A DNA stretch of 61,939 bases, taken from assembly GCA_964646755.1 (NCBI GenBank), contig CAZYIE010000005.1, positions 1-61,939 on the forward strand. The letters are read 5' to 3'. Under the pieces are notes generated by a model. That model was given only the letters and a program-made list of their open reading frames with translations. It was not told the DNA's origin and ran no database searches. Numbering within the stretch: the stretch's first letter is position 1; each line of letters opens with the position of its first letter. The position numbers and the translations under genes are program-made. Source of the DNA: an uncultured Smithella sp. (GTDB taxonomy: Bacteria; Desulfobacterota; Syntrophia; Syntrophales; Smithellaceae). Shown here piece after piece: positions 1 to 61,939 of the stretch.

Positions 1-97
1 GCACGACAGTGCGTGTGGCAATCTAAATATTATCAATGGCTTAAGAGATTGCTTCGCTCATCATATTCGCTCGCAAAGACATTGCGACACAGTCTCA
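1..97. repeat. Right part of a palindromic miniature element (GCAATCT...AGATTGC type) ending in the terminal repeat ATTGCGACACAGTCTC; left end lies outside the window
   Basis: Positions 1-52 match 57657-57708 at 51/52 nt, and both copies continue into ATTGCGACACAGTCTCA (here 81-97). Confidence 0.8.
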
Positions 98-148
98 TGC
101 GCCGGAACGACGTCATTTGGGACTTTATACAAGACCGTTAATGCGGAA

Positions 149-178
149 GGCTGAGGGCTGAAGACCGGCAGCCTAAAT
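149..178 (+). repeat. GGCTGAGGGCTGAAG...CAGCCTAAAT motif, copy 1
   Basis: The same 15-mer and 10-mer recur at 3694-3708 and 3734-3743. Confidence 0.6.
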
Positions 179-184
179 TATTTA

Positions 185-213
185 TTGACAATTGGACTGA
201 TTTATTTTAGTTT
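185..213 (+). promoter_or_regulatory. Sigma70-type promoter for the leader peptide and oxidoreductase operon
   Basis: TTGACA (185-190), 17-nt spacer, TAGTTT (208-213); GAGGA RBS at 229-233 before the leader ATG at 243. Confidence 0.65.
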
Positions 214-242
214 TCTTTAAAATTAATTGAGGATTTTGAGAG

Positions 243-341
243 ATGACCGGCGAATATAAGAGAAACATAGCAATTCTGTTTGAACTCCTGTTGTGCCTTC
301 TCCTTCTGGTGCTATCACTTTCCATCGCCCGTCGTTTTTAG
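243..341 (+). CDS. Leu-rich leader peptide, 32 aa (MTGEYKRNIAILFELLLCLLLLVLSLSIARRF); below the ORF-track length cutoff
   Basis: Translated by hand: ATG 243 to TAG 339-341, RBS 9 nt upstream, 10 Leu + 3 Ile + 1 Val; the stop codon lies inside the antiterminator arm. Confidence 0.75.
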   Translation: MTGEYKRNIAILFELLLCLLLLVLSLSIARRF

Positions 342-405
342 GAAAAACCGATAAAAAACAAAATCCTAAAGGCCATGGGCAGAAAAACCATGGCCTTTTT
401 ACTTT
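327..405 (+). promoter_or_regulatory. Transcription attenuator with antiterminator (327-343 : 364-380) and intrinsic terminator (368-378 : 388-398, then TTACTTT)
   Basis: The terminator stem AAAGGCCATGG/CCATGGCCTTT is a perfect 11-bp repeat. The alternative 16-bp stem (3 G-U pairs, one C/C mismatch) sequesters the terminator's whole 5' arm. Confidence 0.75.
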
Positions 406-454
406 AGTAAGTTAGAAACGCACTTATCCCGTTTATCGGGGCTAGGAAACTTTT

Positions 455-1021
455 ATGCATGAAATCATTTGGCACGGCAGAGGTGGTCAAGGGGTGGTCG
501 TTGCAGCACAAATTCTCGCAGAGGCTGCATACCTGCAAGGTTATAAGGGCGTAACATCCGCTCCGACTTTCGGCCCGGAACGGCGCGGCGCACCACTCAC
601 AGCATCGACGAGAATTTCGGATGCACCGCTGAGAACTTTTGCGCAGATTGAATTTGCTGATATTGCCGTTGTTCTCGATCCCTCCTTGTTGAAAGTTGTT
701 GATATTCAAGGTTCACTCAAAGACGGCGGCTTAATTATTATTAATTCAGATTTACAGCCGGAGAATTTTCACCTGAGAGCTGGATTAAAGATTGCAGTCG
801 TTGATGCAGTGAAAGTCGCCCTGAAATTTCACCTGCTGAAAGAAGCGGCGCCGGTTGTCAATACACCATTGTTGGGCGCATTTGCCCGGGCATCAGACAT
901 AGTTTCCCTCGAATATATTGAAAAAGGATTAAAAAAGAAATTGCCGCCGCAAGTAGTTGCGGCAAACAGTATGGCCTTAAACATGGCTTATGAAGAAACG
1001 ATAATTAAGAAAATAGGCTGA
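455..1021 (+). CDS. porC: 2-oxoacid:ferredoxin oxidoreductase gamma subunit
   Basis: N-terminal HGRGGQGVV and FGPERRGAP motifs; first gene of a gamma-delta-alpha-beta cluster. Confidence 0.9.
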   Translation: MHEIIWHGRGGQGVVVAAQILAEAAYLQGYKGVTSAPTFGPERRGAPLTASTRISDAPLRTFAQIEFADIAVVLDPSLLKVVDIQGSLKDGGLIIINSDLQPENFHLRAGLKIAVVDAVKVALKFHLLKEAAPVVNTPLLGAFARASDIVSLEYIEKGLKKKLPPQVVAANSMALNMAYEETIIKKIG

Positions 1022-1035
1022 AGAATTACTTTTTC

Positions 1036-1137
1036 TGTCATTCCGTCCTGCATGCGCCGGATGCTATTCCAGCGAAGCGCGACACGGAATCCAGTATTAT
1101 CGGCAAGTTCTGGATACCGGCTTTCGCCGGTATGACA
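1036..1137. repeat. Palindromic miniature element (GTCATTCCG...GGAATCCAG...CTGGATACCGGC-TTTC-GCCGGTATGAC type) between the gamma and delta genes
   Basis: TGTCAT/ATGACA ends; internal inverted pairs ATCCAG/CTGGAT (1089-1094/1110-1115) and ACCGGC/GCCGGT (1116-1131). Confidence 0.7.
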
Positions 1138-1175
1138 TCCTTGCTTTCGGTCTAGCAACCTAAAGGACTGACTAT

Positions 1176-1469
1176 ATGGAAAAGAAAGACAAGAATATTT
1201 CCGCCATGAGTACACCGGCAATAGGTGAAGCAGGATTTACCGGCGACTGGCGCGACATGAAACCGGTTATCGATCACGGCAAATGCATCCCTTCCGTAAA
1301 AAACAAGCCGGCCTGCTATTTGTGCTGGTTGTATTGTCCCGAAGGAGTAATCAAAACAGGCATTCCGGTGGAAATCGATATGGACTACTGCAAAGGTTGC
1401 GGGATTTGCGCGGAAGAATGTCCGGCCAAAGCAATCACCATGGTAAACGAGGGGGACGACAATGGCTGA
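1176..1469 (+). CDS. porD: 2-oxoacid:ferredoxin oxidoreductase delta subunit (2x[4Fe-4S] ferredoxin-like)
   Basis: CYLCWLYCP and CKGCGICAEECP cluster motifs; TGDWR motif; position in operon. Confidence 0.9.
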   Translation: MEKKDKNISAMSTPAIGEAGFTGDWRDMKPVIDHGKCIPSVKNKPACYLCWLYCPEGVIKTGIPVEIDMDYCKGCGICAEECPAKAITMVNEGDDNG

Positions 1470-2667
1470 AGTGCAAACAATGACCGGCAACACGGCCGCA
1501 GCTACAGCGGTGAAACTGTGCCAGGTTCAGGTAGTCTCTGCTTATCCGATAACACCGCAAACTTCTGTTACGGAAACACTGTCGCAATTCATCGAAAGCG
1601 GCCAGTTAAAGGCCGAATATGTCCGGGTGGAAAGCGAACATTCCGCCATGACGGTTTGCATTTCGGCCTCTACTGTAGGTGCCAGAGTATTCACTTCCAC
1701 CAGCTCGCATGGTTTGCTTTACATGCATGAGCAACTGCACTGGGCGGCGGGATCGCGTCTGCCCATCGTCATGTGCTGTGTGAATCGCGGCGTTGGAGCT
1801 CCGTGGTCAATATTTAATGATCAGCAGGATTCTATTTCTCAGCGTGATACCGGTTGGATTCAACTTTATTGCCGCGACAATCAGGAGATCATTGACACGG
1901 TTATTCAGGCTTATCGTATTGCCGAAGAAGTTTATGCACCCGTTATGGTTTGCTATGACGGCTTTGTTCTTTCCCATACAATGATGCCCGTTTGTCTGCC
2001 TGATGCCGAGCAGGTAAATTCTTTTCTGCCAGCCTACAAACCGCATACGATTCTTTCGGCCGATAATCCGCGCAATATCAACCCTGTTATTTTCCCGGGA
2101 ATGCGGAAAAATTCGGCGGGAATTCTTTGCGACGGCTATATGGAAATACGTTATAAACTGCAGGAAGCTCTGGAAAAAGCAAGAGATGTTATTGTCTCTA
2201 CCGGAATGAAATATTCAAAACTTACCGGCCGCGATTACAGTGGAATGTTGTGGCACTACAAAACCGATGATGCGGAGGTAATTTTAACCGGTATGGGATC
2301 CATTGCTACAGAAGCCACCGTTGCTGTTGACGAATTGCGACTCGCAGGCATCAAAGCCGGTGTTGTCGGAGTGCGTGTTTTCCGCCCGTTCCCCCGTACT
2401 GCGATCCAGCAGGCTTTGAAAAATGCCCACGCTATTATTGTTCTGGAAAAAGATATCAGTTATGGCTATGAAGGCGCGCTTTGCTCAGACATTAAAGCGG
2501 CGCTTTACGGAACCGGCATTAATCCACCACTGCATAATTTCATCGCCGGATTGGGCGGACGTGATGTAAAAGCGCGGGAAATATTCGAAGCAGTCCAGAC
2601 ATCACTTAACGAAATGAATAGTCAAAATGCACAAAATAAAACCATCTGGATAAACTGCCGTAAATAA
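1462..2667 (+). CDS. porA: 2-oxoacid:ferredoxin oxidoreductase alpha subunit
   Basis: AYPITPQT, VESEHSA, FRPFP and GLGGRD motifs. Confidence 0.93.
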   Translation: MAEVQTMTGNTAAATAVKLCQVQVVSAYPITPQTSVTETLSQFIESGQLKAEYVRVESEHSAMTVCISASTVGARVFTSTSSHGLLYMHEQLHWAAGSRLPIVMCCVNRGVGAPWSIFNDQQDSISQRDTGWIQLYCRDNQEIIDTVIQAYRIAEEVYAPVMVCYDGFVLSHTMMPVCLPDAEQVNSFLPAYKPHTILSADNPRNINPVIFPGMRKNSAGILCDGYMEIRYKLQEALEKARDVIVSTGMKYSKLTGRDYSGMLWHYKTDDAEVILTGMGSIATEATVAVDELRLAGIKAGVVGVRVFRPFPRTAIQQALKNAHAIIVLEKDISYGYEGALCSDIKAALYGTGINPPLHNFIAGLGGRDVKAREIFEAVQTSLNEMNSQNAQNKTIWINCRK

Positions 2668-2774
2668 ACCCCGTTAGAAATAACGGGAGTTTCGGAATTG
2701 CAGATGTCTGTATTATGCCGACATCTTGGAACCATTAAACATTCGAAAAGCGTTAGAAAAATTTCTAACGGGGT
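2668..2774. mobile_element. 107-bp MITE-like element with perfect 14-bp terminal inverted repeats, between the alpha and beta genes
   Basis: ACCCCGTTAGAAAT (2668-2681) and ATTTCTAACGGGGT (2761-2774); begins immediately after the porA stop codon; non-coding interior. Confidence 0.7.
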
Positions 2775-2789
2775 AAAAGGAAATGAGTC

Positions 2790-3689
2790 ATGCCGGAAAA
2801 TTTGTTTAAAGTTAATAAAGAAGAATATATGCTGCCGGGAAATAGATCCTGCCAGGGTTGTGGTCTCTCCCTGGCTTATCGCTATGCTCTCAAAGCGTTG
2901 CGCGAAAATACTATTTTGACGATTCCAGCCAGTTGCCTCACTGTTCTGCATGGTTTATATCCGACAACATCCGTAACTATTCCGTGCCTTAACTGCACTT
3001 TTGCCAGCACGGCAGCCTCTGCCGCCGGCCTCGTCGCCGGACTTGCCGCCACCGGCAGAGCGGATACTACAGTTGTGGCCTTTGCCGGTGACGGCGGGAC
3101 GTATGACATCGGCATCCAGGCGTTGAGCGGAGCAGCGGAAAGAGGGACCGATTTTATTTTTGTCTGCTATGATAACGAAGGCTATATGAACACGGGAACC
3201 CAGCGTTCGAGTGCTACCCCGATGGGGGCAATCACAACAACAACACCGATCCTGACCAAAGAACAAAACAAAAAAGATATGCTGAAAATTATGGAAGCTC
3301 ACGATATTGCTTATATTGCCACCACAACGCCTGCATATCCTATTGACCTCTACGATAAATTCGTCAAAGCCAAACGCATTAAGGGAACACGTTATATGCA
3401 AATTCATGTTCCCTGTCCGCCGGGCTGGGGTTTTCCACCGCGCGACACGGTAAAAATAGCGCGATTGGCTATCGAAACCGGTGTCTTTGTTCTCTTCGAA
3501 ATGGAAAATGGAAAATTCCGTTTTACCGGCCGCAGTAAGTCACTGGCGGAAAAAGGTAATCGCCTGCCTTTAATAAATTATATCGAACGACAGGATCGCT
3601 TTAAAAAAATTAGCGAAGAACAACTGCACAGTATGCAGAAATTTATCGATAACAAGTGGAATGAATACTTAAAAAAGGCTGAGAGCTAA
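2790..3689 (+). CDS. porB: 2-oxoacid:ferredoxin oxidoreductase beta subunit (TPP-binding)
   Basis: SCQGCG, GDGGTYDIG...YDNEGYMNTG TPP-binding motif, and PCPPGW. Confidence 0.93.
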   Translation: MPENLFKVNKEEYMLPGNRSCQGCGLSLAYRYALKALRENTILTIPASCLTVLHGLYPTTSVTIPCLNCTFASTAASAAGLVAGLAATGRADTTVVAFAGDGGTYDIGIQALSGAAERGTDFIFVCYDNEGYMNTGTQRSSATPMGAITTTTPILTKEQNKKDMLKIMEAHDIAYIATTTPAYPIDLYDKFVKAKRIKGTRYMQIHVPCPPGWGFPPRDTVKIARLAIETGVFVLFEMENGKFRFTGRSKSLAEKGNRLPLINYIERQDRFKKISEEQLHSMQKFIDNKWNEYLKKAES

Positions 3690-3693
3690 AAGC

Positions 3694-3743
3694 GGCTGAG
3701 GGCTGAAGGCCGAAGACTGTTAGGATGAACCTTCAGCCTAAAT
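3694..3743 (+). repeat. GGCTGAGGGCTGAAG...CAGCCTAAAT motif, copy 2, overlapping the waaA stop codon
   Basis: Exact matches to 149-163 and 169-178. Confidence 0.6.
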
Positions 3744-5025
3744 GCCTGTTTATCAACTCCGCATAGCGGGCGGCGGCACCCATATTGGCGGCAACAATGG
3801 CCTTACCTTGGGCGCCTCTTCGCTCCAGTTCTTCGGGATTTTCCAGCGCACTAACAATACCCTGCAGCAACTCTGCGGCATTGCGAATCGTTACTCCGGC
3901 ATCAACATTTTCCAGCAAGGTCTTTTCGTCAGTAAAATCTTCCATCGACGGACCGTAGAAAATTACTTTGCCCCAGGCTGCTGCCTCCAAAATGTTCTGG
4001 CCGCCTTTCGGCACCAGGCTTCCCCCGCAATAAACAACCTCTGCCAAAGAATATACTTTGAAGAGTTCGCCGATAACATCAACAATAATAATGCGCTCAC
4101 CCTGACGATTCTGACCACCCTTCATCGCGCTAACCTTAATGACATCGTCCAGAGCGTATTTATGTAAAAGCTCTAAAACATCTTTGGTCCTCTCAATGTG
4201 CCGCGGAATGAGAATTAATTTAAAATCAGGATATTTTTTTATAAGTTCCTGATAAACATTAATAATGACATCTTCTTCTCCCGAATGAGTGCTGCCGGCG
4301 ACAAAAAATCTTTCGTTTTCCCTTGCTCTAAGCAAAGCGGCAACTTCCTTGTGCAATTCCGGAGAAGCCAGCGCTGCCAGGGCATCATATTTGGAATTTC
4401 CCATTATTTTAATTTTCCCGTAATCGATCCCGATCTCCTTTACCCGCTCTGCATCAACAGCAGAAATCATCGCGGCGGCCGACAGATAATGCAGAATTCT
4501 CCGCCAGAAAAATCTCGTCAATTTATATTTGCCGTAAGAGCGCGGTGAAATCCTGCCGTTAACCATCAGTGCTTTAATATTGCGTTCATAACAGGTCTTG
4601 AGAAAATTAGGCCAGAGCTCAGTTTCGATCATTACAAAAACGTCCGGCTTCACGAGGCCAATCATTTTGCGCACCACACAAGGAATGTCCAGAGGAAAGT
4701 AAATGAAGGCAGCAACGTCTTTTACTAAACGCTGCGCCATTTCCTGCCCTGTTTCCGTACTAGTGGAAAAAATTATCTCTACATCCGGCCGCATCTGCTT
4801 TAACGAAGCTACAATGGGCGCGGCGGCGGTTACTTCACCTACAGATACTGCATGTATCCAGACATGCGGCGTATTTTTTAATTTTACCAATATTTGCGCC
4901 TGCCTGCCGCCAAGTTTGGGAATAAAACTTTTGCGGTATTTACCGGTAAAAGCTATTTTAAATAAAAAATAAGGCAAGATAACAAAACTGGCCGCAAACA
5001 AAATTGAATTATATAAAATATACAT
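3733..5025 (-). CDS. waaA: 3-deoxy-D-manno-octulosonic acid (Kdo) transferase
   Basis: N-terminal TM helix; WIHAVSVGE, ETELWPN, PRHIER and GGSLVPKGGQNILE motifs. Confidence 0.93.
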   Translation of the reverse strand: MYILYNSILFAASFVILPYFLFKIAFTGKYRKSFIPKLGGRQAQILVKLKNTPHVWIHAVSVGEVTAAAPIVASLKQMRPDVEIIFSTSTETGQEMAQRLVKDVAAFIYFPLDIPCVVRKMIGLVKPDVFVMIETELWPNFLKTCYERNIKALMVNGRISPRSYGKYKLTRFFWRRILHYLSAAAMISAVDAERVKEIGIDYGKIKIMGNSKYDALAALASPELHKEVAALLRARENERFFVAGSTHSGEEDVIINVYQELIKKYPDFKLILIPRHIERTKDVLELLHKYALDDVIKVSAMKGGQNRQGERIIIVDVIGELFKVYSLAEVVYCGGSLVPKGGQNILEAAAWGKVIFYGPSMEDFTDEKTLLENVDAGVTIRNAAELLQGIVSALENPEELERRGAQGKAIVAANMGAAARYAELINRHLG

Positions 5026-5053
5026 TTATATTTCTCTACTTTGTGCCTTACTC

Positions 5054-5380
5054 CTAAAAAAAAGAATTAAGGTGTTCTAAGATATCGCTTAAATATTTAT
5101 CGGCAACTCGATCAGCGAACTTTGCATTGCGAGAAGAATAGTCCAAGGCTTTTATTTGTTCCAACATTACACAACCGGCAACTTTTTTACATCCTATCAA
5201 CTCCATATGCAGCGGATAATCTTTTTTTTGAGACGTAATTGGACAAACTATAGCGAAACCGGTTAAGCGATTAAAGTCATCTTTACTGACTACTAATGCC
5301 GGTCGATGACCAGCTTGCTCGTGACCTTTTTGCGGATTAAAGTCAATCCAAATAACGTCACCTTGCTGGGGAATGTACAT
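5054..5380 (-). CDS. mazF: PemK/MazF-family toxin (endoribonuclease)
   Basis: QGDVIWIDFNPQKGHEQAGHRPALVVS and CPITSQ motifs; ATG overlaps the antitoxin stop (TAATG). Confidence 0.9.
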   Translation of the reverse strand: MYIPQQGDVIWIDFNPQKGHEQAGHRPALVVSKDDFNRLTGFAIVCPITSQKKDYPLHMELIGCKKVAGCVMLEQIKALDYSSRNAKFADRVADKYLSDILEHLNSFF

Positions 5381-5610
5381 TACCACTCCTCACGTCCTTT
5401 GGGACCATCCCAAAACTCTTCCGGTTTTTCACCGGTATAGCCGGAAAATAATGTTTCCAAATCATATTTTTTAGGTTTTTGAATGATAATTCTATTTCTA
5501 TCAGCAATTAGTTCCACCGATTCGTTAACCTGAATACCCACCATATCAATTAATTTTTTGGGTAGCCTGATTCCTTGACTCCCGCCCCAACTTTGAACTT
5601 TGGTAAACAT
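5380..5610 (-). CDS. mazE: AbrB/MazE-family antitoxin
   Basis: KVQSWGGSQGIRLPK AbrB-like N-terminus; C-terminal GPKGREEW; GGAGG RBS before ATG 5610. Confidence 0.88.
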   Translation of the reverse strand: MFTKVQSWGGSQGIRLPKKLIDMVGIQVNESVELIADRNRIIIQKPKKYDLETLFSGYTGEKPEEFWDGPKGREEW

Positions 5611-5628
5611 AGTCACACCTCCGGAAAA

Positions 5629-5657
5629 AGTATATACATATATAGACATATGGTCAA
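5629..5657 (-). promoter_or_regulatory. mazEF promoter with an overlapping GTATATAC palindrome (candidate autoregulatory operator)
   Basis: Minus strand TTGACC, 17 nt, TATACT; palindrome GTATATAC at 5630-5637. Confidence 0.7.
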
Positions 5658-5777
5658 GAAAAAGAATTGAAGAAGGCTGAATCCTTTTCTACCCGCTTTT
5701 TATCTTCTATGTGCAAGCTTTGCTTCCTGATACCAAGTTGCATTCAAAAGATAAAACAGCGTTTGGCCGACATTCCA

Positions 5778-5847
5778 CGCCGGGTCAGGTGACCCGGCCT
5801 ACAACTAAACATAAATCTGTGCTGTAGGCCGCGTGACCCACGCGGCG
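5778..5847. repeat. Inverted doublet of GTAG-type REP elements
   Basis: Minus strand GTAG-GCCGGGTCA-CC-TGACCCGGC (5779-5802) and plus strand GTAG-GCCGCGTG-ACC-CACGCGGC (5824-5846). Confidence 0.75.
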
Positions 5848-6002
5848 AAAGCTATTTGTTGGACCCTTTGTTGGTAATTTGCCTTGGATCCGACGAAGGC
5901 TTCGCTTGAACCTTTCACCTTTTTCCTCTTGTCCTCAGCCTTATTCAGATTGACAACGAGGCGACTTTAGTATAGTTCAGCTCTCAAAGGAGTAAAATTT
6001 CA

Positions 6003-6656
6003 ATGGCACTAATTGCCCCTTCTATCCTCTCAGCTGACGGCAGCAGGTTCGCCGAAGAAATTATCGCGGTGGAAAAAGCCGGAGCCGACTGGATTCACAT
6101 TGATGTAATGGACGGACATTTTGTCCCCAATATTACTCTGGGACCGGCAATCATAGCAGCGTTGAGAAAAACGACCAAACTCCCTTTTGATGTACACTTG
6201 ATGATTGAGAACCCCGAAGACTACATCGAATCCTTTGCAGAAGCCGGTGCCGACATCATCACCGTCCATGTGGAAGCGGCCAATCATCTCCATCGCACGA
6301 TTGATCTGATAAAAAAAAATGGCAAGAAAGCGGGTGTATCGTTGAATCCGGCAACCCCGCTGAACCAGATAGAAGACATCCTGCCCGACATTGATCTTTT
6401 GTTGATCATGACCGTAAACCCCGGCTTTGGCGGTCAGCAATTTATTAAAAGCACCTTGCCGAAAATTGCCCGGGCCAGCCAATTATTGAGCGCCTTACCC
6501 AATAAACCTTTATTGGAAGTGGATGGTGGAGTTAATTTACAAAACATAAATAGCATTGCCCAGGCCGGGGCCCAGGTATTGGTGGCCGGAAATTCTGTCT
6601 TCAGCACGTCGGATTACGTCAAAACAATTTCCGAACTGAAGGCCTCTATTGTTTAG
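6003..6656 (+). CDS. rpe: Ribulose-phosphate 3-epimerase
   Basis: IAPSILSAD, HIDVMDGHFVPN, DVHLM, MTVNPGFGGQ and EVDGG motifs. Confidence 0.97.
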   Translation: MALIAPSILSADGSRFAEEIIAVEKAGADWIHIDVMDGHFVPNITLGPAIIAALRKTTKLPFDVHLMIENPEDYIESFAEAGADIITVHVEAANHLHRTIDLIKKNGKKAGVSLNPATPLNQIEDILPDIDLLLIMTVNPGFGGQQFIKSTLPKIARASQLLSALPNKPLLEVDGGVNLQNINSIAQAGAQVLVAGNSVFSTSDYVKTISELKASIV

Positions 6657-8463
6657 TTTTATTTTTCTCTTCATTCAGTATCATTCGAAGTAATTGTCGC
6701 GCTTCTTCGGAATCGGGCTTGAGGTAAACAGCCGTTCGAAAATGTTTTATAGCTTCTTCCCGCTCGCCTTTTTGGATCAGCGCAATGCCAATATTGTAAT
6801 GCGCACCAAAATAATCTGGTTGTATTTTAAGCTCCTGCCGGTAGTGATAAATTGCCTCATCATATTTTTTATAGTGCATTTCCAAAATAATCCCTAACTT
6901 ATTGTGTGCATTAGCAAAATTAGGATTAACGCGTATTGTTTCGATAAAATATTTCTCCGCTTCTTCCATGTTTTTTTGATCTAAATATGCACTGGCTAAG
7001 TTATAATAAGCGTGGGAATAAGCAGGCTTAATTTTTATAGCATTTTTATAATTGTTAATTGCTTCTTCGTGTTTTCCTTCGGCATCCAGCGCAACACCCA
7101 AACTATCGTGCGCCCGATAGTTATTTTTTGTAGCTATCAGAGCATGATTAAACAGAGTAATGCTGTTTTTCCAGTAGCCACACTGTTGCCAGGTTAGCAC
7201 CATTAAAACAGTCAGCACAATTGCTGCTGTCGGAATTAAAATAATTTTACGCAGTTTTTCTCTAGGCAATAAGTAATCAGTCCCCCAAACCAGCATGATG
7301 GCAATGCCGATTGATGGAAGATAAGTGTAACGGTCAGCCATAGCCTGATCACCGGCTTGCATCAATCCAATAACAGGAAACAAAGTACCTAAATACCAAA
7401 GCCAGCCAATAGCTAAAAAAGGGATTTTCTTGGCCAGATAAACAACAGCAGCACTTATTGCCAATAGCACAGAAGCAGCTCCTAAAACCTGCCACAATGA
7501 AAAAGAATGCTCATAAGGATAAAAAACCGCCAGATCAACCGGCCAGAATGTTTTACCAAGATAAGATGCGTAAGATACAAGAGCGTTCATTATGCGATCG
7601 GCAAAAGGAACTGCTTGCAGCGAAGCCATATGATTATCGGCGCGTAATTGCCCAATCAGCATAATACCCAAAACTATTGACAGAAGGAAGAATGGCGCCT
7701 TTTCCCATAAAATGTTGCCGATCAATGGGGAGTTACTTTTGACCGGAATAGCTATCTTTTTCTCCAGGGAAGAGGTGGTTTTACTCTGCTTACTTTTTCT
7801 CCTGCCGGTTTTTTGATCAGCGACTGCTGGAGTATTCACTGGAGTTAGCTGTTTTTGCCAGCGGGCCAGAGGCCAATAATCAAGCAAAAGCAGAACACAA
7901 GGCAGTGTAACCAAGGTGGGTTTGGACATGAGGCTCAAAGCAAACAACAGCAGACAAAGACAATATTTAGCAACTTGAGGTTTTTCAACATAATAAGCAT
8001 ATGCATAGAGCGAGCCCATACCGAAAAACATGCTCAAAACATCCTTATGCTCAGCGGCCCAGGCGACTGATTCCACCCGCAAGGGATGAAGGGCAAAAAG
8101 TGCCGCCACAAAGGCGGAAGGCCAAAGACGTTTCGTGGTTTTGTTCAAAAAAAGGAATAAAAAGAGAACAGCGCCAATATGCAAAAGCAGGCTGACGAGG
8201 TGATAACCAGAAGCATTTACTCCAAACATCCGCCATTCCAGCATGATGGAAAGCCAGGTCAGGGGATGCCAGTACTCCAGCCGGGAATTGGTAAATGCCC
8301 ATTGAATACTCTCGGCTGTAATGCCTGATTGAACATAAATGTTTTCCGTGATTAATCTATTATCGTCAAAATTTACAAAGTCATTACCCAGAGTCCTGCC
8401 AAAGGCGATGAAAGAAGCTACTATTAAGAAAGCTATAATTAAATGCTTGTATTTATTATTCAT
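6646..8463 (-). CDS. TMTC-like multi-pass membrane protein (putative GT-C glycosyltransferase) with about 4 C-terminal TPRs, copy A
   Basis: NFDD acidic loop after TM1; WHPLT, HPLRVESVAW, SKPTLVTLP and ADRYTYLP motifs; TPR repeats. Start set at ATG 8463 by identity with copy B. Confidence 0.8.
   Translation of the reverse strand: MNNKYKHLIIAFLIVASFIAFGRTLGNDFVNFDDNRLITENIYVQSGITAESIQWAFTNSRLEYWHPLTWLSIMLEWRMFGVNASGYHLVSLLLHIGAVLFLFLFLNKTTKRLWPSAFVAALFALHPLRVESVAWAAEHKDVLSMFFGMGSLYAYAYYVEKPQVAKYCLCLLLFALSLMSKPTLVTLPCVLLLLDYWPLARWQKQLTPVNTPAVADQKTGRRKSKQSKTTSSLEKKIAIPVKSNSPLIGNILWEKAPFFLLSIVLGIMLIGQLRADNHMASLQAVPFADRIMNALVSYASYLGKTFWPVDLAVFYPYEHSFSLWQVLGAASVLLAISAAVVYLAKKIPFLAIGWLWYLGTLFPVIGLMQAGDQAMADRYTYLPSIGIAIMLVWGTDYLLPREKLRKIILIPTAAIVLTVLMVLTWQQCGYWKNSITLFNHALIATKNNYRAHDSLGVALDAEGKHEEAINNYKNAIKIKPAYSHAYYNLASAYLDQKNMEEAEKYFIETIRVNPNFANAHNKLGIILEMHYKKYDEAIYHYRQELKIQPDYFGAHYNIGIALIQKGEREEAIKHFRTAVYLKPDSEEARQLLRMILNEEKNKTKQ
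7118..8463. repeat. 1346-bp direct repeat, copy 1 (5' part of TPR gene A)
   Basis: Same sequence as 9053-10398 wherever compared by eye; four shadow ORFs in the track recur identically at offset 1935. Confidence 0.92.
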
Positions 8464-8490
8464 CTTCACCACTGCAACAATAAAAGATAG

Positions 8491-10398
8491 CTAACGCTTT
8501 TGCTTAATCGCCAAAGCTACCCGTAATATCTGGCGCGCTTCTTCATAGTCAGGCTTGAGGTAAACAGCCCGACGCAGATATTCGATAGCTTCTTCAATTT
8601 TACCTGTATTAGCCAAAGCCACACCCAAACTCATATAAATTCCGGGATCGTTTTGGTCTATTCGTAACGCCTGACGGAAATGATATAATGCTTCATCATG
8701 CTTAAGCTGTTTTCCTAAACATGTACCCAGATTAATGTGCGCACTCAAATAATCAGGATTAATACTTAAAGACTTGCGGTAATTTGTAATTGCCTCTTCA
8801 ATCTTTCCCTGCTTCTCAAGGGTAATGGCTAGGTTATAATAGGTATCACCTTTATTGGGATCAATTTTAATAGCAGCAAGATAATGAACAACAGCCTCCT
8901 CGTTTTTCCCTTGATCAGCCAATACTTTTCCCAGATCGAAATGAGCGTTATCGTGCTCGGGATAAATATTAATTGCCTTTTGATAATGGGCAATTGCTTC
9001 TTCCGAATTGCCTTGCTTTGAAAGGGCATCGGCTAAACAGTAATGGGCAAGGTAGTTATTTTTTGTAGCTATCAGAGCATGATTAAACAGAGTAATGCTG
9101 TTTTTCCAGTAGCCACACTGTTGCCAGGTTAGCACCATTAAAACAGTCAGCACAATTGCTGCTGTCGGAATTAAAATAATTTTACGCAGTTTTTCTCTAG
9201 GCAATAAGTAATCAGTCCCCCAAACCAGCATGATGGCAATGCCGATTGATGGAAGATAAGTGTAACGGTCAGCCATAGCCTGATCACCGGCTTGCATCAA
9301 TCCAATAACAGGAAACAAAGTACCTAAATACCAAAGCCAGCCAATAGCTAAAAAAGGGATTTTCTTGGCCAGATAAACAACAGCAGCACTTATTGCCAAT
9401 AGCACAGAAGCAGCTCCTAAAACCTGCCACAATGAAAAAGAATGCTCATAAGGATAAAAAACCGCCAGATCAACCGGCCAGAATGTTTTACCAAGATAAG
9501 ATGCGTAAGATACAAGAGCGTTCATTATGCGATCGGCAAAAGGAACTGCTTGCAGCGAAGCCATATGATTATCGGCGCGTAATTGCCCAATCAGCATAAT
9601 ACCCAAAACTATTGACAGAAGGAAGAATGGCGCCTTTTCCCATAAAATGTTGCCGATCAATGGGGAGTTACTTTTGACCGGAATAGCTATCTTTTTCTCC
9701 AGGGAAGAGGTGGTTTTACTCTGCTTACTTTTTCTCCTGCCGGTTTTTTGATCAGCGACTGCTGGAGTATTCACTGGAGTTAGCTGTTTTTGCCAGCGGG
9801 CCAGAGGCCAATAATCAAGCAAAAGCAGAACACAAGGCAGTGTAACCAAGGTGGGTTTGGACATGAGGCTCAAAGCAAACAACAGCAGACAAAGACAATA
9901 TTTAGCAACTTGAGGTTTTTCAACATAATAAGCATATGCATAGAGCGAGCCCATACCGAAAAACATGCTCAAAACATCCTTATGCTCAGCGGCCCAGGCG
10001 ACTGATTCCACCCGCAAGGGATGAAGGGCAAAAAGTGCCGCCACAAAGGCGGAAGGCCAAAGACGTTTCGTGGTTTTGTTCAAAAAAAGGAATAAAAAGA
10101 GAACAGCGCCAATATGCAAAAGCAGGCTGACGAGGTGATAACCAGAAGCATTTACTCCAAACATCCGCCATTCCAGCATGATGGAAAGCCAGGTCAGGGG
10201 ATGCCAGTACTCCAGCCGGGAATTGGTAAATGCCCATTGAATACTCTCGGCTGTAATGCCTGATTGAACATAAATGTTTTCCGTGATTAATCTATTATCG
10301 TCAAAATTTACAAAGTCATTACCCAGAGTCCTGCCAAAGGCGATGAAAGAAGCTACTATTAAGAAAGCTATAATTAAATGCTTGTATTTATTATTCAT
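8491..10398 (-). CDS. TMTC-like multi-pass membrane protein (putative GT-C glycosyltransferase) with about 5 C-terminal TPRs, copy B
   Basis: Identical to copy A up to ...ATKNNY, then a different TPR array. Confidence 0.8.
   Translation of the reverse strand: MNNKYKHLIIAFLIVASFIAFGRTLGNDFVNFDDNRLITENIYVQSGITAESIQWAFTNSRLEYWHPLTWLSIMLEWRMFGVNASGYHLVSLLLHIGAVLFLFLFLNKTTKRLWPSAFVAALFALHPLRVESVAWAAEHKDVLSMFFGMGSLYAYAYYVEKPQVAKYCLCLLLFALSLMSKPTLVTLPCVLLLLDYWPLARWQKQLTPVNTPAVADQKTGRRKSKQSKTTSSLEKKIAIPVKSNSPLIGNILWEKAPFFLLSIVLGIMLIGQLRADNHMASLQAVPFADRIMNALVSYASYLGKTFWPVDLAVFYPYEHSFSLWQVLGAASVLLAISAAVVYLAKKIPFLAIGWLWYLGTLFPVIGLMQAGDQAMADRYTYLPSIGIAIMLVWGTDYLLPREKLRKIILIPTAAIVLTVLMVLTWQQCGYWKNSITLFNHALIATKNNYLAHYCLADALSKQGNSEEAIAHYQKAINIYPEHDNAHFDLGKVLADQGKNEEAVVHYLAAIKIDPNKGDTYYNLAITLEKQGKIEEAITNYRKSLSINPDYLSAHINLGTCLGKQLKHDEALYHFRQALRIDQNDPGIYMSLGVALANTGKIEEAIEYLRRAVYLKPDYEEARQILRVALAIKQKR
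9053..10398. repeat. 1346-bp direct repeat, copy 2 (5' part of TPR gene B)
   Basis: Offset 1935 from copy 1; identity starts exactly at the ATG and ends at the first TPR. Confidence 0.92.
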
Positions 10399-10535
10399 TC
10401 TTTGAAAGGGTCCAATAAAACTTAACAGCGATAAAAATTTTGTTACTTCTATATTTATAACGGGAACAATCAGCTACAAAACAGCTTTTGGGGGAAAACT
10501 GGTAACTACATTGAACACCTTTGCCTTTGGAAAAT

Positions 10536-11093
10536 CTAACCACGTTTGCCGATGATCTGCGCCGGCACACCGGAAACAATGGTGTAATCCTCGACATCTT
10601 TCACGACAACGGCACCGGCTGCAACAATTGCCCCACGGCCAATTGTAATACCACCCGGAATACAAACATGGGCACCGATCCACACATCGTCGTTTATAAC
10701 AACAGGGGCCATAATATGATCCAAACTTGTCATCGGGCGATCCAATTGATTAAAATTGTGCCCTGAAGAATATATCGCGGTATGGGGGCCAATCATGACG
10801 CCATCACCGATTGTAATTCCACCCCGGCCGTCGATGATCGCTCCGGAGTTGACGGAGAAATTATGTCCTGCCTCAATGCCGTAAGTATGTGTAAAATAAA
10901 CACCTGGATAGATGAGAGCCAAAGATTTAATTTTTTTGAAAAGAAGTTTATAGAAACCGTAACGGACAAGCATGCCCTCCATGGAAGGAAGATTGCGAGT
11001 TATCCACCCGACATACTCCTCTAGCCAGATATGAAAAAGATGCCCGGAATACCGCCCCAGAAACCGCCCTATTGGACCGACTTGCTTTTCCAT
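10536..11093 (-). CDS. Hexapeptide-repeat (LbH) O-acyltransferase
   Basis: GGITIGDGVMIGP, VWIGAHVCIPGGITIGRGAIVAAGAVV and GVPA motifs typical of sugar O-acetyltransferases. Confidence 0.85.
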   Translation of the reverse strand: MEKQVGPIGRFLGRYSGHLFHIWLEEYVGWITRNLPSMEGMLVRYGFYKLLFKKIKSLALIYPGVYFTHTYGIEAGHNFSVNSGAIIDGRGGITIGDGVMIGPHTAIYSSGHNFNQLDRPMTSLDHIMAPVVINDDVWIGAHVCIPGGITIGRGAIVAAGAVVVKDVEDYTIVSGVPAQIIGKRG

Positions 11094-11127
11094 TAAGCAC
11101 TTCCCCCGTACATTTTTCCCTTTTTAA

Positions 11128-11865
11128 TCATTTTTTAACTAATACGATTTTCGAAAACATAGCACAACTATCCATCCAACGGGCAAGCAATCTCTCCAGA
11201 AAATGCCAAACCCCGAAGGTCCAGCCCGGCTGCAAACTGATTAGCGATACTCCGCCGGACAAAAGATAGCGAAACGGCATCATCGGCGCAATACTGCCGA
11301 TATGCAATTGAGGAAATTCATTTTCAAACTGCTTTCTGTCCCGGCAAAATACAATCCAGGGCAGGGCTCCATTAGCCCCGGAAAGCGGACCTTCACTTGC
11401 AAACTCCCACTGTCTGGAGTCAGGCCGGAATGGTTCATGATGAAACCTAGAATAGACAAAGTGCGACCATGATGTCACCCATGGTTCCACCATTACCACT
11501 ACGCCTCCGGGACGAAGACACCGTACTGCCTCGCACAGGAATAGCCGGGGCTTGGGCAGATGATGAAACACATCCGTCATTACGATTGCTTTGAGTGATC
11601 CGTCGGCAAATGGTAAATGTCCGGCATCAAGGACAATATCGATATCCAAAAGATAAAAGCATTCCGATGTGATAACACCCGGCGCGAAGTTTTTAAAAAA
11701 CCCGGCACCTGCACCTATCTCCAGAACAGAACCGCTTCCATCAGGGATGGCACTGACCAAAGCTTGATACCATTCTTCATAGATGCGGCGAAGAAATTTT
11801 TTTTCTTGAATTATACGCCGCCTCAGATAAACGATTTCCGGTGAATCGATATTAATGCCTTGCAT
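11128..11865 (-). CDS. Class I SAM-dependent methyltransferase
   Basis: VLEIGAGAG motif I; LPFADGSL; DVFHH; LRPGG. Confidence 0.85.
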   Translation of the reverse strand: MQGINIDSPEIVYLRRRIIQEKKFLRRIYEEWYQALVSAIPDGSGSVLEIGAGAGFFKNFAPGVITSECFYLLDIDIVLDAGHLPFADGSLKAIVMTDVFHHLPKPRLFLCEAVRCLRPGGVVVMVEPWVTSWSHFVYSRFHHEPFRPDSRQWEFASEGPLSGANGALPWIVFCRDRKQFENEFPQLHIGSIAPMMPFRYLLSGGVSLISLQPGWTFGVWHFLERLLARWMDSCAMFSKIVLVKK

Positions 11866-11905
11866 CAAGGGATGTACAAATAGTGATTTAATTATGGTAT
11901 TTCCT

Positions 11906-13360
11906 TCAAATAAATTTTATTCTTAACGCGGCAAAGCAGACCATGCGCAGCAGCAGCCAACCGTGCTTCCAACGGCTTATATTGGTTGTTCCGTAAGTGC
12001 GTTCCCGGTAACGAATCGGAACTTCACTGATTTTGAGATTCAATTTGGCAGCGCCAAATAAAAGGTCGAAATCGCCAAAAGGATCAAAGTCGCCAAAATA
12101 CGATCTATTAGCAGCAATCCTTTCATAATCCTTTTTCCAAAGCACCTTAGTGCCGCATAAAGTATCCTTAATCGGCTGTCCCAGCAACCAGGAAAAGGCC
12201 AAACTGAAAAACTTGTTTCCCAGAAGGTTAAAAAAGCGCATCGCTTCTTTTTCCATGGGATATACTAAGCGCACTCCGTTGACGAATTCGGCTTTACCGC
12301 TGGCCAGAACATCATAAAATCTGGGCAGGTCTTCCGGCGGCACTGTAAGATCAGCATCCAGAATCATCAGAATATCGCCGGTAGCATGTTGGAAACCCAG
12401 GCGAACTGCATCGCCTTTCCCCTGGCCGGTCTGGCGCAGAAGTTTAGATAAACGCTGGGGATTATCGGCCATTGCCTTTTCAATAACTTCATAAGTGTTA
12501 TCCGTTGATCCGCCTTCAACGAAGATTAACTCCGTACCACCCCCCATTTCCGGCACTTCGGCAAATATTTTTTGTATATTCCCGGCTTCATTGCGCGCGG
12601 GGATAATAACAGATACCTTAGGCACTTGCGCTGCGGCTGCAACCATCGAACATGGCCGGGCTATGATGATGTTAGTTAATGCAAACCAACGGAAAGGCCA
12701 GATTTTGACAATAAATCGATTTAAAAGGGAATCCACCAGTGGTGTACGGAGCGGCCAGACTATTTCCTCCCAGTGCCTGATGACTTCAAAATCAGCGAGT
12801 GAGAGCAAACCGCTTACGTCTTCCACAGTAAGCCAATTTTGGGGCAACAATGGTTTGGCCAGACCCAACTTGCGGATAATCCTGAATGGTACTTCCCATA
12901 ACCTGCTGTACGTCGTGATAATGACCCTTGAGCCGGATGTGGCAAGAGGCCTTATATTCTGCAATACTGTCTGCACATCCCATAAATCATTAACCAGATC
13001 AGATAGAATAATAAAATCAAAATGCTCTTTTAAATCAATTTCCTGCGCGTCGGCTTGTATAAAGTGCAAATCAGGATGGCTGTTCCTGGCAAGCTCTATC
13101 ATCTGTGGAGAAAAATCTACACCGACACCATACGAAGGCGCAAGAGAGGCAAGCAAATCGCCCTGTTCGCAGCCTACCTCCATTACCCGCTGTCCGGAAG
13201 GAACAACAAATTTTAATACATCATGCAAGCGCTTGTGGTAATAATTGCTGATCCCCTGCCATTTATCTATGCTTCCGGCGATGCTGTTCCAATGAGATAT
13301 GCGCTTTTTTTGATAAATCGCATAGTCTGATTTGGTTTTATTGAAATCTGTTTCGATCAA
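11906..13360 (-). CDS. Fusion of an N-terminal SAM-dependent methyltransferase and a C-terminal family-2 glycosyltransferase (polyprenol-phosphate-sugar synthase-like)
   Basis: VMEVGCEQG and GVDFS (MTase); IIPARNEAGNI, GKGDA, ILDADL and RYRERTYGTTN (DPM1-like GT2). TTG start is uncertain. Confidence 0.82.
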   Translation of the reverse strand: MIETDFNKTKSDYAIYQKKRISHWNSIAGSIDKWQGISNYYHKRLHDVLKFVVPSGQRVMEVGCEQGDLLASLAPSYGVGVDFSPQMIELARNSHPDLHFIQADAQEIDLKEHFDFIILSDLVNDLWDVQTVLQNIRPLATSGSRVIITTYSRLWEVPFRIIRKLGLAKPLLPQNWLTVEDVSGLLSLADFEVIRHWEEIVWPLRTPLVDSLLNRFIVKIWPFRWFALTNIIIARPCSMVAAAAQVPKVSVIIPARNEAGNIQKIFAEVPEMGGGTELIFVEGGSTDNTYEVIEKAMADNPQRLSKLLRQTGQGKGDAVRLGFQHATGDILMILDADLTVPPEDLPRFYDVLASGKAEFVNGVRLVYPMEKEAMRFFNLLGNKFFSLAFSWLLGQPIKDTLCGTKVLWKKDYERIAANRSYFGDFDPFGDFDLLFGAAKLNLKISEVPIRYRERTYGTTNISRWKHGWLLLRMVCFAALRIKFI

Positions 13361-13378
13361 GAGCTTAATCCCGCCCCT

Positions 13379-14416
13379 CTACGAAAATTGATTTTGCAGT
13401 TTCTGCTGTTGCACTTTTGCCTGGGCAACAATTCTTTCTATGACTTCGGTAACTGATGGTTCGTCGGAAATCAGGCCGGTTGCCTGGCCTACGGGAAGAA
13501 TTCCTGTTTTTGTGTTTCCATCTTCCGTGGCCTGCTGGAACGCTTTGAAGCCGTTGGCCAAGAAGGCCATCGACCGTGCGCCTTTCCATCCGGAAAGCAG
13601 TGTACCTAAAAATAATTTTAAATAGGGCATTTCCATCTGACGGGCAACATCCCGGGAATTGATAAAAGCCGCCGGCAGATCCAACCCTTTTTTAAATGCT
13701 TTTTCAGCCGCAGATGTTTTCAGAACGCGGCATAATATCCCGTCGAAACGGGTGGAGAACATTGTATCCGTAACGTCTTTTTCGATGGACAACCGCTTAT
13801 AGTTGTCATGCAGCGGACTTTCTTTAGTGGTCATAAAACGGGTCCCCATGGCAATTCCTTCCGCACCTAAAGCCAGTGCTGCTGCCAGTCCCCGGCCATC
13901 GGCAAAACCGCCGGCGGCAATAATCGGAATATTCACCGCGTCCGCCAAAGAGGGAATCAGCACGAGCGAGGTTACATACTCACCGTGCGCCGCGGCTTCG
14001 TATCCAGTAGATATAACTGCATCCACTCCGTATTCCTGCGCCCTTTTGGCATGGCGGGCATTAACGACAGTCGCGACAACTTTCCCGCCGTAAGCGTGCG
14101 CACCCTTGACAATCCAGTCACCTTTCCCCAGAGCAAAATTTATCACCGGCACTTTTTCTTCTAATAAAACTTCGGCATTTTTCAAGGCTGCCGGAATAAG
14201 AAGGGTGGCATTCGCTCCAAAAGGCTTATCTGTAAGATCGCGTATTTCCCTTATTGCCTGACGTGTTTGCGCAGGGGTATAAGGACCGGTAGCGAGAATC
14301 CCCAGGCCTCCGGCATTGGAAACCGCCGCCACCATTTTCGGCACACTTATCCAACTCATGCCGGATAAAATAATGGGATATTTGATGCCAAACAGTTCGG
14401 TTATACGCGTTTTCAT
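13379..14416 (-). CDS. Nitronate monooxygenase/FabK-like FMN-dependent oxidoreductase
   Basis: KTRITELFGIKYPII, VSNAGGLG, EAAAHG, IIAAGGFADGRG and MGTRF motifs; AAGGAG RBS before ATG 14416. Confidence 0.85.
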   Translation of the reverse strand: MKTRITELFGIKYPIILSGMSWISVPKMVAAVSNAGGLGILATGPYTPAQTRQAIREIRDLTDKPFGANATLLIPAALKNAEVLLEEKVPVINFALGKGDWIVKGAHAYGGKVVATVVNARHAKRAQEYGVDAVISTGYEAAAHGEYVTSLVLIPSLADAVNIPIIAAGGFADGRGLAAALALGAEGIAMGTRFMTTKESPLHDNYKRLSIEKDVTDTMFSTRFDGILCRVLKTSAAEKAFKKGLDLPAAFINSRDVARQMEMPYLKLFLGTLLSGWKGARSMAFLANGFKAFQQATEDGNTKTGILPVGQATGLISDEPSVTEVIERIVAQAKVQQQKLQNQFS

Positions 14417-14433
14417 AAGCACTCCTTTTTTCA

Positions 14434-14478
14434 ATAAAAAATTAAGGCGGGGCCAATCCTGAAACTCAGACCCCGCCT
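14434..14478 (-). terminator. Intrinsic terminator-like hairpin after the acyl-CoA dehydrogenase gene
   Basis: AGGCGGGG/CCCCGCCT stem (14445-14452/14471-14478) followed on the minus strand by TAATTTTTT. Confidence 0.6.
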
Positions 14479-14496
14479 GAAAATTATTTGTTATAA

Positions 14497-15639
14497 CTAC
14501 TTCGCCTGCAAAGCCCGGCCAATGGTCATTATTTCCGCTTCTTTCGTTCCTTCATAAAGCTCCAGAATTTTCGCATCACGATACCATTTTTGCACGGGGT
14601 ATTCTTCAATGTAGCCGTAACCACCGTGCAGTTCAACTGCATAATTGGCGCAAAACACCGCTGTCTGTCCGCCGTAGAATTTTGCCATTGCCGCCAGCGT
14701 GTAATCGGGTGTTCCCTGATCAATCAACCAGGCAGCCTTGTAAACAAGACCGCGCAGAGCTTCGATGCGTATTGCCATTTCCGTTAACTTCATCTGGGTA
14801 AGCTGATATGATCCCAGAGGTGCGCCAAAGGCTGTTCTTTCCTTGACATATTTAATGCTTGTTTCCAGGCAAGCCTCCGATAAACCCAGCGCCTGGCCGG
14901 AAACCATAACTCGAGTGGTATCAAAAAAGTGCATCAGTTCGCGAAATCCATGTCCTTCTTTTCCTACAAGATTGGCTTGGGGAACACGCACATCTTCCAG
15001 AGCAATTTCCGCAGTATCACTGGCACGAATTCCCATTTTTCCATGAAGTTTGTTACGCGTCACTCCTTTGGCCTCAGCCGGGATGATAATCAAACTAAAG
15101 CTATTGTGCTTTTTTTCTTCCGGATTGGTAATGCACTGCGTAACCATGAAATCGCAGACGGTACCATTCGTGATAAACATTTTATTGCCATTGACTACAT
15201 AGTCACTGCCATCCTTGACAGCTCTCGTCTTGTAACCGGCAACATCTGTTCCGGCATTGGGCTCAGTAAAGGAACCCGCACTGACTTTTTCACCTGAGCA
15301 TACCGTCGGCAGATAAGTCTTTTTCTGTTCTTCACTACCATACTGAAAAATTGATTCACATCCGAAGGACGCGGCAGTAATATTCAGGCCAATACCCATA
15401 TCCACTTTGGACAATTCTTCGGTAATAATGGCGTTGCCTAAAATACCAGCACCGGCCCCACCATACTCTTCCGGAATCCAGGCGCCGACCAGACCATTTT
15501 CCGCTGCTTTTTTTCTAATTTCCGGTGTGTATTTTTCCTGTTCATCGCATTCCTGGGAAATAGGCGTTATTTCCGCCACGGCAAATTTGTAGGCCATTTC
15601 CTTCAACATCTTCAGTTCTTCAGTTAAGTTAAAATCCAT
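14497..15639 (-). CDS. Acyl-CoA dehydrogenase (short-chain/butyryl-CoA type)
   Basis: FTEPNAGTD, NGNKMFITNG, KMGIRAS, GGYGYIEEYPV and YEGT (catalytic Glu) motifs. Confidence 0.93.
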   Translation of the reverse strand: MDFNLTEELKMLKEMAYKFAVAEITPISQECDEQEKYTPEIRKKAAENGLVGAWIPEEYGGAGAGILGNAIITEELSKVDMGIGLNITAASFGCESIFQYGSEEQKKTYLPTVCSGEKVSAGSFTEPNAGTDVAGYKTRAVKDGSDYVVNGNKMFITNGTVCDFMVTQCITNPEEKKHNSFSLIIIPAEAKGVTRNKLHGKMGIRASDTAEIALEDVRVPQANLVGKEGHGFRELMHFFDTTRVMVSGQALGLSEACLETSIKYVKERTAFGAPLGSYQLTQMKLTEMAIRIEALRGLVYKAAWLIDQGTPDYTLAAMAKFYGGQTAVFCANYAVELHGGYGYIEEYPVQKWYRDAKILELYEGTKEAEIMTIGRALQAK

Positions 15640-15707
15640 CTCCCATCTCCTTTAAGCTTATTTTGTCTGGCGGAAAACACCAGCACAAGTTTTTTGTGAG
15701 CTGCATT

Positions 15708-16565
15708 TTATTTTTTACTATAGTCGTAAACACCCTTGCCTGATTTGCGTCCGAAGTTACCGGCACGGACAAGTTTTCTCAAAAGAGGAGCGGGGCGGTA
15801 TTTATCACCCAGTTCCCGATGCAATCCCTCAACAACACGCAGCAGAGTATCGTTGCCGACCAGATCAGACAGAGCCAGAGGCCCAATAGGATGGTTGCAA
15901 CCCAGAACCATGCCTTTATCAATATCTTCCGCAGTCGCCAAGCCTTCATCCAGAACGAAGAAGGCCTCATTGATCATATTGCAGAGAATTCTGTTCACAA
16001 CAAACGCCGGAGCCTCTTTGACTATAATTACTTCTTTGCCGATTTTCTTGCCCCAGGCTTTGGCAATCTCGAGAGTTTCATCAGAAGTCTGATGACCACG
16101 AATTATCTCCAGCAGGCGCATAACCGGGACGGGATTGAAAAAATGAGTCCCGATAAAACGATCCGGCCTTTTGGTTACGGAAGCCATTTCGGTGATGCTC
16201 AGCCCCGATGTATTCGTAAAAAATAAACAATGCTGGGGGACTATTTCTTCGAGTTCGGCATAAACCTTTTTCTTCACATCCATCACTTCAATAACAACTT
16301 CGACAACCACATCTGCTCCGGCAGCAGCCTCTTTTAAATCCAGCGTTGGTTTAATACGTCCCAGAATCGCGCCCGCCTGATCTTGAGTCATTTTCCCTTT
16401 TTCCACATCGCGGCTCAGATTTTTTTTAATGTTGTTCATGCCGCCATCAATGAACCTCTGCTCAATATCCCTCAATGTTACATCATAGCCTGCCTGCGCA
16501 GAAACCTGGGCAATGCCATTTCCCATCAGGCCCGCACCCAACACACAAATTTTCTTAATTTCCAT
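15708..16565 (-). CDS. hbd: 3-hydroxybutyryl-CoA/3-hydroxyacyl-CoA dehydrogenase
   Basis: [10 protein letters not shown] Rossmann motif; TNTS; [11 protein letters not shown]; HPIGPL; GRKSGKG. Confidence 0.92.
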
Positions 16566-16763
16566 TTTTACTTCCCCTTCCATCTGTCTATTTTTATTGG
16601 ATAAATAATAATTTACTTTTTTATCCAGTATTGAAAAATTTTCTGAAAACTAACAGACTAAGCATATTGAAGTCAAGAAAAACATCAATAAAATTGAAGA
16701 CAAAATTAATGAATTTGCAAAAATTTAATTGCATAGCAAAACAGCATATGTCAAAGTTTACCC

Positions 16764-17288
16764 ATGCATATAATAATTGATGGCTACAATTTAATTCGCC
16801 AATCGGATTCCCTGCGCCACCACGAAAAACAAAGCTTGGAAGCAGGCCGCCGGGCTCTAATTAACAAGCTGGCTGAATACAAAAGGAAAAAAGAACATAA
16901 GATTACCGTCGTTTTTGACGGATGGGAGACAGGCTCGGCCAGTGAGGAACGTGACCGGCAGGGTAATATCAACGTCATTTACTCATGCCGCGGCGAAAAA
17001 GCAGATGAGGTGATTAAAAGATTAGCAGATGCCAGTTCGGAAGAAACAATAATAATTTCCTCGGATCGGGAAATTGCTTCTTATGTAACGAGGCACGGTA
17101 AAACCGCACTTTCGTCCAGCGAATTTGAAATGCTGATGCACAAAGCCCTTACTGAATCAGCGATTAGCGACTTTGGCGAAGGGAAAGAAGCTGATGATGA
17201 AAACGATTATCATTCCTCCAAAAAGGGACCGGCAAAAAGATTGCCGCGTGCCCGCAGGCATGCCCAAACAAAAATTAAGAAACTTTAG
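16764..17288 (+). CDS. YacP/Rae1-like NYN-domain ribonuclease
   Basis: IIIDGYNL, VVFDG, ADEVI and SSDRE acidic NYN motifs. Confidence 0.85.
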   Translation: MHIIIDGYNLIRQSDSLRHHEKQSLEAGRRALINKLAEYKRKKEHKITVVFDGWETGSASEERDRQGNINVIYSCRGEKADEVIKRLADASSEETIIISSDREIASYVTRHGKTALSSSEFEMLMHKALTESAISDFGEGKEADDENDYHSSKKGPAKRLPRARRHAQTKIKKL

Positions 17289-18633
17289 TGCAGGCTTTAA
17301 TCAGGAAATTTTCCAGTAACAGCTGCGGATCTCTGGCCGAAGATTTGAACCCGCGATCAATTTCGAGCAAGTCATCGAGATAGCCTATCAGCACCGGATA
17401 AGAGAAACGTCCGCAATTGCGCAGAGCATTAAAAATAACAAAAGGATGCTTGCCCGTCAGAAAATCTTTCGGCAGCTCTTTTGCAGCAGTCAACTCACTC
17501 AATGCGGGATGAATATTCTTCGAAAACCAGCCATATTCCATACTGCTACTGAATTTCGGCAATTTCCCGGAGTTGACTAAAATTTTTGCGTGCAGCAAAA
17601 AACGGATTTCTCTGACGATCATTGTGAGAATCATCAAGTGGTGCAACCCTTGATCCAATAAAGCCTTCAGGGCATGGAGTGCGGCCAGTTGATTTTTTTC
17701 ACTTAAGGCTGTTGTTAAGTCAAAAATCGAATCTTCTCTGGTTTTGCCGACTACCTCCTCGACATCCCCCTCCTCAATCACCGGACGATCACCGACAAAA
17801 AATACCAGCTTTTCCATTTCCATAATTGATCGGCGCAATTCAAATCCTGTTTTCTTCCCCAAACTAACCCAGGCTGCCGGCGACAGCTTTTTTTTATAAC
17901 GCTCGAGTAATTTTTGAATTTGCTTTTGGAGAACTTCTTTTTGTGCTGTTTCTCCCTTAGCCGTGCTAAAATTCAGGACAATTCCCTGCTGGGCTATCAT
18001 CTTGTATATTTTTCTTCTTTTATCGACGGTTTCCGCAGTGAAGATCAAGCAGTTACCAGTGGGCAAGCCATTTTGGAAAATATTTTCCAATCGTTCTATT
18101 TTATCTGTCCCGGATAATTCAGCAAGACCCAAATTTGAGCAAATTTCCAATATTCGGGGAAGCCACTTTTCACGGTCATCGCCTGCATCCCCGGAAATAA
18201 CTTTGCTCCACTGCCCGTCGGAAATACGCTGCCAACCGTTTTGGCGTAAATCTTCCAGAGAAAATCCTGCCAGTTTAAGAAAAGTTAAAAAATATTTCGC
18301 GGCTTTGGATGGATTATCATCAATATTATTACGTATTTTTTGCACCAGATCAGCCAGATTCTCACTGGAATGAAAAATTGTTGTATTGCGAACAACCACA
18401 ACTTTTCTGCCGCCTAAAAGGGAAGGGGTTAAAATGTATTCAATCAGGCTGTCAACATCAGTATTTTCGCCGTCAAGGTAAAACAGACCAAAATCACGGT
18501 CTTGGGGGGGGAGAATTAATTCTAAAATTTGCTGGAGGGTCTCATTAATTAAATATTCTTCTTCGCCGCAAAGAAGATAACAAGGGGCGATAACACCTTT
18601 TTTCAAATCAGCAATAACTTTTTCTAAAGTCAT
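17275..18633 (-). CDS. holA: DNA polymerase III delta subunit (long form)
   Basis: YLLCGEEEYL, PSLLGGRKVVVV, EMEKL and SIFDL motifs; C-terminal 'LLENFL'. Confidence 0.8.
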   Translation of the reverse strand: MTLEKVIADLKKGVIAPCYLLCGEEEYLINETLQQILELILPPQDRDFGLFYLDGENTDVDSLIEYILTPSLLGGRKVVVVRNTTIFHSSENLADLVQKIRNNIDDNPSKAAKYFLTFLKLAGFSLEDLRQNGWQRISDGQWSKVISGDAGDDREKWLPRILEICSNLGLAELSGTDKIERLENIFQNGLPTGNCLIFTAETVDKRRKIYKMIAQQGIVLNFSTAKGETAQKEVLQKQIQKLLERYKKKLSPAAWVSLGKKTGFELRRSIMEMEKLVFFVGDRPVIEEGDVEEVVGKTREDSIFDLTTALSEKNQLAALHALKALLDQGLHHLMILTMIVREIRFLLHAKILVNSGKLPKFSSSMEYGWFSKNIHPALSELTAAKELPKDFLTGKHPFVIFNALRNCGRFSYPVLIGYLDDLLEIDRGFKSSARDPQLLLENFLIKACTKVS

Positions 18634-18702
18634 AAATTTTGGTACTCTCTCACATCAAGCGGGTAAATTTCCCATACCTTGACGGAATACCCGACTTTTC
18701 TT

Positions 18703-18740
18703 CTCTCCTCCCTCGACGGGAGGGGATTGAGGGGAGGGTG
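18703..18740. repeat. CCTCCC-N5-GGGAGGGG...GGGGAGGGTG type small palindromic element between holA and the LOG gene
   Basis: CCTCCC/GGGAGG stem (18707-18723) with a purine-rich tail; a widespread intergenic repeat type, recognised from memory. Confidence 0.55.
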
Positions 18741-18776
18741 AGACAACCTGCTGCCTTTTAGGAGATCGTCATTCTA

Positions 18777-19430
18777 TTAAACTATAACATACTTTTTAAT
18801 GTGATTAACGGCTTCTTCAGGATTATCAAAAACCTGTAGAAGATCGAGATCAGCCGGAGAAATTTTCCCCTCCGCCAGCATGGTGTTTCTCAGCCAATTC
18901 AAAAGTCCCTGCCAATACTCTCTGCCCAGAAGTACTACCGGAAAACTTTTAATTCTCCTGGTTTGAATTAATGTCCAAGCTTCAAATAATTCATCCATAG
19001 TACCAAATCCGCCCGGCAGAATGACATAAGCTACCGCATATTTAACGAACATTACTTTGCGGATAAAAAAATATTTATAATCAAGATGAACATTGGCATA
19101 GGGATTCGGTTTTTGCTCAAAAGGCAGGCGGATATTCATCCCCACCGATTTGCCGCCGCCTTCACTTGCGCCCTTATTTGCCGCCTCCATAATTCCCGGG
19201 CCACCACCGGTAATAACATTAAATCCATTTTGGGCTAAAAGGAGACCTAAATTTTCAGCTTTTCGATAATATTCGTCTTCCGGCTTAACCCGGGCAGAAC
19301 CAAAAATAGAAACGGCATTATGTATATTGGACAGCGTTTCAAAGGCATCAACAAATTCCGCCATAATGCGAAACATGCGCCAGGATTCTTCAATGGAAAG
19401 CGCATCAACTACATATTGTTTTTCGTCCAT
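18777..19430 (-). CDS. LOG-family (TIGR00730-like) nucleotide phosphoribohydrolase
   Basis: FGSAR, TGGGPGIMEAANKGA, FFIRK and PGGFGTMDE motifs. Confidence 0.92.
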   Translation of the reverse strand: MDEKQYVVDALSIEESWRMFRIMAEFVDAFETLSNIHNAVSIFGSARVKPEDEYYRKAENLGLLLAQNGFNVITGGGPGIMEAANKGASEGGGKSVGMNIRLPFEQKPNPYANVHLDYKYFFIRKVMFVKYAVAYVILPGGFGTMDELFEAWTLIQTRRIKSFPVVLLGREYWQGLLNWLRNTMLAEGKISPADLDLLQVFDNPEEAVNHIKKYVIV

Positions 19431-19489
19431 GCGGCAAATACCCCCTGGAATAAAGGCATGCTAAATAATTGGCGGATGCTGTATGACGC

Positions 19490-19681
19490 TTAGTTACTAC
19501 GGCGTCTTTGTACCTTAGCGAGTCTGCGGCGCGCTTCAATTGTTTTTCTCTTTTTCTTAACAGATGGTTTTTCATAAGCGCGGCGAACTTTCAGTTCTTT
19601 AAATAAGCCGCTTTTCGAGAGTTTGTTTTTCAAAATTTTTAGAGCTTTTTCTACGTCATTATCAATTACTTTTACTTCCAA
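19490..19681 (-). CDS. rpsU: 30S ribosomal protein S21
   Basis: ELKVRRAYEKPSVKKKRK motif; GGAGG RBS; TTG start. Confidence 0.93.
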   Translation of the reverse strand: MEVKVIDNDVEKALKILKNKLSKSGLFKELKVRRAYEKPSVKKKRKTIEARRRLAKVQRRRSN

Positions 19682-19833
19682 TGTAATTCCTCCTAATTAT
19701 TATAATTTATGATCATTATTTTTGGAAACCACAGGTATAATACCCTCCGCTTTGCGGGATTGTTCAACTTACCAATTTTTACTCGTGACCTATAGGTTAT
19801 ACACTGCGTTATAGAAATTGGAGTTTCACAAAC

Positions 19834-19883
19834 AAAAAAAGGGCAGTACGGCGCAGTGCAAATCACTTGCCGTAAACTACCCT
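19834..19883 (-). terminator. Intrinsic terminator about 180 nt downstream of hisC
   Basis: Minus strand AGGGTAG..TACGGC.AGTG loop CACT..GCCGTA.CTGCCCT followed by a T run. Confidence 0.75.
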
Positions 19884-20061
19884 GAAGATTTTCAATTAGT
19901 TCTTAATCACGCTCCTTACTTAGGGGCCGTTATGAAGTAACCATCATGCTGGTATTTGTGGCCTTCAGGTTATGGCAATCCCCTTATATTTCAACTATTA
20001 CGTTACGGCCCCTTATGCCGGTTACGCTATTACAATGTTACAGCTGCTGTCGAACAACGGC

Positions 20062-21120
20062 TTAAGAAATCACACTTTTCAACGCTTTTAAGAAAGCAGT
20101 GTTTTCTTTACTATTTCCTACCGTAACCCGAATGCAGTCGGGCAATAGAGTAGAATTTAAGTTTTTAACTATGATGCCTTTTTCTACGAGTCGTTTGTAT
20201 ATGCGATCTGAATCAAAAGCGCAACTAAAAAAAATAAAATTTGCCCGGGATGGAAAAGGCCGAATTCCGTCAATATTTTGCAATCCCCGATAAAGTTCTT
20301 CGCGCCTCTTGACAATTTCCGCGACAATACCTGCAAATTCTTTCGCATAATCAAGAAAAAAACCAGCGGCAACCTGGGAAAGCGCATTAACATTATAAGG
20401 TAATCTGACCTTGTCCATTTGAGCAATCAAATCAGCGTTTCCGATCAAAAAACCAAGCCGCATTGCCGCCAAACCCACCTTAGAAAGCGTTTTTAAAATG
20501 ACCAAATTATCGTATTTTTTTAAGAGCGGCAGCAAAGTTTGCCCGGCGAAGCCGGCATACGCCTCATCTACCACAACGATTCCGGATGATTTTTTCAGAA
20601 TTGCCTCTATTTTGTCTCTATCAAAGCAATTACCGGTAGGGCTATTAGGATAAGCCAGATAAACAATTGCCGGAGAATTAGGCTTAATTTTACTCATCAT
20701 GGCATCCAGATCCAGATCATAATTATCATCCAGAGGCACTTCGACAACTTTATTGCCGGTATTGATACCGATAATTTTGTACATAACAAAAGTGGGAACA
20801 GGAACCAGTACTCCATTGATTTTGCCATTGAGAGTCATACAGATAACTTGAATCAGTTCGTCAGATCCGTTACCCAGCATAATCATATCTTTATTCACGC
20901 CATAATAGCGGGCAAATCTCTCTCGCAACCCAAGAGCACCGGCTTCGGGATAGCGATTTAGCTCAACTTTACTAAACGCCTCCAGAAGTTTCTTTTGTAA
21001 AGGTTGCGAAAAGCCAAAAGGGCTTTCGTTGGCATCCAGCTTTACATAACCATCTAATTCCGGAGCCAAATAGCCTTTTTGCTTGAATATTTCCTTATTC
21101 ACCAAATCTTGCAGTTTCAT
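20062..21120 (-). CDS. hisC: Histidinol-phosphate aminotransferase
   Basis: KLDANESP, NRYP, GNGSDELI, YPNSPTG, DEAY and KTLSK (PLP Lys) motifs. Confidence 0.93.
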   Translation of the reverse strand: MKLQDLVNKEIFKQKGYLAPELDGYVKLDANESPFGFSQPLQKKLLEAFSKVELNRYPEAGALGLRERFARYYGVNKDMIMLGNGSDELIQVICMTLNGKINGVLVPVPTFVMYKIIGINTGNKVVEVPLDDNYDLDLDAMMSKIKPNSPAIVYLAYPNSPTGNCFDRDKIEAILKKSSGIVVVDEAYAGFAGQTLLPLLKKYDNLVILKTLSKVGLAAMRLGFLIGNADLIAQMDKVRLPYNVNALSQVAAGFFLDYAKEFAGIVAEIVKRREELYRGLQNIDGIRPFPSRANFIFFSCAFDSDRIYKRLVEKGIIVKNLNSTLLPDCIRVTVGNSKENTAFLKALKSVIS

Positions 21121-21126
21121 TTATTT

Positions 21127-21957
21127 TCAATTCCCAATTTTAAAAAGTTCTTTATTCCTACCCATGTTCCATCTTAAATCTGCATATTTTGTTATTAATT
21201 TTTTCACCAGTTCTTCTTCTGCTGATGTCAATGTTGCCTCCATGAGTTCCCTGCCCAGCATCGCCGTGAAACCTTTTTTCAAACCAGCACAAATTTCCTG
21301 ATAGTCAATCGGCCGGGCAATCTCTTCATTAATTGCCGCAACAGAATCTTTCAGCTGCTGCAATTGCAAATCAGTCCGTATTGGCAATAAAAATGATGCC
21401 GTCTGAGCCGGATCAAAACCTGTCAATATTGAACCATGCTGCAGGAAACCACTACCGGATCTCATTTGAGCGCTCCCACAAATTTTACGTCCGGAAACAA
21501 GAAGTTCATTTCTCGATGGTATGGAAAAACAACATGCACTAAAATCATTATCCTGTAAAGTGCGGCCGGTTTCCGCCAGAGACGCCTCTATTCCCAGACA
21601 GGCCAACCCGCGAGCGATACAATTGCTTATTACTTTATATGTTCCTGAAATATCAGGGGGGAATAATTCTTCAGTATTGCAGGCTATTACGGAATAGGTA
21701 ATTTCCGCGCAATGAAAAACGGCCTTCCCCCCGCTCGGCCTGCGGACAATATCAACCCCGGCCATACGACATTTTTCAACATTAACTTCTTTTTTTATAT
21801 CCTGAAAATAACCGATAGAGACAGCCGCCGGTTGCCATCCGTAAAATCTGATCGTGGGAGATTGTTTATTTTTTATTGTTTCGCGCAAAATGGCTTCGTC
21901 AATAGCCATATTTTCAAACGCATTATACCGTTGAAAGTCTAAAACCCTCCAGGCCAT
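21127..21957 (-). CDS. Lipoate-protein ligase family, LipM-like octanoyltransferase
   Basis: NMAIDEA, RRPSGGKAVFH, ACCFSIPS (LipM-type Cys) and KICGSAQ motifs; adjacent to gcvH. Confidence 0.82.
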   Translation of the reverse strand: MAWRVLDFQRYNAFENMAIDEAILRETIKNKQSPTIRFYGWQPAAVSIGYFQDIKKEVNVEKCRMAGVDIVRRPSGGKAVFHCAEITYSVIACNTEELFPPDISGTYKVISNCIARGLACLGIEASLAETGRTLQDNDFSACCFSIPSRNELLVSGRKICGSAQMRSGSGFLQHGSILTGFDPAQTASFLLPIRTDLQLQQLKDSVAAINEEIARPIDYQEICAGLKKGFTAMLGRELMEATLTSAEEELVKKLITKYADLRWNMGRNKELFKIGN

Positions 21958-21965
21958 AACGGGAC

Positions 21966-22364
21966 TCAGTCCGTCTCTTCCTCTTGCATTATAAAATCCT
22001 GGTATCCTGTTGAATCAAGCAAGTCGTCCAGTTGTCCCAAGTCATCCATTTCAATTACCACAAGCCAGCCAATATCATGCGGGTCACTGTTTATTATACC
22101 AATGTCATCGTTAATATCTTCATTAACGCTGACAATAGTTCCACTGACCGGAGAAACTAAATCGATGACAGCTTTGGTAGATTCAACAGAACCAAATGTT
22201 TCGTCACGTTCAACGTACACATCAATTTCCGGAAATTCAACCGACAGGATTTCTCCCAAACGTTCCTGAGCATAATCCGTAATCCCCAAGGTAGCCATAT
22301 CTCCGTCAATCCGCACCCAGATATGCTCACGGCTGTAAAGGAGATCTTCTGGAAATATTTTCAT
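21966..22364 (-). CDS. gcvH: Glycine cleavage H-like lipoyl carrier protein
   Basis: YSREHIWV, GITDYAQ, VESTKA (lipoyl Lys), SPVSG and INSDP motifs. Confidence 0.92.
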   Translation of the reverse strand: MKIFPEDLLYSREHIWVRIDGDMATLGITDYAQERLGEILSVEFPEIDVYVERDETFGSVESTKAVIDLVSPVSGTIVSVNEDINDDIGIINSDPHDIGWLVVIEMDDLGQLDDLLDSTGYQDFIMQEEETD

Positions 22365-22383
22365 AACAGGATAACCTCTGCTT

Positions 22384-23469
22384 TTATTCGATAATGATGA
22401 GTTCTTTATCCATTTTTGTCAACTTTTCGCAACTATTTTTTTTCACTAAAATTGTATCCTCAATCCGGATACCCCAGCGCCCCGGCAAATAAAGCCCCGG
22501 CTCAACCGTAACGACCATTTGTGCTTCCAGAATATCTAAAGAAGCAGGAGCAAGGCGCGGAGCTTCATGAACTTCTAAACCGACACCATGACCGGTTCCG
22601 TGGGAAAAATACTTTTCATAATTTTCTCCAAAAACATCTCTTGCACAACGGTCAATTTCAGCGGCGGCAATGCCTGCTCGAACGACAGAGATTGCCTGAT
22701 CATGAGCCTTTTTGACTAGCGAATAAACATTCTTTTGTTCATCTGTCAACTCCTGAAAAACAAAAGTACAAGTTTCATCAGAACAATAACCCTTATATTT
22801 AACACCGAAATCAATAACGATAAAATCTCCGCGCTTGATTTTCCTGTCGGTGGGCCCTGCATCAGGCAAAGCTGAATTTTCTCCGGAAGCTACAATTGTC
22901 TCAAAGGCAAGTTGATCTGCACCACGCTGCCTAGCAATTATCTCCAGTTGCAGGGCGATATCTTTTTCAGAAAAACCGGCCTTAATTTCCGGGATCAAAG
23001 CGGAAATTGCCGCAGATGAAATTTCTGCCGCCTTTTTCATTAAGACAATTTCTGCTTCGTCCTTATAGGCCCGGAACAATTTTAACTCATTGCCCATTGG
23101 CACTAAAACTTGATCCGGCAATTCCCGGATCAATTGATTATAAAGTTGCACGACAATTGACCCTGCTTCAAAACCAATATATTTCAGCGCTAATTGTTGG
23201 ACATTCTGAACAATTGCCTTAATCTTGTCTTTGTATTCAACTATTTCTGCGTCCGCTACCTCTAATTTTGCCTGTGTTATATAGCGGCCATCAACAAGCA
23301 ATAAGGTTCTACTTTCACCAATAATCAGAACACCATCACTGCCGGTAAACCCAGACAGATAACGGATGTTATTCATATTAAAAAATATCAGGCCGTCAAT
23401 TTTACAAGCGGAAAACTTCTGACGCAGAAGGGATCTTCTTGCCGGCAATATATTATTATCAGATTGCAT
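22384..23469 (-). CDS. Xaa-Pro aminopeptidase/dipeptidase (M24B)
   Basis: YLSGFTGS, DFG...SDET, HGTGHGVGLEVHE and EPG...GIRIED motifs. Confidence 0.9.
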   Translation of the reverse strand: MQSDNNILPARRSLLRQKFSACKIDGLIFFNMNNIRYLSGFTGSDGVLIIGESRTLLLVDGRYITQAKLEVADAEIVEYKDKIKAIVQNVQQLALKYIGFEAGSIVVQLYNQLIRELPDQVLVPMGNELKLFRAYKDEAEIVLMKKAAEISSAAISALIPEIKAGFSEKDIALQLEIIARQRGADQLAFETIVASGENSALPDAGPTDRKIKRGDFIVIDFGVKYKGYCSDETCTFVFQELTDEQKNVYSLVKKAHDQAISVVRAGIAAAEIDRCARDVFGENYEKYFSHGTGHGVGLEVHEAPRLAPASLDILEAQMVVTVEPGLYLPGRWGIRIEDTILVKKNSCEKLTKMDKELIIIE

Positions 23470-24145
23470 GCTTCTTTAACCCGTTAATGTTTGAAAGCCA
23501 GGAGGACAAAGTTTTTATCAGATTATTTGTTGATGCAACAGTGTCGCCGGAAGATGATTTTAGAGCAAGGGCCGCTTTCACTGTATCGAGTTTTACCCGG
23601 ACTGGTACATTGGTCGGCTCTCTTTTGACTATTTCCTTAAGGATATCGAGGGCCATCTTCGAATGGCCCTGCTTGATATAGAGATCAGCCAAAGTTAGAG
23701 TATAAAATTCCGGCCCGGGACTATCGGTGGCAGTTGCTTCATCAACTTCATCGGCAAGAGGCTCTGTGTTTTTAAGCAGGGCAATTTTTTCGGCGACTTC
23801 CGGGGAATTTTCCGCAAGAGGATTGAGGGAAAGAAATTTCTGATAGCACAAAACTGCATCCTGATTACATCCCTTTTCCCTATAGGTATCAGCAGCCCGT
23901 AAATAAACAAATGCTAATCTGGCAATATCTTTTTCTAACTCTTGCAAAATATCGCGGGATTCTTCAATCCTGCCCATTGCAATCAGCACAAGATTGGCAA
24001 AAGCCCGGGCATCAATATCCGACGCCAATCGAGATAGCCTTTCTTCGGCCATGCTGAGCGCTTCCGAAAGCTTTTTATCTCGCAAAAACGTTTCCATCTG
24101 ACTAACAAAAACCAGACGTTCTTCATCGATTTGATTATTTTCCAT
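23459..24145 (-). CDS. TPR-containing protein
   Basis: TPR-like helices; C-terminal TLTLADLYIKQG motif; coupled to neighbouring genes. Confidence 0.65.
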   Translation of the reverse strand: MENNQIDEERLVFVSQMETFLRDKKLSEALSMAEERLSRLASDIDARAFANLVLIAMGRIEESRDILQELEKDIARLAFVYLRAADTYREKGCNQDAVLCYQKFLSLNPLAENSPEVAEKIALLKNTEPLADEVDEATATDSPGPEFYTLTLADLYIKQGHSKMALDILKEIVKREPTNVPVRVKLDTVKAALALKSSSGDTVASTNNLIKTLSSWLSNINGLKKHAI

Positions 24146-24155
24146 GCATCCAGCT

Positions 24156-24926
24156 TTATTTCGTAACGGCTCCTAAATAGCTTTTAGCTTTTTGACCATA
24201 AGAAGACTGAGGTGATAGCTTAATCACTGCCTGGAATGCTTTTCTGGCATTTTCCGTATCTCTAATTCTTAGATAGCATTCACCCAGCAGAAATGAAGCA
24301 TCATAAAGCGAAGAATTTAATTCCACTGCTTTTTTCAAATGCCCGATAGCCTCGGAAATATTATTTTGATCAAGATACACAAGACCGATATTTTTTTCAA
24401 TTTGCGGCCGCAAGTTAGTCATCGGCTCTCGCTGTAGAGCCTGCTGATATTTGATCAGCGCAGTCTTGTTATCTTTTTTAGAATAATAAGCCCAGCCGGC
24501 ATTATAAAGCGCCATTGCCGGTGTATCATATATCGGATTGGCCAGGGCCCGATCAAATTCCTCTATGGCCTGATCCCAAAGTTCCATATCCGAATATAGT
24601 GTACCTAGGTAATTATGAGCTTCGGAATAGTCTTCCTGAAGAGAGATTGCTTCCTTAAATTCTGCGACGGCCTTGTCTCTCATTCCTTTGCCGTGATAAG
24701 CCATTCCCAGGAAATAATGAATTTTATGATCATAAGGAGAATATTTTTCAGCTTCGAGCAATTCTTTGGCGGCATTATTGAACTGCCCCATTTCAATATA
24801 GGATATTCCTTTTTTTAAAAACATCTCGGCCTGTTCTCGATGCCAGGGAGTATTGGTGCATGCGCCAAGTTGCACTATCAGGAACAAAAGAGGAATAACT
24901 ATGATTTTAGATAAGGGTAGTTTCAT
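24156..24926 (-). CDS. PilF/PilW-like TPR lipoprotein (secretin pilotin candidate)
   Basis: LGAC lipobox; multiple TPRs; NPIYDTPAMALYNAG motif; directly after pilQ. Confidence 0.75.
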   Translation of the reverse strand: MKLPLSKIIVIPLLFLIVQLGACTNTPWHREQAEMFLKKGISYIEMGQFNNAAKELLEAEKYSPYDHKIHYFLGMAYHGKGMRDKAVAEFKEAISLQEDYSEAHNYLGTLYSDMELWDQAIEEFDRALANPIYDTPAMALYNAGWAYYSKKDNKTALIKYQQALQREPMTNLRPQIEKNIGLVYLDQNNISEAIGHLKKAVELNSSLYDASFLLGECYLRIRDTENARKAFQAVIKLSPQSSYGQKAKSYLGAVTK

Positions 24927-26629
24927 TAATTTATGTTTTTTTCCGCACTCTCAGTAAAACCGGAACCCTGCAATATCTTCGGGGTGACAAAAATCAAAAG
25001 CTGTCTTTTTTGCTTGCTGGTGCTGTCGGATTTAAACAACCAGCCTAAAACAGGAATCTTCTGGAGCCAGGGAAGACCGCTGACAATCTTATCATCCTGC
25101 GTTTTTAATATACCACCGATTACAACTGTATCGCCGTCTTTAATTACCACCGTGGAATCCACTTCGTTCTTGCGAATGGGTGGATTCCCCTGAAGCGTGG
25201 CTGCCAGTGCATAATTGGGAACGTCATTGGAAGCTTTTATGGACATCGAAATTTTCCCTTCATCGGTAATTTTGGGTGTCACTTCCAATTTCAACAAGGC
25301 TTCTTTAAAAGTAACGGTCGGAGGAGTAGTACCGGTTCCCGGAGTTACATAAGGAACATCGTCACCTTGTTTAATTGTGGCTTTAATACCTTCCATTGTC
25401 ACTATTTTGGGGGCGGAAATAATCTTACCCGATGTTGTCGATTCCAGGGCAGCCAGCTGAACTTCGAGAAAAGCAGCCGCACCACCAAAGACAACTCCCA
25501 GTGTCGGTGAGGCCGTGGTCAATGTTGAAGCGGGGAAATTAACTGCAGCCATTTGTATTGGCGTGGTAAATCCGGAGGTAATCTGGGCAGGATAAGCTTG
25601 CGCGTTTGTCCTTGTAGCTAAAGTATTGGAACCACCGGTAAGACCGAGCCCATAGTCGCCTCCCTGAACCGCTTGCTTACTTCCAAAGCCCCATTGTACG
25701 CCAAGGTTCCGGACAAAGTCCTCAGTCGCTTCGACAATTTTTGCTTCAATTAAAATCTGCTTTAACAGACCTTTGTCTGCCGCAAGTTTCTGATCTCTGG
25801 CCTTACGTTCGTCTTCCGCCTTAGTTTGAGCCGCATCGGCTGTCGCTCTGTCCGCTTCATCTTTTTTCTTTTTATCCAAGGTCATGACACTGATGATGTT
25901 ACCATTTGTTTTCTTCGCTAAACCGTTTATCTCTAGTACCGTCTCCAAGGCCTGCTCCCAAGGAACATTCTTCATCGTCAAGGTAACATTTCCTTTTACA
26001 TCTTCACTGGGAACTATATTAACCCCAGCCTCTTCCGCTAGGAGTCGTAAGACGTCTTTTATTTCCGCACTTTGAACATCGATAGACATTAACCTGTTTG
26101 TTTTCTTAGCGGCTTCGGAACTGGCTTTTGCAGTTTCATTTTTCTTCGCCGTTAGAGAGGCCGTTGTTTCCTTTTCCGGTAAAGCAGAGACATTAAAATC
26201 AATATAAATAATTTTACCTTCCTGTTTTACAGCATAAGGAACTGATTCTTTTATATTAACAGTTAAATAGGCCCATTGTTTGCCCTCTCGTGATTGTTGT
26301 ACCGGTGTTACCCGGGCAATATTGCTTAAGGCATTTTCCCCAAAACTACGGCGCAAATTTTCCGGCACAAACATATCTTCCAATTTAACAAGCAAGCTGC
26401 CATCGGTTTGACTTTCCATACTAACAGTTGGCTGTTGAGATACAACAAGCGCAATTCTTTCTTTACCCGGCAATTTTTCCAATAAAACATTTTCCAGATA
26501 CCCTGTCTCCGCAACTACGGCCTTTGCCTTACCTTGATCGGCGGCATGAGCTACTGTAAACGGAACACAGACAAACACCCATAAAGCTATTATAAGAGCA
26601 ACAAATATGTTGGAGAAATATTTTTTCAT
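24926..26629 (-). CDS. pilQ: Type IV pilus secretin PilQ (compact form)
   Basis: Signal peptide; N0 domain (VTLTMKNVPWEQAL); QILIEAKIVE; EVTPKI; GLPWLQKIPVLGWLFK secretin motifs. Confidence 0.9.
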   Translation of the reverse strand: MKKYFSNIFVALIIALWVFVCVPFTVAHAADQGKAKAVVAETGYLENVLLEKLPGKERIALVVSQQPTVSMESQTDGSLLVKLEDMFVPENLRRSFGENALSNIARVTPVQQSREGKQWAYLTVNIKESVPYAVKQEGKIIYIDFNVSALPEKETTASLTAKKNETAKASSEAAKKTNRLMSIDVQSAEIKDVLRLLAEEAGVNIVPSEDVKGNVTLTMKNVPWEQALETVLEINGLAKKTNGNIISVMTLDKKKKDEADRATADAAQTKAEDERKARDQKLAADKGLLKQILIEAKIVEATEDFVRNLGVQWGFGSKQAVQGGDYGLGLTGGSNTLATRTNAQAYPAQITSGFTTPIQMAAVNFPASTLTTASPTLGVVFGGAAAFLEVQLAALESTTSGKIISAPKIVTMEGIKATIKQGDDVPYVTPGTGTTPPTVTFKEALLKLEVTPKITDEGKISMSIKASNDVPNYALAATLQGNPPIRKNEVDSTVVIKDGDTVVIGGILKTQDDKIVSGLPWLQKIPVLGWLFKSDSTSKQKRQLLIFVTPKILQGSGFTESAEKNIN

Positions 26630-27180
26630 GGTTTTACCTCATCTTGGGTTTTATGAAGTTTGATAATAATTCTTTTTGCCTTTTTTGTTTTATATTCTTC
26701 AACGATAACGCGATCAGGCAAAATTTCAATGACTTTCCCTTTATTGACGCCAATATGCGTTCCGACAATTAAAGGATAATGTTTTTTTGTCCCATCATCG
26801 ACAACAATAGCTACCCGGCGGCTTTGGTCACCGGCAATTCCCACTAGCCGAAATTTCTCCACTTCCGTTCTTTGCAGAGGATAAATTGAACCTACGCCCT
26901 TTTTTTCTGCTTTCTTTTTTGCGGCAATTTCATCGTCCACAAAAGGCCGGAAAGGATCAGGCTTGCCCGCAGGATTGTAGCTGTATGTACTTTCCACAGG
27001 CGGTGCCACAGGTGCCGGTGGTGGCAGTTGGGGTTGCATTTGGGGTGCCTGCGGCTTTACTGGAGCAACTTTCGCCGGCAGGACGGGCATTGTTTTTTTA
27101 GCTTCAGCAGCAAAAAGGCTTTCGGTGCTTAAAAAGCCGGCAAAAAATATTAAAGTAATCAGAAGAGTTATTTTTCTCAT
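26626..27180 (-). CDS. pilP: Type IV pilus assembly protein PilP
   Basis: YNPAGKPDPFRPF and PLQR...FRLVGI motifs; position in operon. Confidence 0.85.
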   Translation of the reverse strand: MRKITLLITLIFFAGFLSTESLFAAEAKKTMPVLPAKVAPVKPQAPQMQPQLPPPAPVAPPVESTYSYNPAGKPDPFRPFVDDEIAAKKKAEKKGVGSIYPLQRTEVEKFRLVGIAGDQSRRVAIVVDDGTKKHYPLIVGTHIGVNKGKVIEILPDRVIVEEYKTKKAKRIIIKLHKTQDEVKP

Positions 27181-27890
27181 TTTGCCTTTTCACTTGCAGG
27201 TTCTTTTTTATCTACAAACATGTAGGTTTTTATTGTGCACGCTGTATTGACAACGAAGCCTTTGCCTTTTATCTCTTTTCTCTCCATGGTAACATCGGAA
27301 ATATTAACAATACGCGACAGTCTGGCTACTTTATCAAAGAAATAAACAATATTCTGGAAAGTGCCGATGACCGTCACATTAACTGGTATTTCTTCGTAAA
27401 ATGGTTCTGGTTCCGATGGAGGAGCGGTTTTACCATCCGCCGGTTTGGCACCGGCTGCAGCTTTGGGATCCGCCGGCTTGGGTGGCGGCGCTCCTGCTTT
27501 GGCCTGTTTTTTATCCGGTACTTTTGGTGGCGCAACTTTGGGCTCAAACAACAAAAAATCAATACCCGCATCTTTGCCGGCTAGAGAAACGGAGTGAAAA
27601 AGTCCTGGGATTTCTTTCTGGGCGGGAAGTTTTTGCAAGGCCACATTGTAATTCTCTCTAAGTGCGGCAACATCGGCTTTATATTTGTTAAATTGCAGCA
27701 CAGTTCTTTCTTTTTCCTTAATCTGGTCTTGCAATTCGGCCACCTTTTGATTCAGGGAAGTTCTCTTTTCGATTGTTGCCGATAAAAAATAAAACCAATC
27801 AAAGTAACCGATAACTACAATTACTGCGACGATAATCCCCGCCTTGGCTTTGGGAGATAATTTTTTTATGGCGTCCAGGTCAATGGCCAT
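27177..27890 (-). CDS. pilO: Type IV pilus assembly protein PilO
   Basis: N-terminal TM, coiled coil, QKLP..KEIPGL and FYEEIPV...RIVNI motifs. Confidence 0.88.
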   Translation of the reverse strand: MAIDLDAIKKLSPKAKAGIIVAVIVVIGYFDWFYFLSATIEKRTSLNQKVAELQDQIKEKERTVLQFNKYKADVAALRENYNVALQKLPAQKEIPGLFHSVSLAGKDAGIDFLLFEPKVAPPKVPDKKQAKAGAPPPKPADPKAAAGAKPADGKTAPPSEPEPFYEEIPVNVTVIGTFQNIVYFFDKVARLSRIVNISDVTMERKEIKGKGFVVNTACTIKTYMFVDKKEPASEKAK

Positions 27891-27893
27891 ATA

Positions 27894-28442
27894 TTAAAAT
27901 CCTTTTTTCATAACACATGAAAAGATAAATTGCTGTAAAGTAATACCGCCAATTTCTGTCGTCTTGGAAGAAACCAAATCGACTGATTTTATTGGCTCAA
28001 ATTTTTCAATAGTCTTCATAAAATCAGCCACAATTATATTGTCCCGACCAATTCCTTCAATTGTTAGCTGATTGTTTTTTTGGACGATTTTAACAAGCCA
28101 GATATTTTTAGCAGGAACAAGCGCCGCCAAATCGTCTAACGTCTTAACCGGCGCTAAACGATTTTCTTCCAATGTTTTAATAACTCCCAGTTTTTGTTCC
28201 AGCTCTTTTTTATCTTTCTTGAATTTATCCAAATCACCTATTTTTTTATTCAAATCGACCAGCTTTGCTTCCGCTACCTTGACTTGACTCTCCAAGTGAC
28301 TTACCGAGGACGACAACTTAAACTGAACTAATACCAACAACAGGATGAAAAAGACAAAAGACCCACCCAAAATAGATATCTGGCGGGCAATGTTTTCTTT
28401 TTTTGCTTTTTCGCGGTAAGGTAAAAGATTAATTTTAATCAT
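27894..28442 (-). CDS. pilN: Type IV pilus assembly protein PilN
   Basis: MIKINLLPYRE N-terminal motif followed by a TM helix and coiled coil. Confidence 0.92.
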   Translation of the reverse strand: MIKINLLPYREKAKKENIARQISILGGSFVFFILLLVLVQFKLSSSVSHLESQVKVAEAKLVDLNKKIGDLDKFKKDKKELEQKLGVIKTLEENRLAPVKTLDDLAALVPAKNIWLVKIVQKNNQLTIEGIGRDNIIVADFMKTIEKFEPIKSVDLVSSKTTEIGGITLQQFIFSCVMKKGF

Positions 28443-29506
28443 TTGTCATCCATTTTTCTCAAGCCTAAACCAATAGCTACAGCAGCAATGGGGCTGATGC
28501 TCTCCAGTGCCTTGGCGTCAATGTTTCTCTTGTTGTAACCAATCTTTAAAAAAGGATTGACTATTTCTGTTGCTATATTTAGCCTTTGCGATAAACTTTC
28601 TGCCAAACCACTAATTCTAGCCGAGCCACCGGAAAGAAAAACGTGTTTAATATCTTCACCACCGAAAGTAGAACGGAAATAATCGATTGATCTTTCAATT
28701 TCCAGGCAAATAGGCTCAGCCAAATCCAAAATGTTGTTTTGTAAATCCATATTATCCTGAGTCAGGCATTCTACTTTATTTTTTTCCGCTTCCTCGAAAG
28801 TTATTTGATATTTTCCCTGTAATGCTTCGGTAATCGAATTGCCACCTAACGTAAAATCCCGGGTAAAGATCGACATGCCGCCTTTAAGGATATTTATATT
28901 GGTAATACTAGCACCAATATTAACCATGACAGCTATTTCGTTATTTTCATATTCATAATTCGCTTCGTACATCGTCTCCAAAGCAAAGGAATCCACATCC
29001 ATAATGATTATATTGAGGCCGGCGCCGACAAGAGCGTCGAGATAACTGTTGACAATATCCTTCTTGGCGGCAACGATAATAACGTCCATCTGATTGGGAT
29101 TAAATTCATTATCCCCCAGAAGCTGAAAGTCATAATTAACCTCATCCATATTATCGAAAGGTAAATATTTGCCCCCTTCGTCGCGGATTAATTCCCGTAA
29201 TTCCGTTTCATTCATTTGAGCAAATGTAACTTTTTTAACAATCACTGAATTTCCGGAAAGGGAAGTCGCTATCCCCCTGCGCTGTAAACCGGATTTCTGG
29301 AAAAGCTCTTTGACCTTTAAAGATAATTCCCGGGCATCAGCTAAAACACCTTCGACGATTATTCCCTTGGGCAGTGGGATCTGTAAAAATTTATTAAGAA
29401 CGTAGCCCTTCGATGAGCTGACCACCTCAGCCAATTTTAAGGAGCTGGAACCGATATCTAAACCAACGATCTTTTTTGAACCGGAAAAAAAATTTAAATC
29501 TAACAT
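28439..29506 (-). CDS. pilM: Type IV pilus assembly actin-like protein PilM
   Basis: VGLDIGSSSLK, VNIGASITNI and LSGGSA actin-fold motifs. Confidence 0.93.
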   Translation of the reverse strand: MLDLNFFSGSKKIVGLDIGSSSLKLAEVVSSSKGYVLNKFLQIPLPKGIIVEGVLADARELSLKVKELFQKSGLQRRGIATSLSGNSVIVKKVTFAQMNETELRELIRDEGGKYLPFDNMDEVNYDFQLLGDNEFNPNQMDVIIVAAKKDIVNSYLDALVGAGLNIIIMDVDSFALETMYEANYEYENNEIAVMVNIGASITNINILKGGMSIFTRDFTLGGNSITEALQGKYQITFEEAEKNKVECLTQDNMDLQNNILDLAEPICLEIERSIDYFRSTFGGEDIKHVFLSGGSARISGLAESLSQRLNIATEIVNPFLKIGYNKRNIDAKALESISPIAAVAIGLGLRKMDDK

Positions 29507-29550
29507 TAAAACACCACCAGAAATGTTTTCCGGGAAATCCGCTCTCCTAA

Positions 29551-29817
29551 TTATCTGGAAAGCCGGTAAACTGTATCACCTTTTTTAACCATGCCCAACT
29601 CATTACGGGCTAGTGATTCAATATAAACCAAATCACTACGCAATAAAACAATTTTCTTTTTCAATTCATTATTTTCTATAGCCACACTACTGTTCAACAA
29701 TTTCAGCTGTGCTAATCTCTTACCCATTAAATAATTATCAACCAATCCACGATTACCGAATGTTGTTAAAAGCGCCATTAAAAACAAAAAAACAACCAAG
29801 TATCTGCCAACTTTCAT
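29551..29817 (-). CDS. ftsB: FtsB/DivIC septum-formation initiator family protein
   Basis: TM helix, GNRGL, coiled coil and IESLARNELGMVKKGD motif. Confidence 0.75.
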   Translation of the reverse strand: MKVGRYLVVFLFLMALLTTFGNRGLVDNYLMGKRLAQLKLLNSSVAIENNELKKKIVLLRSDLVYIESLARNELGMVKKGDTVYRLSR

Positions 29818-29856
29818 TGAGAAGCAATCCCCCTCCACGCCCACGACAAATAATCT

Positions 29857-30060
29857 TCATGCATCGGTTGTCTTTTCAAAAAAGACTTCTTTGTATTGTT
29901 TTTGCAATGCTTTTGCGACTTTTAACTCTGAGTTTTTCCTCGTGGGCAAACCTTTCTCCATTTTGGCAATTGTTTGCGGGGTCAATTGCGCCTTCCTTGC
30001 CAACTCCGATACGCTCAAAGGAATTTCCTCTCGAAATTTTTTTACGCTATTTTTTCGCAT
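29857..30060 (-). CDS. Small XRE-family HTH protein
   Basis: LSVSELARKAQLTPQTIAKMEKG helix-turn-helix; 67 aa. Confidence 0.8.
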   Translation of the reverse strand: MRKNSVKKFREEIPLSVSELARKAQLTPQTIAKMEKGLPTRKNSELKVAKALQKQYKEVFFEKTTDA

Positions 30061-30091
30061 ATTTTCTATCTACCTTAAAGGGTTACCTCAT

Positions 30092-30110
30092 TTGTTGTTA
30101 ATAACAACAA
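30092..30110. promoter_or_regulatory. Palindromic candidate operator upstream of the HTH-ftsB-pil run
   Basis: TTGTTGTTA-A-TAACAACAA perfect 9-bp inverted repeat; minus-strand TTGACT at 30125-30130 just upstream. Confidence 0.55.
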
Positions 30111-30187
30111 CAGATATAAATAAAAGTCAAGAAAAAATATTTGATGATCATTAAAGTTAATTAATATTGATTAATATTGATTAATAA

Positions 30188-31363
30188 TTAGATTTCTACG
30201 GAGGGTAAAATTTGTTGCGGTTCACCAAGAACAAACTTGCCGCTTTCTATCCATTCTTTCAACGTGTTAGCTATCTGTCTGGCCTTGTAGTAGCTGGACA
30301 GGGGCGCAGTAATTATTTTTTTCCCATCAATCGTGATTGTTCCACTACGCAGTTCTTTATAACTGACTTCCGCCAGAGGCTTGGATACGTTTTTAGGATA
30401 ATCCATGCTGTAATCATAAACTTGAGCATAAATGTCTTCATCCTTTACTGCCGTGAAACGTGCCATATCTTCATCCAAAATGGGAATGGGAATGCCTATC
30501 CCCACAAACAGGGAAACCCCATAACCGAGAATGCTTGCCGCAGCCAGCCACTCCGGGTTCATTTCTTTCAAATTACCCACCACAGCAATAGTACCGGCAC
30601 CTTCTTTCGGAACACCATTCGGACCGCGGGAAGCGTTTGGATTATGCTGGGTACCCGGCCAGGCAACAAAGCCCTGGGCTCCCCCTAGGAATATGCGCGT
30701 ACCAACGCCAATAGTCCGGTAATAGGGATCATTAAACAGTGGGCTCAATTGCCCCGCAGTTGCGTAATTGGCGTTGGCCATCCGCGGGCGCAGCATTCCC
30801 ATATAGGTATAAATCGTTGTATCCGATAAGTTTACAGCGCAATTGTAATTTTGATAAGCATTGCGGGGGTTAAATAACGTTGCATCACGCAAATCGTTTA
30901 TGGTAATATTTTTTTCAAATTTTCTGGCCGGATAGCAATCTGTGCCATAACCTTCGGCGCGTAATTTAATCACATTCCCGGATACCAGGTCCTCGATAAC
31001 ATGGCCGCCACCATAATTAAATTCTCCGGGATAAACACTGTTGAGCGGGTCTCCTTCGACGACTTCCGTGGCACCGATATAACAATCAACAGCAGCAATC
31101 CCGCCATACGCCGGCACATCATTTAACCAGACCTTGGATGCCCGAATTTTGGGAGAGGTATGACCGAAATTCAAGAATGCTCCCGATGAGCACATTGCTC
31201 CAAAAGTACCGGTTGTAACAACATCGATCTTGCGGGCAGCCTCGACTGCTCCATTATTTTCGACAATATCGATCATTTCTTCGGCAGTAACGACAACCGC
31301 CCGGCCATCTTTTATCTTCTCGTTAATTTCTCGAAATGTCTTTTTAACTTTAAATTTTTTCAT
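30188..31363 (-). CDS. Homocysteine biosynthesis protein (MJ0100/DUF39 family, aspartate-semialdehyde sulfurtransferase-like)
   Basis: INEKIKDGRAVVVTAEE, DVVTTGTFGAMCSSGA, NPRNAYQNY and TIYTYMG motifs; no CBS domains. Confidence 0.85.
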   Translation of the reverse strand: MKKFKVKKTFREINEKIKDGRAVVVTAEEMIDIVENNGAVEAARKIDVVTTGTFGAMCSSGAFLNFGHTSPKIRASKVWLNDVPAYGGIAAVDCYIGATEVVEGDPLNSVYPGEFNYGGGHVIEDLVSGNVIKLRAEGYGTDCYPARKFEKNITINDLRDATLFNPRNAYQNYNCAVNLSDTTIYTYMGMLRPRMANANYATAGQLSPLFNDPYYRTIGVGTRIFLGGAQGFVAWPGTQHNPNASRGPNGVPKEGAGTIAVVGNLKEMNPEWLAAASILGYGVSLFVGIGIPIPILDEDMARFTAVKDEDIYAQVYDYSMDYPKNVSKPLAEVSYKELRSGTITIDGKKIITAPLSSYYKARQIANTLKEWIESGKFVLGEPQQILPSVEI

Positions 31364-31443
31364 AACCCGAAAATAGCAATCAACTTATTTTGTGCTTTTC
31401 CCATACCACCGTTCAGCGGCAATTGCAAAAGATTAAGAAAAGG

Positions 31444-31887
31444 TTATGTATGGCCAAACCCTCCGGCACCTCGGGCCGTCGAATTTAATTCTTCAACTTC
31501 CACCCAATTTACCTGGCAGACTCTTTGAATGATCATTTGAGCCAGACGCATACCCCGACTCACAATAAAAGGCTTTTCTCCATGATTAATCACAATCAAA
31601 GCGATTTCTCCGCGATAATCCGCATCAATTGTGCCCGGCGAATTCAGCAGAGTAATCCCTTCTTTAATTGCCAGTCCGCTGCGCGGCCTTATCTGTGCTT
31701 CAAAACCTTCCGGCAGAGCAATGGCAATTCCCGTTGGTATTTTTTTACGCTCGCCAGGCTTTATAATTTCGTCTTGCACCACAGCCGCAAAAATATCCAT
31801 GCCTGCGGCTTGCTTAGTCATATATTGCGGCAGCGTAATATCGTCATTGCCGGCAAGCCTTTGAATGCAAACATTTATTTTTTCCAT
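31444..31887 (-). CDS. dut: dUTP diphosphatase
   Basis: [25 protein letters not shown] and RGAGGFGHT motifs. Confidence 0.96.
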
Positions 31888-31930
31888 TTGATTTCCGCAG
31901 AAGAATATTAGGTGAGTGGAATATTAAGCG

Positions 31931-31968
31931 CTGTTCTGTATCGGTAATTATCCACCGATACAGAACAG
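31931..31968. terminator. Strong hairpin between pnp and dut (terminator, processing or stabiliser site)
   Basis: Perfect 15-bp stem CTGTTCTGTATCGGT/ACCGATACAGAACAG with an 8-nt loop; no clean U-tract. Confidence 0.5.
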
Positions 31969-31999
31969 TTTGTCCTTAACTGCTTAGTGCTTATTTATG

Positions 32000-34120
32000 C
32001 TATGTCGCTTCAGCATCCATTGCTTCTTTCCGGCTAAGACGGATTTTGCCCTGCTTGTCCATCTCCAGAACCTTGACCATAACTTCATCGCCTTCTTTGA
32101 GGACATCAGTAACCTTGTTTACTCTTTCTTTGGATATTTGCGAAATGTGCAACAATCCTTCGGTGCCCGGTAAAATTTCGACAAAGGCTCCAAAATCAAC
32201 TATTTTCTTCACGGTGCCACGGTAAATTTTACCGACTTCCGCTTCTTCGGTAAGCCATTTAACCATAGCTACCGCACGGGCTGCCGCCTCGGCATCACTG
32301 GACGCAATCGTCACTGTGCCATCATCTTCGACGTCAATGGAAACACCAGTCTCACTAATAATCTGCCGGATATTTTTTCCACCTGATCCGATAACCGTCC
32401 GCACCTGATCTTCTTTCACCTTCACTGTGGTAATGCGCGGCGCGTAAAGCGAAATATCCGCTCGGGGCGCCGCCAGTGTTTCGCGGATTTTACCGATAAT
32501 ATGCACACGGCCGGCCCTTGCCTGGGCTAAAGCCTTGCGCAAAATGTCTTCAGTCAGTCCGTCTATTTTAATATCCATTTGCATAGCGGTAATGCCTTTT
32601 TCCGTACCGCACACTTTAAAATCCATGTCGCCGGCATGATCTTCGTCACCCAGAATATCCGATAAAATAACAACATTCTCCCCTTCTTTTAAAAGACCCA
32701 TGGCAATACCCGCCACAACATCTTTCACCGGAACTCCGGCATCCATCAGAGCTAAAATGCCACCGCAAACTGTCGCCATAGAAGATGAGCCGTTAGAGGA
32801 AAGTATTTCCGAAACAATGCGAATTGTATAAGGGAAAACATCCGCCGCGGGTAAAACAGGAACTAATGCTTTCCGGGCCAGAGCTCCATGGCCTATTTCT
32901 CTTCTCCCGGGACTACGTAAAGATTTTGCCTCGCCAACGCTATAAGGCGGAAAGTTATAATGGAGAATAAAAGATCGCCTCTCCTCTGCTGCTATATAAT
33001 CCAGGCGCTGCTCATCGGAAGACGTCCCCAGCGTTAGAGCGGCCAAAGCCTGCGTCTCGCCACGGTTAAATAAAGCCGATCCATGAGCACGGGGCAGAAT
33101 TCCCGCTTCTGAGCTAATCGGTCGGATTTCGGTAGATGACCTGCCGTCAATTCTTTTTTTATCCTGAATAATCATATCGCGTAAAATGCGTCTTTCCAGT
33201 TCTTCGATAATTCCGGCCACTTTTTTACAAACCGCAGCATCATCGCCGCCTATCTCTTTAATAACTTTCGCGCGCACTTCGTCCAGCCAACCATAGCGCT
33301 CCAGTTTACGGGGCATGCTATAGCCTGCTTGTAGATCAGCCAGCGCCACGGCACTTACTTTCGCCGTCAGCTCTGCATCGGTCTCTACTTCCGCTACGGC
33401 TCTTTTTTCGTGGCCGATTTCTTTGCGCATTTTGTCCTGCAAATCAATTACGGGGCGAATTGCTTCCAAACCGAATTTAATAGCATCAACAACGATGTCT
33501 TCAGCCACTTCTTTTGCATCGCCTTCCATCATGACAAGTTCGACATCGTAGTCGTGTCCGGCTTTGCTGGGAACAACTTTTCTGCCCACCATGAAAATAT
33601 TCAATTCGCTTGCCTGCATTTTCTCCGCGCTGGCATTGCAGACAAATTCGCCATTGATGCGGCCTACACGAACACCGGCAATGGGCCCCTTAAACGGAAT
33701 GTTGGATATTTCCAAAGCTGCCGAAGCGCCAATCATGGCAGCGATTTCAGCATCATTTTCCTTGTCCACGGAAAGAACTGTGGCAACCAGCTGTGTTTCG
33801 GAATAGTATCCCTTGGGAAACAACGGACGGATTGACCGGTCGACAATGCGGGAGATTAATATTTCCCTTTCATTAAGACGGCCTTCCCTTTTAAAGAATC
33901 CTCCCGGAATTTTTCCGGCAGCATAGGTCATTTCCTGATAGTCAACGGTCAACGGCAGAAAATCTATCCCTGCTCGGGCCGTTTTTAAAGACACGGCTGT
34001 TACCAGTACTACTGTGTCCCCATAATAAACCAGCGCCGAGCCATCGGCCTGGGCGGCAACGTAATTCGTTTTTAATGTGATATTACGCCCGGCAAAATCT
34101 GTACTAAATATATTACTCAT
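32000..34120 (-). CDS. pnp: Polyribonucleotide nucleotidyltransferase
   Basis: GKIPGGFFKREG, RREIGHG, SNGSSSMA and GDMDFKV motifs; KH and S1 domains. Confidence 0.98.
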   Translation of the reverse strand: MSNIFSTDFAGRNITLKTNYVAAQADGSALVYYGDTVVLVTAVSLKTARAGIDFLPLTVDYQEMTYAAGKIPGGFFKREGRLNEREILISRIVDRSIRPLFPKGYYSETQLVATVLSVDKENDAEIAAMIGASAALEISNIPFKGPIAGVRVGRINGEFVCNASAEKMQASELNIFMVGRKVVPSKAGHDYDVELVMMEGDAKEVAEDIVVDAIKFGLEAIRPVIDLQDKMRKEIGHEKRAVAEVETDAELTAKVSAVALADLQAGYSMPRKLERYGWLDEVRAKVIKEIGGDDAAVCKKVAGIIEELERRILRDMIIQDKKRIDGRSSTEIRPISSEAGILPRAHGSALFNRGETQALAALTLGTSSDEQRLDYIAAEERRSFILHYNFPPYSVGEAKSLRSPGRREIGHGALARKALVPVLPAADVFPYTIRIVSEILSSNGSSSMATVCGGILALMDAGVPVKDVVAGIAMGLLKEGENVVILSDILGDEDHAGDMDFKVCGTEKGITAMQMDIKIDGLTEDILRKALAQARAGRVHIIGKIRETLAAPRADISLYAPRITTVKVKEDQVRTVIGSGGKNIRQIISETGVSIDVEDDGTVTIASSDAEAAARAVAMVKWLTEEAEVGKIYRGTVKKIVDFGAFVEILPGTEGLLHISQISKERVNKVTDVLKEGDEVMVKVLEMDKQGKIRLSRKEAMDAEAT

Positions 34121-34160
34121 TTTTTCCCTCCATTTTCCTCATTTGTTCCGATACTCTGAA

Positions 34161-34248
34161 ATTTAAGGGCGAAATGCAATAGCCGACGGCTCCCAACAGA
34201 TCAACTGCTGTGGCCAATCGAATCAGCTATTGCCTTCCGCCCTTAAAT
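34161..34248 (-). promoter_or_regulatory. Long hairpin in the rpsO-pnp spacer (probable RNase III/pnp autoregulation structure)
   Basis: ATTTAAGGGCG/CGCCCTTAAAT (11 bp) plus GCAATAGC/GCTATTGC (8 bp); same position as the known E. coli pnp leader hairpin. Confidence 0.65.
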
Positions 34249-34254
34249 ACTTCC

Positions 34255-34521
34255 TTACTTCCTGAGTCCCAGACGTTTAATTATATTTCTGTATCGTTCG
34301 ACGTCATTATCCTTAATGTAGTTGAGAAGTCTTCTTCTCTGGCCAACCAGCTTCAAAAGACCGCGACGGGAATGATGATCCTTTTTATGCGACTTAAAAT
34401 GATCAGTCAGATATGAAATCCTGGCGCTGAGCAGTGCAATCTGGACTTCCGGAGATCCCGTATCTTTTTCATGAAGTCGGTATTCTCCAATAATTATTGT
34501 TCTTTTTTCGGTAGTTAACAC
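34255..34521 (-). CDS. rpsO: 30S ribosomal protein S15
   Basis: [12 protein letters not shown] and [22 protein letters not shown] motifs. Confidence 0.98.
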
Positions 34522-34570
34522 GCTTTTTTCCTCCCTATTAATTAATTCCTCGTAATCTAAATTTTAATTA

Positions 34571-35512
34571 TCAGTTTTGAACATTGTTAAAAACTCGCAC
34601 AATCTTGGCAGCCTGACTTTTCTCGTCAATTGACGAAAAATTACTCACCGGTGTCACCATTTCTGCTATTGCCACAAGATAACCCCGGCGATTAATGAAC
34701 TTTATCATATCTCCCGTTTCCAGAAAAGGGAGGACATGGGCCTTCATTGTCTCCACGGAAGGCTGAAATCCGTCACGCAACCTGCCGGCAAAAATATCTT
34801 CTATTTCTATGGAAGTCAACAAAGGTAATAGTTTTGTCATTGGCAACATCTTTGCCAGAAGTTCGCCTTTCTTTTCCTCGGGCAAACTATTCGTAAGCGG
34901 AATAGCCATATCTTCCGAAAAAAAACCGCTCCGCAGCCGGCGCAAGCTGCATAAACAGGCGCCACAACCGAGCGCATTACCGACATCGGCACATAAAGTT
35001 CGAATGTATGTTCCCTTCGAACAGGCGACCCGAAAAGTTACCCGGGGGTAAGAAATATCCTCTACGATAATGTATTGGATTTCCACTTCCCGCGGCTGAG
35101 TTTCTATAATAATACCCTTGCGTGCCCATTTGTACAAAGGCTCTCCGCAATGCTTAATTGCCGAATACGCCGGAGGGACCTGCATAATTTTCCCCACCAT
35201 CCGGGATAATGCCGCCCGAATTTCTTCAACTGACGCCACCTTGTCGGACTGGCCGGTAATTTCCCCTTCCGTATCCAATGTATCCGTTTGCACACCAAGC
35301 AACATTGTGGCCAAGTATTCTTTACTGTCATCAGTCAAAAACCGGGCCAGTTTTGTCGCTTCATTCAGGCAGACAGGAAGCACTCCCGTGGCCATGGGAT
35401 CAAGCGTTCCCGTATGGCCGACTTTTTTGGCGCCCAATATTTTTTTTACTTGGGCAACAACATCGTGTGATGTGATGCCCGCCGGTTTGTCGATAATAAC
35501 GACGCCATCCAT
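34571..35512 (-). CDS. truB: tRNA pseudouridine(55) synthase
   Basis: KPAGITSHD, GHTGTLDP, PPAYSAIK and CSKGTYIR motifs. Confidence 0.96.
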   Translation of the reverse strand: MDGVVIIDKPAGITSHDVVAQVKKILGAKKVGHTGTLDPMATGVLPVCLNEATKLARFLTDDSKEYLATMLLGVQTDTLDTEGEITGQSDKVASVEEIRAALSRMVGKIMQVPPAYSAIKHCGEPLYKWARKGIIIETQPREVEIQYIIVEDISYPRVTFRVACSKGTYIRTLCADVGNALGCGACLCSLRRLRSGFFSEDMAIPLTNSLPEEKKGELLAKMLPMTKLLPLLTSIEIEDIFAGRLRDGFQPSVETMKAHVLPFLETGDMIKFINRRGYLVAIAEMVTPVSNFSSIDEKSQAAKIVRVFNNVQN

Positions 35513-35518
35513 ATATAA

Positions 35519-36469
35519 TTATAATTCCTTAATTGCTTCCATAATCTTAGTTTTAATTGAATCAATATCGCCTTCGATTCGGCAAGCGGCAGCGTTAATG
35601 TGACCGCCACCGCCAAACTTTTTTGCTACTTTTTCTACGTTAACTTGACCTTTGGAACGCAAGCTGAGCTTAAAGCAATTGTCGTTTAACTGGGAATACA
35701 GTATCGAAATTTCAATTCCCTGTATGGCACGGGGAATATCAACAAAACCATCAGTATGCTCCATTGATGCTCCTGCTTCTTGCAGCATTTTATGGGTCAC
35801 AACGAGCGAACCAACTTTCATATTCAAATCAAGGAATAGTGTCTCCAGTGTTTTGGCCAGCAATTTTAACTTCGCCGGAGGATCGCTTTCGTAAATATTT
35901 TCCGAAATCCACTGCGGGTCAGCCCCTTTTTCCACCAATGTTGCCGCCGCCCAAAGAGCACCATGACGAGTGTTGGAGTAGCGGAATCCACCGGTATCCG
36001 TAAGAATAGCCGCATACAAATTGGTACAAATATCTTTGGTCATTTGGACGCTCATTTCTTTCATCAGACGGTAAATTAATTCGCCTGTTGAGCTGGCCTG
36101 AGCATCGATTAACTTTATCTCACAAAAACCACCATTGGAAATATGATGATCAATATTAATCAGTTTTTTTATTTTACTCAATTTCTCTGCCTGGTCGCCA
36201 ACTCGTTCCAATTCACTGCAATCAAGCACAAAAGCGGCATCATATTGTTCCAGATCGCCTGATGTATGAACAATGTTCTGTGCCGCCGGTAAAAACCGGT
36301 AATGTTCCGGCGTGCTATCCTGATTATAGATAACGGCCCTTTTACCTAAATCCCGGAGCATAAGATAAACAGCCAGTTCCGAACCAAGCGCATCACCATC
36401 CAGCCGAACATGGGATGTTATAAGAAAATTCTGTCCTTCATTTATGGCTGCGATAATTTCTTTAATCAT
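35519..36469 (-). CDS. nrnA: DHH-family oligoribonuclease/pAp phosphatase
   Basis: SHVRLDGDALGS, IDHH, TDTGGF and GGGHINAA motifs; conserved position after rbfA. Confidence 0.88.
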   Translation of the reverse strand: MIKEIIAAINEGQNFLITSHVRLDGDALGSELAVYLMLRDLGKRAVIYNQDSTPEHYRFLPAAQNIVHTSGDLEQYDAAFVLDCSELERVGDQAEKLSKIKKLINIDHHISNGGFCEIKLIDAQASSTGELIYRLMKEMSVQMTKDICTNLYAAILTDTGGFRYSNTRHGALWAAATLVEKGADPQWISENIYESDPPAKLKLLAKTLETLFLDLNMKVGSLVVTHKMLQEAGASMEHTDGFVDIPRAIQGIEISILYSQLNDNCFKLSLRSKGQVNVEKVAKKFGGGGHINAAACRIEGDIDSIKTKIMEAIKEL

Positions 36470-36821
36470 TTTCTTTTTCTTCCTTGGCTATATCCGCCAG
36501 GAGCTGATCAATCCGGTTGCCATATCCAAATGACTGATCATGAACGAACATAATGTCGGGAACACAACGCAACTGCAATCTTTTGCCTAATTCCCGGCGG
36601 ACAAAACTGGTGGCCTTCGCCAAGCCCGCCTTAATTTCGTCAGAACAATCGTCTTTTCCCAGTTCCACAAAAAAAATCTTGGCATTACGCAGATCGTCAG
36701 TTACCTTCACCGAGGTAATGGTTACGGCATGGACGCGGGGATCTCTGACCTGCTTGAATATTATATCAGACATCTCGGTCATAATCAGCTCGGCCACCCT
36801 GTCTGCTCTTTTAAAGTTCAT
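36462..36821 (-). CDS. rbfA: Ribosome-binding factor A
   Basis: RADRVAELI, RDPRV and LRCVPDI motifs. Confidence 0.95.
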   Translation of the reverse strand: MNFKRADRVAELIMTEMSDIIFKQVRDPRVHAVTITSVKVTDDLRNAKIFFVELGKDDCSDEIKAGLAKATSFVRRELGKRLQLRCVPDIMFVHDQSFGYGNRIDQLLADIAKEEKEND

Positions 36822-36845
36822 CGTACTTGCCTGTATCCGAGAATG

Positions 36846-39425
36846 CTACAGTTTTCGCTCTACTTTCTCGGTTGTATACGCTTCAATAATATCGCCAACA
36901 CGAATATCGTTAAAACCTTCAATGCCGATACCGCATTCAAAGCCCGTTTGCACTTCTTTCGCGTCGTCTTTAAAACGCCTCAATGACAGTATCTTACCAT
37001 CGAAAATCACTATACTGTCCCGGACCAATTTCAGACCGGCACTGCGGGTAATTTTGCCATCGGTAACATAGCTGCCGGCAATAGTACCCACTTTGGGTAC
37101 TTTAAAAGTCTCCCGAACTTCGGCACGTCCCAAAACAACTTCCTTGTATTCCGGATCCAACAGCCCTTCCATTGCCGCCCGCACATCGGCAATCACATTG
37201 TAAATAATATCATAAAGCTTTATTTCCACGCCTTCGGTTTGGGCAATTTCAACCACGCGTGCATCCGGACGAACATTAAATCCGATAATGATCGCATTGG
37301 AAGCGGAGGCCAGCATGACGTCTGTTTCACTGATGGCGCCGGTTGAACTATGAATAAGTTTCATCCGGACATCGTCGGTGGAAAGTTTGTGTAGGGCATC
37401 GGCAATAGCTTCAATCGAACCTTGCACATCACCCTTAATTATAATGTTGCAGTCTTTCACACCTTCTTTTATCTTTTGATACAATTGCTCTAAGGTGATT
37501 TTGGAAGAAGCGGAAAGTACTTTTTCTCTTGCTTTTCTCAGCCAGTAGTCCGCGATATTACGCGCCTTCTTTTCGTCCTCGACGACGAAAAATTCCGCTC
37601 CCGTTTGGGGAACATTGGAAAAACCGATAACTTCAACCGGAGTGGATGGTTTGGCTTCTTTGACGCGTCGTCCCTGATCATTATTCATAGCCCGTACACG
37701 CCCGGATTCCGTTTTCGATACAAAGGCATCTCCTTCGCGGAGAGTTCCCTGTTGGATCAGGACAGTTGCGACAGGACCGCGTCCACGATCCAATTTAGCT
37801 TCAATAATGATCCCCCGGGCAGAACGATCAGGATCGGCTTTAAGCTCTAAAACGTCAGCCTGCAACAAGATCATCTCCAACAGACTTTCGATTCCGGTCT
37901 TTTTCTTGGCGGAAACTTCACAGAAGATAGTATCACCACCCCATTGTTCGGATAACAGACCATGCTCAGTCAGGCTTTGTTTAATCTTTTCCGGTTCAGC
38001 GCCTGGTTTATCAATTTTATTGATGGCTACAATAATAGGTACTCCGGCAACTTTGGAATGATTAATCGCTTCCACGGTTTGCCCCATGACACCGTCATCA
38101 GCAGCCACAACAAGAACAACAATATCAGTTACCTGCGCACCGCGGGCACGCATAGCTGTAAATGCTTCGTGACCGGGCGTATCCAAAAAAACTATATCCC
38201 GGTTATTAATATTTACATGATAAGCACCTATGGCCTGGGTAATGCCACCTGCTTCACCGGCAATAACATTGGTTTGACGAATAACATCCAAAAGAGATGT
38301 TTTCCCATGATCGACATGTCCCATAATTGTAACAACGGGAGCACGGGGCTTGAGGCTCTCCGGGGTGATCTCTGTATTTAAAATGGCTTCGTCAAACTCG
38401 GCTTCTGCTTGTTCGACCTGAAAACTAAATTCACCAGCAATCAGTATCGCAATATCATAATCGATCGCCTGATTGATTGTAGCCATAACGCCCATTGCCA
38501 TCAATTTATTGATTACTTCACTGGCCTTGACGCCCATTCTCTTGGCAAGATCGCCAACCGAAATTGTTTCGGCAATCTTAAGTCGCCGCTTAATGGCTTT
38601 GGGTACCGTAATTTCCGTTTTCCTCATCTTGACGGGAGCGGCCCTCTTATCATCCCGCGATTTGGGAAAAATTACCTCTCTGTCATCATCCTGCTTGCGT
38701 AATTTCTTTTCAATTTTTTTCTCTAAGACTTTGCGACGAGGCGCTTCTTTATCTTCCTCAATAAGCACCTCAACCGGCACCTTGCCCTTTTTCTTTGGTT
38801 TTTCAAATTCTCTCTTTATTGGTTTTTCCACCGGAGAAACAGCTGCTTTCTCACCGGGCTTTAAAGGCGCCTTCGGTGGAATTTCTTTTTTCGGTTCCGC
38901 TTGTATAATCTTGTGTCGGGAAATTACCGGTGGGCGAACGGGAATAATTTGAGGCTTTGGTTTCTCCGCTGCCGGAGCTTTAAGAGCAGATTCAGCTTCA
39001 ATCTTAGCGTCAACCTTCTCCACGGTTGCTTCTTTCGCGGGATATTCTTTTTCGGAATAAACTAAAACTGACTCCGCGGCGGCGACTTCAGTATATGTGG
39101 GAACGGCTGGAGATATTTCTTTTTTCTCGTCAAGTTCCTGTTGGGCGTGTGTCTCGACGGTTATTTCTATCTCTTCCGAATCGGTAGTTTCCTCTAAAGG
39201 AGTACGGACTGCACGGCGGCGAATAACTGTTGATTTTATTCTTTGCTCTACAACTTGCCTTGGCTCACGAGCTAGCAATTCGCTCTTTATTCTTTCCACC
39301 TCATCATCTTCTAAGGAACTGGAATGAGACTTAACTATAATGCCTATTCTTTCCAGATGCGTGATCAGATCTTTATTTTCGAGGCCCAGTTCTTTGGCCA
39401 ATTCATAAACTCGCTTTTTAGGCAT
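36846..39425 (-). CDS. infB: Translation initiation factor IF-2
   Basis: N-terminal RVYELAKEL; [12 protein letters not shown]; DTPGHEAF; NKID; GFECG. Confidence 0.98.
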
Positions 39426-39465
39426 GCACGAAACTCCCCAAATTAAATTTCACCATACTGAAGCA

Positions 39466-40725
39466 CTAAGTTCTCTTGCTGTTTGCTTCTTTATCGAAAA
39501 TTTTACCAGCATCTTCAATCCACTGCTTGGCCATTGCTTCGTCCACATCGGGAATCAAAGACAACATTTCCGGTTCAGCTGCGGCGAGCATAGCAATGCT
39601 TTTAATGCCTTTATTGAAAATCTTTTCGGCCATCGCCGGTTCAATACCAGCAATTTCCTCCAGAGCTTTATGGCCTTCTTCATCTTTAGCGGCAGCCATT
39701 GTTTCACTTTTCATATCAATTTTCCATCCGGTCAGCTTGACGGCCAGACGGACATTTTGCCCGTTTTTACCGATGGCCAGAGAAAGCTGATCATCAGGCA
39801 CAATTACTAACATTGTCCGGTTTTCGTCATCAATAAATACACGGTTAACCTTAGCCGGGGATAAAGCCGAACTCACATATTTGGCGGCATCTTCCGTGTA
39901 AGGAATAATATCAATTTTTTCACCGCGCAATTCCTGCACGACACTCTGGACACGTGAGCCTCTCATACCGACGCAGGCGCCAACCGGATCAATGTCCTTG
40001 TCTTTGGCTTTAACGGAAATTTTGCCTCGTTTGCCTGGTTCTCTGACCACACTCACGATATCAATCAATCCTTCGGAAATTTCCGGGACCTCTACCTCAA
40101 AAAGTGCCTTCAAGAAGGATGGATGGGTGCGCGATAAAAGTATCTGCGATCCCTTGGAATTCTTTTTTACGTCGACGATATAAGAACGAATTCTTTCGCC
40201 GCGCTTATATGTTTCACGATGAATCTGCTCAACCGGCGGCAAAACGCCTTCCGCACGTCCCAGGTTAACAATAATACTGCCACCCTCAAATCGTTGAACA
40301 AAGCCGTTGACCAGCTCGCCTTTTCGATCCTTATATTCGTCAAAAATGTTATCGCGTTCGGCGTCTTTGACCCGTTGAATAATAATTTGCTTGGCCATTT
40401 GCACGGCAATACGGCCAAAGGAACTCGTTTCGATCTTCATTCCCAGGCTGTCACCGCACTCGGCGTCTTCATCAAGCGTACTTTTTGCTTCTTCTTTGGC
40501 AATTTGTGTTTCGCGATCAAGCACCTTATCAACGACTGTTTTGAATTGAAAAACTTCAATTTCTCCTGCCTCATCGTTATAATGGGCTTCGATATCAACA
40601 TGCTGCCCCAATTTTTTGCGCGCAGCCGTAAGCATTGCCGCTTCAAGAGCTTCGGTAATGATCTGCTTATCTATACCTCTGTCCTTACCCATCTGCTCAA
40701 TCAGACGTTTAAGTTCTGGAAACAT
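39466..40725 (-). CDS. nusA: Transcription elongation factor NusA
   Basis: FGRIAVQMAKQ, REPGKRGK, DPVGACVGMRGSR and AIGKNGQNVRLA motifs; C-terminal HhH. Confidence 0.97.
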   Translation of the reverse strand: MFPELKRLIEQMGKDRGIDKQIITEALEAAMLTAARKKLGQHVDIEAHYNDEAGEIEVFQFKTVVDKVLDRETQIAKEEAKSTLDEDAECGDSLGMKIETSSFGRIAVQMAKQIIIQRVKDAERDNIFDEYKDRKGELVNGFVQRFEGGSIIVNLGRAEGVLPPVEQIHRETYKRGERIRSYIVDVKKNSKGSQILLSRTHPSFLKALFEVEVPEISEGLIDIVSVVREPGKRGKISVKAKDKDIDPVGACVGMRGSRVQSVVQELRGEKIDIIPYTEDAAKYVSSALSPAKVNRVFIDDENRTMLVIVPDDQLSLAIGKNGQNVRLAVKLTGWKIDMKSETMAAAKDEEGHKALEEIAGIEPAMAEKIFNKGIKSIAMLAAAEPEMLSLIPDVDEAMAKQWIEDAGKIFDKEANSKRT

Positions 40726-40822
40726 TTACAAATTCCTCCCTCTTTCTTCGCTGATGTAAAAACAAAATTTCAGCCTGTCGGCATTAATTCCCAAAATATT
40801 GAACAAAACTGTCGCAATTTAT

Positions 40823-41293
40823 TTATCCGGTGTCGGCCAGATTTGCTTTGATAATTTCCGCCTTGGGAATCCGGTATTTTTTCCCGGAAACTTCTACAAC
40901 AATCACAATCCTGCCGTCTTCTTCTATAAAATCATCGAGATGACCTTGAAAATTTTTCACCCCGTCAATTTTTGCACTTGTTCTGATATTTACTAAAGAA
41001 CCCCTGTATTTCAGAAAATCCTGATCGCGCGATATCGGCCGGTCAAACCCGGGAGAAGAAACCTCCAGAGTGTATTGAGTGTCAACCAGATCATTGATAT
41101 CAAAGATATCTCCGAGTTGATTGCTGACGACCGCACAATCATCAAGCGTAACACCGCCTTCCTTATCCAGATAGAGCCCGATTATCCAGCGCGACTGCAT
41201 TTTAAGGCATTCGACATGGATCAACTCCATTCCTTCCGCCGCAACAACCGGGCAGGCAAGCTGTCTTACTTTTTCCTTTAAATCATCAAACAT
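40823..41293 (-). CDS. rimP: Ribosome maturation factor RimP
   Basis: GVTLDDC and YTLEVSSPGFDRP motifs; first gene of the nusA operon. Confidence 0.95.
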   Translation of the reverse strand: MFDDLKEKVRQLACPVVAAEGMELIHVECLKMQSRWIIGLYLDKEGGVTLDDCAVVSNQLGDIFDINDLVDTQYTLEVSSPGFDRPISRDQDFLKYRGSLVNIRTSAKIDGVKNFQGHLDDFIEEDGRIVIVVEVSGKKYRIPKAEIIKANLADTG

Positions 41294-41302
41294 AATGGCT
41301 CA

Positions 41303-41331
41303 GAAAATAAAAAAGTGGGCAAAAGCCCACT
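41303..41331 (-). promoter_or_regulatory. rimP leader terminator-like hairpin
   Basis: Minus strand AGTGGGC-TTTT-GCCCACT followed by TTTTTATTTT just before the rimP ATG; such leaders are known ahead of rimP-nusA. Confidence 0.7.
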
Positions 41332-41487
41332 CAAATTTACACAGAAAGCGATGGTTTGTTGTTTAGCTAGCACACTAAAACTGGCAATGCAAGAAAAAAA
41401 TGCTGCAACCATTGCCTGCCGGGCTTGTCACCACGGGTATAAATTTCAAAGCGGGCTTTGGAATTTATACGCTCCGCTGTGCGGGAT

Positions 41488-41609
41488 AATTCGACTAACG
41501 AACATCAATTAGCTTCGCTTTTTGAAACAGGTGTCGTTAACCCCGCATGCGCGGGGTAATTCGACTTACGCACTTCATTTCGCTTCGCTCTTGAAGTGCG
41601 AGTCTCATT
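41488..41609. repeat. Two tandem AATTCGACT...CTTCGC...AGTCTCATT structured units (period 70 nt) abutting the tRNA 3' end; the first is degenerate
   Basis: AATTCGACT at 41488 and 41558; CGCACTTCA/TGAAGTGCG stem in the second unit; AGTCTCATT at 41601-41609. Confidence 0.65.
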
Positions 41610-41611
41610 AT

Positions 41612-41686
41612 TGGAGCGGGCGACCGGGCTCGAACCGGCGACGTCCAGCTTGGGAAGCTGACATTCTACCACTGAATTACGCCCGC
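41612..41686 (-). tRNA. tRNA-Gly (anticodon CCC)
   Basis: 75 nt folded by hand: GCGGGCG/CGCCCGC acceptor stem, TTCCCAA anticodon loop, GGTTCGAGCCC T-arm, encoded CCA. Confidence 0.97.
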
Positions 41687-41804
41687 TCAAGCAAAAGCTA
41701 TCCGTCCCTGTGATTCTGAAAACGATGGAACGCAATTTGGAGAGGAATCTTATTCAACTTAGGCTATTTGTCAAGATATTTCTGGAAAGGCACCTTAATT
41801 ACTG

Positions 41805-41890
41805 GATCCTTCGGCTCGCTCTACTCGCTCAGGATCAATTCGACTAAGGCTTTTTCCTGCGGCTTCGCCTTGAAAAAACCAAGTCTCATT
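41805..41890. repeat. Third structured unit (GATCCT/AGGATC hairpin + AATTCGACT...CTTCGC...AGTCTCATT) upstream of the tRNA
   Basis: AATTCGACT at 41837 and AGTCTCATT at 41882-41890, with a different internal stem (GGCTTTTT/AAAAAACC). Confidence 0.65.
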
Positions 41891-42027
41891 GATTTGTCTT
41901 GACAGCAGACTGCGCTTTTTCTATTTTGCTTTATGCACTCGGCACAATCGGTGGGGTATCTAAAGTAATTGTTAATCTTAACTAATTTTGGATTTGTAAC
42001 TTACGTATGTAATTAAGGAGGAAGATT

Positions 42028-42600
42028 ATGAATGTTGTAGCCTTAAACGGCAGTGCCCGAAAAGACGGTAACACGGCAATCCTGCTGAACATTGTTTTAG
42101 ATGAGCTAAAGAAGGAAGGCATCCAGAGTGAACTGATCCAACTGTCAGGACAATCAATAGACGGTTGCAGAGCCTGCTATAAGTGTTTTAAGAATAAGGA
42201 TCGGCGTTGCGTTGTAAAAAAAGATATCCTCAACGAACTGCTGGGAAAAATGGAAAGTGCCGACGGCATACTGCTAGGTTCGCCGACCTACTTTTCCGAT
42301 GTCTCCGCGGGTATGCGGGCATTTATCGAGCGCAGCGGTTTTGTCGCCCGGGCCAACGATTACATGTTCAAACGAAAAGTCGGAGCCTCAGTTGTTGCCG
42401 TCCGGCGGGCCGGAGCAATTCCCGCCTTTAATTCTCTGAACCTGTTTCTTCATTACATGCAAATGGTCATGCCGGGCGCCAGTTACTGGAGCATAGGCAT
42501 CGGCCGAGACCCCGGCGACGTGCTGAAAGATGAAGAGGGCATACTGACAATGAAAACTCTGGGACAGAACATGGCCTGGCTGATGAAAAAGCTGGCTTAA
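42028..42600 (+). CDS. Iron-sulfur flavoprotein (Isf)/flavodoxin-family protein
   Basis: NGSARKDGNT FMN loop; compact CRACYKC...RC cluster motif; GSPTYF; RRAGA. Confidence 0.88.
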   Translation: MNVVALNGSARKDGNTAILLNIVLDELKKEGIQSELIQLSGQSIDGCRACYKCFKNKDRRCVVKKDILNELLGKMESADGILLGSPTYFSDVSAGMRAFIERSGFVARANDYMFKRKVGASVVAVRRAGAIPAFNSLNLFLHYMQMVMPGASYWSIGIGRDPGDVLKDEEGILTMKTLGQNMAWLMKKLA

Positions 42601-42606
42601 TGGAAA

Positions 42607-42640
42607 TCTGTAGAGACTTTGCCGGCAAAGTCTCTACAGA
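42607..42640. repeat. Perfect 34-bp palindrome of GTAGAGAC...GTCTCTAC REP type between convergent genes
   Basis: TCTGTAGAGACTTTGCC/GGCAAAGTCTCTACAGA is its own reverse complement. Confidence 0.8.
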
Positions 42641-42648
42641 CAACTGCC

Positions 42649-44220
42649 CTATTCAGATATGCCGATCTCCAGAATACGATCAACATTAAAGCGGCGATTT
42701 TCCTGACTTGACAGGCAAAAAGCATCCAATCCCAGATAGGGGTAGCCTTTATATTCCATTGCGCCGACTCGCAGCGGACGGATCAATCTACGGGATTTTT
42801 CATCCTGCCCCTTGAGGTAGAGGATTTCGATATTTCTCTTTTCATTAATCGCTTCCTCGATGATTTGCAACTTATCTTCACGGCTGAGGGTTTTGGCAGA
42901 CTGAGCGTACTGAATGCCCGTGAGAAACTTCACCACCTGCCAATCCATCATAATATGTTTTTTCGTAAGCGGCTGTTTGAGTACAATGCCACCCAGAGTG
43001 GTGCAACGCGACAGTGCTACGTACATCTGTCCGTGGGCAAACGTGCCGCGTCCCACATCAATGACGACGTTTTCAAAGGTTTTCCCCTGGCTCTTATGAA
43101 TGGTCACGGCAAAAGCCAGACGTACCGGATATTGTTTGAACGAACCGACTTCTTCGGAACGCAACTCTTCATTTTTCACAAAAAACCGGTAGATTTTCCA
43201 GGTGTAGGGAGAAATGCGCGCCGTATCGCCGTTGTCCAGTTCGGCCACAATCACATCCTCGTCGTCATCATCTTTTTCAAACTTTTTTATTTTACCGATG
43301 GTGCCGTTGATCCACTGGCCTAAGGAATCATTATTGAGCAGCATGATCTGTGCTCCCTTTTTCAGATGTAAATCCACAGCAGTCGGCAGATATTCCTTGC
43401 CGAAATCGCCGACAATTTCTCCGGCGGCCTTCCAGATTTTTCCCGGCAGTTCCGCCAGACGCTTTTTGTTAATGGTGTCGGCCAGATCATTTGTACTGGT
43501 CAGCGACAGGTATAAGGAACCGGGAGGCGTTTCAAACTGCGGATCACAACGGGAGTTGAATTTGGCCAGATCGTCGTCAGTTGCACTCCGGTTGCGGATT
43601 GTATTGAGCAAACGGACAAATTCATCATCCTTCTGGCGATAGACTTTTTCCAGCTCCAGAAATTCTATATTTAGTTGGTCAAAAACCTTGGCGCTGAAAA
43701 AATAAGGACTAGAGTAATGGGTCTTGAAAATATCACGCTCGGAGGTAGTGACTACCGGGGGCAACTGATACAAATCACCGATAAAAATCATCTGCACACC
43801 GCCGAATGGCTGCTTTTCCGTAGGACCGTTAAGGCGGAGAAATTTGTCGACGCAGTCGAGCAGATCGGCACGCACCATCGATACTTCGTCAATTACAATT
43901 GTAGTTAGCTTTTTATAAATTGTTGTCTTTTCTTTTCCGGCGCTCTTTTTCTTTTTGATTGATGCCGGTGTTACACTGGGCTTGAAATGAAAAAAGGAAT
44001 GAATTGTCTGGCCGGAAACATTGACCGCCGCCACGCCTGTTGGCGCAAGAATCACCGCTTTCTTTTTAGTGTGATCGCGGAAATAAGTCAGCAGCGTTGA
44101 TTTCCCTGTTCCCGCGCGACCGGTAATCAGAATATTTCTTTGCGAGTCTTCCAGAAGCGTAAGCGCCCGCTGGAATTCGGGATTGAAATCTATTGCGACA
44201 GATTTGGATTTTGCAGTCAT
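42649..44220 (-). CDS. Pif1-family SF1B helicase with C-terminal WYL domain
   Basis: GRAGTGKS, IDEVSM, GDLYQLPPV, VYRQ, AVTIHKSQGKT and YVALSR motifs; C-terminal IEILY...RRLIRP...DAFC...RRFNVDRI WYL pattern. Start at ATG 44220 (AGGA RBS). Confidence 0.87.
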   Translation of the reverse strand: MTAKSKSVAIDFNPEFQRALTLLEDSQRNILITGRAGTGKSTLLTYFRDHTKKKAVILAPTGVAAVNVSGQTIHSFFHFKPSVTPASIKKKKSAGKEKTTIYKKLTTIVIDEVSMVRADLLDCVDKFLRLNGPTEKQPFGGVQMIFIGDLYQLPPVVTTSERDIFKTHYSSPYFFSAKVFDQLNIEFLELEKVYRQKDDEFVRLLNTIRNRSATDDDLAKFNSRCDPQFETPPGSLYLSLTSTNDLADTINKKRLAELPGKIWKAAGEIVGDFGKEYLPTAVDLHLKKGAQIMLLNNDSLGQWINGTIGKIKKFEKDDDDEDVIVAELDNGDTARISPYTWKIYRFFVKNEELRSEEVGSFKQYPVRLAFAVTIHKSQGKTFENVVIDVGRGTFAHGQMYVALSRCTTLGGIVLKQPLTKKHIMMDWQVVKFLTGIQYAQSAKTLSREDKLQIIEEAINEKRNIEILYLKGQDEKSRRLIRPLRVGAMEYKGYPYLGLDAFCLSSQENRRFNVDRILEIGISE

Positions 44221-44677
44221 GATTTTTTCCTGTAGGGCATGCATAAGCATACTTAACGCCTACATTCAAGAACAATGAATTGCATTTATTCACATATAAT
44301 TGTATTAATTACACAATTTAATTATGCATTCCCCGAGAATTGCTAAACACAACACAGATGATTAGGATTTCCAAGGGGAATATTACGTTCAGTCTTCAAA
44401 ATTCAACCGGCATTATGAGGTCGATGCGCCATATATGGATTATCGAAAACAATATATGGTGCATGATGATGGTGATCGAGAAGCGCTTTAATGATTTTTC
44501 ATGTGATACAGAAACCTTACAAGCCCGATGAGTTTATGGTGTTTATCTTGCATAATATAAACAGCTTGTATTAATGTCATGTTTATTGCGACACAAATGA
44601 GTAAGGGCTATTCAATACTGAAAGTCATAAAACTCGAAAGATATAAAAACATAACAATAAGGAGGTAAGCAAAAGAA

Positions 44678-45862
44678 ATGGCAAATTTAAAGGATGTAGT
44701 GATTGTTTCAGCTTGTCGAACCGCCATTGGAGATTTTTTAGGTTCTCTCAAAGACGTATCAATGACTGACATGGCAGTGGCTTGTTTAAAGGAAGCAGTT
44801 AACCGGGTCAGCCTGGACACCAAACTGATCGATGACGTCATTTTAGGAGTAACAGGTTACGATTCCGCCCAGAACAATGTTGGCCGGGTGGCTGCACTGA
44901 AGGCCGGGTTTCCTCCCACAGTTCCCGGCATGACCATTAACCGGGTTTGCCCGTCATCGATGGAAGCCATAGATATAGCTGCCGCACACATTAAACTTGG
45001 CGACATGGATGTGGTTTTGGCCGGGGGAACCGACAACATGACCCAGGCGCCCTTTGTATTGAAAAAACACCGTATGGGTTGCAGAATGCAAAATGATGTG
45101 CTGGTCGATAGTTTGTGGGAAGGTATGAGCGGGGGGGGCAACATCATCATGGGGTTGACCGCGGAAAATCTGGCTGAAAAATATAACATTTCCCGTGAAG
45201 AACAGGATGCGTATGCCTTGCGCAGCCATCAATGCGCCCAGAACGCTACAGAGAAAGGCTGGTTTGCCGAAGAAATCGTTCCGATAACTGTTCCCAAGGG
45301 AAGAGGAAAATTTGAGGAATTCAAAGTTGACGAGCATATTCGATTCAATCTGAAGATAGAAGATCTTGCCAGGTTACAGCCGGCATTTAAGAAGGGTGGC
45401 ACGGTTACCGCCGGCAATGCTTCGGGCTTAAACGATGGAGCCTCAGCAGTGTTGCTGATGTCCTTGGATAAAGCTAAAGAGTTGGGCATTAAACCTCTGG
45501 CTAAAATCATCGGCGGGGCGCTGGCCGCGGTTGAACCGGAACTTATGGGTTATGGACCAGTTCCTGCTACGCAAAAATTGCTGGCCAAGACCGGCATAAA
45601 GCTTTCCGATATCGGGTTAATTGAGGTTAATGAAGCGTTTGCCGCCCAATATCTGGCCGTAGAAAAAGCTCTCGGCCTGAATAGAGAAATAACCAACGTG
45701 AACGGTTCGGGTATTGCACTGGGCCATCCGGGTGGTCCTACCGGAGCCAGACTGGTTATTACATTGATGCATGAGATGAGAAGAAGAGGCGTTAATCTGG
45801 GCTTGGCCTCTCTCTGTGGAGGAAATGGTCCCGCCCGTTCAGTAATTATTGAAGCAATGTAA
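44678..45862 (+). CDS. Acetyl-CoA C-acyltransferase (thiolase)
   Basis: RTAIG, RVCPSSM (nucleophile Cys), GNASGLNDGA, NEAFA, GHP and LCGGNG motifs. Confidence 0.93.
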   Translation: MANLKDVVIVSACRTAIGDFLGSLKDVSMTDMAVACLKEAVNRVSLDTKLIDDVILGVTGYDSAQNNVGRVAALKAGFPPTVPGMTINRVCPSSMEAIDIAAAHIKLGDMDVVLAGGTDNMTQAPFVLKKHRMGCRMQNDVLVDSLWEGMSGGGNIIMGLTAENLAEKYNISREEQDAYALRSHQCAQNATEKGWFAEEIVPITVPKGRGKFEEFKVDEHIRFNLKIEDLARLQPAFKKGGTVTAGNASGLNDGASAVLLMSLDKAKELGIKPLAKIIGGALAAVEPELMGYGPVPATQKLLAKTGIKLSDIGLIEVNEAFAAQYLAVEKALGLNREITNVNGSGIALGHPGGPTGARLVITLMHEMRRRGVNLGLASLCGGNGPARSVIIEAM

Positions 45863-46231
45863 TCATTTTGAACAACTTAAAATATAAACGCTTTTCTTTG
45901 GGTATGCACACCTAGAGCTGTGCATACCCGGAGGAAATCCCAAATACTTATCTCCCTTGCCCTCTGACAGAACTCTTGTCTTAACTTGCCTGCTCTTAAA
46001 GATGGCATTTTCCTTATAACTGATTTCAGCGACACGAACACCGCGGCGAAACAACCATTACCGATGCTGTCCTTGATCCTCTCCTTTACAATCAGCAGAA
46101 AATACCATAACAAAAGAACTAAAAGATAAATTTCATAGCTTGCAATGAAAAAATATATTGTGAGAAAATAACTACAGCAATCAGACAAAGGATGACATAT
46201 TAAATCTTAAACAAAAATTGGAGAAGAGTAT

Positions 46232-48151
46232 ATGAATGATGAAATGAGCCAGATTCTCAAAGGCTGGCGAGATATTTATCCGGAGAAGTTTGCGCCGGAG
46301 GAGAAAGTATTCAGCCGGATTCGTCGGGGAAACCGGATTTTTATTTCTACAGGCTGTGGTGAACCCCAGTATCTGGTGCGCGCCCTCATCAATTATGTGG
46401 AATCCAACCCCACGGCCTTCTTCGATGCAGAAGTTCTCCATGTCTGGACATTGGGTGTAGCTCCCTACACAAATGTAAAATTCAAGGCAAACTTCCGTCA
46501 TAATTCCTTTTTTGTCGGCCATCCGACCCGGGAAGCCGTCAATGGGGGGCTAGCCGACTACACACCGGTTTTTCTCTCCCAAGTGCCCAATCTCCTGCGC
46601 CGGGGGATGGTTCCGATTGATGTGGCCTTAATCCAGACAGCGCCGCCGGACAAACACGGCTGGATGAGTCTGGGCGTCAGTGTGGATATTGTTAAGGCTG
46701 CTACGGAATCTGCGGGCATTGTCATAGCTCAGGTCAACCAACAGATGCCGCGAGTCCACGGCGACGGCTTTATCCGCATAGAGGACACCGATTTTATCAT
46801 CCCCTACGACGAACCCCTGCTGGAATACGATGCAGGAGAGAATTTCGATGCTGCCGAGCAGATCGGCCATTATGTTGCCGAACTCATCCGGGATGGAGAC
46901 ACAATACAGGTCGGCTACGGGATAATCCCGAATGCCCTCTTTTCCAGTCTGTCGCAGAAAAAACACCTGGGTGTCCATACAGAGTTATTGTCCGACGGCA
47001 TTGTCGAGCTGATGAAAAAAGGAGTTATAGACAACGCCCGCAAGACCATCAACCGGGGAAAGACGATTGCCTCCTTCTGCATGGGAAAACGTGAGACCTA
47101 TGAATATATTGATGACAATCCATTTATTGAGTTCAAAACCATCGACTATACAAACAATCCTCTGATCATCGCCCAGAATGAAAATATGACAGCCATCAAT
47201 ACCGGACTGGAGATTGACCTGACCGGTCAAGCTACGGCAGAGTCCCTGGGTAAGACCTTCTACAGCGGAATCGGCGGTCAAGCGGACTTCATGCGCGGGA
47301 CGGTGCTTGCCCGCAACGGCCGGACTATCCTGGCCATTCTATCCACAGCCGACCATGGCAGAGTTTCCCGAATTGTACCCTTTCTCCGGGAAGGAGCGGG
47401 AACTTCCCTGATCCGGGGAGACATCCATTATGTTGTCACGGAATATGGTATCGCCTATCTGCATGGGAAAAATATCCGGGAGCGGGCCATGGAACTCATC
47501 GCCATTGCCCACCCTGATTTCCGGCCCGGTCTCATTGAAGAGGCGCGGCAGGGCGGATTAATCTACCGGGATCAGAAGTTCGTCCCGGGACAAAGCGGAG
47601 AATACCGGAAAGACCTTGAGACCTACCGGACAACAAAGAGTGGAGCAGAGATTTTCTTCCGTCCGGTCAAAATCAGTGACGAACCTCTGCTCAAAGAATT
47701 TATCTATTCACTTTCTGACCGGAGCATGCACCGCCGATTTATTTCGCTGCGCAAGGACATGCATCACGACCGGCTTCAGGAGTTCGTGATCATCGACCAC
47801 ACAAAAAAGACTGTGATTCTGGCAATGAGCCAACAAGGAGCAAAAAACATACTAGTCGGAGTGGGCGAATACGTAATTAAAGAGGAGGCGCACACGGCGG
47901 ATGTAGCCTTTATGGTCCGGGACGAATACCAGAACAGGGGAATAGGGACAGAATTGCTGCATTATCTGACGTATCTGGCCAAACGGCAAGGCCTTTTGGG
48001 CTTCACGGCTTCAGTTATCATGGAAAACGAGCCCATGCTCCATGTCTTTCGGAAATTGGGGGCGGATATTGAAACCACCATTGAAACAGGCTTTCTAGAA
48101 TTGAAGATGATGTTTTTGGAGAAGAACTTGCATTCAGGAGAAGATAATTAG
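46232..48151 (+). CDS. Acetyl-CoA hydrolase/CoA-transferase family protein fused to a C-terminal GNAT domain
   Basis: CGEPQ, QVGYG, HLGVHTE, SGIGGQADF and VVTEYG motifs; C-terminal VAFMVRDEYQNRGIGT acetyl-CoA-binding motif. Confidence 0.88.
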   Translation: MNDEMSQILKGWRDIYPEKFAPEEKVFSRIRRGNRIFISTGCGEPQYLVRALINYVESNPTAFFDAEVLHVWTLGVAPYTNVKFKANFRHNSFFVGHPTREAVNGGLADYTPVFLSQVPNLLRRGMVPIDVALIQTAPPDKHGWMSLGVSVDIVKAATESAGIVIAQVNQQMPRVHGDGFIRIEDTDFIIPYDEPLLEYDAGENFDAAEQIGHYVAELIRDGDTIQVGYGIIPNALFSSLSQKKHLGVHTELLSDGIVELMKKGVIDNARKTINRGKTIASFCMGKRETYEYIDDNPFIEFKTIDYTNNPLIIAQNENMTAINTGLEIDLTGQATAESLGKTFYSGIGGQADFMRGTVLARNGRTILAILSTADHGRVSRIVPFLREGAGTSLIRGDIHYVVTEYGIAYLHGKNIRERAMELIAIAHPDFRPGLIEEARQGGLIYRDQKFVPGQSGEYRKDLETYRTTKSGAEIFFRPVKISDEPLLKEFIYSLSDRSMHRRFISLRKDMHHDRLQEFVIIDHTKKTVILAMSQQGAKNILVGVGEYVIKEEAHTADVAFMVRDEYQNRGIGTELLHYLTYLAKRQGLLGFTASVIMENEPMLHVFRKLGADIETTIETGFLELKMMFLEKNLHSGEDN

Positions 48152-48268
48152 TCATTGCAAGTCCGTCACGGGGGAGATTCTTACCTCATCCGGATAGCTT
48201 TTCATAACCGGAAATTGATTCCTCTTCGCCCTCAAGGGATCGCAATTTTCAATCGTTTGTGAAGAGAA

Positions 48269-49189
48269 TCAGCAGTGCTGATCGAGCCATTGAATTACAT
48301 CAGCGGTAACAATATCTCTGTTTATTTCATTGAGCATTTCGTGGCGGCCATCTTCGTAAAACTTAAAGCTCAAGTCGGCGATGCCGAGTTTTTGATATAT
48401 TTGAATTAATTTTTTAACTCCTGCGGTATTCGCTCCGACCGGATCTTTTCCACCGGAAAAAAAATACAGAGGCAAGTTTTTGGGAATCTTGAGCAACTGA
48501 TCCGGATTATTAATCTGCCGCAAAAATTTTACTAGATCAAAGAAAAAGGCCGCCGGGAAAATCCCGCCGCAAAAGGGATCGGCAATATATTTGTCAACTT
48601 CTTTTTCATCACGGCTCAACCAGTCAAAATCAGTGCGGGCCGGCTGAAATTGTTTATTAAAACTGCCGAAGCTCAGGGTGTTCAGAAGATTGCTTCTTCC
48701 AGTTTTCCCAACCCGTAATTTTTCGAGATATGCCACACCCTGACCAATAAAAGTCATGAGATCAGCGGGGCCCGCCGCCCCTGATAATATTGCCCCTTTT
48801 AATTGGCCGCCCCAGCGGGCAATATATCCTTGTGCTAAAAAAGAACCCATACTGTGTCCGAGAAAAAAAACTGGAGCAGCCGGATTTTCTTCTTTTATAA
48901 TTCCCGACAACTGGCGAAGATCGCCCAGCATCCGGTTGAATGTGTCTGGTCCGGTTTCGCCGGCATGCGCCGGATCTTTGATGGTCTTACCGTGACCACG
49001 TTGATCGGCGGCATAAACCGCATAGCCATTTTTTGTTAATATGGAGGCAAAGCGTTCATAACGGCCGGCGGTTTCCGCCATCCCGTGGCATATATTGATT
49101 GCTGCTTTTATTTTATTTTCCGGCCGCCATTGATAAACGTATATTTCTGTTGTGTCCGGAGCACGAAATGTAAAGTCCTTCTGGATCAT
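48269..49189 (-). CDS. Alpha/beta hydrolase (lysophospholipase/monoacylglycerol lipase family)
   Basis: HGMAE, DQRGHG, GHSMG nucleophile elbow, GGKDP and GRHEMLNE motifs; ATG overlaps the upstream stop. Confidence 0.88.
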   Translation of the reverse strand: MIQKDFTFRAPDTTEIYVYQWRPENKIKAAINICHGMAETAGRYERFASILTKNGYAVYAADQRGHGKTIKDPAHAGETGPDTFNRMLGDLRQLSGIIKEENPAAPVFFLGHSMGSFLAQGYIARWGGQLKGAILSGAAGPADLMTFIGQGVAYLEKLRVGKTGRSNLLNTLSFGSFNKQFQPARTDFDWLSRDEKEVDKYIADPFCGGIFPAAFFFDLVKFLRQINNPDQLLKIPKNLPLYFFSGGKDPVGANTAGVKKLIQIYQKLGIADLSFKFYEDGRHEMLNEINRDIVTADVIQWLDQHC

Positions 49190-49854
49190 GCCTTCCCCCC
49201 GCAAAAAGCCGCACGATTCATGTATCTGCCACAGATTTCATCAACTGGCTCCAGACAGAGACATTTTAAATATGCTTTAATAAAGCCTCGGAGAAAAACT
49301 GCTGCCGGTAATGTCTGCGCATCATCTTCTTCGATCCCCTGTAAATAATCAATGCGTATCTTTGTTTCCTGGGCGATGTGTTCCAAGGGCACTGCCAGTT
49401 CATTTCTAATCATCTGGAGATCAGGGCCGCTTACTTCCTCACGGGAAAGTATTTCGCTGATAAATTGATTTTCAATAACTTTTGCCCGCAAGGCAACAGT
49501 GGCATTTTTCAGAGTTCCGGTCTTGCCCTGCGCCCGGTTAATATCAAAAATACTCACCGGTGTCTTAACAATTGGTTTCTTTGCTGACTCATCGAGAAGC
49601 CCCAACCGGATGAGTTCATCATCGTAGTCTTGTCTTTTCTTTTCATTAATCAGTGTAATGTAAGCGTTTTCCAGCAGACCAAGTATTTCTTGTCTTTCAT
49701 CCGGGGAAAAAAAAGAATAACTAATCAGAGAATCTGTTTGATATAGATGCAAAGCAGCATTATAGGCATGACGAATTTCAAACAATGTGGCATCCGGTTT
49801 TAAATCCAGCATTTCATAATAATTCTGCCGGCCAAATTTTTTGTCCATTTCCAC
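49186..49854 (-). CDS. J-domain-like N-terminus (no HPD) plus C-terminal RodZ-like HTH protein
   Basis: NYYEMLDL..DAT..EIRHAY...NAYITL...RQDYD J-like pattern; IAQETKIRIDYLQGIE...PAAVFLRGFIKAY HTH pattern. Confidence 0.7.
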   Translation of the reverse strand: MEMDKKFGRQNYYEMLDLKPDATLFEIRHAYNAALHLYQTDSLISYSFFSPDERQEILGLLENAYITLINEKKRQDYDDELIRLGLLDESAKKPIVKTPVSIFDINRAQGKTGTLKNATVALRAKVIENQFISEILSREEVSGPDLQMIRNELAVPLEHIAQETKIRIDYLQGIEEDDAQTLPAAVFLRGFIKAYLKCLCLEPVDEICGRYMNRAAFCGGKA

Positions 49855-49900
49855 TCCCTGGTACTTTTTCCCGTAACTTTTTTTACCACCGGGAAAATAT

Positions 49901-50821
49901 TTAAGAATAGTTGATCATCAACTGATCGCCGGCGGAATAAATAATGTGCTTGCTGAGATCACGCAAATCACCCGCTGTCTTGGTATAAGGATAGCGATCG
50001 GCAAATGAAACCCGCTGACAGATGGCATCATGGACATGTTCATCGTAAGCAATGTTCCCGGAAAAATCGATCTTGAGTCCAAGATGTTTTTCAATGAGCT
50101 TGCAAATCAGCGGGCCTAATCCCGCATCATCCTGTTTACGCAGTTGATTAAGAACGAGCTTAAATTTATAATTGGCAAAATCATTATCCAGTTTAATAAC
50201 TGTTTCCGGATATTGTTTTTCAACCATTTGCATTATACATTCCGGCTTGTTGTAAGCACCACTGCCAAATAAATGAACAGCTTGTTCTTCCAGCCCTTTA
50301 AAATCCGACACGGTAAAATATTGACGGATCCGGCGGAAATAAATAGATCGGATCAGTCTGTAAACATTTTCAATAGAAGTAGGTTCCGGCGTGGTTACAA
50401 AAATACCGTTCTGTGAGATCAGAAAAAAATCAAGAGTGTTGAAAGAAGTCCCTGCACCAAGATCGAGCAAAATACAGTCAAAGTTCAACTTCGCGATGGC
50501 CCTCATAGTTTTTATTTTTTGTTCATAAGGAAGATTGGCAATATCCATGGTGTCATTAGCGCCGCTGATCAGGAAAAGATTAGTTACAGGCGTTTCCAGA
50601 ACAATACTGTCGAGAGTGGGATATTTTTTTCGAATGAAATCGGAAAGGCTTTTAACAGGATAAGAAACGTTCAGCAAGGTGTGAAGATTTGCCGCACCCA
50701 GGTCAAGATCAATCAGGAGAGTCTTTTTACCTAATCCAGCCAAAAGGCGTCCCAAGGCACAAGTTAAAAAACTTTTACCCGAACCGCCTTTACCACCACC
50801 AATTGGCCAGATATGAGCCAT
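49901..50821 (-). CDS. MinD/FlhG-like (ParA-family) ATPase
   Basis: Deviant Walker A GGKGGSGKS; IDLDLGAANL; LDLGAG; TTPEPTSIEN. Start could alternatively be 50857. Confidence 0.85.
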   Translation of the reverse strand: MAHIWPIGGGKGGSGKSFLTCALGRLLAGLGKKTLLIDLDLGAANLHTLLNVSYPVKSLSDFIRKKYPTLDSIVLETPVTNLFLISGANDTMDIANLPYEQKIKTMRAIAKLNFDCILLDLGAGTSFNTLDFFLISQNGIFVTTPEPTSIENVYRLIRSIYFRRIRQYFTVSDFKGLEEQAVHLFGSGAYNKPECIMQMVEKQYPETVIKLDNDFANYKFKLVLNQLRKQDDAGLGPLICKLIEKHLGLKIDFSGNIAYDEHVHDAICQRVSFADRYPYTKTAGDLRDLSKHIIYSAGDQLMINYS

Positions 50822-50989
50822 AAGCCATCCGCCCTGTATTTTTATAATTTCATACATGATAAATTAATAATATTCAAGCATTATGTTAAATTCAGACAAC
50901 GGAATATTGAGGATTGATAACTTTCTTGACATCTGCATATTTTCTCCATACAAATACAGGCAATCAAATTTATATAATGCGGATTTGCC

Positions 50990-52321
50990 ATGATTGATCG
51001 TGAACCGGAAATTAAAGTCGCTCTGTTGCAGAATTATCGCGAATCTACAATAACTTTAAATGGGAACTTTTATCTTTCCAAAAATAAGACTGTCACAGAT
51101 GTTCTTAGCGTTGCGAGCAGCGCCGGAAAGGTTATTCTGAGCAATGCATCGGGAGATAAATTAGCCTCGCGAAAAAAAATATTTCTTAAGGCGGGCGAGA
51201 ATTCAACCTTCACTTTGGATGTAAAAATAGGCATTGGCTTTCACTGGCAGCGCATTTGCCGGCAGACATTTTGCGGCAACATAATTTTGCTCAGCAATCC
51301 CGATTTCTCTTTCCATATTATCAATATTATCCCGCTGGAAGATTATCTCACCTCTGTCATTTCCTCGGAAATGTCGGCACAGGCCCCGCTGGAGTTTTTA
51401 AAAGCTCAGGCTATTACAGCCCGTAGTTGGCTTGTCGCCATGCTTACACGAAAAAAAGGAAAAGCCAATTCTAATTCTCTCCCTAATTACCAAACAGACG
51501 ATAAGGGAATAATCCGCTGGCACGATACTAACGACCATGCTTTTTTCGATGTCTGCGCCGATGACCATTGTCAGCGTTACCAAGGAATCTCACAGATTAC
51601 CTCCGCCGATGTAGAGACGGCTATTGGGTCAACACGAGGCGTTTATTTAGTTGCTAATAATAAAATTTGTGATGCCCGCTATTATAAGGCCTGCGGCGGG
51701 CGAACAGAAATTTTCGCATCAGCCTGGGAAGACAAGACATTTACTTATCTCCAAAGCGTGACTGATTATTCCACCGATTATCCTGCTATTGCTTCTGAGG
51801 ATAATGCAGGAATTTGGTTGAGGGACAAACCGGCGGCTTACTGTAATACTCAGGATAAAGAGTTGCTTGGTAAAATCTTGCCTTCCTTTGATCAGGAAAC
51901 AATGAATTTTTACCGCTGGCAGGTCAGCTACTCCCGGAAAGAATTAGAAGAAATTATTCAGAAAAAATCCGGCATTGATTTCGGCACATTGCGCAATCTT
52001 ACCCCGGTAAAACGCGGCCCTTCCGGTAGAATAAGTAAATTAAAAATTGAAGGCACAAAACGAACCGTCATAGTTGGCAAGGAATTGGAAATCCGCAGCT
52101 GGCTGTCGCCTAGCCACCTTTTAAGCAGCGCGTTTGTGGTTACGGCAGAGCATTCTCCGGATGGCGCAGCTGAGCGTTTTATTCTGGATGGCGGCGGGTG
52201 GGGGCATGGCGTCGGTCTATGCCAGATTGGAGCAGCCGTAATGGCGGCAAAGGGATTTTGCGCCGAAGATATTCTTGCTCATTACTTTTCCGGCGCCAAA
52301 CTGCAGAAACTCTATAAATAA
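50990..52321 (+). CDS. SpoIID/LytB-domain protein (lytic transglycosylase-like)
   Basis: LEDYLTSVISSEM (catalytic Glu), KAQAITARS, DVCADDHCQRYQG and GWGHGVGLCQIGA motifs. Confidence 0.88.
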   Translation: MIDREPEIKVALLQNYRESTITLNGNFYLSKNKTVTDVLSVASSAGKVILSNASGDKLASRKKIFLKAGENSTFTLDVKIGIGFHWQRICRQTFCGNIILLSNPDFSFHIINIIPLEDYLTSVISSEMSAQAPLEFLKAQAITARSWLVAMLTRKKGKANSNSLPNYQTDDKGIIRWHDTNDHAFFDVCADDHCQRYQGISQITSADVETAIGSTRGVYLVANNKICDARYYKACGGRTEIFASAWEDKTFTYLQSVTDYSTDYPAIASEDNAGIWLRDKPAAYCNTQDKELLGKILPSFDQETMNFYRWQVSYSRKELEEIIQKKSGIDFGTLRNLTPVKRGPSGRISKLKIEGTKRTVIVGKELEIRSWLSPSHLLSSAFVVTAEHSPDGAAERFILDGGGWGHGVGLCQIGAAVMAAKGFCAEDILAHYFSGAKLQKLYK

Positions 52322-52323
52322 TT

Positions 52324-52749
52324 ATGCAGAAACAGTTGTTGCAAAAAATACAAATAGTTTTTGTTCTGGCGCTTATTCTGGTCATTGCCGCCTGCTCGGC
52401 GCAGAGGCAGCAGACTCTACGCAACGAAAGAGACTATCAGGAAGCTTTCAACAAGGTTTATTTTGGCGGCCGAGCTCAAATGGAAGTACCGGTAAAATAC
52501 GGCCGGGTTGATCTTTTAACCGATGATTATGCCATTGAGGTGGACAGGCTGGAAAAATTCCACGAAGCAATCGGCCAGGCTCTGCACTATGCCCGAGAAA
52601 CCGGCCGGAATCCGGCCGTCGCCATCTTTATTATGGATCATGAACCGGGCGACAAGGAAAAGTTGAAATACGTGAGGTGGCTTTGCGATTATTATAAAAT
52701 CAAATTCTGGTATATCAACGAAGAACTGAAAAAATCAAAAAAGAAATAA
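52324..52749 (+). CDS. Predicted lipoprotein with a PD-(D/E)xK-like nuclease-fold pattern
   Basis: IAAC lipobox after a hydrophobic signal; E...GRVDLL...IEVD...EAIGQALHY pattern. Confidence 0.55.
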   Translation: MQKQLLQKIQIVFVLALILVIAACSAQRQQTLRNERDYQEAFNKVYFGGRAQMEVPVKYGRVDLLTDDYAIEVDRLEKFHEAIGQALHYARETGRNPAVAIFIMDHEPGDKEKLKYVRWLCDYYKIKFWYINEELKKSKKK

Positions 52750-52785
52750 AGTTTGATTGCCAATAGGCGTTGATTAAGGACTTTC

Positions 52786-54072
52786 ATGCCAACATCCAAC
52801 GATAAAACAACAACGAATCGAAATCCCTGGGCCTGGGTGCCTTCCATCTACATCGCAGAAGGCATTCCCTACATGATTGCCATGACCGTTAGCGTCATGC
52901 TTTATAAAGACCTGGGGTTGACGAACACCGATATCGCCTTTTACACCAGCTGGCTTTATCTGCCCTGGGTGATTAAACCTCTTTGGAGTCCCTTTGTCGA
53001 TCTTTTTCGCACCAAGCGTTTTTGGATTGTCCTCATGCAACTGGCCATCGGTGCATCATTTGCCAGCGTTGCCTTGACGCTGCCCGCGTCAGATTTTGTC
53101 CGCTACACACTGGCGATGTTCTGGATAATGGCCTTTTCTTCCGCCACGCATGATATTGCCGCCGACGGTTTTTACATGTTGGGGCTCGATACGCCTCAAC
53201 AGGCGGCGTTTGTCGGTGTACGCACGGTTTTTTACCGTGTCGCCACCATTGCTTCCAAAGGGGGCCTGGTTATCCTTGCCGGGAGTTTGCAAATGTCCGG
53301 CTATCCGGTGACTTCCGCCTGGTCGATCACATTTCTGGTTGCCGCCTCAGTTTTTCTGGCTCTTTGTCTGTACCACTTCTTTGTCCTGCCTTATCCCGCA
53401 GCTGATCACCGAGCACGGCTGGACAAGGGTAAGGGATTTCTGGCGGAGTACTTCCGGATCATTTCCTTGTTTTTCCGGCAAAAAGATATCATCATTATTA
53501 TCTGCTTTTTTTTATTTTACCGGTTGGCCGAAGCGCAGCTGGTAAAGATGGTTGTTCCCTTTCTGCGCGACTCCCGAAACATCGGCGGCCTGGGTTTACC
53601 CACTGCGGAAATCGGCTGGATTTACGGCACGGTGGGTGTGGTAGCCCTCATGCTGGGCGGACTGTTGGGTGGCTTTGTTATTTACCGCAACGGTTTGAAA
53701 TTCTGGCTCTGGCCCATGGTTATTATCATGCATGTGCCCGATCTGATTTTTGTCTATCTGGCGTACGCGCAGCCGGAAAATGTTTGGCTGATCTGCTCCG
53801 CTGTGGCAGTGGAGCAAGCAGGCTACGGTTTCGGCTTTACCGCTTACACGATGTACATGATCATGGTCTCGCAGGGTGAATACAAAACGGTCTTTTACGC
53901 GATGGGCACCGGTATCATGGCCCTCGGTATGATGCTGCCCGCAATGGCCAGCGGCTGGATTCAGGATCATCTGGGATATATAAATTTCTATTACTGGATT
54001 TTATTTACCACCATCCCCGGCTTTATCGTCGCCGCGCTGGTGAAGATTGATCCAGAGTATGGGAAAAAATAA
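52786..54072 (+). CDS. AmpG-family MFS transporter
   Basis: About 12 TM segments; LPWVIKPLWSPFVD and SATHDIAADG AmpG motifs. Confidence 0.85.
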   Translation: MPTSNDKTTTNRNPWAWVPSIYIAEGIPYMIAMTVSVMLYKDLGLTNTDIAFYTSWLYLPWVIKPLWSPFVDLFRTKRFWIVLMQLAIGASFASVALTLPASDFVRYTLAMFWIMAFSSATHDIAADGFYMLGLDTPQQAAFVGVRTVFYRVATIASKGGLVILAGSLQMSGYPVTSAWSITFLVAASVFLALCLYHFFVLPYPAADHRARLDKGKGFLAEYFRIISLFFRQKDIIIIICFFLFYRLAEAQLVKMVVPFLRDSRNIGGLGLPTAEIGWIYGTVGVVALMLGGLLGGFVIYRNGLKFWLWPMVIIMHVPDLIFVYLAYAQPENVWLICSAVAVEQAGYGFGFTAYTMYMIMVSQGEYKTVFYAMGTGIMALGMMLPAMASGWIQDHLGYINFYYWILFTTIPGFIVAALVKIDPEYGKK

Positions 54073-54110
54073 TATTATCAACAACCAAAACAATATAGAG
54101 GAGGTGTTCA

Positions 54111-55103
54111 ATGTTTAAAACTGCAATTACGGAAATGTTCGGCATTAAGTATCCCATAATCTGTGGAGCGATGATGTGGCTGTGTAAACCGCGTTTTTGC
54201 GCTGCTGTTTCCAACGCCGGGGGCATGGGTAATCTGACTGCGGGCAATTATGAAACAGCCGATGAATTTCGCGCGGCGATCCGCGAGACCCGCAAGCTTA
54301 CGGATAAACCCTTTATGATAGCGATTACGCTCCTGCCTTCCGTCCGGATTACGCCGGAACATCATAAAATGTATATTACCGTCTGCGCGGAAGAAAAAGT
54401 CGCGGGCATCGAGTTTTCCGGTACGCCGGTGGATAAAGTCGCAGGCATGGGAGCCGTCGAAATGTTGCAAAAAGCGGAAGTAAAGATGTTCCATAAAGTC
54501 GGAGCACTACGCCATGCGTTGCATGCCGAAAAGATCGGCTTCGATGGTATCTATGCGGCGGGCATTGAAGAAGGGGGACATCCGTTAAATGATGATGTAA
54601 CTTCCATGATACTGACGCCCAAAATTGCGCAAACTGTGAAAATTCCGGTAGTAACTGTCGGCGGCATTGCCGATGGCCGGACCATGGCGGCAGCGCTTGC
54701 TTTAGGAGCGCAGGGTGTCATGATGGCCAGCCGCTTTATCGCCACAAAAGAATGTGAAGTGCATAACAACATCAAACAGGAGTTAATTCGCCGGCAGGAA
54801 TTCGATACGGTGATCTATGGAAAATCAATCGGGCTGCAGGGGCGCGGATTGAAGTCCAAAGTCCTGGAAGAAGTCCTGGCAATTGAAGAAAGGCACGGCG
54901 GTTTTGAAGAGCTGATTCCCCTGCTGGCCGGTCAGAAAGTCAAAGAAGCTTGGGAAAATGGTGATGTGAACTACGCGCCGCTCATGGTCGGTCAGTCCAT
55001 CGGCCTGATTAATGACATTCCGTCCTGTAAAGAATTACTGGAGAGAATGGCAGTGGAGGCGAAGGATAGTTTATCTCGGGCAAGCAACATCTGCAATGCT
55101 TAA
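54111..55103 (+). CDS. Nitronate monooxygenase/FabK-like FMN oxidoreductase (second paralog)
   Basis: ITEMFGIKYPII, VSNAGGMG, EEGGH, GGIADGR and MASRF motifs. Confidence 0.85.
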   Translation: MFKTAITEMFGIKYPIICGAMMWLCKPRFCAAVSNAGGMGNLTAGNYETADEFRAAIRETRKLTDKPFMIAITLLPSVRITPEHHKMYITVCAEEKVAGIEFSGTPVDKVAGMGAVEMLQKAEVKMFHKVGALRHALHAEKIGFDGIYAAGIEEGGHPLNDDVTSMILTPKIAQTVKIPVVTVGGIADGRTMAAALALGAQGVMMASRFIATKECEVHNNIKQELIRRQEFDTVIYGKSIGLQGRGLKSKVLEEVLAIEERHGGFEELIPLLAGQKVKEAWENGDVNYAPLMVGQSIGLINDIPSCKELLERMAVEAKDSLSRASNICNA

Positions 55104-55241
55104 TAACTGATAGCCTTTGTAACATTTGTAATTTCAGGTCGCGATAATCCAGGAATCGGAGCATCGCATTCCCGTCAATGCCTGATGATATAGAGACCAA
55201 ATTTTATTGACATATCAGAACGGGGCAAATATAGTTTATGC

Positions 55242-55946
55242 ATGATTGAACTAAACACCGTAACCAAACAATATGGTTCCCTTGCGGCTGTGGACAATGT
55301 CTCCTTTTCCGTGAAGACTGGCGAATATTTTGCCCTTCTCGGCCCAAATGGTGCAGGAAAGACAACCATAGTCAAGATGCTGCTGGACTTTACACAGCCG
55401 ACAGCGGGCAGCTTGTCGATAAACGGTCTTCCCTCCACGGATGTGGTCTGCCGTACCACAGTCGGTTATCTTGCGGAAAACCATCATATTCCGCCGCATC
55501 TTTCCGGATGGCAATATCTGCAACGGTGCACCGAGCTATTGGGTATCAGCCAAAACGATGCGCCGGAGCAATGCCGGCGCATCGTCGAGCAAATCGGTAT
55601 GCAAGGCCGGGAACACACTCAAGCAAGCACTTATTCCAAGGGTATGATTCAAAGGTTTGGACTCGGCGCCGCACTAATCGGCAGGCCGCAACTGCTCATT
55701 CTCGATGAGCCCACCTCCGGCCTTGATCCCATCGGAATTCGCGAAATACGCCAGCTATTAGAATCGTTGAAAAATCAGGGAATGACAATCTTCCTCAATT
55801 CTCACCTGTTGTCGGAAGTGGAAAAAATATGCGATAACGCCGCCATCATCAATCGCGGCAGGCTTCTGGTGAAGGACAAAATTTCCGTACTGGTCAAAGA
55901 TGGCGAAACGCTGGAAGATGTGTTTGTCCGGTTGGTGAAAGGTTGA
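55242..55946 (+). CDS. ABC transporter ATP-binding subunit (exporter type)
   Basis: GPNGAGKTT, YSKGM, LILDEPT and NSH motifs. Confidence 0.92.
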   Translation: MIELNTVTKQYGSLAAVDNVSFSVKTGEYFALLGPNGAGKTTIVKMLLDFTQPTAGSLSINGLPSTDVVCRTTVGYLAENHHIPPHLSGWQYLQRCTELLGISQNDAPEQCRRIVEQIGMQGREHTQASTYSKGMIQRFGLGAALIGRPQLLILDEPTSGLDPIGIREIRQLLESLKNQGMTIFLNSHLLSEVEKICDNAAIINRGRLLVKDKISVLVKDGETLEDVFVRLVKG

Positions 55947-56788
55947 TGAAAATGCCAAATGCACGTTCTCCCATCATGCGAATTGCGCAATATACGCTTC
56001 TGGATGAAGTGAGGCAAAAGAGCTTCATCATCATGTTCGGTATCTGCGCCCTGGCGATATTGCTGGTGCGCAGTTGCTCTCAGGGCAATTTCATGGTGAA
56101 CGGGCAGGCGCTGGATGACGATACTGTTGTCCGATTAGCGTCCAAATCGATATTCCATATTATTGCCTTAGGTGCAATGCTGCTTACGGCACTGCTTTCG
56201 ATGCGCGTATTGAAGCGCGACCGGGAACAAGGAATGCAATCGTGTATCCTGTCCAAACCGATAGCACGCTGGCAGTATGTGGCCGGTAAGATTATGGGTT
56301 TGTGGGCCTTAGCGAGTATCTTCATGTTCATCCTGCACGGCATTATATTCATTATTGCGTCTATCAATTTACAGGTTGTTTTACCGGAATATCTCCTGGC
56401 CTCGCTGATCTGCTGTATTAACCTGCTTTTTGTGGTTGTTGCCGTGCTTCTTTTTTCGCTGCTCATGTCCGACATCATTGCTTTTCTGAGCGTGCTGGGT
56501 ATCGGCATAGTCAGTTTTATGGCTGACGGAATATTCGCCATGAGCCAAAGTCCCATGGGACAGGCGATGATGCAGCAATCTGGCTCATCATCTGATTTTT
56601 CCGGGTGGAAAGTTTTTTACTATTTATGGCCGAAAATTTCCGGCGTCCAACAGTTTGCCTCTGCGCTGATTGGCGGCGAAGGCTTCCAGGGATTTATATC
56701 CATCTATCCCTTCATCAACATTCTTATCTACGTCCTTATTCTCGGCACGCTCCTGTTCCGGCTTTTCCGGAAGGAAGACATCGTCTGA
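55946..56788 (+). CDS. ABC-2 type permease
   Basis: About 6 TM segments; DREQG...ILSKPIARWQYVAGK motif; ATG overlaps the ATPase stop. Confidence 0.82.
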   Translation: MKMPNARSPIMRIAQYTLLDEVRQKSFIIMFGICALAILLVRSCSQGNFMVNGQALDDDTVVRLASKSIFHIIALGAMLLTALLSMRVLKRDREQGMQSCILSKPIARWQYVAGKIMGLWALASIFMFILHGIIFIIASINLQVVLPEYLLASLICCINLLFVVVAVLLFSLLMSDIIAFLSVLGIGIVSFMADGIFAMSQSPMGQAMMQQSGSSSDFSGWKVFYYLWPKISGVQQFASALIGGEGFQGFISIYPFINILIYVLILGTLLFRLFRKEDIV

Positions 56789-56911
56789 TCGTCTACAACA
56801 AGTGCGTGTAGTCGTTGCGTCCCATAATCATAACGTACATTATTAGGCGGACATTAAGTTTCTTATAAAACTTAATATGACTGAATAGACGGATTGTTTG
56901 TTATTTTGTAT

Positions 56912-57217
56912 TTACTGACTGCGATCAGGAAGAAGTAAAGCGTCGATATCCATCATGCCATGCAAAACCCTGATAATCTTAATGCCACTGTTAATCGGCA
57001 TATAGAAAATCAGGTACTTGCCAACCGGAAAACTTTGCAAACCGGGATAGAGTTCGTCCCGGTTTCTACCCATGCTCTTGAACCGAGCGAGTTTCCGACA
57101 TATTGCCTCGATTTCGTCAATGAATTTGTCCGCATGACCAAGGTTGTCTTGGGCTATATACCACCATATTTCATCAAGATCGTTTTCAGCCTCGGGGCTC
57201 TTGTGGGTTCTCAACAT
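56912..57217 (-). CDS. parE: ParE/RelE-family toxin
   Basis: AENDLDEIWWYIAQDN, GRNRDEL, YLIFY and IIRVLHG motifs; TGATG coupling to the antitoxin. Confidence 0.88.
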   Translation of the reverse strand: MLRTHKSPEAENDLDEIWWYIAQDNLGHADKFIDEIEAICRKLARFKSMGRNRDELYPGLQSFPVGKYLIFYMPINSGIKIIRVLHGMMDIDALLLPDRSQ

Positions 57218-57483
57218 CAACCGCTCGCCTTGTTTTGTTGTGCATCAAGGCGTTTACGGCCTCGTGCCTTGATGGCCCCCACGTCTAAAGGCGTTGGCTC
57301 GCCACTATCCAATCCTTTTTTTATTTCAGCCCTAAGTTCTTCAACGCGCAAGAAATGTCTCCGATCTCGTTCTTCAAGAAGGCGCAACGCATCACGCATA
57401 ACTTCGCTTGCGGAACCATAAAGCCCGCTCTCCACCTTATTTTTCACCAGTGTTTCAAGTTGTGGTGTAAGAGAAATGTTCAT
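57217..57483 (-). CDS. parD: ParD-family (RHH) antitoxin
   Basis: MNISLTPQLE..V..KVESGLYGSASEVMRDALRLL; AAGGAG RBS before ATG 57483. Confidence 0.9.
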   Translation of the reverse strand: MNISLTPQLETLVKNKVESGLYGSASEVMRDALRLLEERDRRHFLRVEELRAEIKKGLDSGEPTPLDVGAIKARGRKRLDAQQNKASG

Positions 57484-57620
57484 TATTTTATCTCCTTTTT
57501 GACTTGTACGATAACATAGAATAACAAACATTGCTATAAAAAAGTGTGCTTATTCTGGGGATAATACCTATTTCAGCAACATTTACAGTTATTTCTGGAA
57601 TCCCTTGTCACCAGACATAC

Positions 57621-57719
57621 GGGACTGTGTCGCAATAGCAAATTGTCATTGCGAACGCACGACAGTGCGTGTGGCAATCTAAATATTATCAATTGCTTAA
57701 GAGATTGCGACACAGTCTC
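57621..57719. mobile_element. MITE-like element with GACTGTGTCGCAAT terminal inverted repeats enclosing a GTCATTGCG...GCAATCT...AGATTGC palindromic core
   Basis: Perfect 14-bp inverted repeat at 57623-57636/57704-57717 (15/16 when extended); interior shared with positions 1-52. Confidence 0.75.
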
Positions 57720-57848
57720 ATTCGCGAAGGAATGACACAAGAGGTAATTACGACGTAGTCTTACCAACCAGGTGCAGGAAAAGATTACCACCGACAGATC
57801 TTCTATAGATAGCGTCAGCCTGCACATGAAAGGAAACTGCTGATTAAT

Positions 57849-58277
57849 CTATTTTCCTTCACGCACCGGGAGGGCGCGCATTGCCCGGGATTTGGTCTGG
57901 GGTATCCAATACGAGGTGCCATAATTGGGGTAGAATATGGAGGCATCGGAGTTTCGTGTTTCCGATGACCACATTGCCTTGCCGGACAGTTTTATGATGG
58001 TTCCATATGCTCCGCCATTATGAATCACCCCCATTTCGGCAATTGTCGGCATCCGCCAGCCGGTTTTTCCCCCTCCGCTATATGTTTCGCAATAGCTTTT
58101 AGCGCCTGCCCAGTCAGCATCAATGCTGTTGTCCTTATCCGCCCACATCATACCGGTTTGCGTGTCCGAAATTGTGCCGTCATTGTTGTTTACGAAACGC
58201 GCTGCCACCGCAAGTTCTGCAGAAACAAAAGTTCCCAAAAACAATGCCAGACAAACCAAAACCAGAATTCTTTTCAT
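57849..58277 (-). CDS. Secreted DUF1566 (Lcl C-terminal) domain protein
   Basis: Signal peptide; FVNNNDGTISDTQTGMMW, W..AKSYC and GWRMPTIAEM motifs. Confidence 0.82.
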   Translation of the reverse strand: MKRILVLVCLALFLGTFVSAELAVAARFVNNNDGTISDTQTGMMWADKDNSIDADWAGAKSYCETYSGGGKTGWRMPTIAEMGVIHNGGAYGTIIKLSGKAMWSSETRNSDASIFYPNYGTSYWIPQTKSRAMRALPVREGK

Positions 58278-58373
58278 AATGCTCACTCCTTTTCTTTATT
58301 ACCTTTGCTACTGGATCATAAATATCAGCAATCGCTATGCAATTTACTAATAAACAGTATTTAAGAGAGATAA

Positions 58374-59219
58374 TTACAAAACGGTCTTATCACTCAAACG
58401 CAATAGAAGATTACCGCAGACAGTTCGGCGGTAGGCCGCTTCCGCCCGCACATCATCAATCGGGGATACCTCTTGCCGAATCATTCCGGCTGCGGTTGCC
58501 AATGTCGCGCCTGTCAGCTTTTTTCCGATTAATAATTCTTCGCAGGCCTTTGATGTGACGACTGCCGGGCCGATGCTGCCCCAGGCCAAACGGGCGGACT
58601 CGATTATTCCTTCCGGAGACACATTCAACAAGGTGGCCAGGCTAACAATGCTGCAGGCCAAGGATTTACGCAATCCCACCTTTTCAAAATGATGAAGATT
58701 ATAGGCAGGCGTTTTTTGCACAATTATGGCCGATACAATTTCTCCCTCACGCAATTTCGTCTGCCGCAGGCCGCAGATGAATTCGGCGATGGGTAATGTT
58801 CTCAAGGATTGAGCGCTCTTCAGTTCAACTTCCGCTTGCAGGATGTAAAGCGGCGGCAGAGTGTCACCGGCAGGCGAGGCATTGCAGATATTACCGCCGA
58901 TTGTCCCCATCTGCCGGATCAAGGGGGAACCCAATACTTGCAGGGATTTAATCAAGACGGGAAAATATTTTTGTACAACGGGATGATCAAGCAGACAGGC
59001 CAGTGACGTACAGGCTCCCAGCCTTATGCCGGTTGGCGATTCTTCCACACCCTTTAATTCCGCCAGCCTCTCCAGACAAATCAAGGCCGGAGGATCAATA
59101 TTTCCGGTGCGCATATTGACCAGCAGGTCTGTACCGCCCGCATACAGCCGCGCCAGGGGATTTTCCGCCAGGCATTGCCACAGTTCAGCAAGAGTCAGGG
59201 GAAGATAAACAGGCCTCAT
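58374..59219 (-). CDS. Xanthine dehydrogenase-family FAD-binding (medium) subunit
   Basis: AGGTDL, IRQMGTIGGNICNASPAGD and PIDDVRAEAAYR motifs. Confidence 0.9.
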   Translation of the reverse strand: MRPVYLPLTLAELWQCLAENPLARLYAGGTDLLVNMRTGNIDPPALICLERLAELKGVEESPTGIRLGACTSLACLLDHPVVQKYFPVLIKSLQVLGSPLIRQMGTIGGNICNASPAGDTLPPLYILQAEVELKSAQSLRTLPIAEFICGLRQTKLREGEIVSAIIVQKTPAYNLHHFEKVGLRKSLACSIVSLATLLNVSPEGIIESARLAWGSIGPAVVTSKACEELLIGKKLTGATLATAAGMIRQEVSPIDDVRAEAAYRRTVCGNLLLRLSDKTVL

Positions 59220-59692
59220 GGAGTTGCCTCTCGGGATATTTTCACGGCGGCCGTCTCAACGGCATTGACAATTTTCTGATACCCCGTGCAACGGCAGAGA
59301 TTGCCGCTCAGCCCTTCCCGTATTTGCGCCCGGCTGGGATCAGGATTTTTCTTGAGCAGCGCGACCGAAGTCAGAAGCATGCCGGGTGTGCAAAAACCGC
59401 ATTGCACGGCGCCGCTCTGGACAAAAGCCTGCTGGAGAGGATGCAGGCAGCCGTCAGCTGCCAACCCCTCGACCGTGGTAATCTCCAACCCCTCCAATTG
59501 GGCAGCCAGCATCAGACATGATAGCCTGGTTTCAAAGCCTACGAGAATAGTACAGGCCCCGCATTCTCCGGCGCCGCAACCTTCTTTTGTCCCCGTCAAT
59601 CCGAGATCTTCCCGCAAAATGTCCACCACGCGGCGATCAGCTGCCGCATCAATCTCTGTTTTTTTACCGTTGAGGGTGAATTTGATTTTCAT
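59216..59692 (-). CDS. Xanthine dehydrogenase-family 2x[2Fe-2S] (small) subunit
   Basis: GCGAGECGACT...SC and QCGFCTPG...GNLCRCTGY motifs. Confidence 0.94.
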   Translation of the reverse strand: MKIKFTLNGKKTEIDAAADRRVVDILREDLGLTGTKEGCGAGECGACTILVGFETRLSCLMLAAQLEGLEITTVEGLAADGCLHPLQQAFVQSGAVQCGFCTPGMLLTSVALLKKNPDPSRAQIREGLSGNLCRCTGYQKIVNAVETAAVKISREATP

Positions 59693-61938
59693 GATCGCTC
59701 TCCCTTAGCTGATGTTTCCCGGCGGTGCAGGCAGGAAAGTACGTAACCGGCAGTCAGCGGCGAGCAGACCGGATTGATCCCGCAGGCATCGGCTAGCGCA
59801 TTGGCAATGGCCGGAAGCGGCCCGTTGGTTCCTACTTCACCCACGCCCTTCATGCCGTAAGGACCGGAAGGTTCATATGTTTCCACAGGTACGGAAGTTA
59901 TCTCCGGGATATCGGGGGCGGTGGGAATGATATAGGTGGCAAAATTAGGATTAAGAATACGGCCTTCCTTTAAGATAACCTGTTCGGATAAGGCATAACC
60001 GATCCCTTGGGCAATGGCGCCCTGGACCTGCTGTTCAAAAGACTGGGGGTTGATGACCCGTCCGGCTTCCGTTGCCGCCAGATAATCTTTGACCTCCACA
60101 GCTCCCGTCAATTCATCTACCTCTACATAAACTAAATGAGCTGCATGGGAAAACAGCAGATGTGGGAAACCGATGGTAAACTCTTTACCCGTATCCGGGA
60201 CGCCCCGCACGACCGGCATAATGAACTGGCTGGTGCAGATGCGCTCCTGCTCGTTCATCATGGCGGCAAGTTGTTTTAGCGATACTTCTCTTCCCGACGG
60301 CAGATGACGAACGCAGCCCGGCAGCAACTCCAGATCCTGTGTGGTATCTGCCATCAGTACCAAAGCGGTAAAGCCGATCAGTTTCTGCCGAAGAATTTCG
60401 CAAGCCTTAATCAGGGCATTGCCGTAGGTATAGGTTGTCCGACTGGCGGACGCGGAACCGGAGGGCAGAGTCCTCGCCGTATCCGGCTGAACGAGCTCGA
60501 GGGCGGTATTTTCCTGGCAGAGAATCTGACCGGCAATCTGGACGAAAGCCGTGGCGTTGCCCTGCCCCATGTCGGAGACGCCGTTGTAAACGCGAATGTG
60601 GCCGTCAAGTGTCAGCTCCACCTTGGCAATGGCCGAATCGGGCAGCCCCCGGCCATACCCCATGGCATTAAATACCGCCGCCACACCCACTCCTCTTTTT
60701 TTAAAGGACCCAGCCTGAGATTTCCAGGCCGTTTTCTGCTGCCAGAGGGGATGTCTTTTAATCTCCTCCAGGCAGGCTGCAATGCCTGTGGGTTGAGTCA
60801 TTACGACGCCGGCGCAGTTTTTGTCCCCGCGCTGCAGAGCGTTTTTCAGGCGAAGATCGAGGGGATCAATTCCCAGTTTGTCCGAAAGCTTATCCATCAT
60901 CCGCTCAAAAGCAAAGCTGACCTGGACAACACCGAAGCCCCGCATGGCTCCGGCAATGGGATTATTTGTATAAAGGCACCAGCCTTCAATCAGCGTATGG
61001 GGAATGCGATAAGGACCCCCGGCATGCTCCATGCCCAGGGCCATGACTTCCGCGCCGAGGTGGGCGTAGGCACCGGTATCGTAATAGAGGCGGCAATGCA
61101 GAGCCTTTAGCGTTCCGTCAGACTTTGCACCCAGACGGTAATACATCCTTGCAGCGTGGCGTTTGTATCCGGCAATCAGATTTTCTTCGCGGCTCCACCA
61201 CATTTTGACGCGGCGTCCTCCCGCGTGCATTGCGGCAAGGGCAAGCAGGCACTGGACTGTAGCGCCGTCCTTGCCGCCGAAAGCTCCGCCCAAATACGGG
61301 CCGATAATCCGAATATTGTTCATAGGAATGCCCAGGGCATGGCTGATTTCGAAGCGATCCCGAAACGGCGCCTGGGTGGAAACAACCATAACGATGTTTC
61401 CGTCCGGTGTTTGCCAGGCGACCCCATTTTCGGTTTCGATAAAGGCATGTGCCTGAACGGGTACGGCAAAATTTTCTTCCAGAACAACATCGCAGCAAGG
61501 CCATGCTTCCTGCACATTACCGGAATCGACCGTTGCTTTAAGCAGGATGTTTCCGGTGACATGCTCCTCATGAACGACAGGAGCGCCGGATTTCAGGGCA
61601 TCGTCTATTCCGAAGATGCCGGGCAGTGGTTCAATATCGACTTCAATCAAGGCAATGGCTTTTTGCAGGATATCTTTATCTTCCGCCAGCACCAGAGCAA
61701 CCGCATCACCACAGTGGCGGACTTTGTCGGCGGCAATCACCGGCTGATCCTTGTGCACGATCCCCTGACGGTTGGTTCCGGGAACATCGCGACCGGTGAG
61801 AACGGCAAGAACACCGGGCAGATTTTTGGCTCTATCCGTCTTTACCTCACGGATAAGTCCATGGGCGATTCCCGCCCTTTTTACACCGGCCCAGAGCAGG
61901 TCGTCACCGTAATAGTCCGCAGCGTATTTTTCCGCACC
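59689..61938 (-). CDS. Xanthine dehydrogenase-family molybdopterin-binding (large) subunit, 5' end beyond the window
   Basis: The frame stays open to the window edge (...GAEKYAADYY...); GGAFGGK, AMRGFG, DMGQG, QVQG and KGVGE motifs. Confidence 0.9.
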   Translation of the reverse strand, partial: GAEKYAADYYGDDLLWAGVKRAGIAHGLIREVKTDRAKNLPGVLAVLTGRDVPGTNRQGIVHKDQPVIAADKVRHCGDAVALVLAEDKDILQKAIALIEVDIEPLPGIFGIDDALKSGAPVVHEEHVTGNILLKATVDSGNVQEAWPCCDVVLEENFAVPVQAHAFIETENGVAWQTPDGNIVMVVSTQAPFRDRFEISHALGIPMNNIRIIGPYLGGAFGGKDGATVQCLLALAAMHAGGRRVKMWWSREENLIAGYKRHAARMYYRLGAKSDGTLKALHCRLYYDTGAYAHLGAEVMALGMEHAGGPYRIPHTLIEGWCLYTNNPIAGAMRGFGVVQVSFAFERMMDKLSDKLGIDPLDLRLKNALQRGDKNCAGVVMTQPTGIAACLEEIKRHPLWQQKTAWKSQAGSFKKRGVGVAAVFNAMGYGRGLPDSAIAKVELTLDGHIRVYNGVSDMGQGNATAFVQIAGQILCQENTALELVQPDTARTLPSGSASASRTTYTYGNALIKACEILRQKLIGFTALVLMADTTQDLELLPGCVRHLPSGREVSLKQLAAMMNEQERICTSQFIMPVVRGVPDTGKEFTIGFPHLLFSHAAHLVYVEVDELTGAVEVKDYLAATEAGRVINPQSFEQQVQGAIAQGIGYALSEQVILKEGRILNPNFATYIIPTAPDIPEITSVPVETYEPSGPYGMKGVGEVGTNGPLPAIANALADACGINPVCSPLTAGYVLSCLHRRETSAKGERS

Positions 61939-61939
61939 G

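Follow-up and report, generated by a model that had tools for sequence, protein, structure and literature searches.

In Proteobacteria, Actinobacteria, and some Firmicutes, the operons for amino-acid biosynthesis are the textbook case of control by leader-peptide attenuation. In leuL, the leader of the enterobacterial leuABCD operon (RF00512), a short ORF with clustered leucine codons is followed by alternative hairpins and by a terminator before the first gene. Leucine is the sole amino acid sensed by leuL, and its control codons are four consecutive, mostly rare, CUA codons. The trpL leader of E. coli (1:2/2:3/3:4 model) has mutually exclusive helices, a ribosome that masks region 2 when it reaches the stop codon, termination by default when the leader is untranslated, and a pause hairpin for coupling. 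In Firmicutes and some Deltaproteobacteria, leuA or leuS can be preceded by Leu-specific T-box leaders, which are tRNA-sensing riboswitches; they distinguish uncharged from charged tRNA-Leu and act through a terminator and an antiterminator. The attenuators of ilv operons (E. coli ilvL/ivbL, Corynebacterium, and S. aureus) have Leu- or Leu/Val/Ile-rich hydrophobic leaders that control a downstream terminator, and their models include at least three hairpins, among them a pause or protector hairpin. Among these, the leader of Corynebacterium ilvBNC is a leader-peptide attenuator responding to branched-chain amino acids (PMC11857589, PMC10272879), and the ilv-leu operon of S. aureus has a "leucine-rich attenuator peptide" (PMC5794164).

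Here, we analyzed a contig of an uncultured Smithella sp. (GCA_964646755.1, CAZYIE010000005.1), of which the whole stretch of 61,939 nucleotides is called the window. Its positions 185-454, on the forward strand like all features given below, very probably (at roughly 85%) act as a ribosome-mediated leader-peptide transcription attenuator that would tie transcription of the downstream porCDAB operon to the supply of charged tRNA-Leu. Judged by its sequence, the element is a member of the leuL/ilvL class with a target that is unusual for this class. An earlier examination of the DNA letters (hereafter the sequence-only reading) had recognized in it the layout of leuL/ilvL/trpL-type attenuators. 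When the sequence is read again, its promoter, GAGGA motif, ORF, terminator, and alternative stem all lie where that reading had placed them, and the whole layout (promoter, Shine-Dalgarno motif, ATG, leucine run, stop codon, terminator, and antiterminator) is conserved across Syntrophales. The device is thus found in Syntrophales (Thermodesulfobacteriota), whereas the host of leuL is in Gammaproteobacteria, and it precedes, instead of leuABCD, the genes for a low-potential redox enzyme whose annotation reads pyruvate:ferredoxin oxidoreductase.

The element starts with a sigma-70-type promoter (185-213), made of a -35 box TTGACA (185-190), a 17-nt spacer, and a -10 box TAGTTT (208-213). The latter matches TATAAT at 3 of 6 positions only, and a generic promoter scan overlooked the promoter because of this weak box, which is an effect of the threshold and not an absence. 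In an alignment of 53 relatives covering promoter, Shine-Dalgarno motif, and start region (A3), TTGAC and, 17 nt further, the T-A of TAnnnT are at least 90% conserved. The Shine-Dalgarno motif GAGGA of the leader ORF (230-234) is placed 8 nt before the ATG at 243, and the aligned relatives have in its place a purine block (GGGG/GGGA/AGGA) ahead of a nearly invariant ATG. Promoter and ribosome-binding site are as previously described, with near-invariant counterparts elsewhere. The ORF itself (243-341; MTGEYKRNIAILFELLLCLLLLVLSLSIARRF) is supported by orthologous ORFs. Its translation gives the expected 32 codons, with 10 Leu, 3 Ile, and 1 Val, and it ends at a TAG (339-341).

An intrinsic terminator is found at 368-400, both in the fold and in the alignment. 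Its 11-bp stem (368-378/388-398) encloses a 9-nt loop (379-387), has an energy of -18.6 kcal/mol, and is followed by a U-run (396-400). It ends 54 nt ahead of the porC ATG at 455, a distance that had been put at about 50 nt. A generic terminator scan overlooked this hairpin since its loop is longer than 8 nt, again a threshold effect and not an absence. Across relatives, the terminator is 98.6% paired, with compensatory changes in 4 pairs and a nearly invariant U-run, and the RNAalifold consensus contains no other helix. The 5' arm of the terminator overlaps with one side of a second stem, also identified by folds and alignment: the antiterminator, whose 5' arm (region 2, or arm 2; 327-343, GCCCGUCGUUUUUAGGA) includes the leader stop codon and whose 3' arm (region 3, or arm 3; 364-380, UCCUAAAGGCCAUGGGC) would alternatively pair with the 3' arm of the terminator (arm 4). 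The antiterminator has 16 pairs (3 of them G-U) over 17 positions, a single C-C mismatch (333/374), and an energy of -20.7 kcal/mol. Every transcript that stops short of the terminator 3' arm has this stem as its minimum-energy fold, so that folding bears out the claim of a mutually exclusive 16-bp stem that holds the stop codon and sequesters the 5' arm of the terminator. Taken alone, the window sequence folds at 220-460 with a z-score of -3.3 relative to shuffles, and the case for more than chance comes from conservation across relatives rather than from this single sequence.

The course of events that we infer from this arrangement would be the following. Transcription would start around 7 nt past the -10 box, and a ribosome would load at the GAGGA/AUG and translate the leader. 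When Leu-tRNA is ample, the ribosome should reach the stop codon, which in most relatives is found 1-3 codons after arm 2, and cover arm 2; arm 3 would then pair with arm 4, forming the terminator with its U-run, and the RNA polymerase would halt before porC. When Leu-tRNA is scarce, the ribosome would stall in the leucine run (285-320), 20 nt or more short of arm 2, leaving the latter free to pair with arm 3 once this is made. The terminator would be pre-empted, with read-through into porCDAB and hence induction upon leucine starvation. If the leader is untranslated, its start region (234-247) is expected to pair with arm 2 and the terminator to form, making "off" the default state. A further hairpin, P1, located between the leucine run and arm 2 in most relatives, probably pauses the RNA polymerase until the ribosome catches up. 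The proposed switch would read the same signal as a Leu-specific T-box and have the same output, but the conserved ORF suggests that sensing takes place through the translating ribosome.

The conservation of the element was assessed in 80 genome loci chosen by PorA homology alone, with PorC identities down to 59%. The upstream regions of 72 of them had enough DNA to be informative. The contig of a Syntrophus aciditrophicus MAG (L030) begins 93 nt upstream of porC, which is too short to show the element in this cultured species. All the relatives are known from metagenome contigs or from MAGs of uncultured organisms. The sequence-only reading had proposed to look upstream of orthologous operons for a Leu-rich leader ORF, and this was found, with the same layout, in about 67 of the 72 informative loci. 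When a strict terminator pattern was applied, 65 of these 72 regions fitted it, namely the window, 63 complete elements, and L007, where only the terminator is retained; three further loci have a terminator with an imperfect U-run. Four relatives (L021, L040, L045, and L050) lack the element. We then add a metagenome scan that used arm 2 and arm 3 as a query and gave 82 contigs, 76 of them with enough downstream DNA. The layout is present in all 76, bringing the total in Syntrophales to about 140, and porC is found 37-395 nt downstream in each of them. Since these contigs were picked by arms 2 and 3, they cannot serve as a test of the antiterminator helix. The scan, which is blind to attenuators of different sequence, revealed none ahead of leu, ilv, or other operons. 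Among the loci found, the element is only upstream of porCDAB, whereas the ilv attenuators regulate acetolactate synthase or the genes of the branched-chain pathway. A search for a second copy of the motif across the window gave none.

The leucine control codons of the window (285-320) are nine, with a core at 285-308 (L-L-L-C-L-L-L-L). They span five codon types (CTC, CTG, TTG, CTT, and CTA), in agreement with the earlier count. With 9 leucines in 12 codons, the leader ORF ranks first among the 710 ORFs of 20-60 amino acids in the six frames of the window, where the next best has 7. One could argue that the leader is a translation-dependent attenuator sensing general translation capacity, e.g., under stringent conditions, and that leucine is just the commonest hydrophobic filler. 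Leucine is indeed the most abundant amino acid (9.4% of the codons in the genes of the window), the leaders draw on all its codon families without a bias for rare ones, and the target is not a canonical leucine enzyme. Yet, in an alignment of 60 leaders (A2), five codon columns are leucine in 55-59 of the sequences, with UUR and CUN mixed and UUY never used, while the columns between them drift freely (C/S/R/L; A/S/L/T), and isoleucine, valine, phenylalanine, or methionine do not replace leucine in the conserved columns. This pattern is the hallmark of control codons for one particular amino acid, such as those of leuL or pheL, and makes the sensing of general capacity unlikely. Selection at the level of codons is also visible in their second position, which is T in 58-59 of the 60 leaders for four of the five columns and in 48 for the fifth, while third positions mostly vary. 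By this codon evidence, the leucine run is kept at the level of the amino acid and its tRNA.

The conserved leucine core across relatives is L-L-x-L-x-L-L, with an invariant leucine codon 23-27 nt upstream of arm 2 in the 60 leaders. The leucine codons are thus interspersed and of all codon families, in contrast to the consecutive ones of leuL. The metagenome contigs replicate these results: they encode 65 distinct leader peptides with a median of 10 leucines. The suggestion that isoleucine or valine might be sensed as well is not supported, because the Ile and Val codons of the window are not conserved in relatives. In this, the element differs from the ilv attenuators, which often sense several branched-chain amino acids.

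Two features go beyond those in the sequence-only reading. The first is the role of the translation-initiation region of the leader (region 1; 234-247) as a putative protector, which would pair with 331-344 when free of ribosomes. This pairing is present in the minimum-energy fold of the window, in A3, and in the metagenome. In A3, 80% of the cells of this helix are paired, compared with 35-53% in slid controls, and 29 cells have double changes (13.9±3.0 expected from controls). The pairing uses GAUGACAGG:CCUGUCAUC in group B, and in 68 metagenome leaders the mean duplex energy is -14.1 kcal/mol versus -6.3 kcal/mol when shuffled. In principle, the same helix could rival the antiterminator during a ribosome stall. 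The second feature is P1, which in relatives is a 6-bp hairpin after the leucine run with compensatory changes in 5 of the 6 pairs. It has an energy of -5 kcal/mol or lower in 58 of the 68 metagenome leaders, in many stem variants. P1 covaries better than any other helix, and the clade of the window has it only in a weak form or not at all: the alignment of relatives places it at 307-326, where the window has a weak stem of 3-4 bp (GUG308-310:CAC315-317 or GGUG307-310:CAUC323-326). The idea that arm 3 might instead pair with the 3' arm of P1 was rejected, because such pairing is impossible for P1 stems like GACGCG:CGCGUC. The element resembles trpL in its exclusive helices, in the ribosome that would mask region 2 at the stop codon, in its predicted default termination, and in a probable pause hairpin for coupling. 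However, region 1 of trpL contains the control codons, whereas here it is the Shine-Dalgarno/AUG region of the leader, the control codons come after it and before region 2, and the separate P1 follows them in relatives. The use of the leader's own start site as the protector strand also sets the element apart from leuL.

The search for covarying stems in orthologues, another proposal of the earlier reading, gave a mixed outcome: it succeeded for the terminator and P1, but for the antiterminator there are almost no compensatory double substitutions (2 cells in the main alignment). The antiterminator is 87% paired, compared with 33-57% in slid controls. It forms in all of the 60 leaders when truncated before arm 4, including the groups with different arm sequences, and on average 85% of the bases in the terminator 5' arm then pair upstream. 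The mean energies in these leaders are -22.7 kcal/mol for the antiterminator and -19.6 kcal/mol for the terminator. This helix is supported by its conserved sequence, by the slid controls, by its folding energies, and by arms that are built differently in groups B and C. The lack of compensatory changes could also be read as the mark of a ligand- or protein-binding switch, i.e., a riboswitch-like element or the site of an RNA-binding regulator, in which the ORF is incidental. In its favor, the sequence of arms 2, 3, and 4 hardly varies among relatives whose PorC are only ~60% identical, which is unusual for plain helices. Nevertheless, this conservation can be explained by the triple pairing constraints on the arms (both arm 2 and arm 4 pair with arm 3, and arm 2 also with the start region), and an incidental ORF does not fit with leucine columns that alternate between UUR and CUN without UUY, with a conserved ATG and Shine-Dalgarno motif, or with a stop position held in three reading frames. 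Furthermore, none of the 4227 Rfam covariance models matched positions 1-3000 (cmscan, E<=1). We thus regard such a switch as very unlikely.

At the gathering threshold, the whole window has only a tRNA among Rfam matches, and no leader or T-box family. These negative results place the element outside of Leu_leader (RF00512), whose model it matches neither in sequence nor in structure, of the T-box, and of any other curated family. In the literature, we found no prior description of it; what turned up was background of a general kind, on attenuators and on the carboxylation of isovalerate. Within these searches, the remark that ferredoxin oxidoreductases are an unusual target for attenuators stands.

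The way in which the leader ends is informative on the role of its peptide. In the 60 leaders, arm 2, which encodes the C-terminus, is read in three frames (47, 12, and 1 leaders, respectively), and in all of them, whatever the frame, the offset of the stop codon relative to the arm 2 end is between -4 and +9 nt. Most relatives pass the UAG in another frame. We considered nascent-peptide arrest through the conserved C-termini "PVVFRK" or "ARRF", and rejected it since one and the same RNA gives rise to both when the frame differs. It is highly improbable that the product of the ORF is a small, hydrophobic membrane peptide with a function and a terminator of its own, porCDAB being transcribed independently or by leaky read-through: the peptide of the window's clade does resemble a single transmembrane helix (ILFELLLCLLLLVLSLSI), but in most relatives the leucine core is broken by R, P, or G (RRGLLLRLALPGVG, LLRLALLLPGSD) and is not helix-like, neither the N- nor the C-terminus is conserved as a peptide, the gap between terminator and porC is only 37-60 nt in most loci, the element is never away from porC, and the outcome that the sequence-only reading had named as contrary to its view, a membrane-peptide ORF kept in relatives without the hairpins, was not seen, as hairpins and ORF are conserved together.

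The regulated operon starts with porC (455-1021; gamma subunit), which matches TIGR02175 PorC_KorC with 179.6 bits (cutoff 81.1) and PF01558. It is followed by porD (1176-1469; delta subunit with 2x[4Fe-4S]; TIGR02179 PorD_KorD, 92.2 bits, cutoff 60), porA (1462-2667; alpha subunit; PF01855 and PF17147), and porB (2790-3689; TPP-binding beta subunit; NF008818, 382 bits, and NF008819, 350 bits). PF00037 and PF02775 are also present in the proteins of the operon, and the closest solved structure to PorA is the 4-subunit PFOR 9bt4_B (314 bits). By these matches, the four subunits encoded together are a 2-oxoacid:ferredoxin oxidoreductase of the PorCDAB/VorCDAB family. Its substrate is ambiguous from scores and PDB alignments. 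The alpha subunit is best matched by PorA_Arch (451 bits, cutoff 550; VorA 384), and the beta subunit by the VOR-beta subfamily (382 bits, cutoff 405; PorB 350), so that both POR and VOR scores stay below the NCBIfam equivalog cutoffs. The Thr31 of the YPITP motif, an Arg, and an Ile, aligned to Thr31, Arg114, and Ile123 of the D. africanus PFOR, are conserved, and we take these residues to be family-wide and not specific to one substrate. We also searched the operon for further genes that could reveal the pathway and found none, as it ends at porB; there are no leucine genes in the operon or in the window.

The enzyme could be a pyruvate synthase or a 2-oxoisocaproate synthase. In the first case, the attenuator would gauge an anabolic pyruvate synthase by the abundant amino acid that is most expensive in pyruvate and acetyl-CoA. 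In the second, the leucine-only attenuator would mark the enzyme as a dedicated leucine-supply 2-oxoisocaproate (4-methyl-2-oxopentanoate) synthase, acting by reductive carboxylation of isovaleryl-CoA at the expense of reduced ferredoxin, and not as the housekeeping pyruvate synthase implied by its annotation. We put this forward tentatively and lean somewhat against it. If true, it would provide leucine by an alternative route that scavenges isovalerate, with uncharged tRNA-Leu as the signal that turns it on. The novelty would then be the leader-peptide control of the isovalerate-to-leucine route and its presence in syntrophs, as the carboxylation of isovalerate followed by amination is a leucine route known from rumen microbes (PMC7356843).

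The conservation of the element over ~140 independent loci is a testable clue that expression of a ferredoxin-consuming carboxylase may be tied to leucine demand in energy-starved syntrophs. The regulatory RNA could also be used to re-annotate an enzyme family whose substrate is not revealed by its sequence. With 125 distinct natural variants, a start-site protector, and a covarying putative pause hairpin, the element offers a compact system to study the design rules of attenuators. At the other end of the operon, the gene after porB is a convergent waaA in 72 of 95 loci.

The sequence-only reading had proposed a leucine leader-peptide attenuator (185-454) ahead of porCDAB, and when positions 1-1200 of the window were read and their ORFs listed, its promoter, GAGGA motif, 32-codon ORF, Leu count and terminator were all found in place. 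All lie on the + strand. The promoter, as read from the sequence, has a -35 box TTGACA (185-190), a 17-nt spacer and a -10 box TAGTTT (208-213). The leader Shine-Dalgarno (SD) motif GAGGA (230-234) stands 8 nt ahead of the ATG at 243, which opens the leader ORF (243-341, stop TAG at 339-341, product MTGEYKRNIAILFELLLCLLLLVLSLSIARRF). This ORF encodes 10 Leu, 3 Ile and 1 Val, with 9 Leu codons of five types within 285-320. Its Leu density (9 Leu in 12 codons) ranks first of all 710 ORFs with 20-60 aa in the window's six frames, with the runner-up at 7, and Leu makes up 9.4% of the codons in the window's genes. The terminator is an 11-bp hairpin (368-378/388-398) with a 9-nt loop and a U-run to 400. 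A generic promoter/terminator scan missed the por promoter because its -10 box fits only 3 of 6 positions, and the 368-398 hairpin because its loop exceeds 8 nt. The region 220-460 folds at -65.5 kcal/mol (z = -3.3). Folding also recovered the mutually exclusive stem proposed earlier, between 327-343 (arm 2) and 364-380 (arm 3, overlapping the terminator 5' arm), with 16 pairs, 3 of them G-U, and one C-C mismatch. It is evaluated at -20.7 kcal/mol, against -18.6 for the terminator alone, and is adopted by any transcript ending upstream of the terminator 3' arm (arm 4). Between terminator and porC (401-454) there are ~37 nt more than in the closest relatives (L001-L004), including a small hairpin, CCCG-UUUAU-CGGG (427-439), just ahead of the porC SD.

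We compared this element with relatives in a wholly computational analysis, all of them MAGs or metagenome contigs. The 80 genome loci were retrieved through PorA alignment alone, so that upstream DNA stayed outside the selection. The conserved Leu-rich upstream ORF sought in front of orthologous operons is present in almost every locus, at PorC identities as low as 59%, with peptides such as ...GLLCLSLLLMGLNPSPVVFRK, ...RRGLLLRLALPGVG... and ...LLNLSSLLSLALSRGK.... Enough DNA was available for 72 upstream regions, and 65 of these match a strict terminator pattern, namely the window, 63 further complete elements and locus L007. Three further loci have an imperfect U-run, bringing the complete elements to ~67, and four loci lack the element. 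Three of these four (L021, L040 and L045) share a different short leader upstream of porC, with a promoter-like sequence TTGAC...TTTTGTTCTA and, after it, a small hairpin and a T-run; L050 has neither leader. In L007 (Smithellaceae MAG SPRUCE 595, 2781-3020), which is a deletion derivative, the terminator is all that is kept of the element. The Leu run, the hairpin that follows it and arm 2 are missing. The conserved terminator comes directly after the promoter and a start-region-like AUCCUGGAAUG, and a short ORF from the AUG of that region would cross the terminator.

Metagenome loci, being chosen by a pattern of arms 2 and 3 only, were used solely for the porC link, the Leu run, the hairpin after it and the start-region helix. 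The scan returned 82 contigs with 65 distinct leaders (median 10 Leu), and porC lies 37-395 nt downstream in all 76 with enough downstream DNA. The attenuator family defined by this pattern is therefore dedicated to porCDAB. In several loci (L092, L097, L099, L111, L014, L015, L057 and others) porC starts 180-395 nt past the end of the arm-3 motif, vs the usual ~40-60 nt; distances from the terminator are roughly 25-30 nt shorter.

The leaders bear the marks of translation. In an alignment of the full leaders of 53 relatives (A3), conservation is at least 90% at the ATG, at a purine block resembling an SD, at the -35 TTGAC and, 17 nt further on from the latter, at the T-A of a TAnnnT box, and an alignment of 60 leaders (A2) has 3-nt periodicity across the core. 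Five codon columns of A2 are Leu in 55-59 of the 60 leaders. Their second position is T in 58-59/60 in four columns and 48/60 in the fifth, the first alternates between C and T, and the third varies in most. One column uses TTG 24, CTG 20, TTA 6, CTT 3 and CTA 2 times. TTY (Phe) is never used and the columns in between drift (C/S/R/L and A/S/L/T), which indicates selection on amino acid or tRNA identity rather than on RNA sequence or general hydrophobicity. Of the amino acids suggested to be sensed, Leu is thus borne out, and Ile and Val show no conservation in relatives. Leaders differ in the frame in which they read the conserved RNA block CCCGUCGUUUUUAGGA (47/12/1 leaders over three frames), giving ...ARRF*, ...PVVFRKx* or ...PSLSG*. 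Whatever the frame, all 60 leaders have a stop codon that starts -4 to +9 nt from the block's last base, and the invariant Leu codon is found 23-27 nt upstream of the block. Selection therefore concerns the positions where ribosomes stop and can stall, and not the C-terminal peptide.

Covariation, a check suggested by the sequence-only reading, was found in the terminator and was almost absent from the antiterminator. The terminator is 98.6% paired over the 60 leaders, with compensatory changes in four pairs (e.g. GGCCACGG/CCGUGGCC), and is the sole helix in an independent RNAalifold consensus. The antiterminator is 87% paired, vs 33-57% with the partner slid. The near-invariance of its two arms leaves almost no double substitutions, and we therefore folded each of the 60 leaders separately, shortened to end before arm 4. 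The terminator 5' arm was paired upstream in 60/60 (85% of the arm's bases on average), including in two groups of relatives with a differently built arm 2 (CCCGCGGCCUGUCAUCUCUGU... and CCCGUGGCCUGCCAUAUCGAGGGAA...). The shortened leaders average -22.7 kcal/mol, vs -19.6 for the terminators, with z < -2 in 39/60. Arms 2-4 (window 327-398) are nearly invariant (e.g. GGCCAUGG in at least 50/60 leaders) across relatives with PorC identities of only ~60%. A bound factor may lie behind this; stacked pairing constraints plausibly account for it, since arm 3 must pair with arms 2 and 4, and arm 2 also with the start region.

Two structures are new relative to the earlier description. The first, hairpin P1 (window 307-326; A2 columns 50-55:63-68), sits directly after the Leu run and before arm 2, with compensatory changes in 5 of 6 pairs (GAUGGG/CCCAUC, GACGCG/CGCGUC, GCCGGG/CCCGGC, GGUGGG/CCCACC). 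Of 68 metagenome leaders, 58 have it too, and in the window's own clade it is shrunk to a 3-4-bp hairpin. The second is a protector helix between the leader start region (consensus UUCCUGAAAAUGAC, window 234-247) and arm 2 (GUCGUUUUUAGGAA, 331-344), replaced by GAUGACAGG:CCUGUCAUC in group B, relatives with different arm sequences. It is paired in 80% of cells, vs 35-53% in slid controls, with 29 double-change cells vs 13.9+-3.0 in shuffles. The duplex has a mean energy of -14.1 kcal/mol over the 68 metagenome leaders, vs -6.3 for shuffled start regions and -6.6 for interior windows. Protector and terminator coexist in the window's full-length MFE.

Attenuation of the trp/leu/his kind is an established model, and together with the codon and frame selection and the RNA structures it suggests a three-state mechanism. 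When Leu is replete, a ribosome at the stop would mask arm 2, leaving arms 3 and 4 to form the terminator and end transcription before porC. When Leu-tRNA is scarce, a ribosome stalled in the Leu run would have its leading edge short of arm 2, which could then pair with the emerging arm 3 and allow read-through. If the leader is untranslated, the start region would sequester arm 2 and termination would follow. The same helix could compete with the antiterminator during a stall unless prevented. Judging from its position, P1 may be a pause hairpin that keeps RNA polymerase and ribosome in step; ~11 nt downstream of it is the U-run of arm 2.

At the sequence level, the element has every defining feature of leader-peptide attenuators, and it matches no Rfam family. 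It differs from leuL in its host taxon, in its interspersed Leu codons without rare-codon bias, in using the leader start site as protector and, above all, in its target, porCDAB. Leu-rich attenuators have been reported on branched-chain amino acid biosynthesis operons (PMC5794164, PMC11857589, PMC10272879). The full-text literature, with few subscription papers covered, yielded none on an oxidoreductase or in Syntrophales, and an earlier description is possible.

As to why leucine should be sensed, sequence alone leaves the substrate specificity of the enzyme ambiguous. The products are the subunits of a 2-oxoacid:ferredoxin oxidoreductase of the pyruvate/2-ketoisovalerate family; the alpha subunit scores best with an archaeal PorA model and the beta subunit with a VOR-beta model, every score falling below the equivalog cutoffs, and among solved structures a four-subunit PFOR comes closest. 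In one of two readings, the enzyme would be a pyruvate synthase with an anabolic role, and leucine, which is abundant and costs two pyruvate and one acetyl-CoA, would serve as the gauge for its ferredoxin-costly expression. Gene order and the PorA score favour this. In the other, it would be a branched-chain 2-oxoacid synthase converting isovaleryl-CoA to 2-oxoisocaproate, a route to leucine known from rumen microbes (PMC7356843), which the Leu-only specificity of the leader favours somewhat.

The genes porC (gamma subunit, 455-1021), porD (delta, 1176-1469), porA (alpha, 1462-2667) and porB (beta, 2790-3689) are all on the + strand. A convergent waaA follows porB in the window, as in 72 of 95 related loci, and the operon is therefore porCDAB only. 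By its PorA homologues, the window belongs to Syntrophales/Smithellaceae. No leu or ilv genes occur in its remainder, which has housekeeping and beta-oxidation-type genes. The porC-porD spacer (1022-1175) has 154 nt, vs ~25 nt in distant relatives, and folds into a strong structure (-50.8 kcal/mol, z = -2.6). Its 27-mer CTGGATACCGGCTTTCGCCGGTATGAC reappears inverted in the same spacer of L015 (3585-3611), which suggests a MITE/REP-like insert. A 52-nt direct repeat (1-52 and 57657-57708, 98% identical) has one of its copies right next to the por promoter, on the upstream side. The similarity fades past ~70 nt, and the sequence probably belongs to a small dispersed repeat.

Elsewhere, on the - strand, the window encodes a MazF-family endoribonuclease toxin (5054-5386; NF007386, 104.9 bits, below the cutoff of 120) and, upstream of and overlapping it, an 89-aa antitoxin-like ORF (5380-5649) that matched no NCBIfam model. 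Two adjoining paralogous TPR-repeat proteins of 608 and 635 aa (6646-10398, -) share a 300-nt stretch that is 96% identical (7088-7387 and 9023-9322). A 391-aa protein (30188-31363, -) partially matches 'methanogenesis marker 16 metalloprotein' (TIGR03287, 143.9 bits, cutoff 364) in this bacterial genome. A housekeeping cluster (32000-41686, -) comprises nusA (39466-40725), infB (36846-39425) and pnp (32000-34120), with a tRNA-Gly(CCC) in the same region (41612-41686, -).

Follow-up and report, generated by a model that had tools for sequence, protein, structure and literature searches.

Organisation of the locus

The two genes described here lie in tandem on the minus strand of a contig from an uncultured Smithella sp. 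(61,939 nucleotides, referred to as the window), where they are the only two open reading frames of the GT-C/TPR family. Gene A (10398..8491) encodes 635 aa and gene B (8463..6646) 605 aa. The start of gene B was set at the ATG at 8463, the GTG start at 8472 in the list of open reading frames being a mechanical extension. Gene A is preceded by an intergenic region of 137 nt (10399..10535, minus strand; junction covered by X2 record 14, 10369-10484), which shows no similarity to the sequence upstream of gene B. A 27-nt spacer (8464..8490, minus strand; junction found in X1, X2, X4, X6, L001, L002, and L167) runs from the gene A stop to the gene B ATG, and a GGTGA located 4 nt 5' of this ATG is a possible ribosome-binding site. 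The final 11 nt of gene B overlap the convergent rpe gene.

The front halves of both genes are identical. By offset comparison within the window, 7118-8463 and 9053-10398, which are offset by 1935, match without interruption over 1346 bases; the second-longest identical run at this offset measures 12 bases. On the coding strand (minus) the block begins at the A of the ATG (10398 or 8463), with the preceding base already different, and ends at the second base of codon 449 (Tyr449, with TAC in A and TAT in B). Copy 1 (9053..10398, minus strand) and copy 2 (7118..8463, minus strand; also present in the independent contigs X1 record 5 and L001/L002) each comprise codons 1-448 plus 2 nt of the respective gene and the entire GT-C-type membrane domain. 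The edges are sharp and the identity covers all synonymous sites; both its length and its extent from the ATG to the first TPR are exactly as the first-pass annotation had described them. No third copy was found by self-BLAST of the window. For comparison, the same-domain nucleotide identity of 91 adjacent pairs of this family elsewhere has a median of 59.4%, and the third-position identity at conserved residues a median of 54.5%. Judged from the sequence, the likeness of the two front halves is far greater than chance or purifying selection would give.

Beyond the block the proteins diverge, with 74 of 162 residues (46%) identical. Array B (6646..7117, minus strand) consists of 4 TPRs and a capping helix followed by the gene B stop, and array A (8491..9052, minus strand) of 5 TPRs and a capping helix followed by the gene A stop; both give Pfam TPR matches and follow a 34-residue register. 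The tail of gene A is longer by one 33-residue repeat. The repeat numbers estimated earlier are thus confirmed, as is the similar C-terminus (AVYLKPD.EEARQ.LR in both proteins).

Three further genes lie upstream on the same strand. The nearest encodes a hexapeptide-repeat O-acetyltransferase of the sugar/polysaccharide type (10536..11093, minus strand; Pfam Hexapep), whose product matches NCBIfam models for maltose/galactoside/WcaF-type acetyltransferases, all under the family cut-offs. It is followed by a SAM-dependent methyltransferase (11128..11868, minus strand; Pfam Methyltransf_11/23/25) and a methyltransferase-GT2 fusion (MT-GT2; 11906..13360, minus strand; Pfam Glycos_transf_2 and Methyltransf). 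The best NCBIfam matches of MT-GT2 are AglJ, DPhHxTase, and ArnC (polyprenyl-phosphate sugar synthases), all below cut-off. In relatives, MT-GT2 is co-located with GT-C/TPR paralogs and the SAM-dependent methyltransferase is kept beside it. By its matches to such synthases, the GT2 part of the fusion is the likely source of the lipid-linked donor. The neighbours of the pair, like the remaining open reading frames that were scanned in the window, are metabolic or housekeeping, plus a MazEF pair.

The membrane domain and its likeness to GT-C enzymes

The N-terminal domain (N-domain) has 11 predicted TM helices, according to hydropathy and an AF2 model of modest quality (pLDDT 63, pTM 0.72). The loop formed by residues 200-250 is K/R-rich (11 K+R) and was assigned to the inside, which in the predicted topology places the TPRs outside; a periplasmic TPR domain is therefore predicted. 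In a Foldseek search with the N-domain model, GT-C enzymes account for 10 of the 11 top matches, with probabilities of 0.99-1.00 and modest E-values; they include Pmt4 (TMq 0.51, E 1.5e-3), STT3, AglB, PglB, and DPY19. No sequence-level match to any solved structure was found. The PMT_2 profile gives 23.8 and 23.6 bits for the window proteins, under its 26.1-bit cut-off, and does not match the window N-domain alone, while it is matched by 12 of 15 homologues (best E 5.7e-8). The proteins thus resemble GT-C enzymes of the PMT, ArnT, and STT3/PglB type in the predicted fold, in the weak PMT_2 match, and in adjoining a GT2 of the polyprenyl-phosphate-sugar synthase type, but have TPRs where those enzymes have a MIR or periplasmic alpha/beta domain.

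A GT-C-type membrane domain with a C-terminal TPR array is the architecture of TMTC1-4, eukaryotic protein O-mannosyltransferases of the GT-C/PMT clan (PMC7801869), and in this architecture the likeness to TMTC proposed for both genes from the letters alone is supported. Shared features are 11 TM helices in both, an acidic pair (DD) in outer loop 1 (here D33 and D34, which do not vary among 29 and among 15 aligned homologues), a TM6-TM7 loop that is long and cytoplasmic, a TM7-TM8 loop that is long, lies outside, and contains an amphipathic helix, (D/E)RxxY between TM9 and TM10, and a TPR array on the non-cytoplasmic side, as predicted here. The TMTC motifs M1-M7 (PMC7801869) were compared by eye with the invariant columns of these two homologue alignments. 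In this comparison M1 (DD) is present, and so is M7 (ERxxY), as D377-R378-x-x-Y381. M3 is represented by K140-D141 (RKD in most homologues, HKD in the window proteins), M4 is partial (K181...T186, with the E missing), and M2 (SHKSYRP) and M5 (DW) are not conserved, their places being taken by W65-H66-P67-L68-T69 and F314-Y315, respectively. DUF1736 (PF08409) is not matched by the window proteins at E <= 0.01, nor by the 15 homologues at E <= 1; human TMTCs match it at E < 1e-30 (PMC7801869). A further difference is that, in a bacterium, the donor would sit on undecaprenyl phosphate and not on dolichol.

Authenticity of the tandem arrangement

The first-pass annotation named a collapsed repeat as a real alternative. 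In an artefact of this kind the copies would not be truly identical, their variants having been collapsed into a consensus, or the number or order of the units would be wrong. An exact or near-exact 1.3-kb repeat is beyond short-read assemblers, and the contigs L001 (JGI) and L002 (ENA), which contain the last part of gene A, the spacer, and gene B in full, end 54-92 bp into the other copy. The complete 635-aa gene A was found in the source contig only. In addition, L167 follows a path from the TPR_A end to N to the TPR_A start, which is not collinear with the window.

On the other hand, independent runs and assemblies yielded contigs across all four repeat junctions. The contigs of X1 span 6690-7147, 7118-8714 (record 5), and 8700-9082, those of X2 span 8434-8574 and 10369-10484, and X3 covers 8973-10076, all with zero differences from the window; the repeat contigs of X1-X3 are unbroken and free of variants. 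The A-to-B junction is also present in X4 (a strain with SNPs) and X6. Read depth over the repeat, proposed earlier as a check, is 7.9 in X1, where the TPR arrays have 4.4 and 5.1 (~1.7x the flanks), this support being clear in X1 only, as X2 and X3 are too shallow. With a single entry into N from the outside and a single exit (TPR_B to rpe), the order of the units must be U-N-(TPR_A-N)n-TPR_B, and the depth in X1 is compatible with n = 1. The same pattern is seen in megabase contigs from related genomes. The layout upstream-N-TPR_A-N-TPR_B-rpe is genuine, and an artefact in this arrangement is largely excluded. What stands of the earlier caution concerns the exactness of the identity: the evidence consists of assembled contigs, from which rare variants drop out, and bubble-popping could have erased a few real differences between the copies. 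Taken as a whole, an artefact is unlikely.

Recurrence in relatives and origin of the identity

Four other Smithellaceae/Syntrophaceae genomes also contain an exact 5' block of 0.9-1.3 kb that precedes diverged TPRs. The block measures 1340 bp in L040 (ATG+29 to codon 456), 1323 bp in L010/L011 (genes 20 kb apart), 998 bp in L126 (ending at GYWKN), and 894 bp in L070. The first-pass annotation suggested looking for additional paralogs with the same 5' block; the window has none, and these genomes show analogous cases. Shorter tracts occur in L162, L144, L098, and L113, and mosaics at the protein level in P0002/P0004 and P0053/P0073, further pairs that share a contig or a species. L040 and L010/L011 have contigs of 0.57 and 2.78 Mb that bear MFD names, and Microflora Danica genomes are Nanopore long-read assemblies (PMC12313526); two of the four genomes therefore look like long-read assemblies. 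The family itself is greatly expanded in Smithellaceae, where an array can have as many as 9 tandem copies and a genome at least 19, and the N-domain alone is matched by 73,683 cluster representatives.

The two parts of the proteins have discordant relationships. In the N-domain, A and B share 100% identity with each other, versus 72% to P0052 (the B-type orthologue) and 83% to P0002 (A-type), the nearest others. In the tails, the identity is 46% between A and B, versus 75% over 150 aa between those of gene B and P0052, and 60-63% between that of gene A and its closest ones (P0002, P0003, P0007, and P0014). P0052 is the sole GT-C/TPR gene adjoining rpe in the syntenic L085, whose flanking genes are 74-91% identical to those of the window. 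Judged by their sequences, TPR types are kept across genomes in the manner of ordinary orthologues, and the occurrence of both A-type and B-type tails in other genomes suggests that the paralog types predate the block. In the closest relative, A-type P0002 follows the methyltransferase and is followed by another paralog, in the same order as in the window. In L092 and L100 the acetyltransferase directly adjoins rpe and the paralogs are upstream of MT-GT2. The locus has thus been rearranged between species, so that the existence of the A-B pair before the block became identical is not proven.

A recent whole-gene duplication is ruled out by the 46% identity of the tails and by the 75% identity of the gene B tail with the single-copy, rpe-adjacent P0052; gene conversion or an equivalent partial replacement therefore fits. 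Of the earlier reading of the synonymous identity as very recent duplication or gene conversion, the very recent recombination stands and the duplication of a whole gene does not. We infer, with a probability of about 0.72, that recent gene conversion (concerted evolution) in a greatly expanded, tandemly arrayed GT-C/TPR family made the N-domains of A and B identical. Non-reciprocal homologous recombination between the paralogs would have equalised the whole membrane (catalytic) domains, with the tract extending until homology ended at both sides. The unrelated upstream sequences would limit it to the start codon on the 5' side, and the much stronger divergence of the TPR-coding DNA to the first TPR on the 3' side. 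As older type-specific modules, the TPR arrays would have been spared from overwriting. As for the direction of transfer, the 72% and 83% identities to P0052 and P0002 appear to give none, since the species distances differ.

With a tract that stops right at the ATG, there is hardly any homology to anchor this side, and a partial duplication or replacement fits it equally well. Gene A could thus be a freshly born chimera, in which a 1346-bp front half, probably that of B as the rpe-adjacent resident, was copied once and joined to the TPR segment of another paralog. This is consistent with the start of the identity at the ATG without flanking homology, with L085, where only a B-type gene is found at the rpe-adjacent position, and with several relatives in which A-type genes lie upstream of MT-GT2 and not beside B; in L070, the copied block even carries 150 nt of the 3' end of a neighbouring gene into an unrelated context. 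However, such a birth requires an illegitimate in-frame join exactly at TPR1, the gene order of the closest relative already matches that of the window, and recurrent blocks with varied end points fit homology-driven exchange better, which makes it rather improbable. Far less probable still is a programmed system, in which the direct repeats would serve high-frequency switching or reshuffling of TPR modules to alter the target range. A 1346-bp direct repeat will permit RecA-dependent deletion or amplification, L167, in which an A7 frameshift directly precedes the TPRs, may represent an amplified A-A-B variant, and deletion between paralogs yields chimeric genes in E. coli evolution experiments (PMC13626634). 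Yet no recombinase, reverse transcriptase, or invertible element was found in the operon or the scanned open reading frames, both genes are complete with start codons and are not silent cassettes, and a deletion would be irreversible. The loss of 1935 bp by recombination between the repeats, foreseen by the first-pass annotation, is mechanistically reasonable, but no deletion joint or allele is seen in the assembled contigs. Its idea of a constant catalytic domain with exchangeable TPR modules holds in so far as the catalytic parts are identical and the TPRs differ; exchange of the modules and variation of the target range are conjectural, TPR types being conserved between species like orthologues and the homogenised part in P0018/P0067 being the TPR tail and not the N-domain.

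Gene conversion between bacterial paralogs is known from tufA/tufB and the Helicobacter bab genes. As in such cases, A and B are identical over a part of their length with sharp edges, are there more alike than orthologues, belong to a multigene family in which the pattern recurs, and are poorly visible in short-read assemblies. They differ in that the tract coincides with one entire domain of an enzyme that has two, while the other, presumed to bind the substrate, keeps its old type-specific sequence, and in that the family is uncharacterised and found in uncultured Syntrophales. The process is established among bacterial paralogs (PMC6053082, PMC12046097), with examples in M. tuberculosis PE/PPE and related loci (PMC12046097, PMC13061034, PMC1762029), and long-lasting concerted evolution has been described in prokaryotes (PMC6053082). 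Rhs/CDI-type loci also have a constant region before variable tandem C-terminal parts, and homologous recombination can change their expressed C-terminus; unlike these, A and B are both complete with their own start codons, and orphan cassettes, toxins, and immunity genes are absent.

In general, the A/B pair is an ordinary recombination process in an unusually clean form, real and recurrent in this bacterial group, and offers a checkable case of probable gene conversion halting at a domain boundary in an uncultured anaerobe. Short-read metagenome assemblies systematically break or mis-join exact kilobase repeats in gene families, as in L001, L002, and L167, and such events are thereby hidden. 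The family concerned is very large and uncharacterised, shares its architecture with the TMTC O-mannosyltransferases of animals, and has undergone massive expansion in Smithellaceae. With regard to function, we infer that A and B would use the same polyprenyl-phosphate-linked sugar, possibly methylated or acetylated, which would be provided by the upstream MT-GT2, methyltransferase, and acetyltransferase genes, and in the periplasm would pass it on to distinct acceptors picked by the TPR domains. If the TPR tails choose the acceptors, pairs like A and B are natural domain-swap experiments, with the same catalytic core and different tails. More tentatively, concerted evolution confined to one domain may be the general pattern in this family, with the GT-C domain repeatedly homogenised in cis, the copies matched to one lipid-linked donor from the co-located MT-GT2, and selection keeping the TPR arrays distinct. 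This would be a periplasmic protein glycosylation with one enzyme core and many acceptor adaptors, whose repertoire would expand and contract by recombination at the shared core.

The identical block and its two tails

Genes A (10398..8491, 635 aa) and B (8463..6646, 605 aa) lie side by side on the minus strand, each encoding a GT-C membrane domain (N-domain) followed by a TPR tail. In a base-by-base comparison at an offset of 1935, positions 7118-8463 and 9053-10398 form one uninterrupted identical run (1346/1346 bases), and the second-longest run at this offset is 12 bases. The block starts with the A of the ATG codon, the two genes differing at the base immediately upstream, and ends at the second base of the Tyr449 codon (TAC in gene A, TAT in gene B). 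A GTG start for gene B at 8472 results only from mechanical extension of the ORF. Self-BLAST of the window gave no third copy of the block, and a family-profile search of the window ORFs returned just the two GT-C/TPR ORFs.

Past the block, 74 of 162 residues are identical (46%). The tail of gene A has one additional 33-residue repeat (five TPRs and a cap, versus four and a cap in B), and both proteins share the C-terminal end AVYLKPD.EEARQ.LR. The first-pass annotation was thus accurate on the block coordinates, the start at the ATG, the end at the first TPR, the approximately four versus five TPRs and the similar protein ends. The 3' end of gene B overlaps tail to tail, by 11 nt (6646-6656), with the convergent rpe (ribulose-phosphate 3-epimerase) gene; overlaps of this type are also present in L001 and L002, two public contigs of the locus, and in the syntenic locus L085, between rpe and the gene of the homologue P0052.

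Arrangement of the repeat in independent assemblies

The public runs containing DNA of the locus are low-depth metagenomes, stored as Logan contigs only. In three of them (X1-X3), the junctions are spanned by contigs that show zero differences from the window: TPR_B to block (X1, 6690-7147), block through the spacer to the end of gene A (X1, 7118-8714; X2, 8434-8574), TPR_A to block (X1, 8700-9082; X2, 8831-9500; X3, 8973-10076), and block to the sequence upstream of gene A (X2, 10369-10484). X6 likewise contains the A-to-B junction, as does X4, there with strain-level SNPs. L001 (JGI 3300020048) differs from window positions 51-9107 by 1 mismatch in 9057 bases, and L002 (ENA) is 100% identical to 5833-9145. 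Both contain gene B in full, together with the spacer and the last part of gene A, and break 54-92 bases into the other copy, which fits the behaviour of short-read assemblers at a true repeat.

The assembly graph has a single outside entry to the block and a single exit (TPR_B to rpe), which forces the order upstream-N-(TPR_A-N)n-TPR_B-rpe. Depth, informative in X1 but too low in X2 and X3, fits n = 1: the X1 contig of the repeat stands at 7.9, and the two TPR arrays at 4.4 and 5.1. A collapsed-repeat artefact had been raised as an alternative; with all junctions independently spanned and the graph order forced, the tandem arrangement of A and B is secure. The perfect identity of both copies, judged from contigs rather than reads, is likely. 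The complete gene A is found solely in the 112-kb source contig, and coverage of the block in X4, X5, X6 and X10 is thin, one contig fitting both copies. No exact 50-mer match was obtained in the JGI metagenome collection, the source strain being absent from it.

One contig is not collinear with the window. L167 (1592 bases; ENA ERZ27262922 k141_255273) runs from the TPR_A end through the spacer and the block into the TPR_A start, and has A7 in place of the A6 of the window (9056-9061 / 7121-7126), three bases inside the TPR-side end of the block. The resulting frameshift ends the protein at ..ATKK*, leaving a 447-aa enzyme without TPRs (P0122). Possible explanations of L167 are an assembly error or arbitrary assembler path, amplification to an A-A-B allele, and a genuine frameshift variant. 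Separately, a microbial-mat contig of X5 (window 10350-10405) aligns with the initial 49 nt of the gene and the 7 nt preceding it, and continues into sequence without a match anywhere in the window, which indicates a relative in which the gene has another upstream neighbour.

Probable homogenisation among GT-C/TPR paralogs

A search with the N-domain only retrieved 73,683 cluster representatives at E <= 1e-3; at the stricter E <= 1e-30 the number is 17,888. Relatives are encoded in at least 554 stretches of the one-genome-per-species data, and the best 80 of these are nearly all from Smithella, Smithellaceae or Syntrophaceae MAGs. In one Smithella MAG (CAYMWM), seven contigs together carry at least 19 copies. 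The largest tandem arrays comprise 9 genes (L040) and 7 genes (L035); the nine paralogs of L040 (CAWKNI010000008.1, 574-kb contig, 2461-22115) are arranged head to tail. Their adjacent N-domains are 82-99% identical, in what looks like a homogenisation gradient along the array.

For 91 adjacent same-strand pairs, the median nucleotide identity of the N-domains is 59.4%, and the median third-position identity at conserved residues is 54.5%. With third positions only ~54% identical in other pairs, protein selection is ruled out as the cause of the 1346-base identity, and the A/B pair stands at the far end of a series of comparable cases. Exact blocks of 1340 bp (L040, from ATG+29 to codon 456, where identity falls off sharply), 1323 bp (L010/L011, from ATG-130, in two genes of a 2.78-Mb contig that lie 20 kb apart), 998 bp (L126, ending at GYWKN in the last membrane helix) and 894 bp (L070, 15189-16082 / 17151-18044, ending mid-domain) are present elsewhere, and four further loci have shorter tracts of 90-97% identity. 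In L010/L011 the identity fades gradually through the TPRs beyond the block. The L040 and L010/L011 contigs come from MFD-named MAGs, which we infer from names and contig sizes to belong to the Microflora Danica study, whose genomes are Nanopore long-read assemblies (PMC12313526). Of the L070 block, ~150 nt match the 3' end of the TPR tail of the first gene exactly; this piece sits upstream of the first gene, within an unrelated ORF (14847-15324), and marks a copied segment that extended across a gene boundary.

Protein mosaics are also observed. P0002 and P0004 are ~100% identical from approximately residue 60 to 240 (longest exact run 106 aa), and P0053 and P0073 have 168 identical residues in common. 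The opposite mosaic is found in P0018/P0067, on one 18.7-kb contig, with N-domains 30-70% and TPR tails 87-93% identical; homogenisation in the family thus reaches beyond the catalytic domain.

The identity had been attributed to very recent duplication or gene conversion. Of these, recent duplication of the whole gene is rejected, as it needs zero synonymous change over 448 codons beside 54% amino-acid change over the next 160, and conversion is best supported. L085 is syntenic with the window (3HCDH, ACAD, NMO, MT-GT2, methyltransferase, a single GT-C/TPR gene, rpe), with flanking genes 74-91% identical. The tail of its single gene product, P0052, is 75% identical to the B tail against 39% to the A tail, and its N-domain is 72% identical to that shared by A and B. 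A-type tails (60-63% identity) occur in P0002, P0003, P0007 and P0014, the P0002 gene following a methyltransferase gene and preceding another paralog. With both tail types present in other genomes, the two TPR types are older than the identical block, which favours homogenisation over duplication. The origin of gene A by a single partial duplication of the front half of B stays a reasonable minority reading, since the order of the locus changes. In the closer relatives L092 (5899-7154) and L100 (10621-11875), compared with window 6003-11093, the acetyltransferase gene (84-85% identical) directly adjoins rpe (83-84%) with no GT-C/TPR gene between them, and the GT-C/TPR paralogs lie upstream of MT-GT2; their place in the operon thus varies from species to species.

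The best-supported reading is a RecA-type non-reciprocal exchange between paralogs A and B, in which the conversion tract would reach as far as homology is usable. On the 5' side the five blocks begin at ATG-172, ATG-130, ATG+0, ATG+29 and ~ATG+240, and the 3' ends lie at most 20 codons from the membrane-domain/TPR junction in three of the five. This clustering is expected if heteroduplex extension is blocked by the far more diverged TPR DNA, and equally expected if selection removes conversions that overwrite the TPR arrays. Nothing points to a programmed switch at the A/B locus. The earlier prediction of a 1935-bp deletion by recombination between the copies is valid and applies to any such direct repeat; deletions fusing paralogs are reported from E. 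coli evolution experiments (PMC13626634).

Predicted fold, pathway and significance

Pfam finds in both proteins the TPRs and a PMT_2 match that stays below threshold (23.8 and 23.6 bits versus the 26.1-bit cut-off), and PMT_2 is matched by 12 of 15 homologues. Hydropathy and AlphaFold models predict 11 membrane helices, and the predicted topology places the TPRs outside the membrane and, after helix 7, a long outer loop that contains an amphipathic helix. The first outer loop of the N-domain carries an invariant DD, and the loop at residues 200-250 is K/R-rich (11 K+R). Single-sequence and profile searches of the N-domain against all PDB chains gave no meaningful match. TPR proteins dominated the fold matches of the full-length model. 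A separate model of the N-domain matches almost only GT-C enzymes, among them Pmt4 (TMq 0.51), STT3, AglB, PglB and DPY19. The label "TMTC-like" holds for the architecture (topology, DD motif, (D/E)RxxY before helix 10, TPR tail) but is not enough to place the proteins within TMTC (PMC7801869), with which they share neither the DUF1736 profile nor the M2 and M5 motifs.

Upstream of gene A lie three genes on the same strand, encoding the MT-GT2 fusion (11906-13360), a second methyltransferase and a hexapeptide acetyltransferase. MT-GT2 joins a class I SAM methyltransferase to a GT2 part resembling polyprenyl-phosphate sugar synthases (AglJ, Dol-P-hexose transferase, ArnC; all below cut-off), and is kept at 484-486 aa adjoining GT-C/TPR genes in many relatives, where both the MT-GT2 and methyltransferase genes co-occur with the paralogs. 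The fusion suggests that the lipid-linked sugar donor is methylated. The genes probably form a pathway of periplasmic glycosylation, in which a lipid-linked, possibly modified sugar would serve as donor for the GT-C enzymes and acceptor binding would fall to the TPRs. Promoter and terminator scans performed no better than chance, Rfam returned nothing except one distant tRNA, and no RNA runs containing the locus were found. A MazE/MazF (PemK) toxin-antitoxin pair (5054-5649, minus strand), between rpe and the Kdo transferase gene, is missing at the equivalent position in syntenic L085 and L100.

A literature search for the GT-C/TPR family in Smithella found nothing; the family is uncharacterised, enormous and of TMTC-like architecture. 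That bacterial paralogs undergo gene conversion and concerted evolution is well established (PMC6053082, PMC12046097), and the A/B pair is a new, tidy case of this known process, not a new type of system. Its value lies in the blind spots of assembly that it exposes, the domain-bounded pattern, its recurrence, and the expansion of the family in Smithellaceae.
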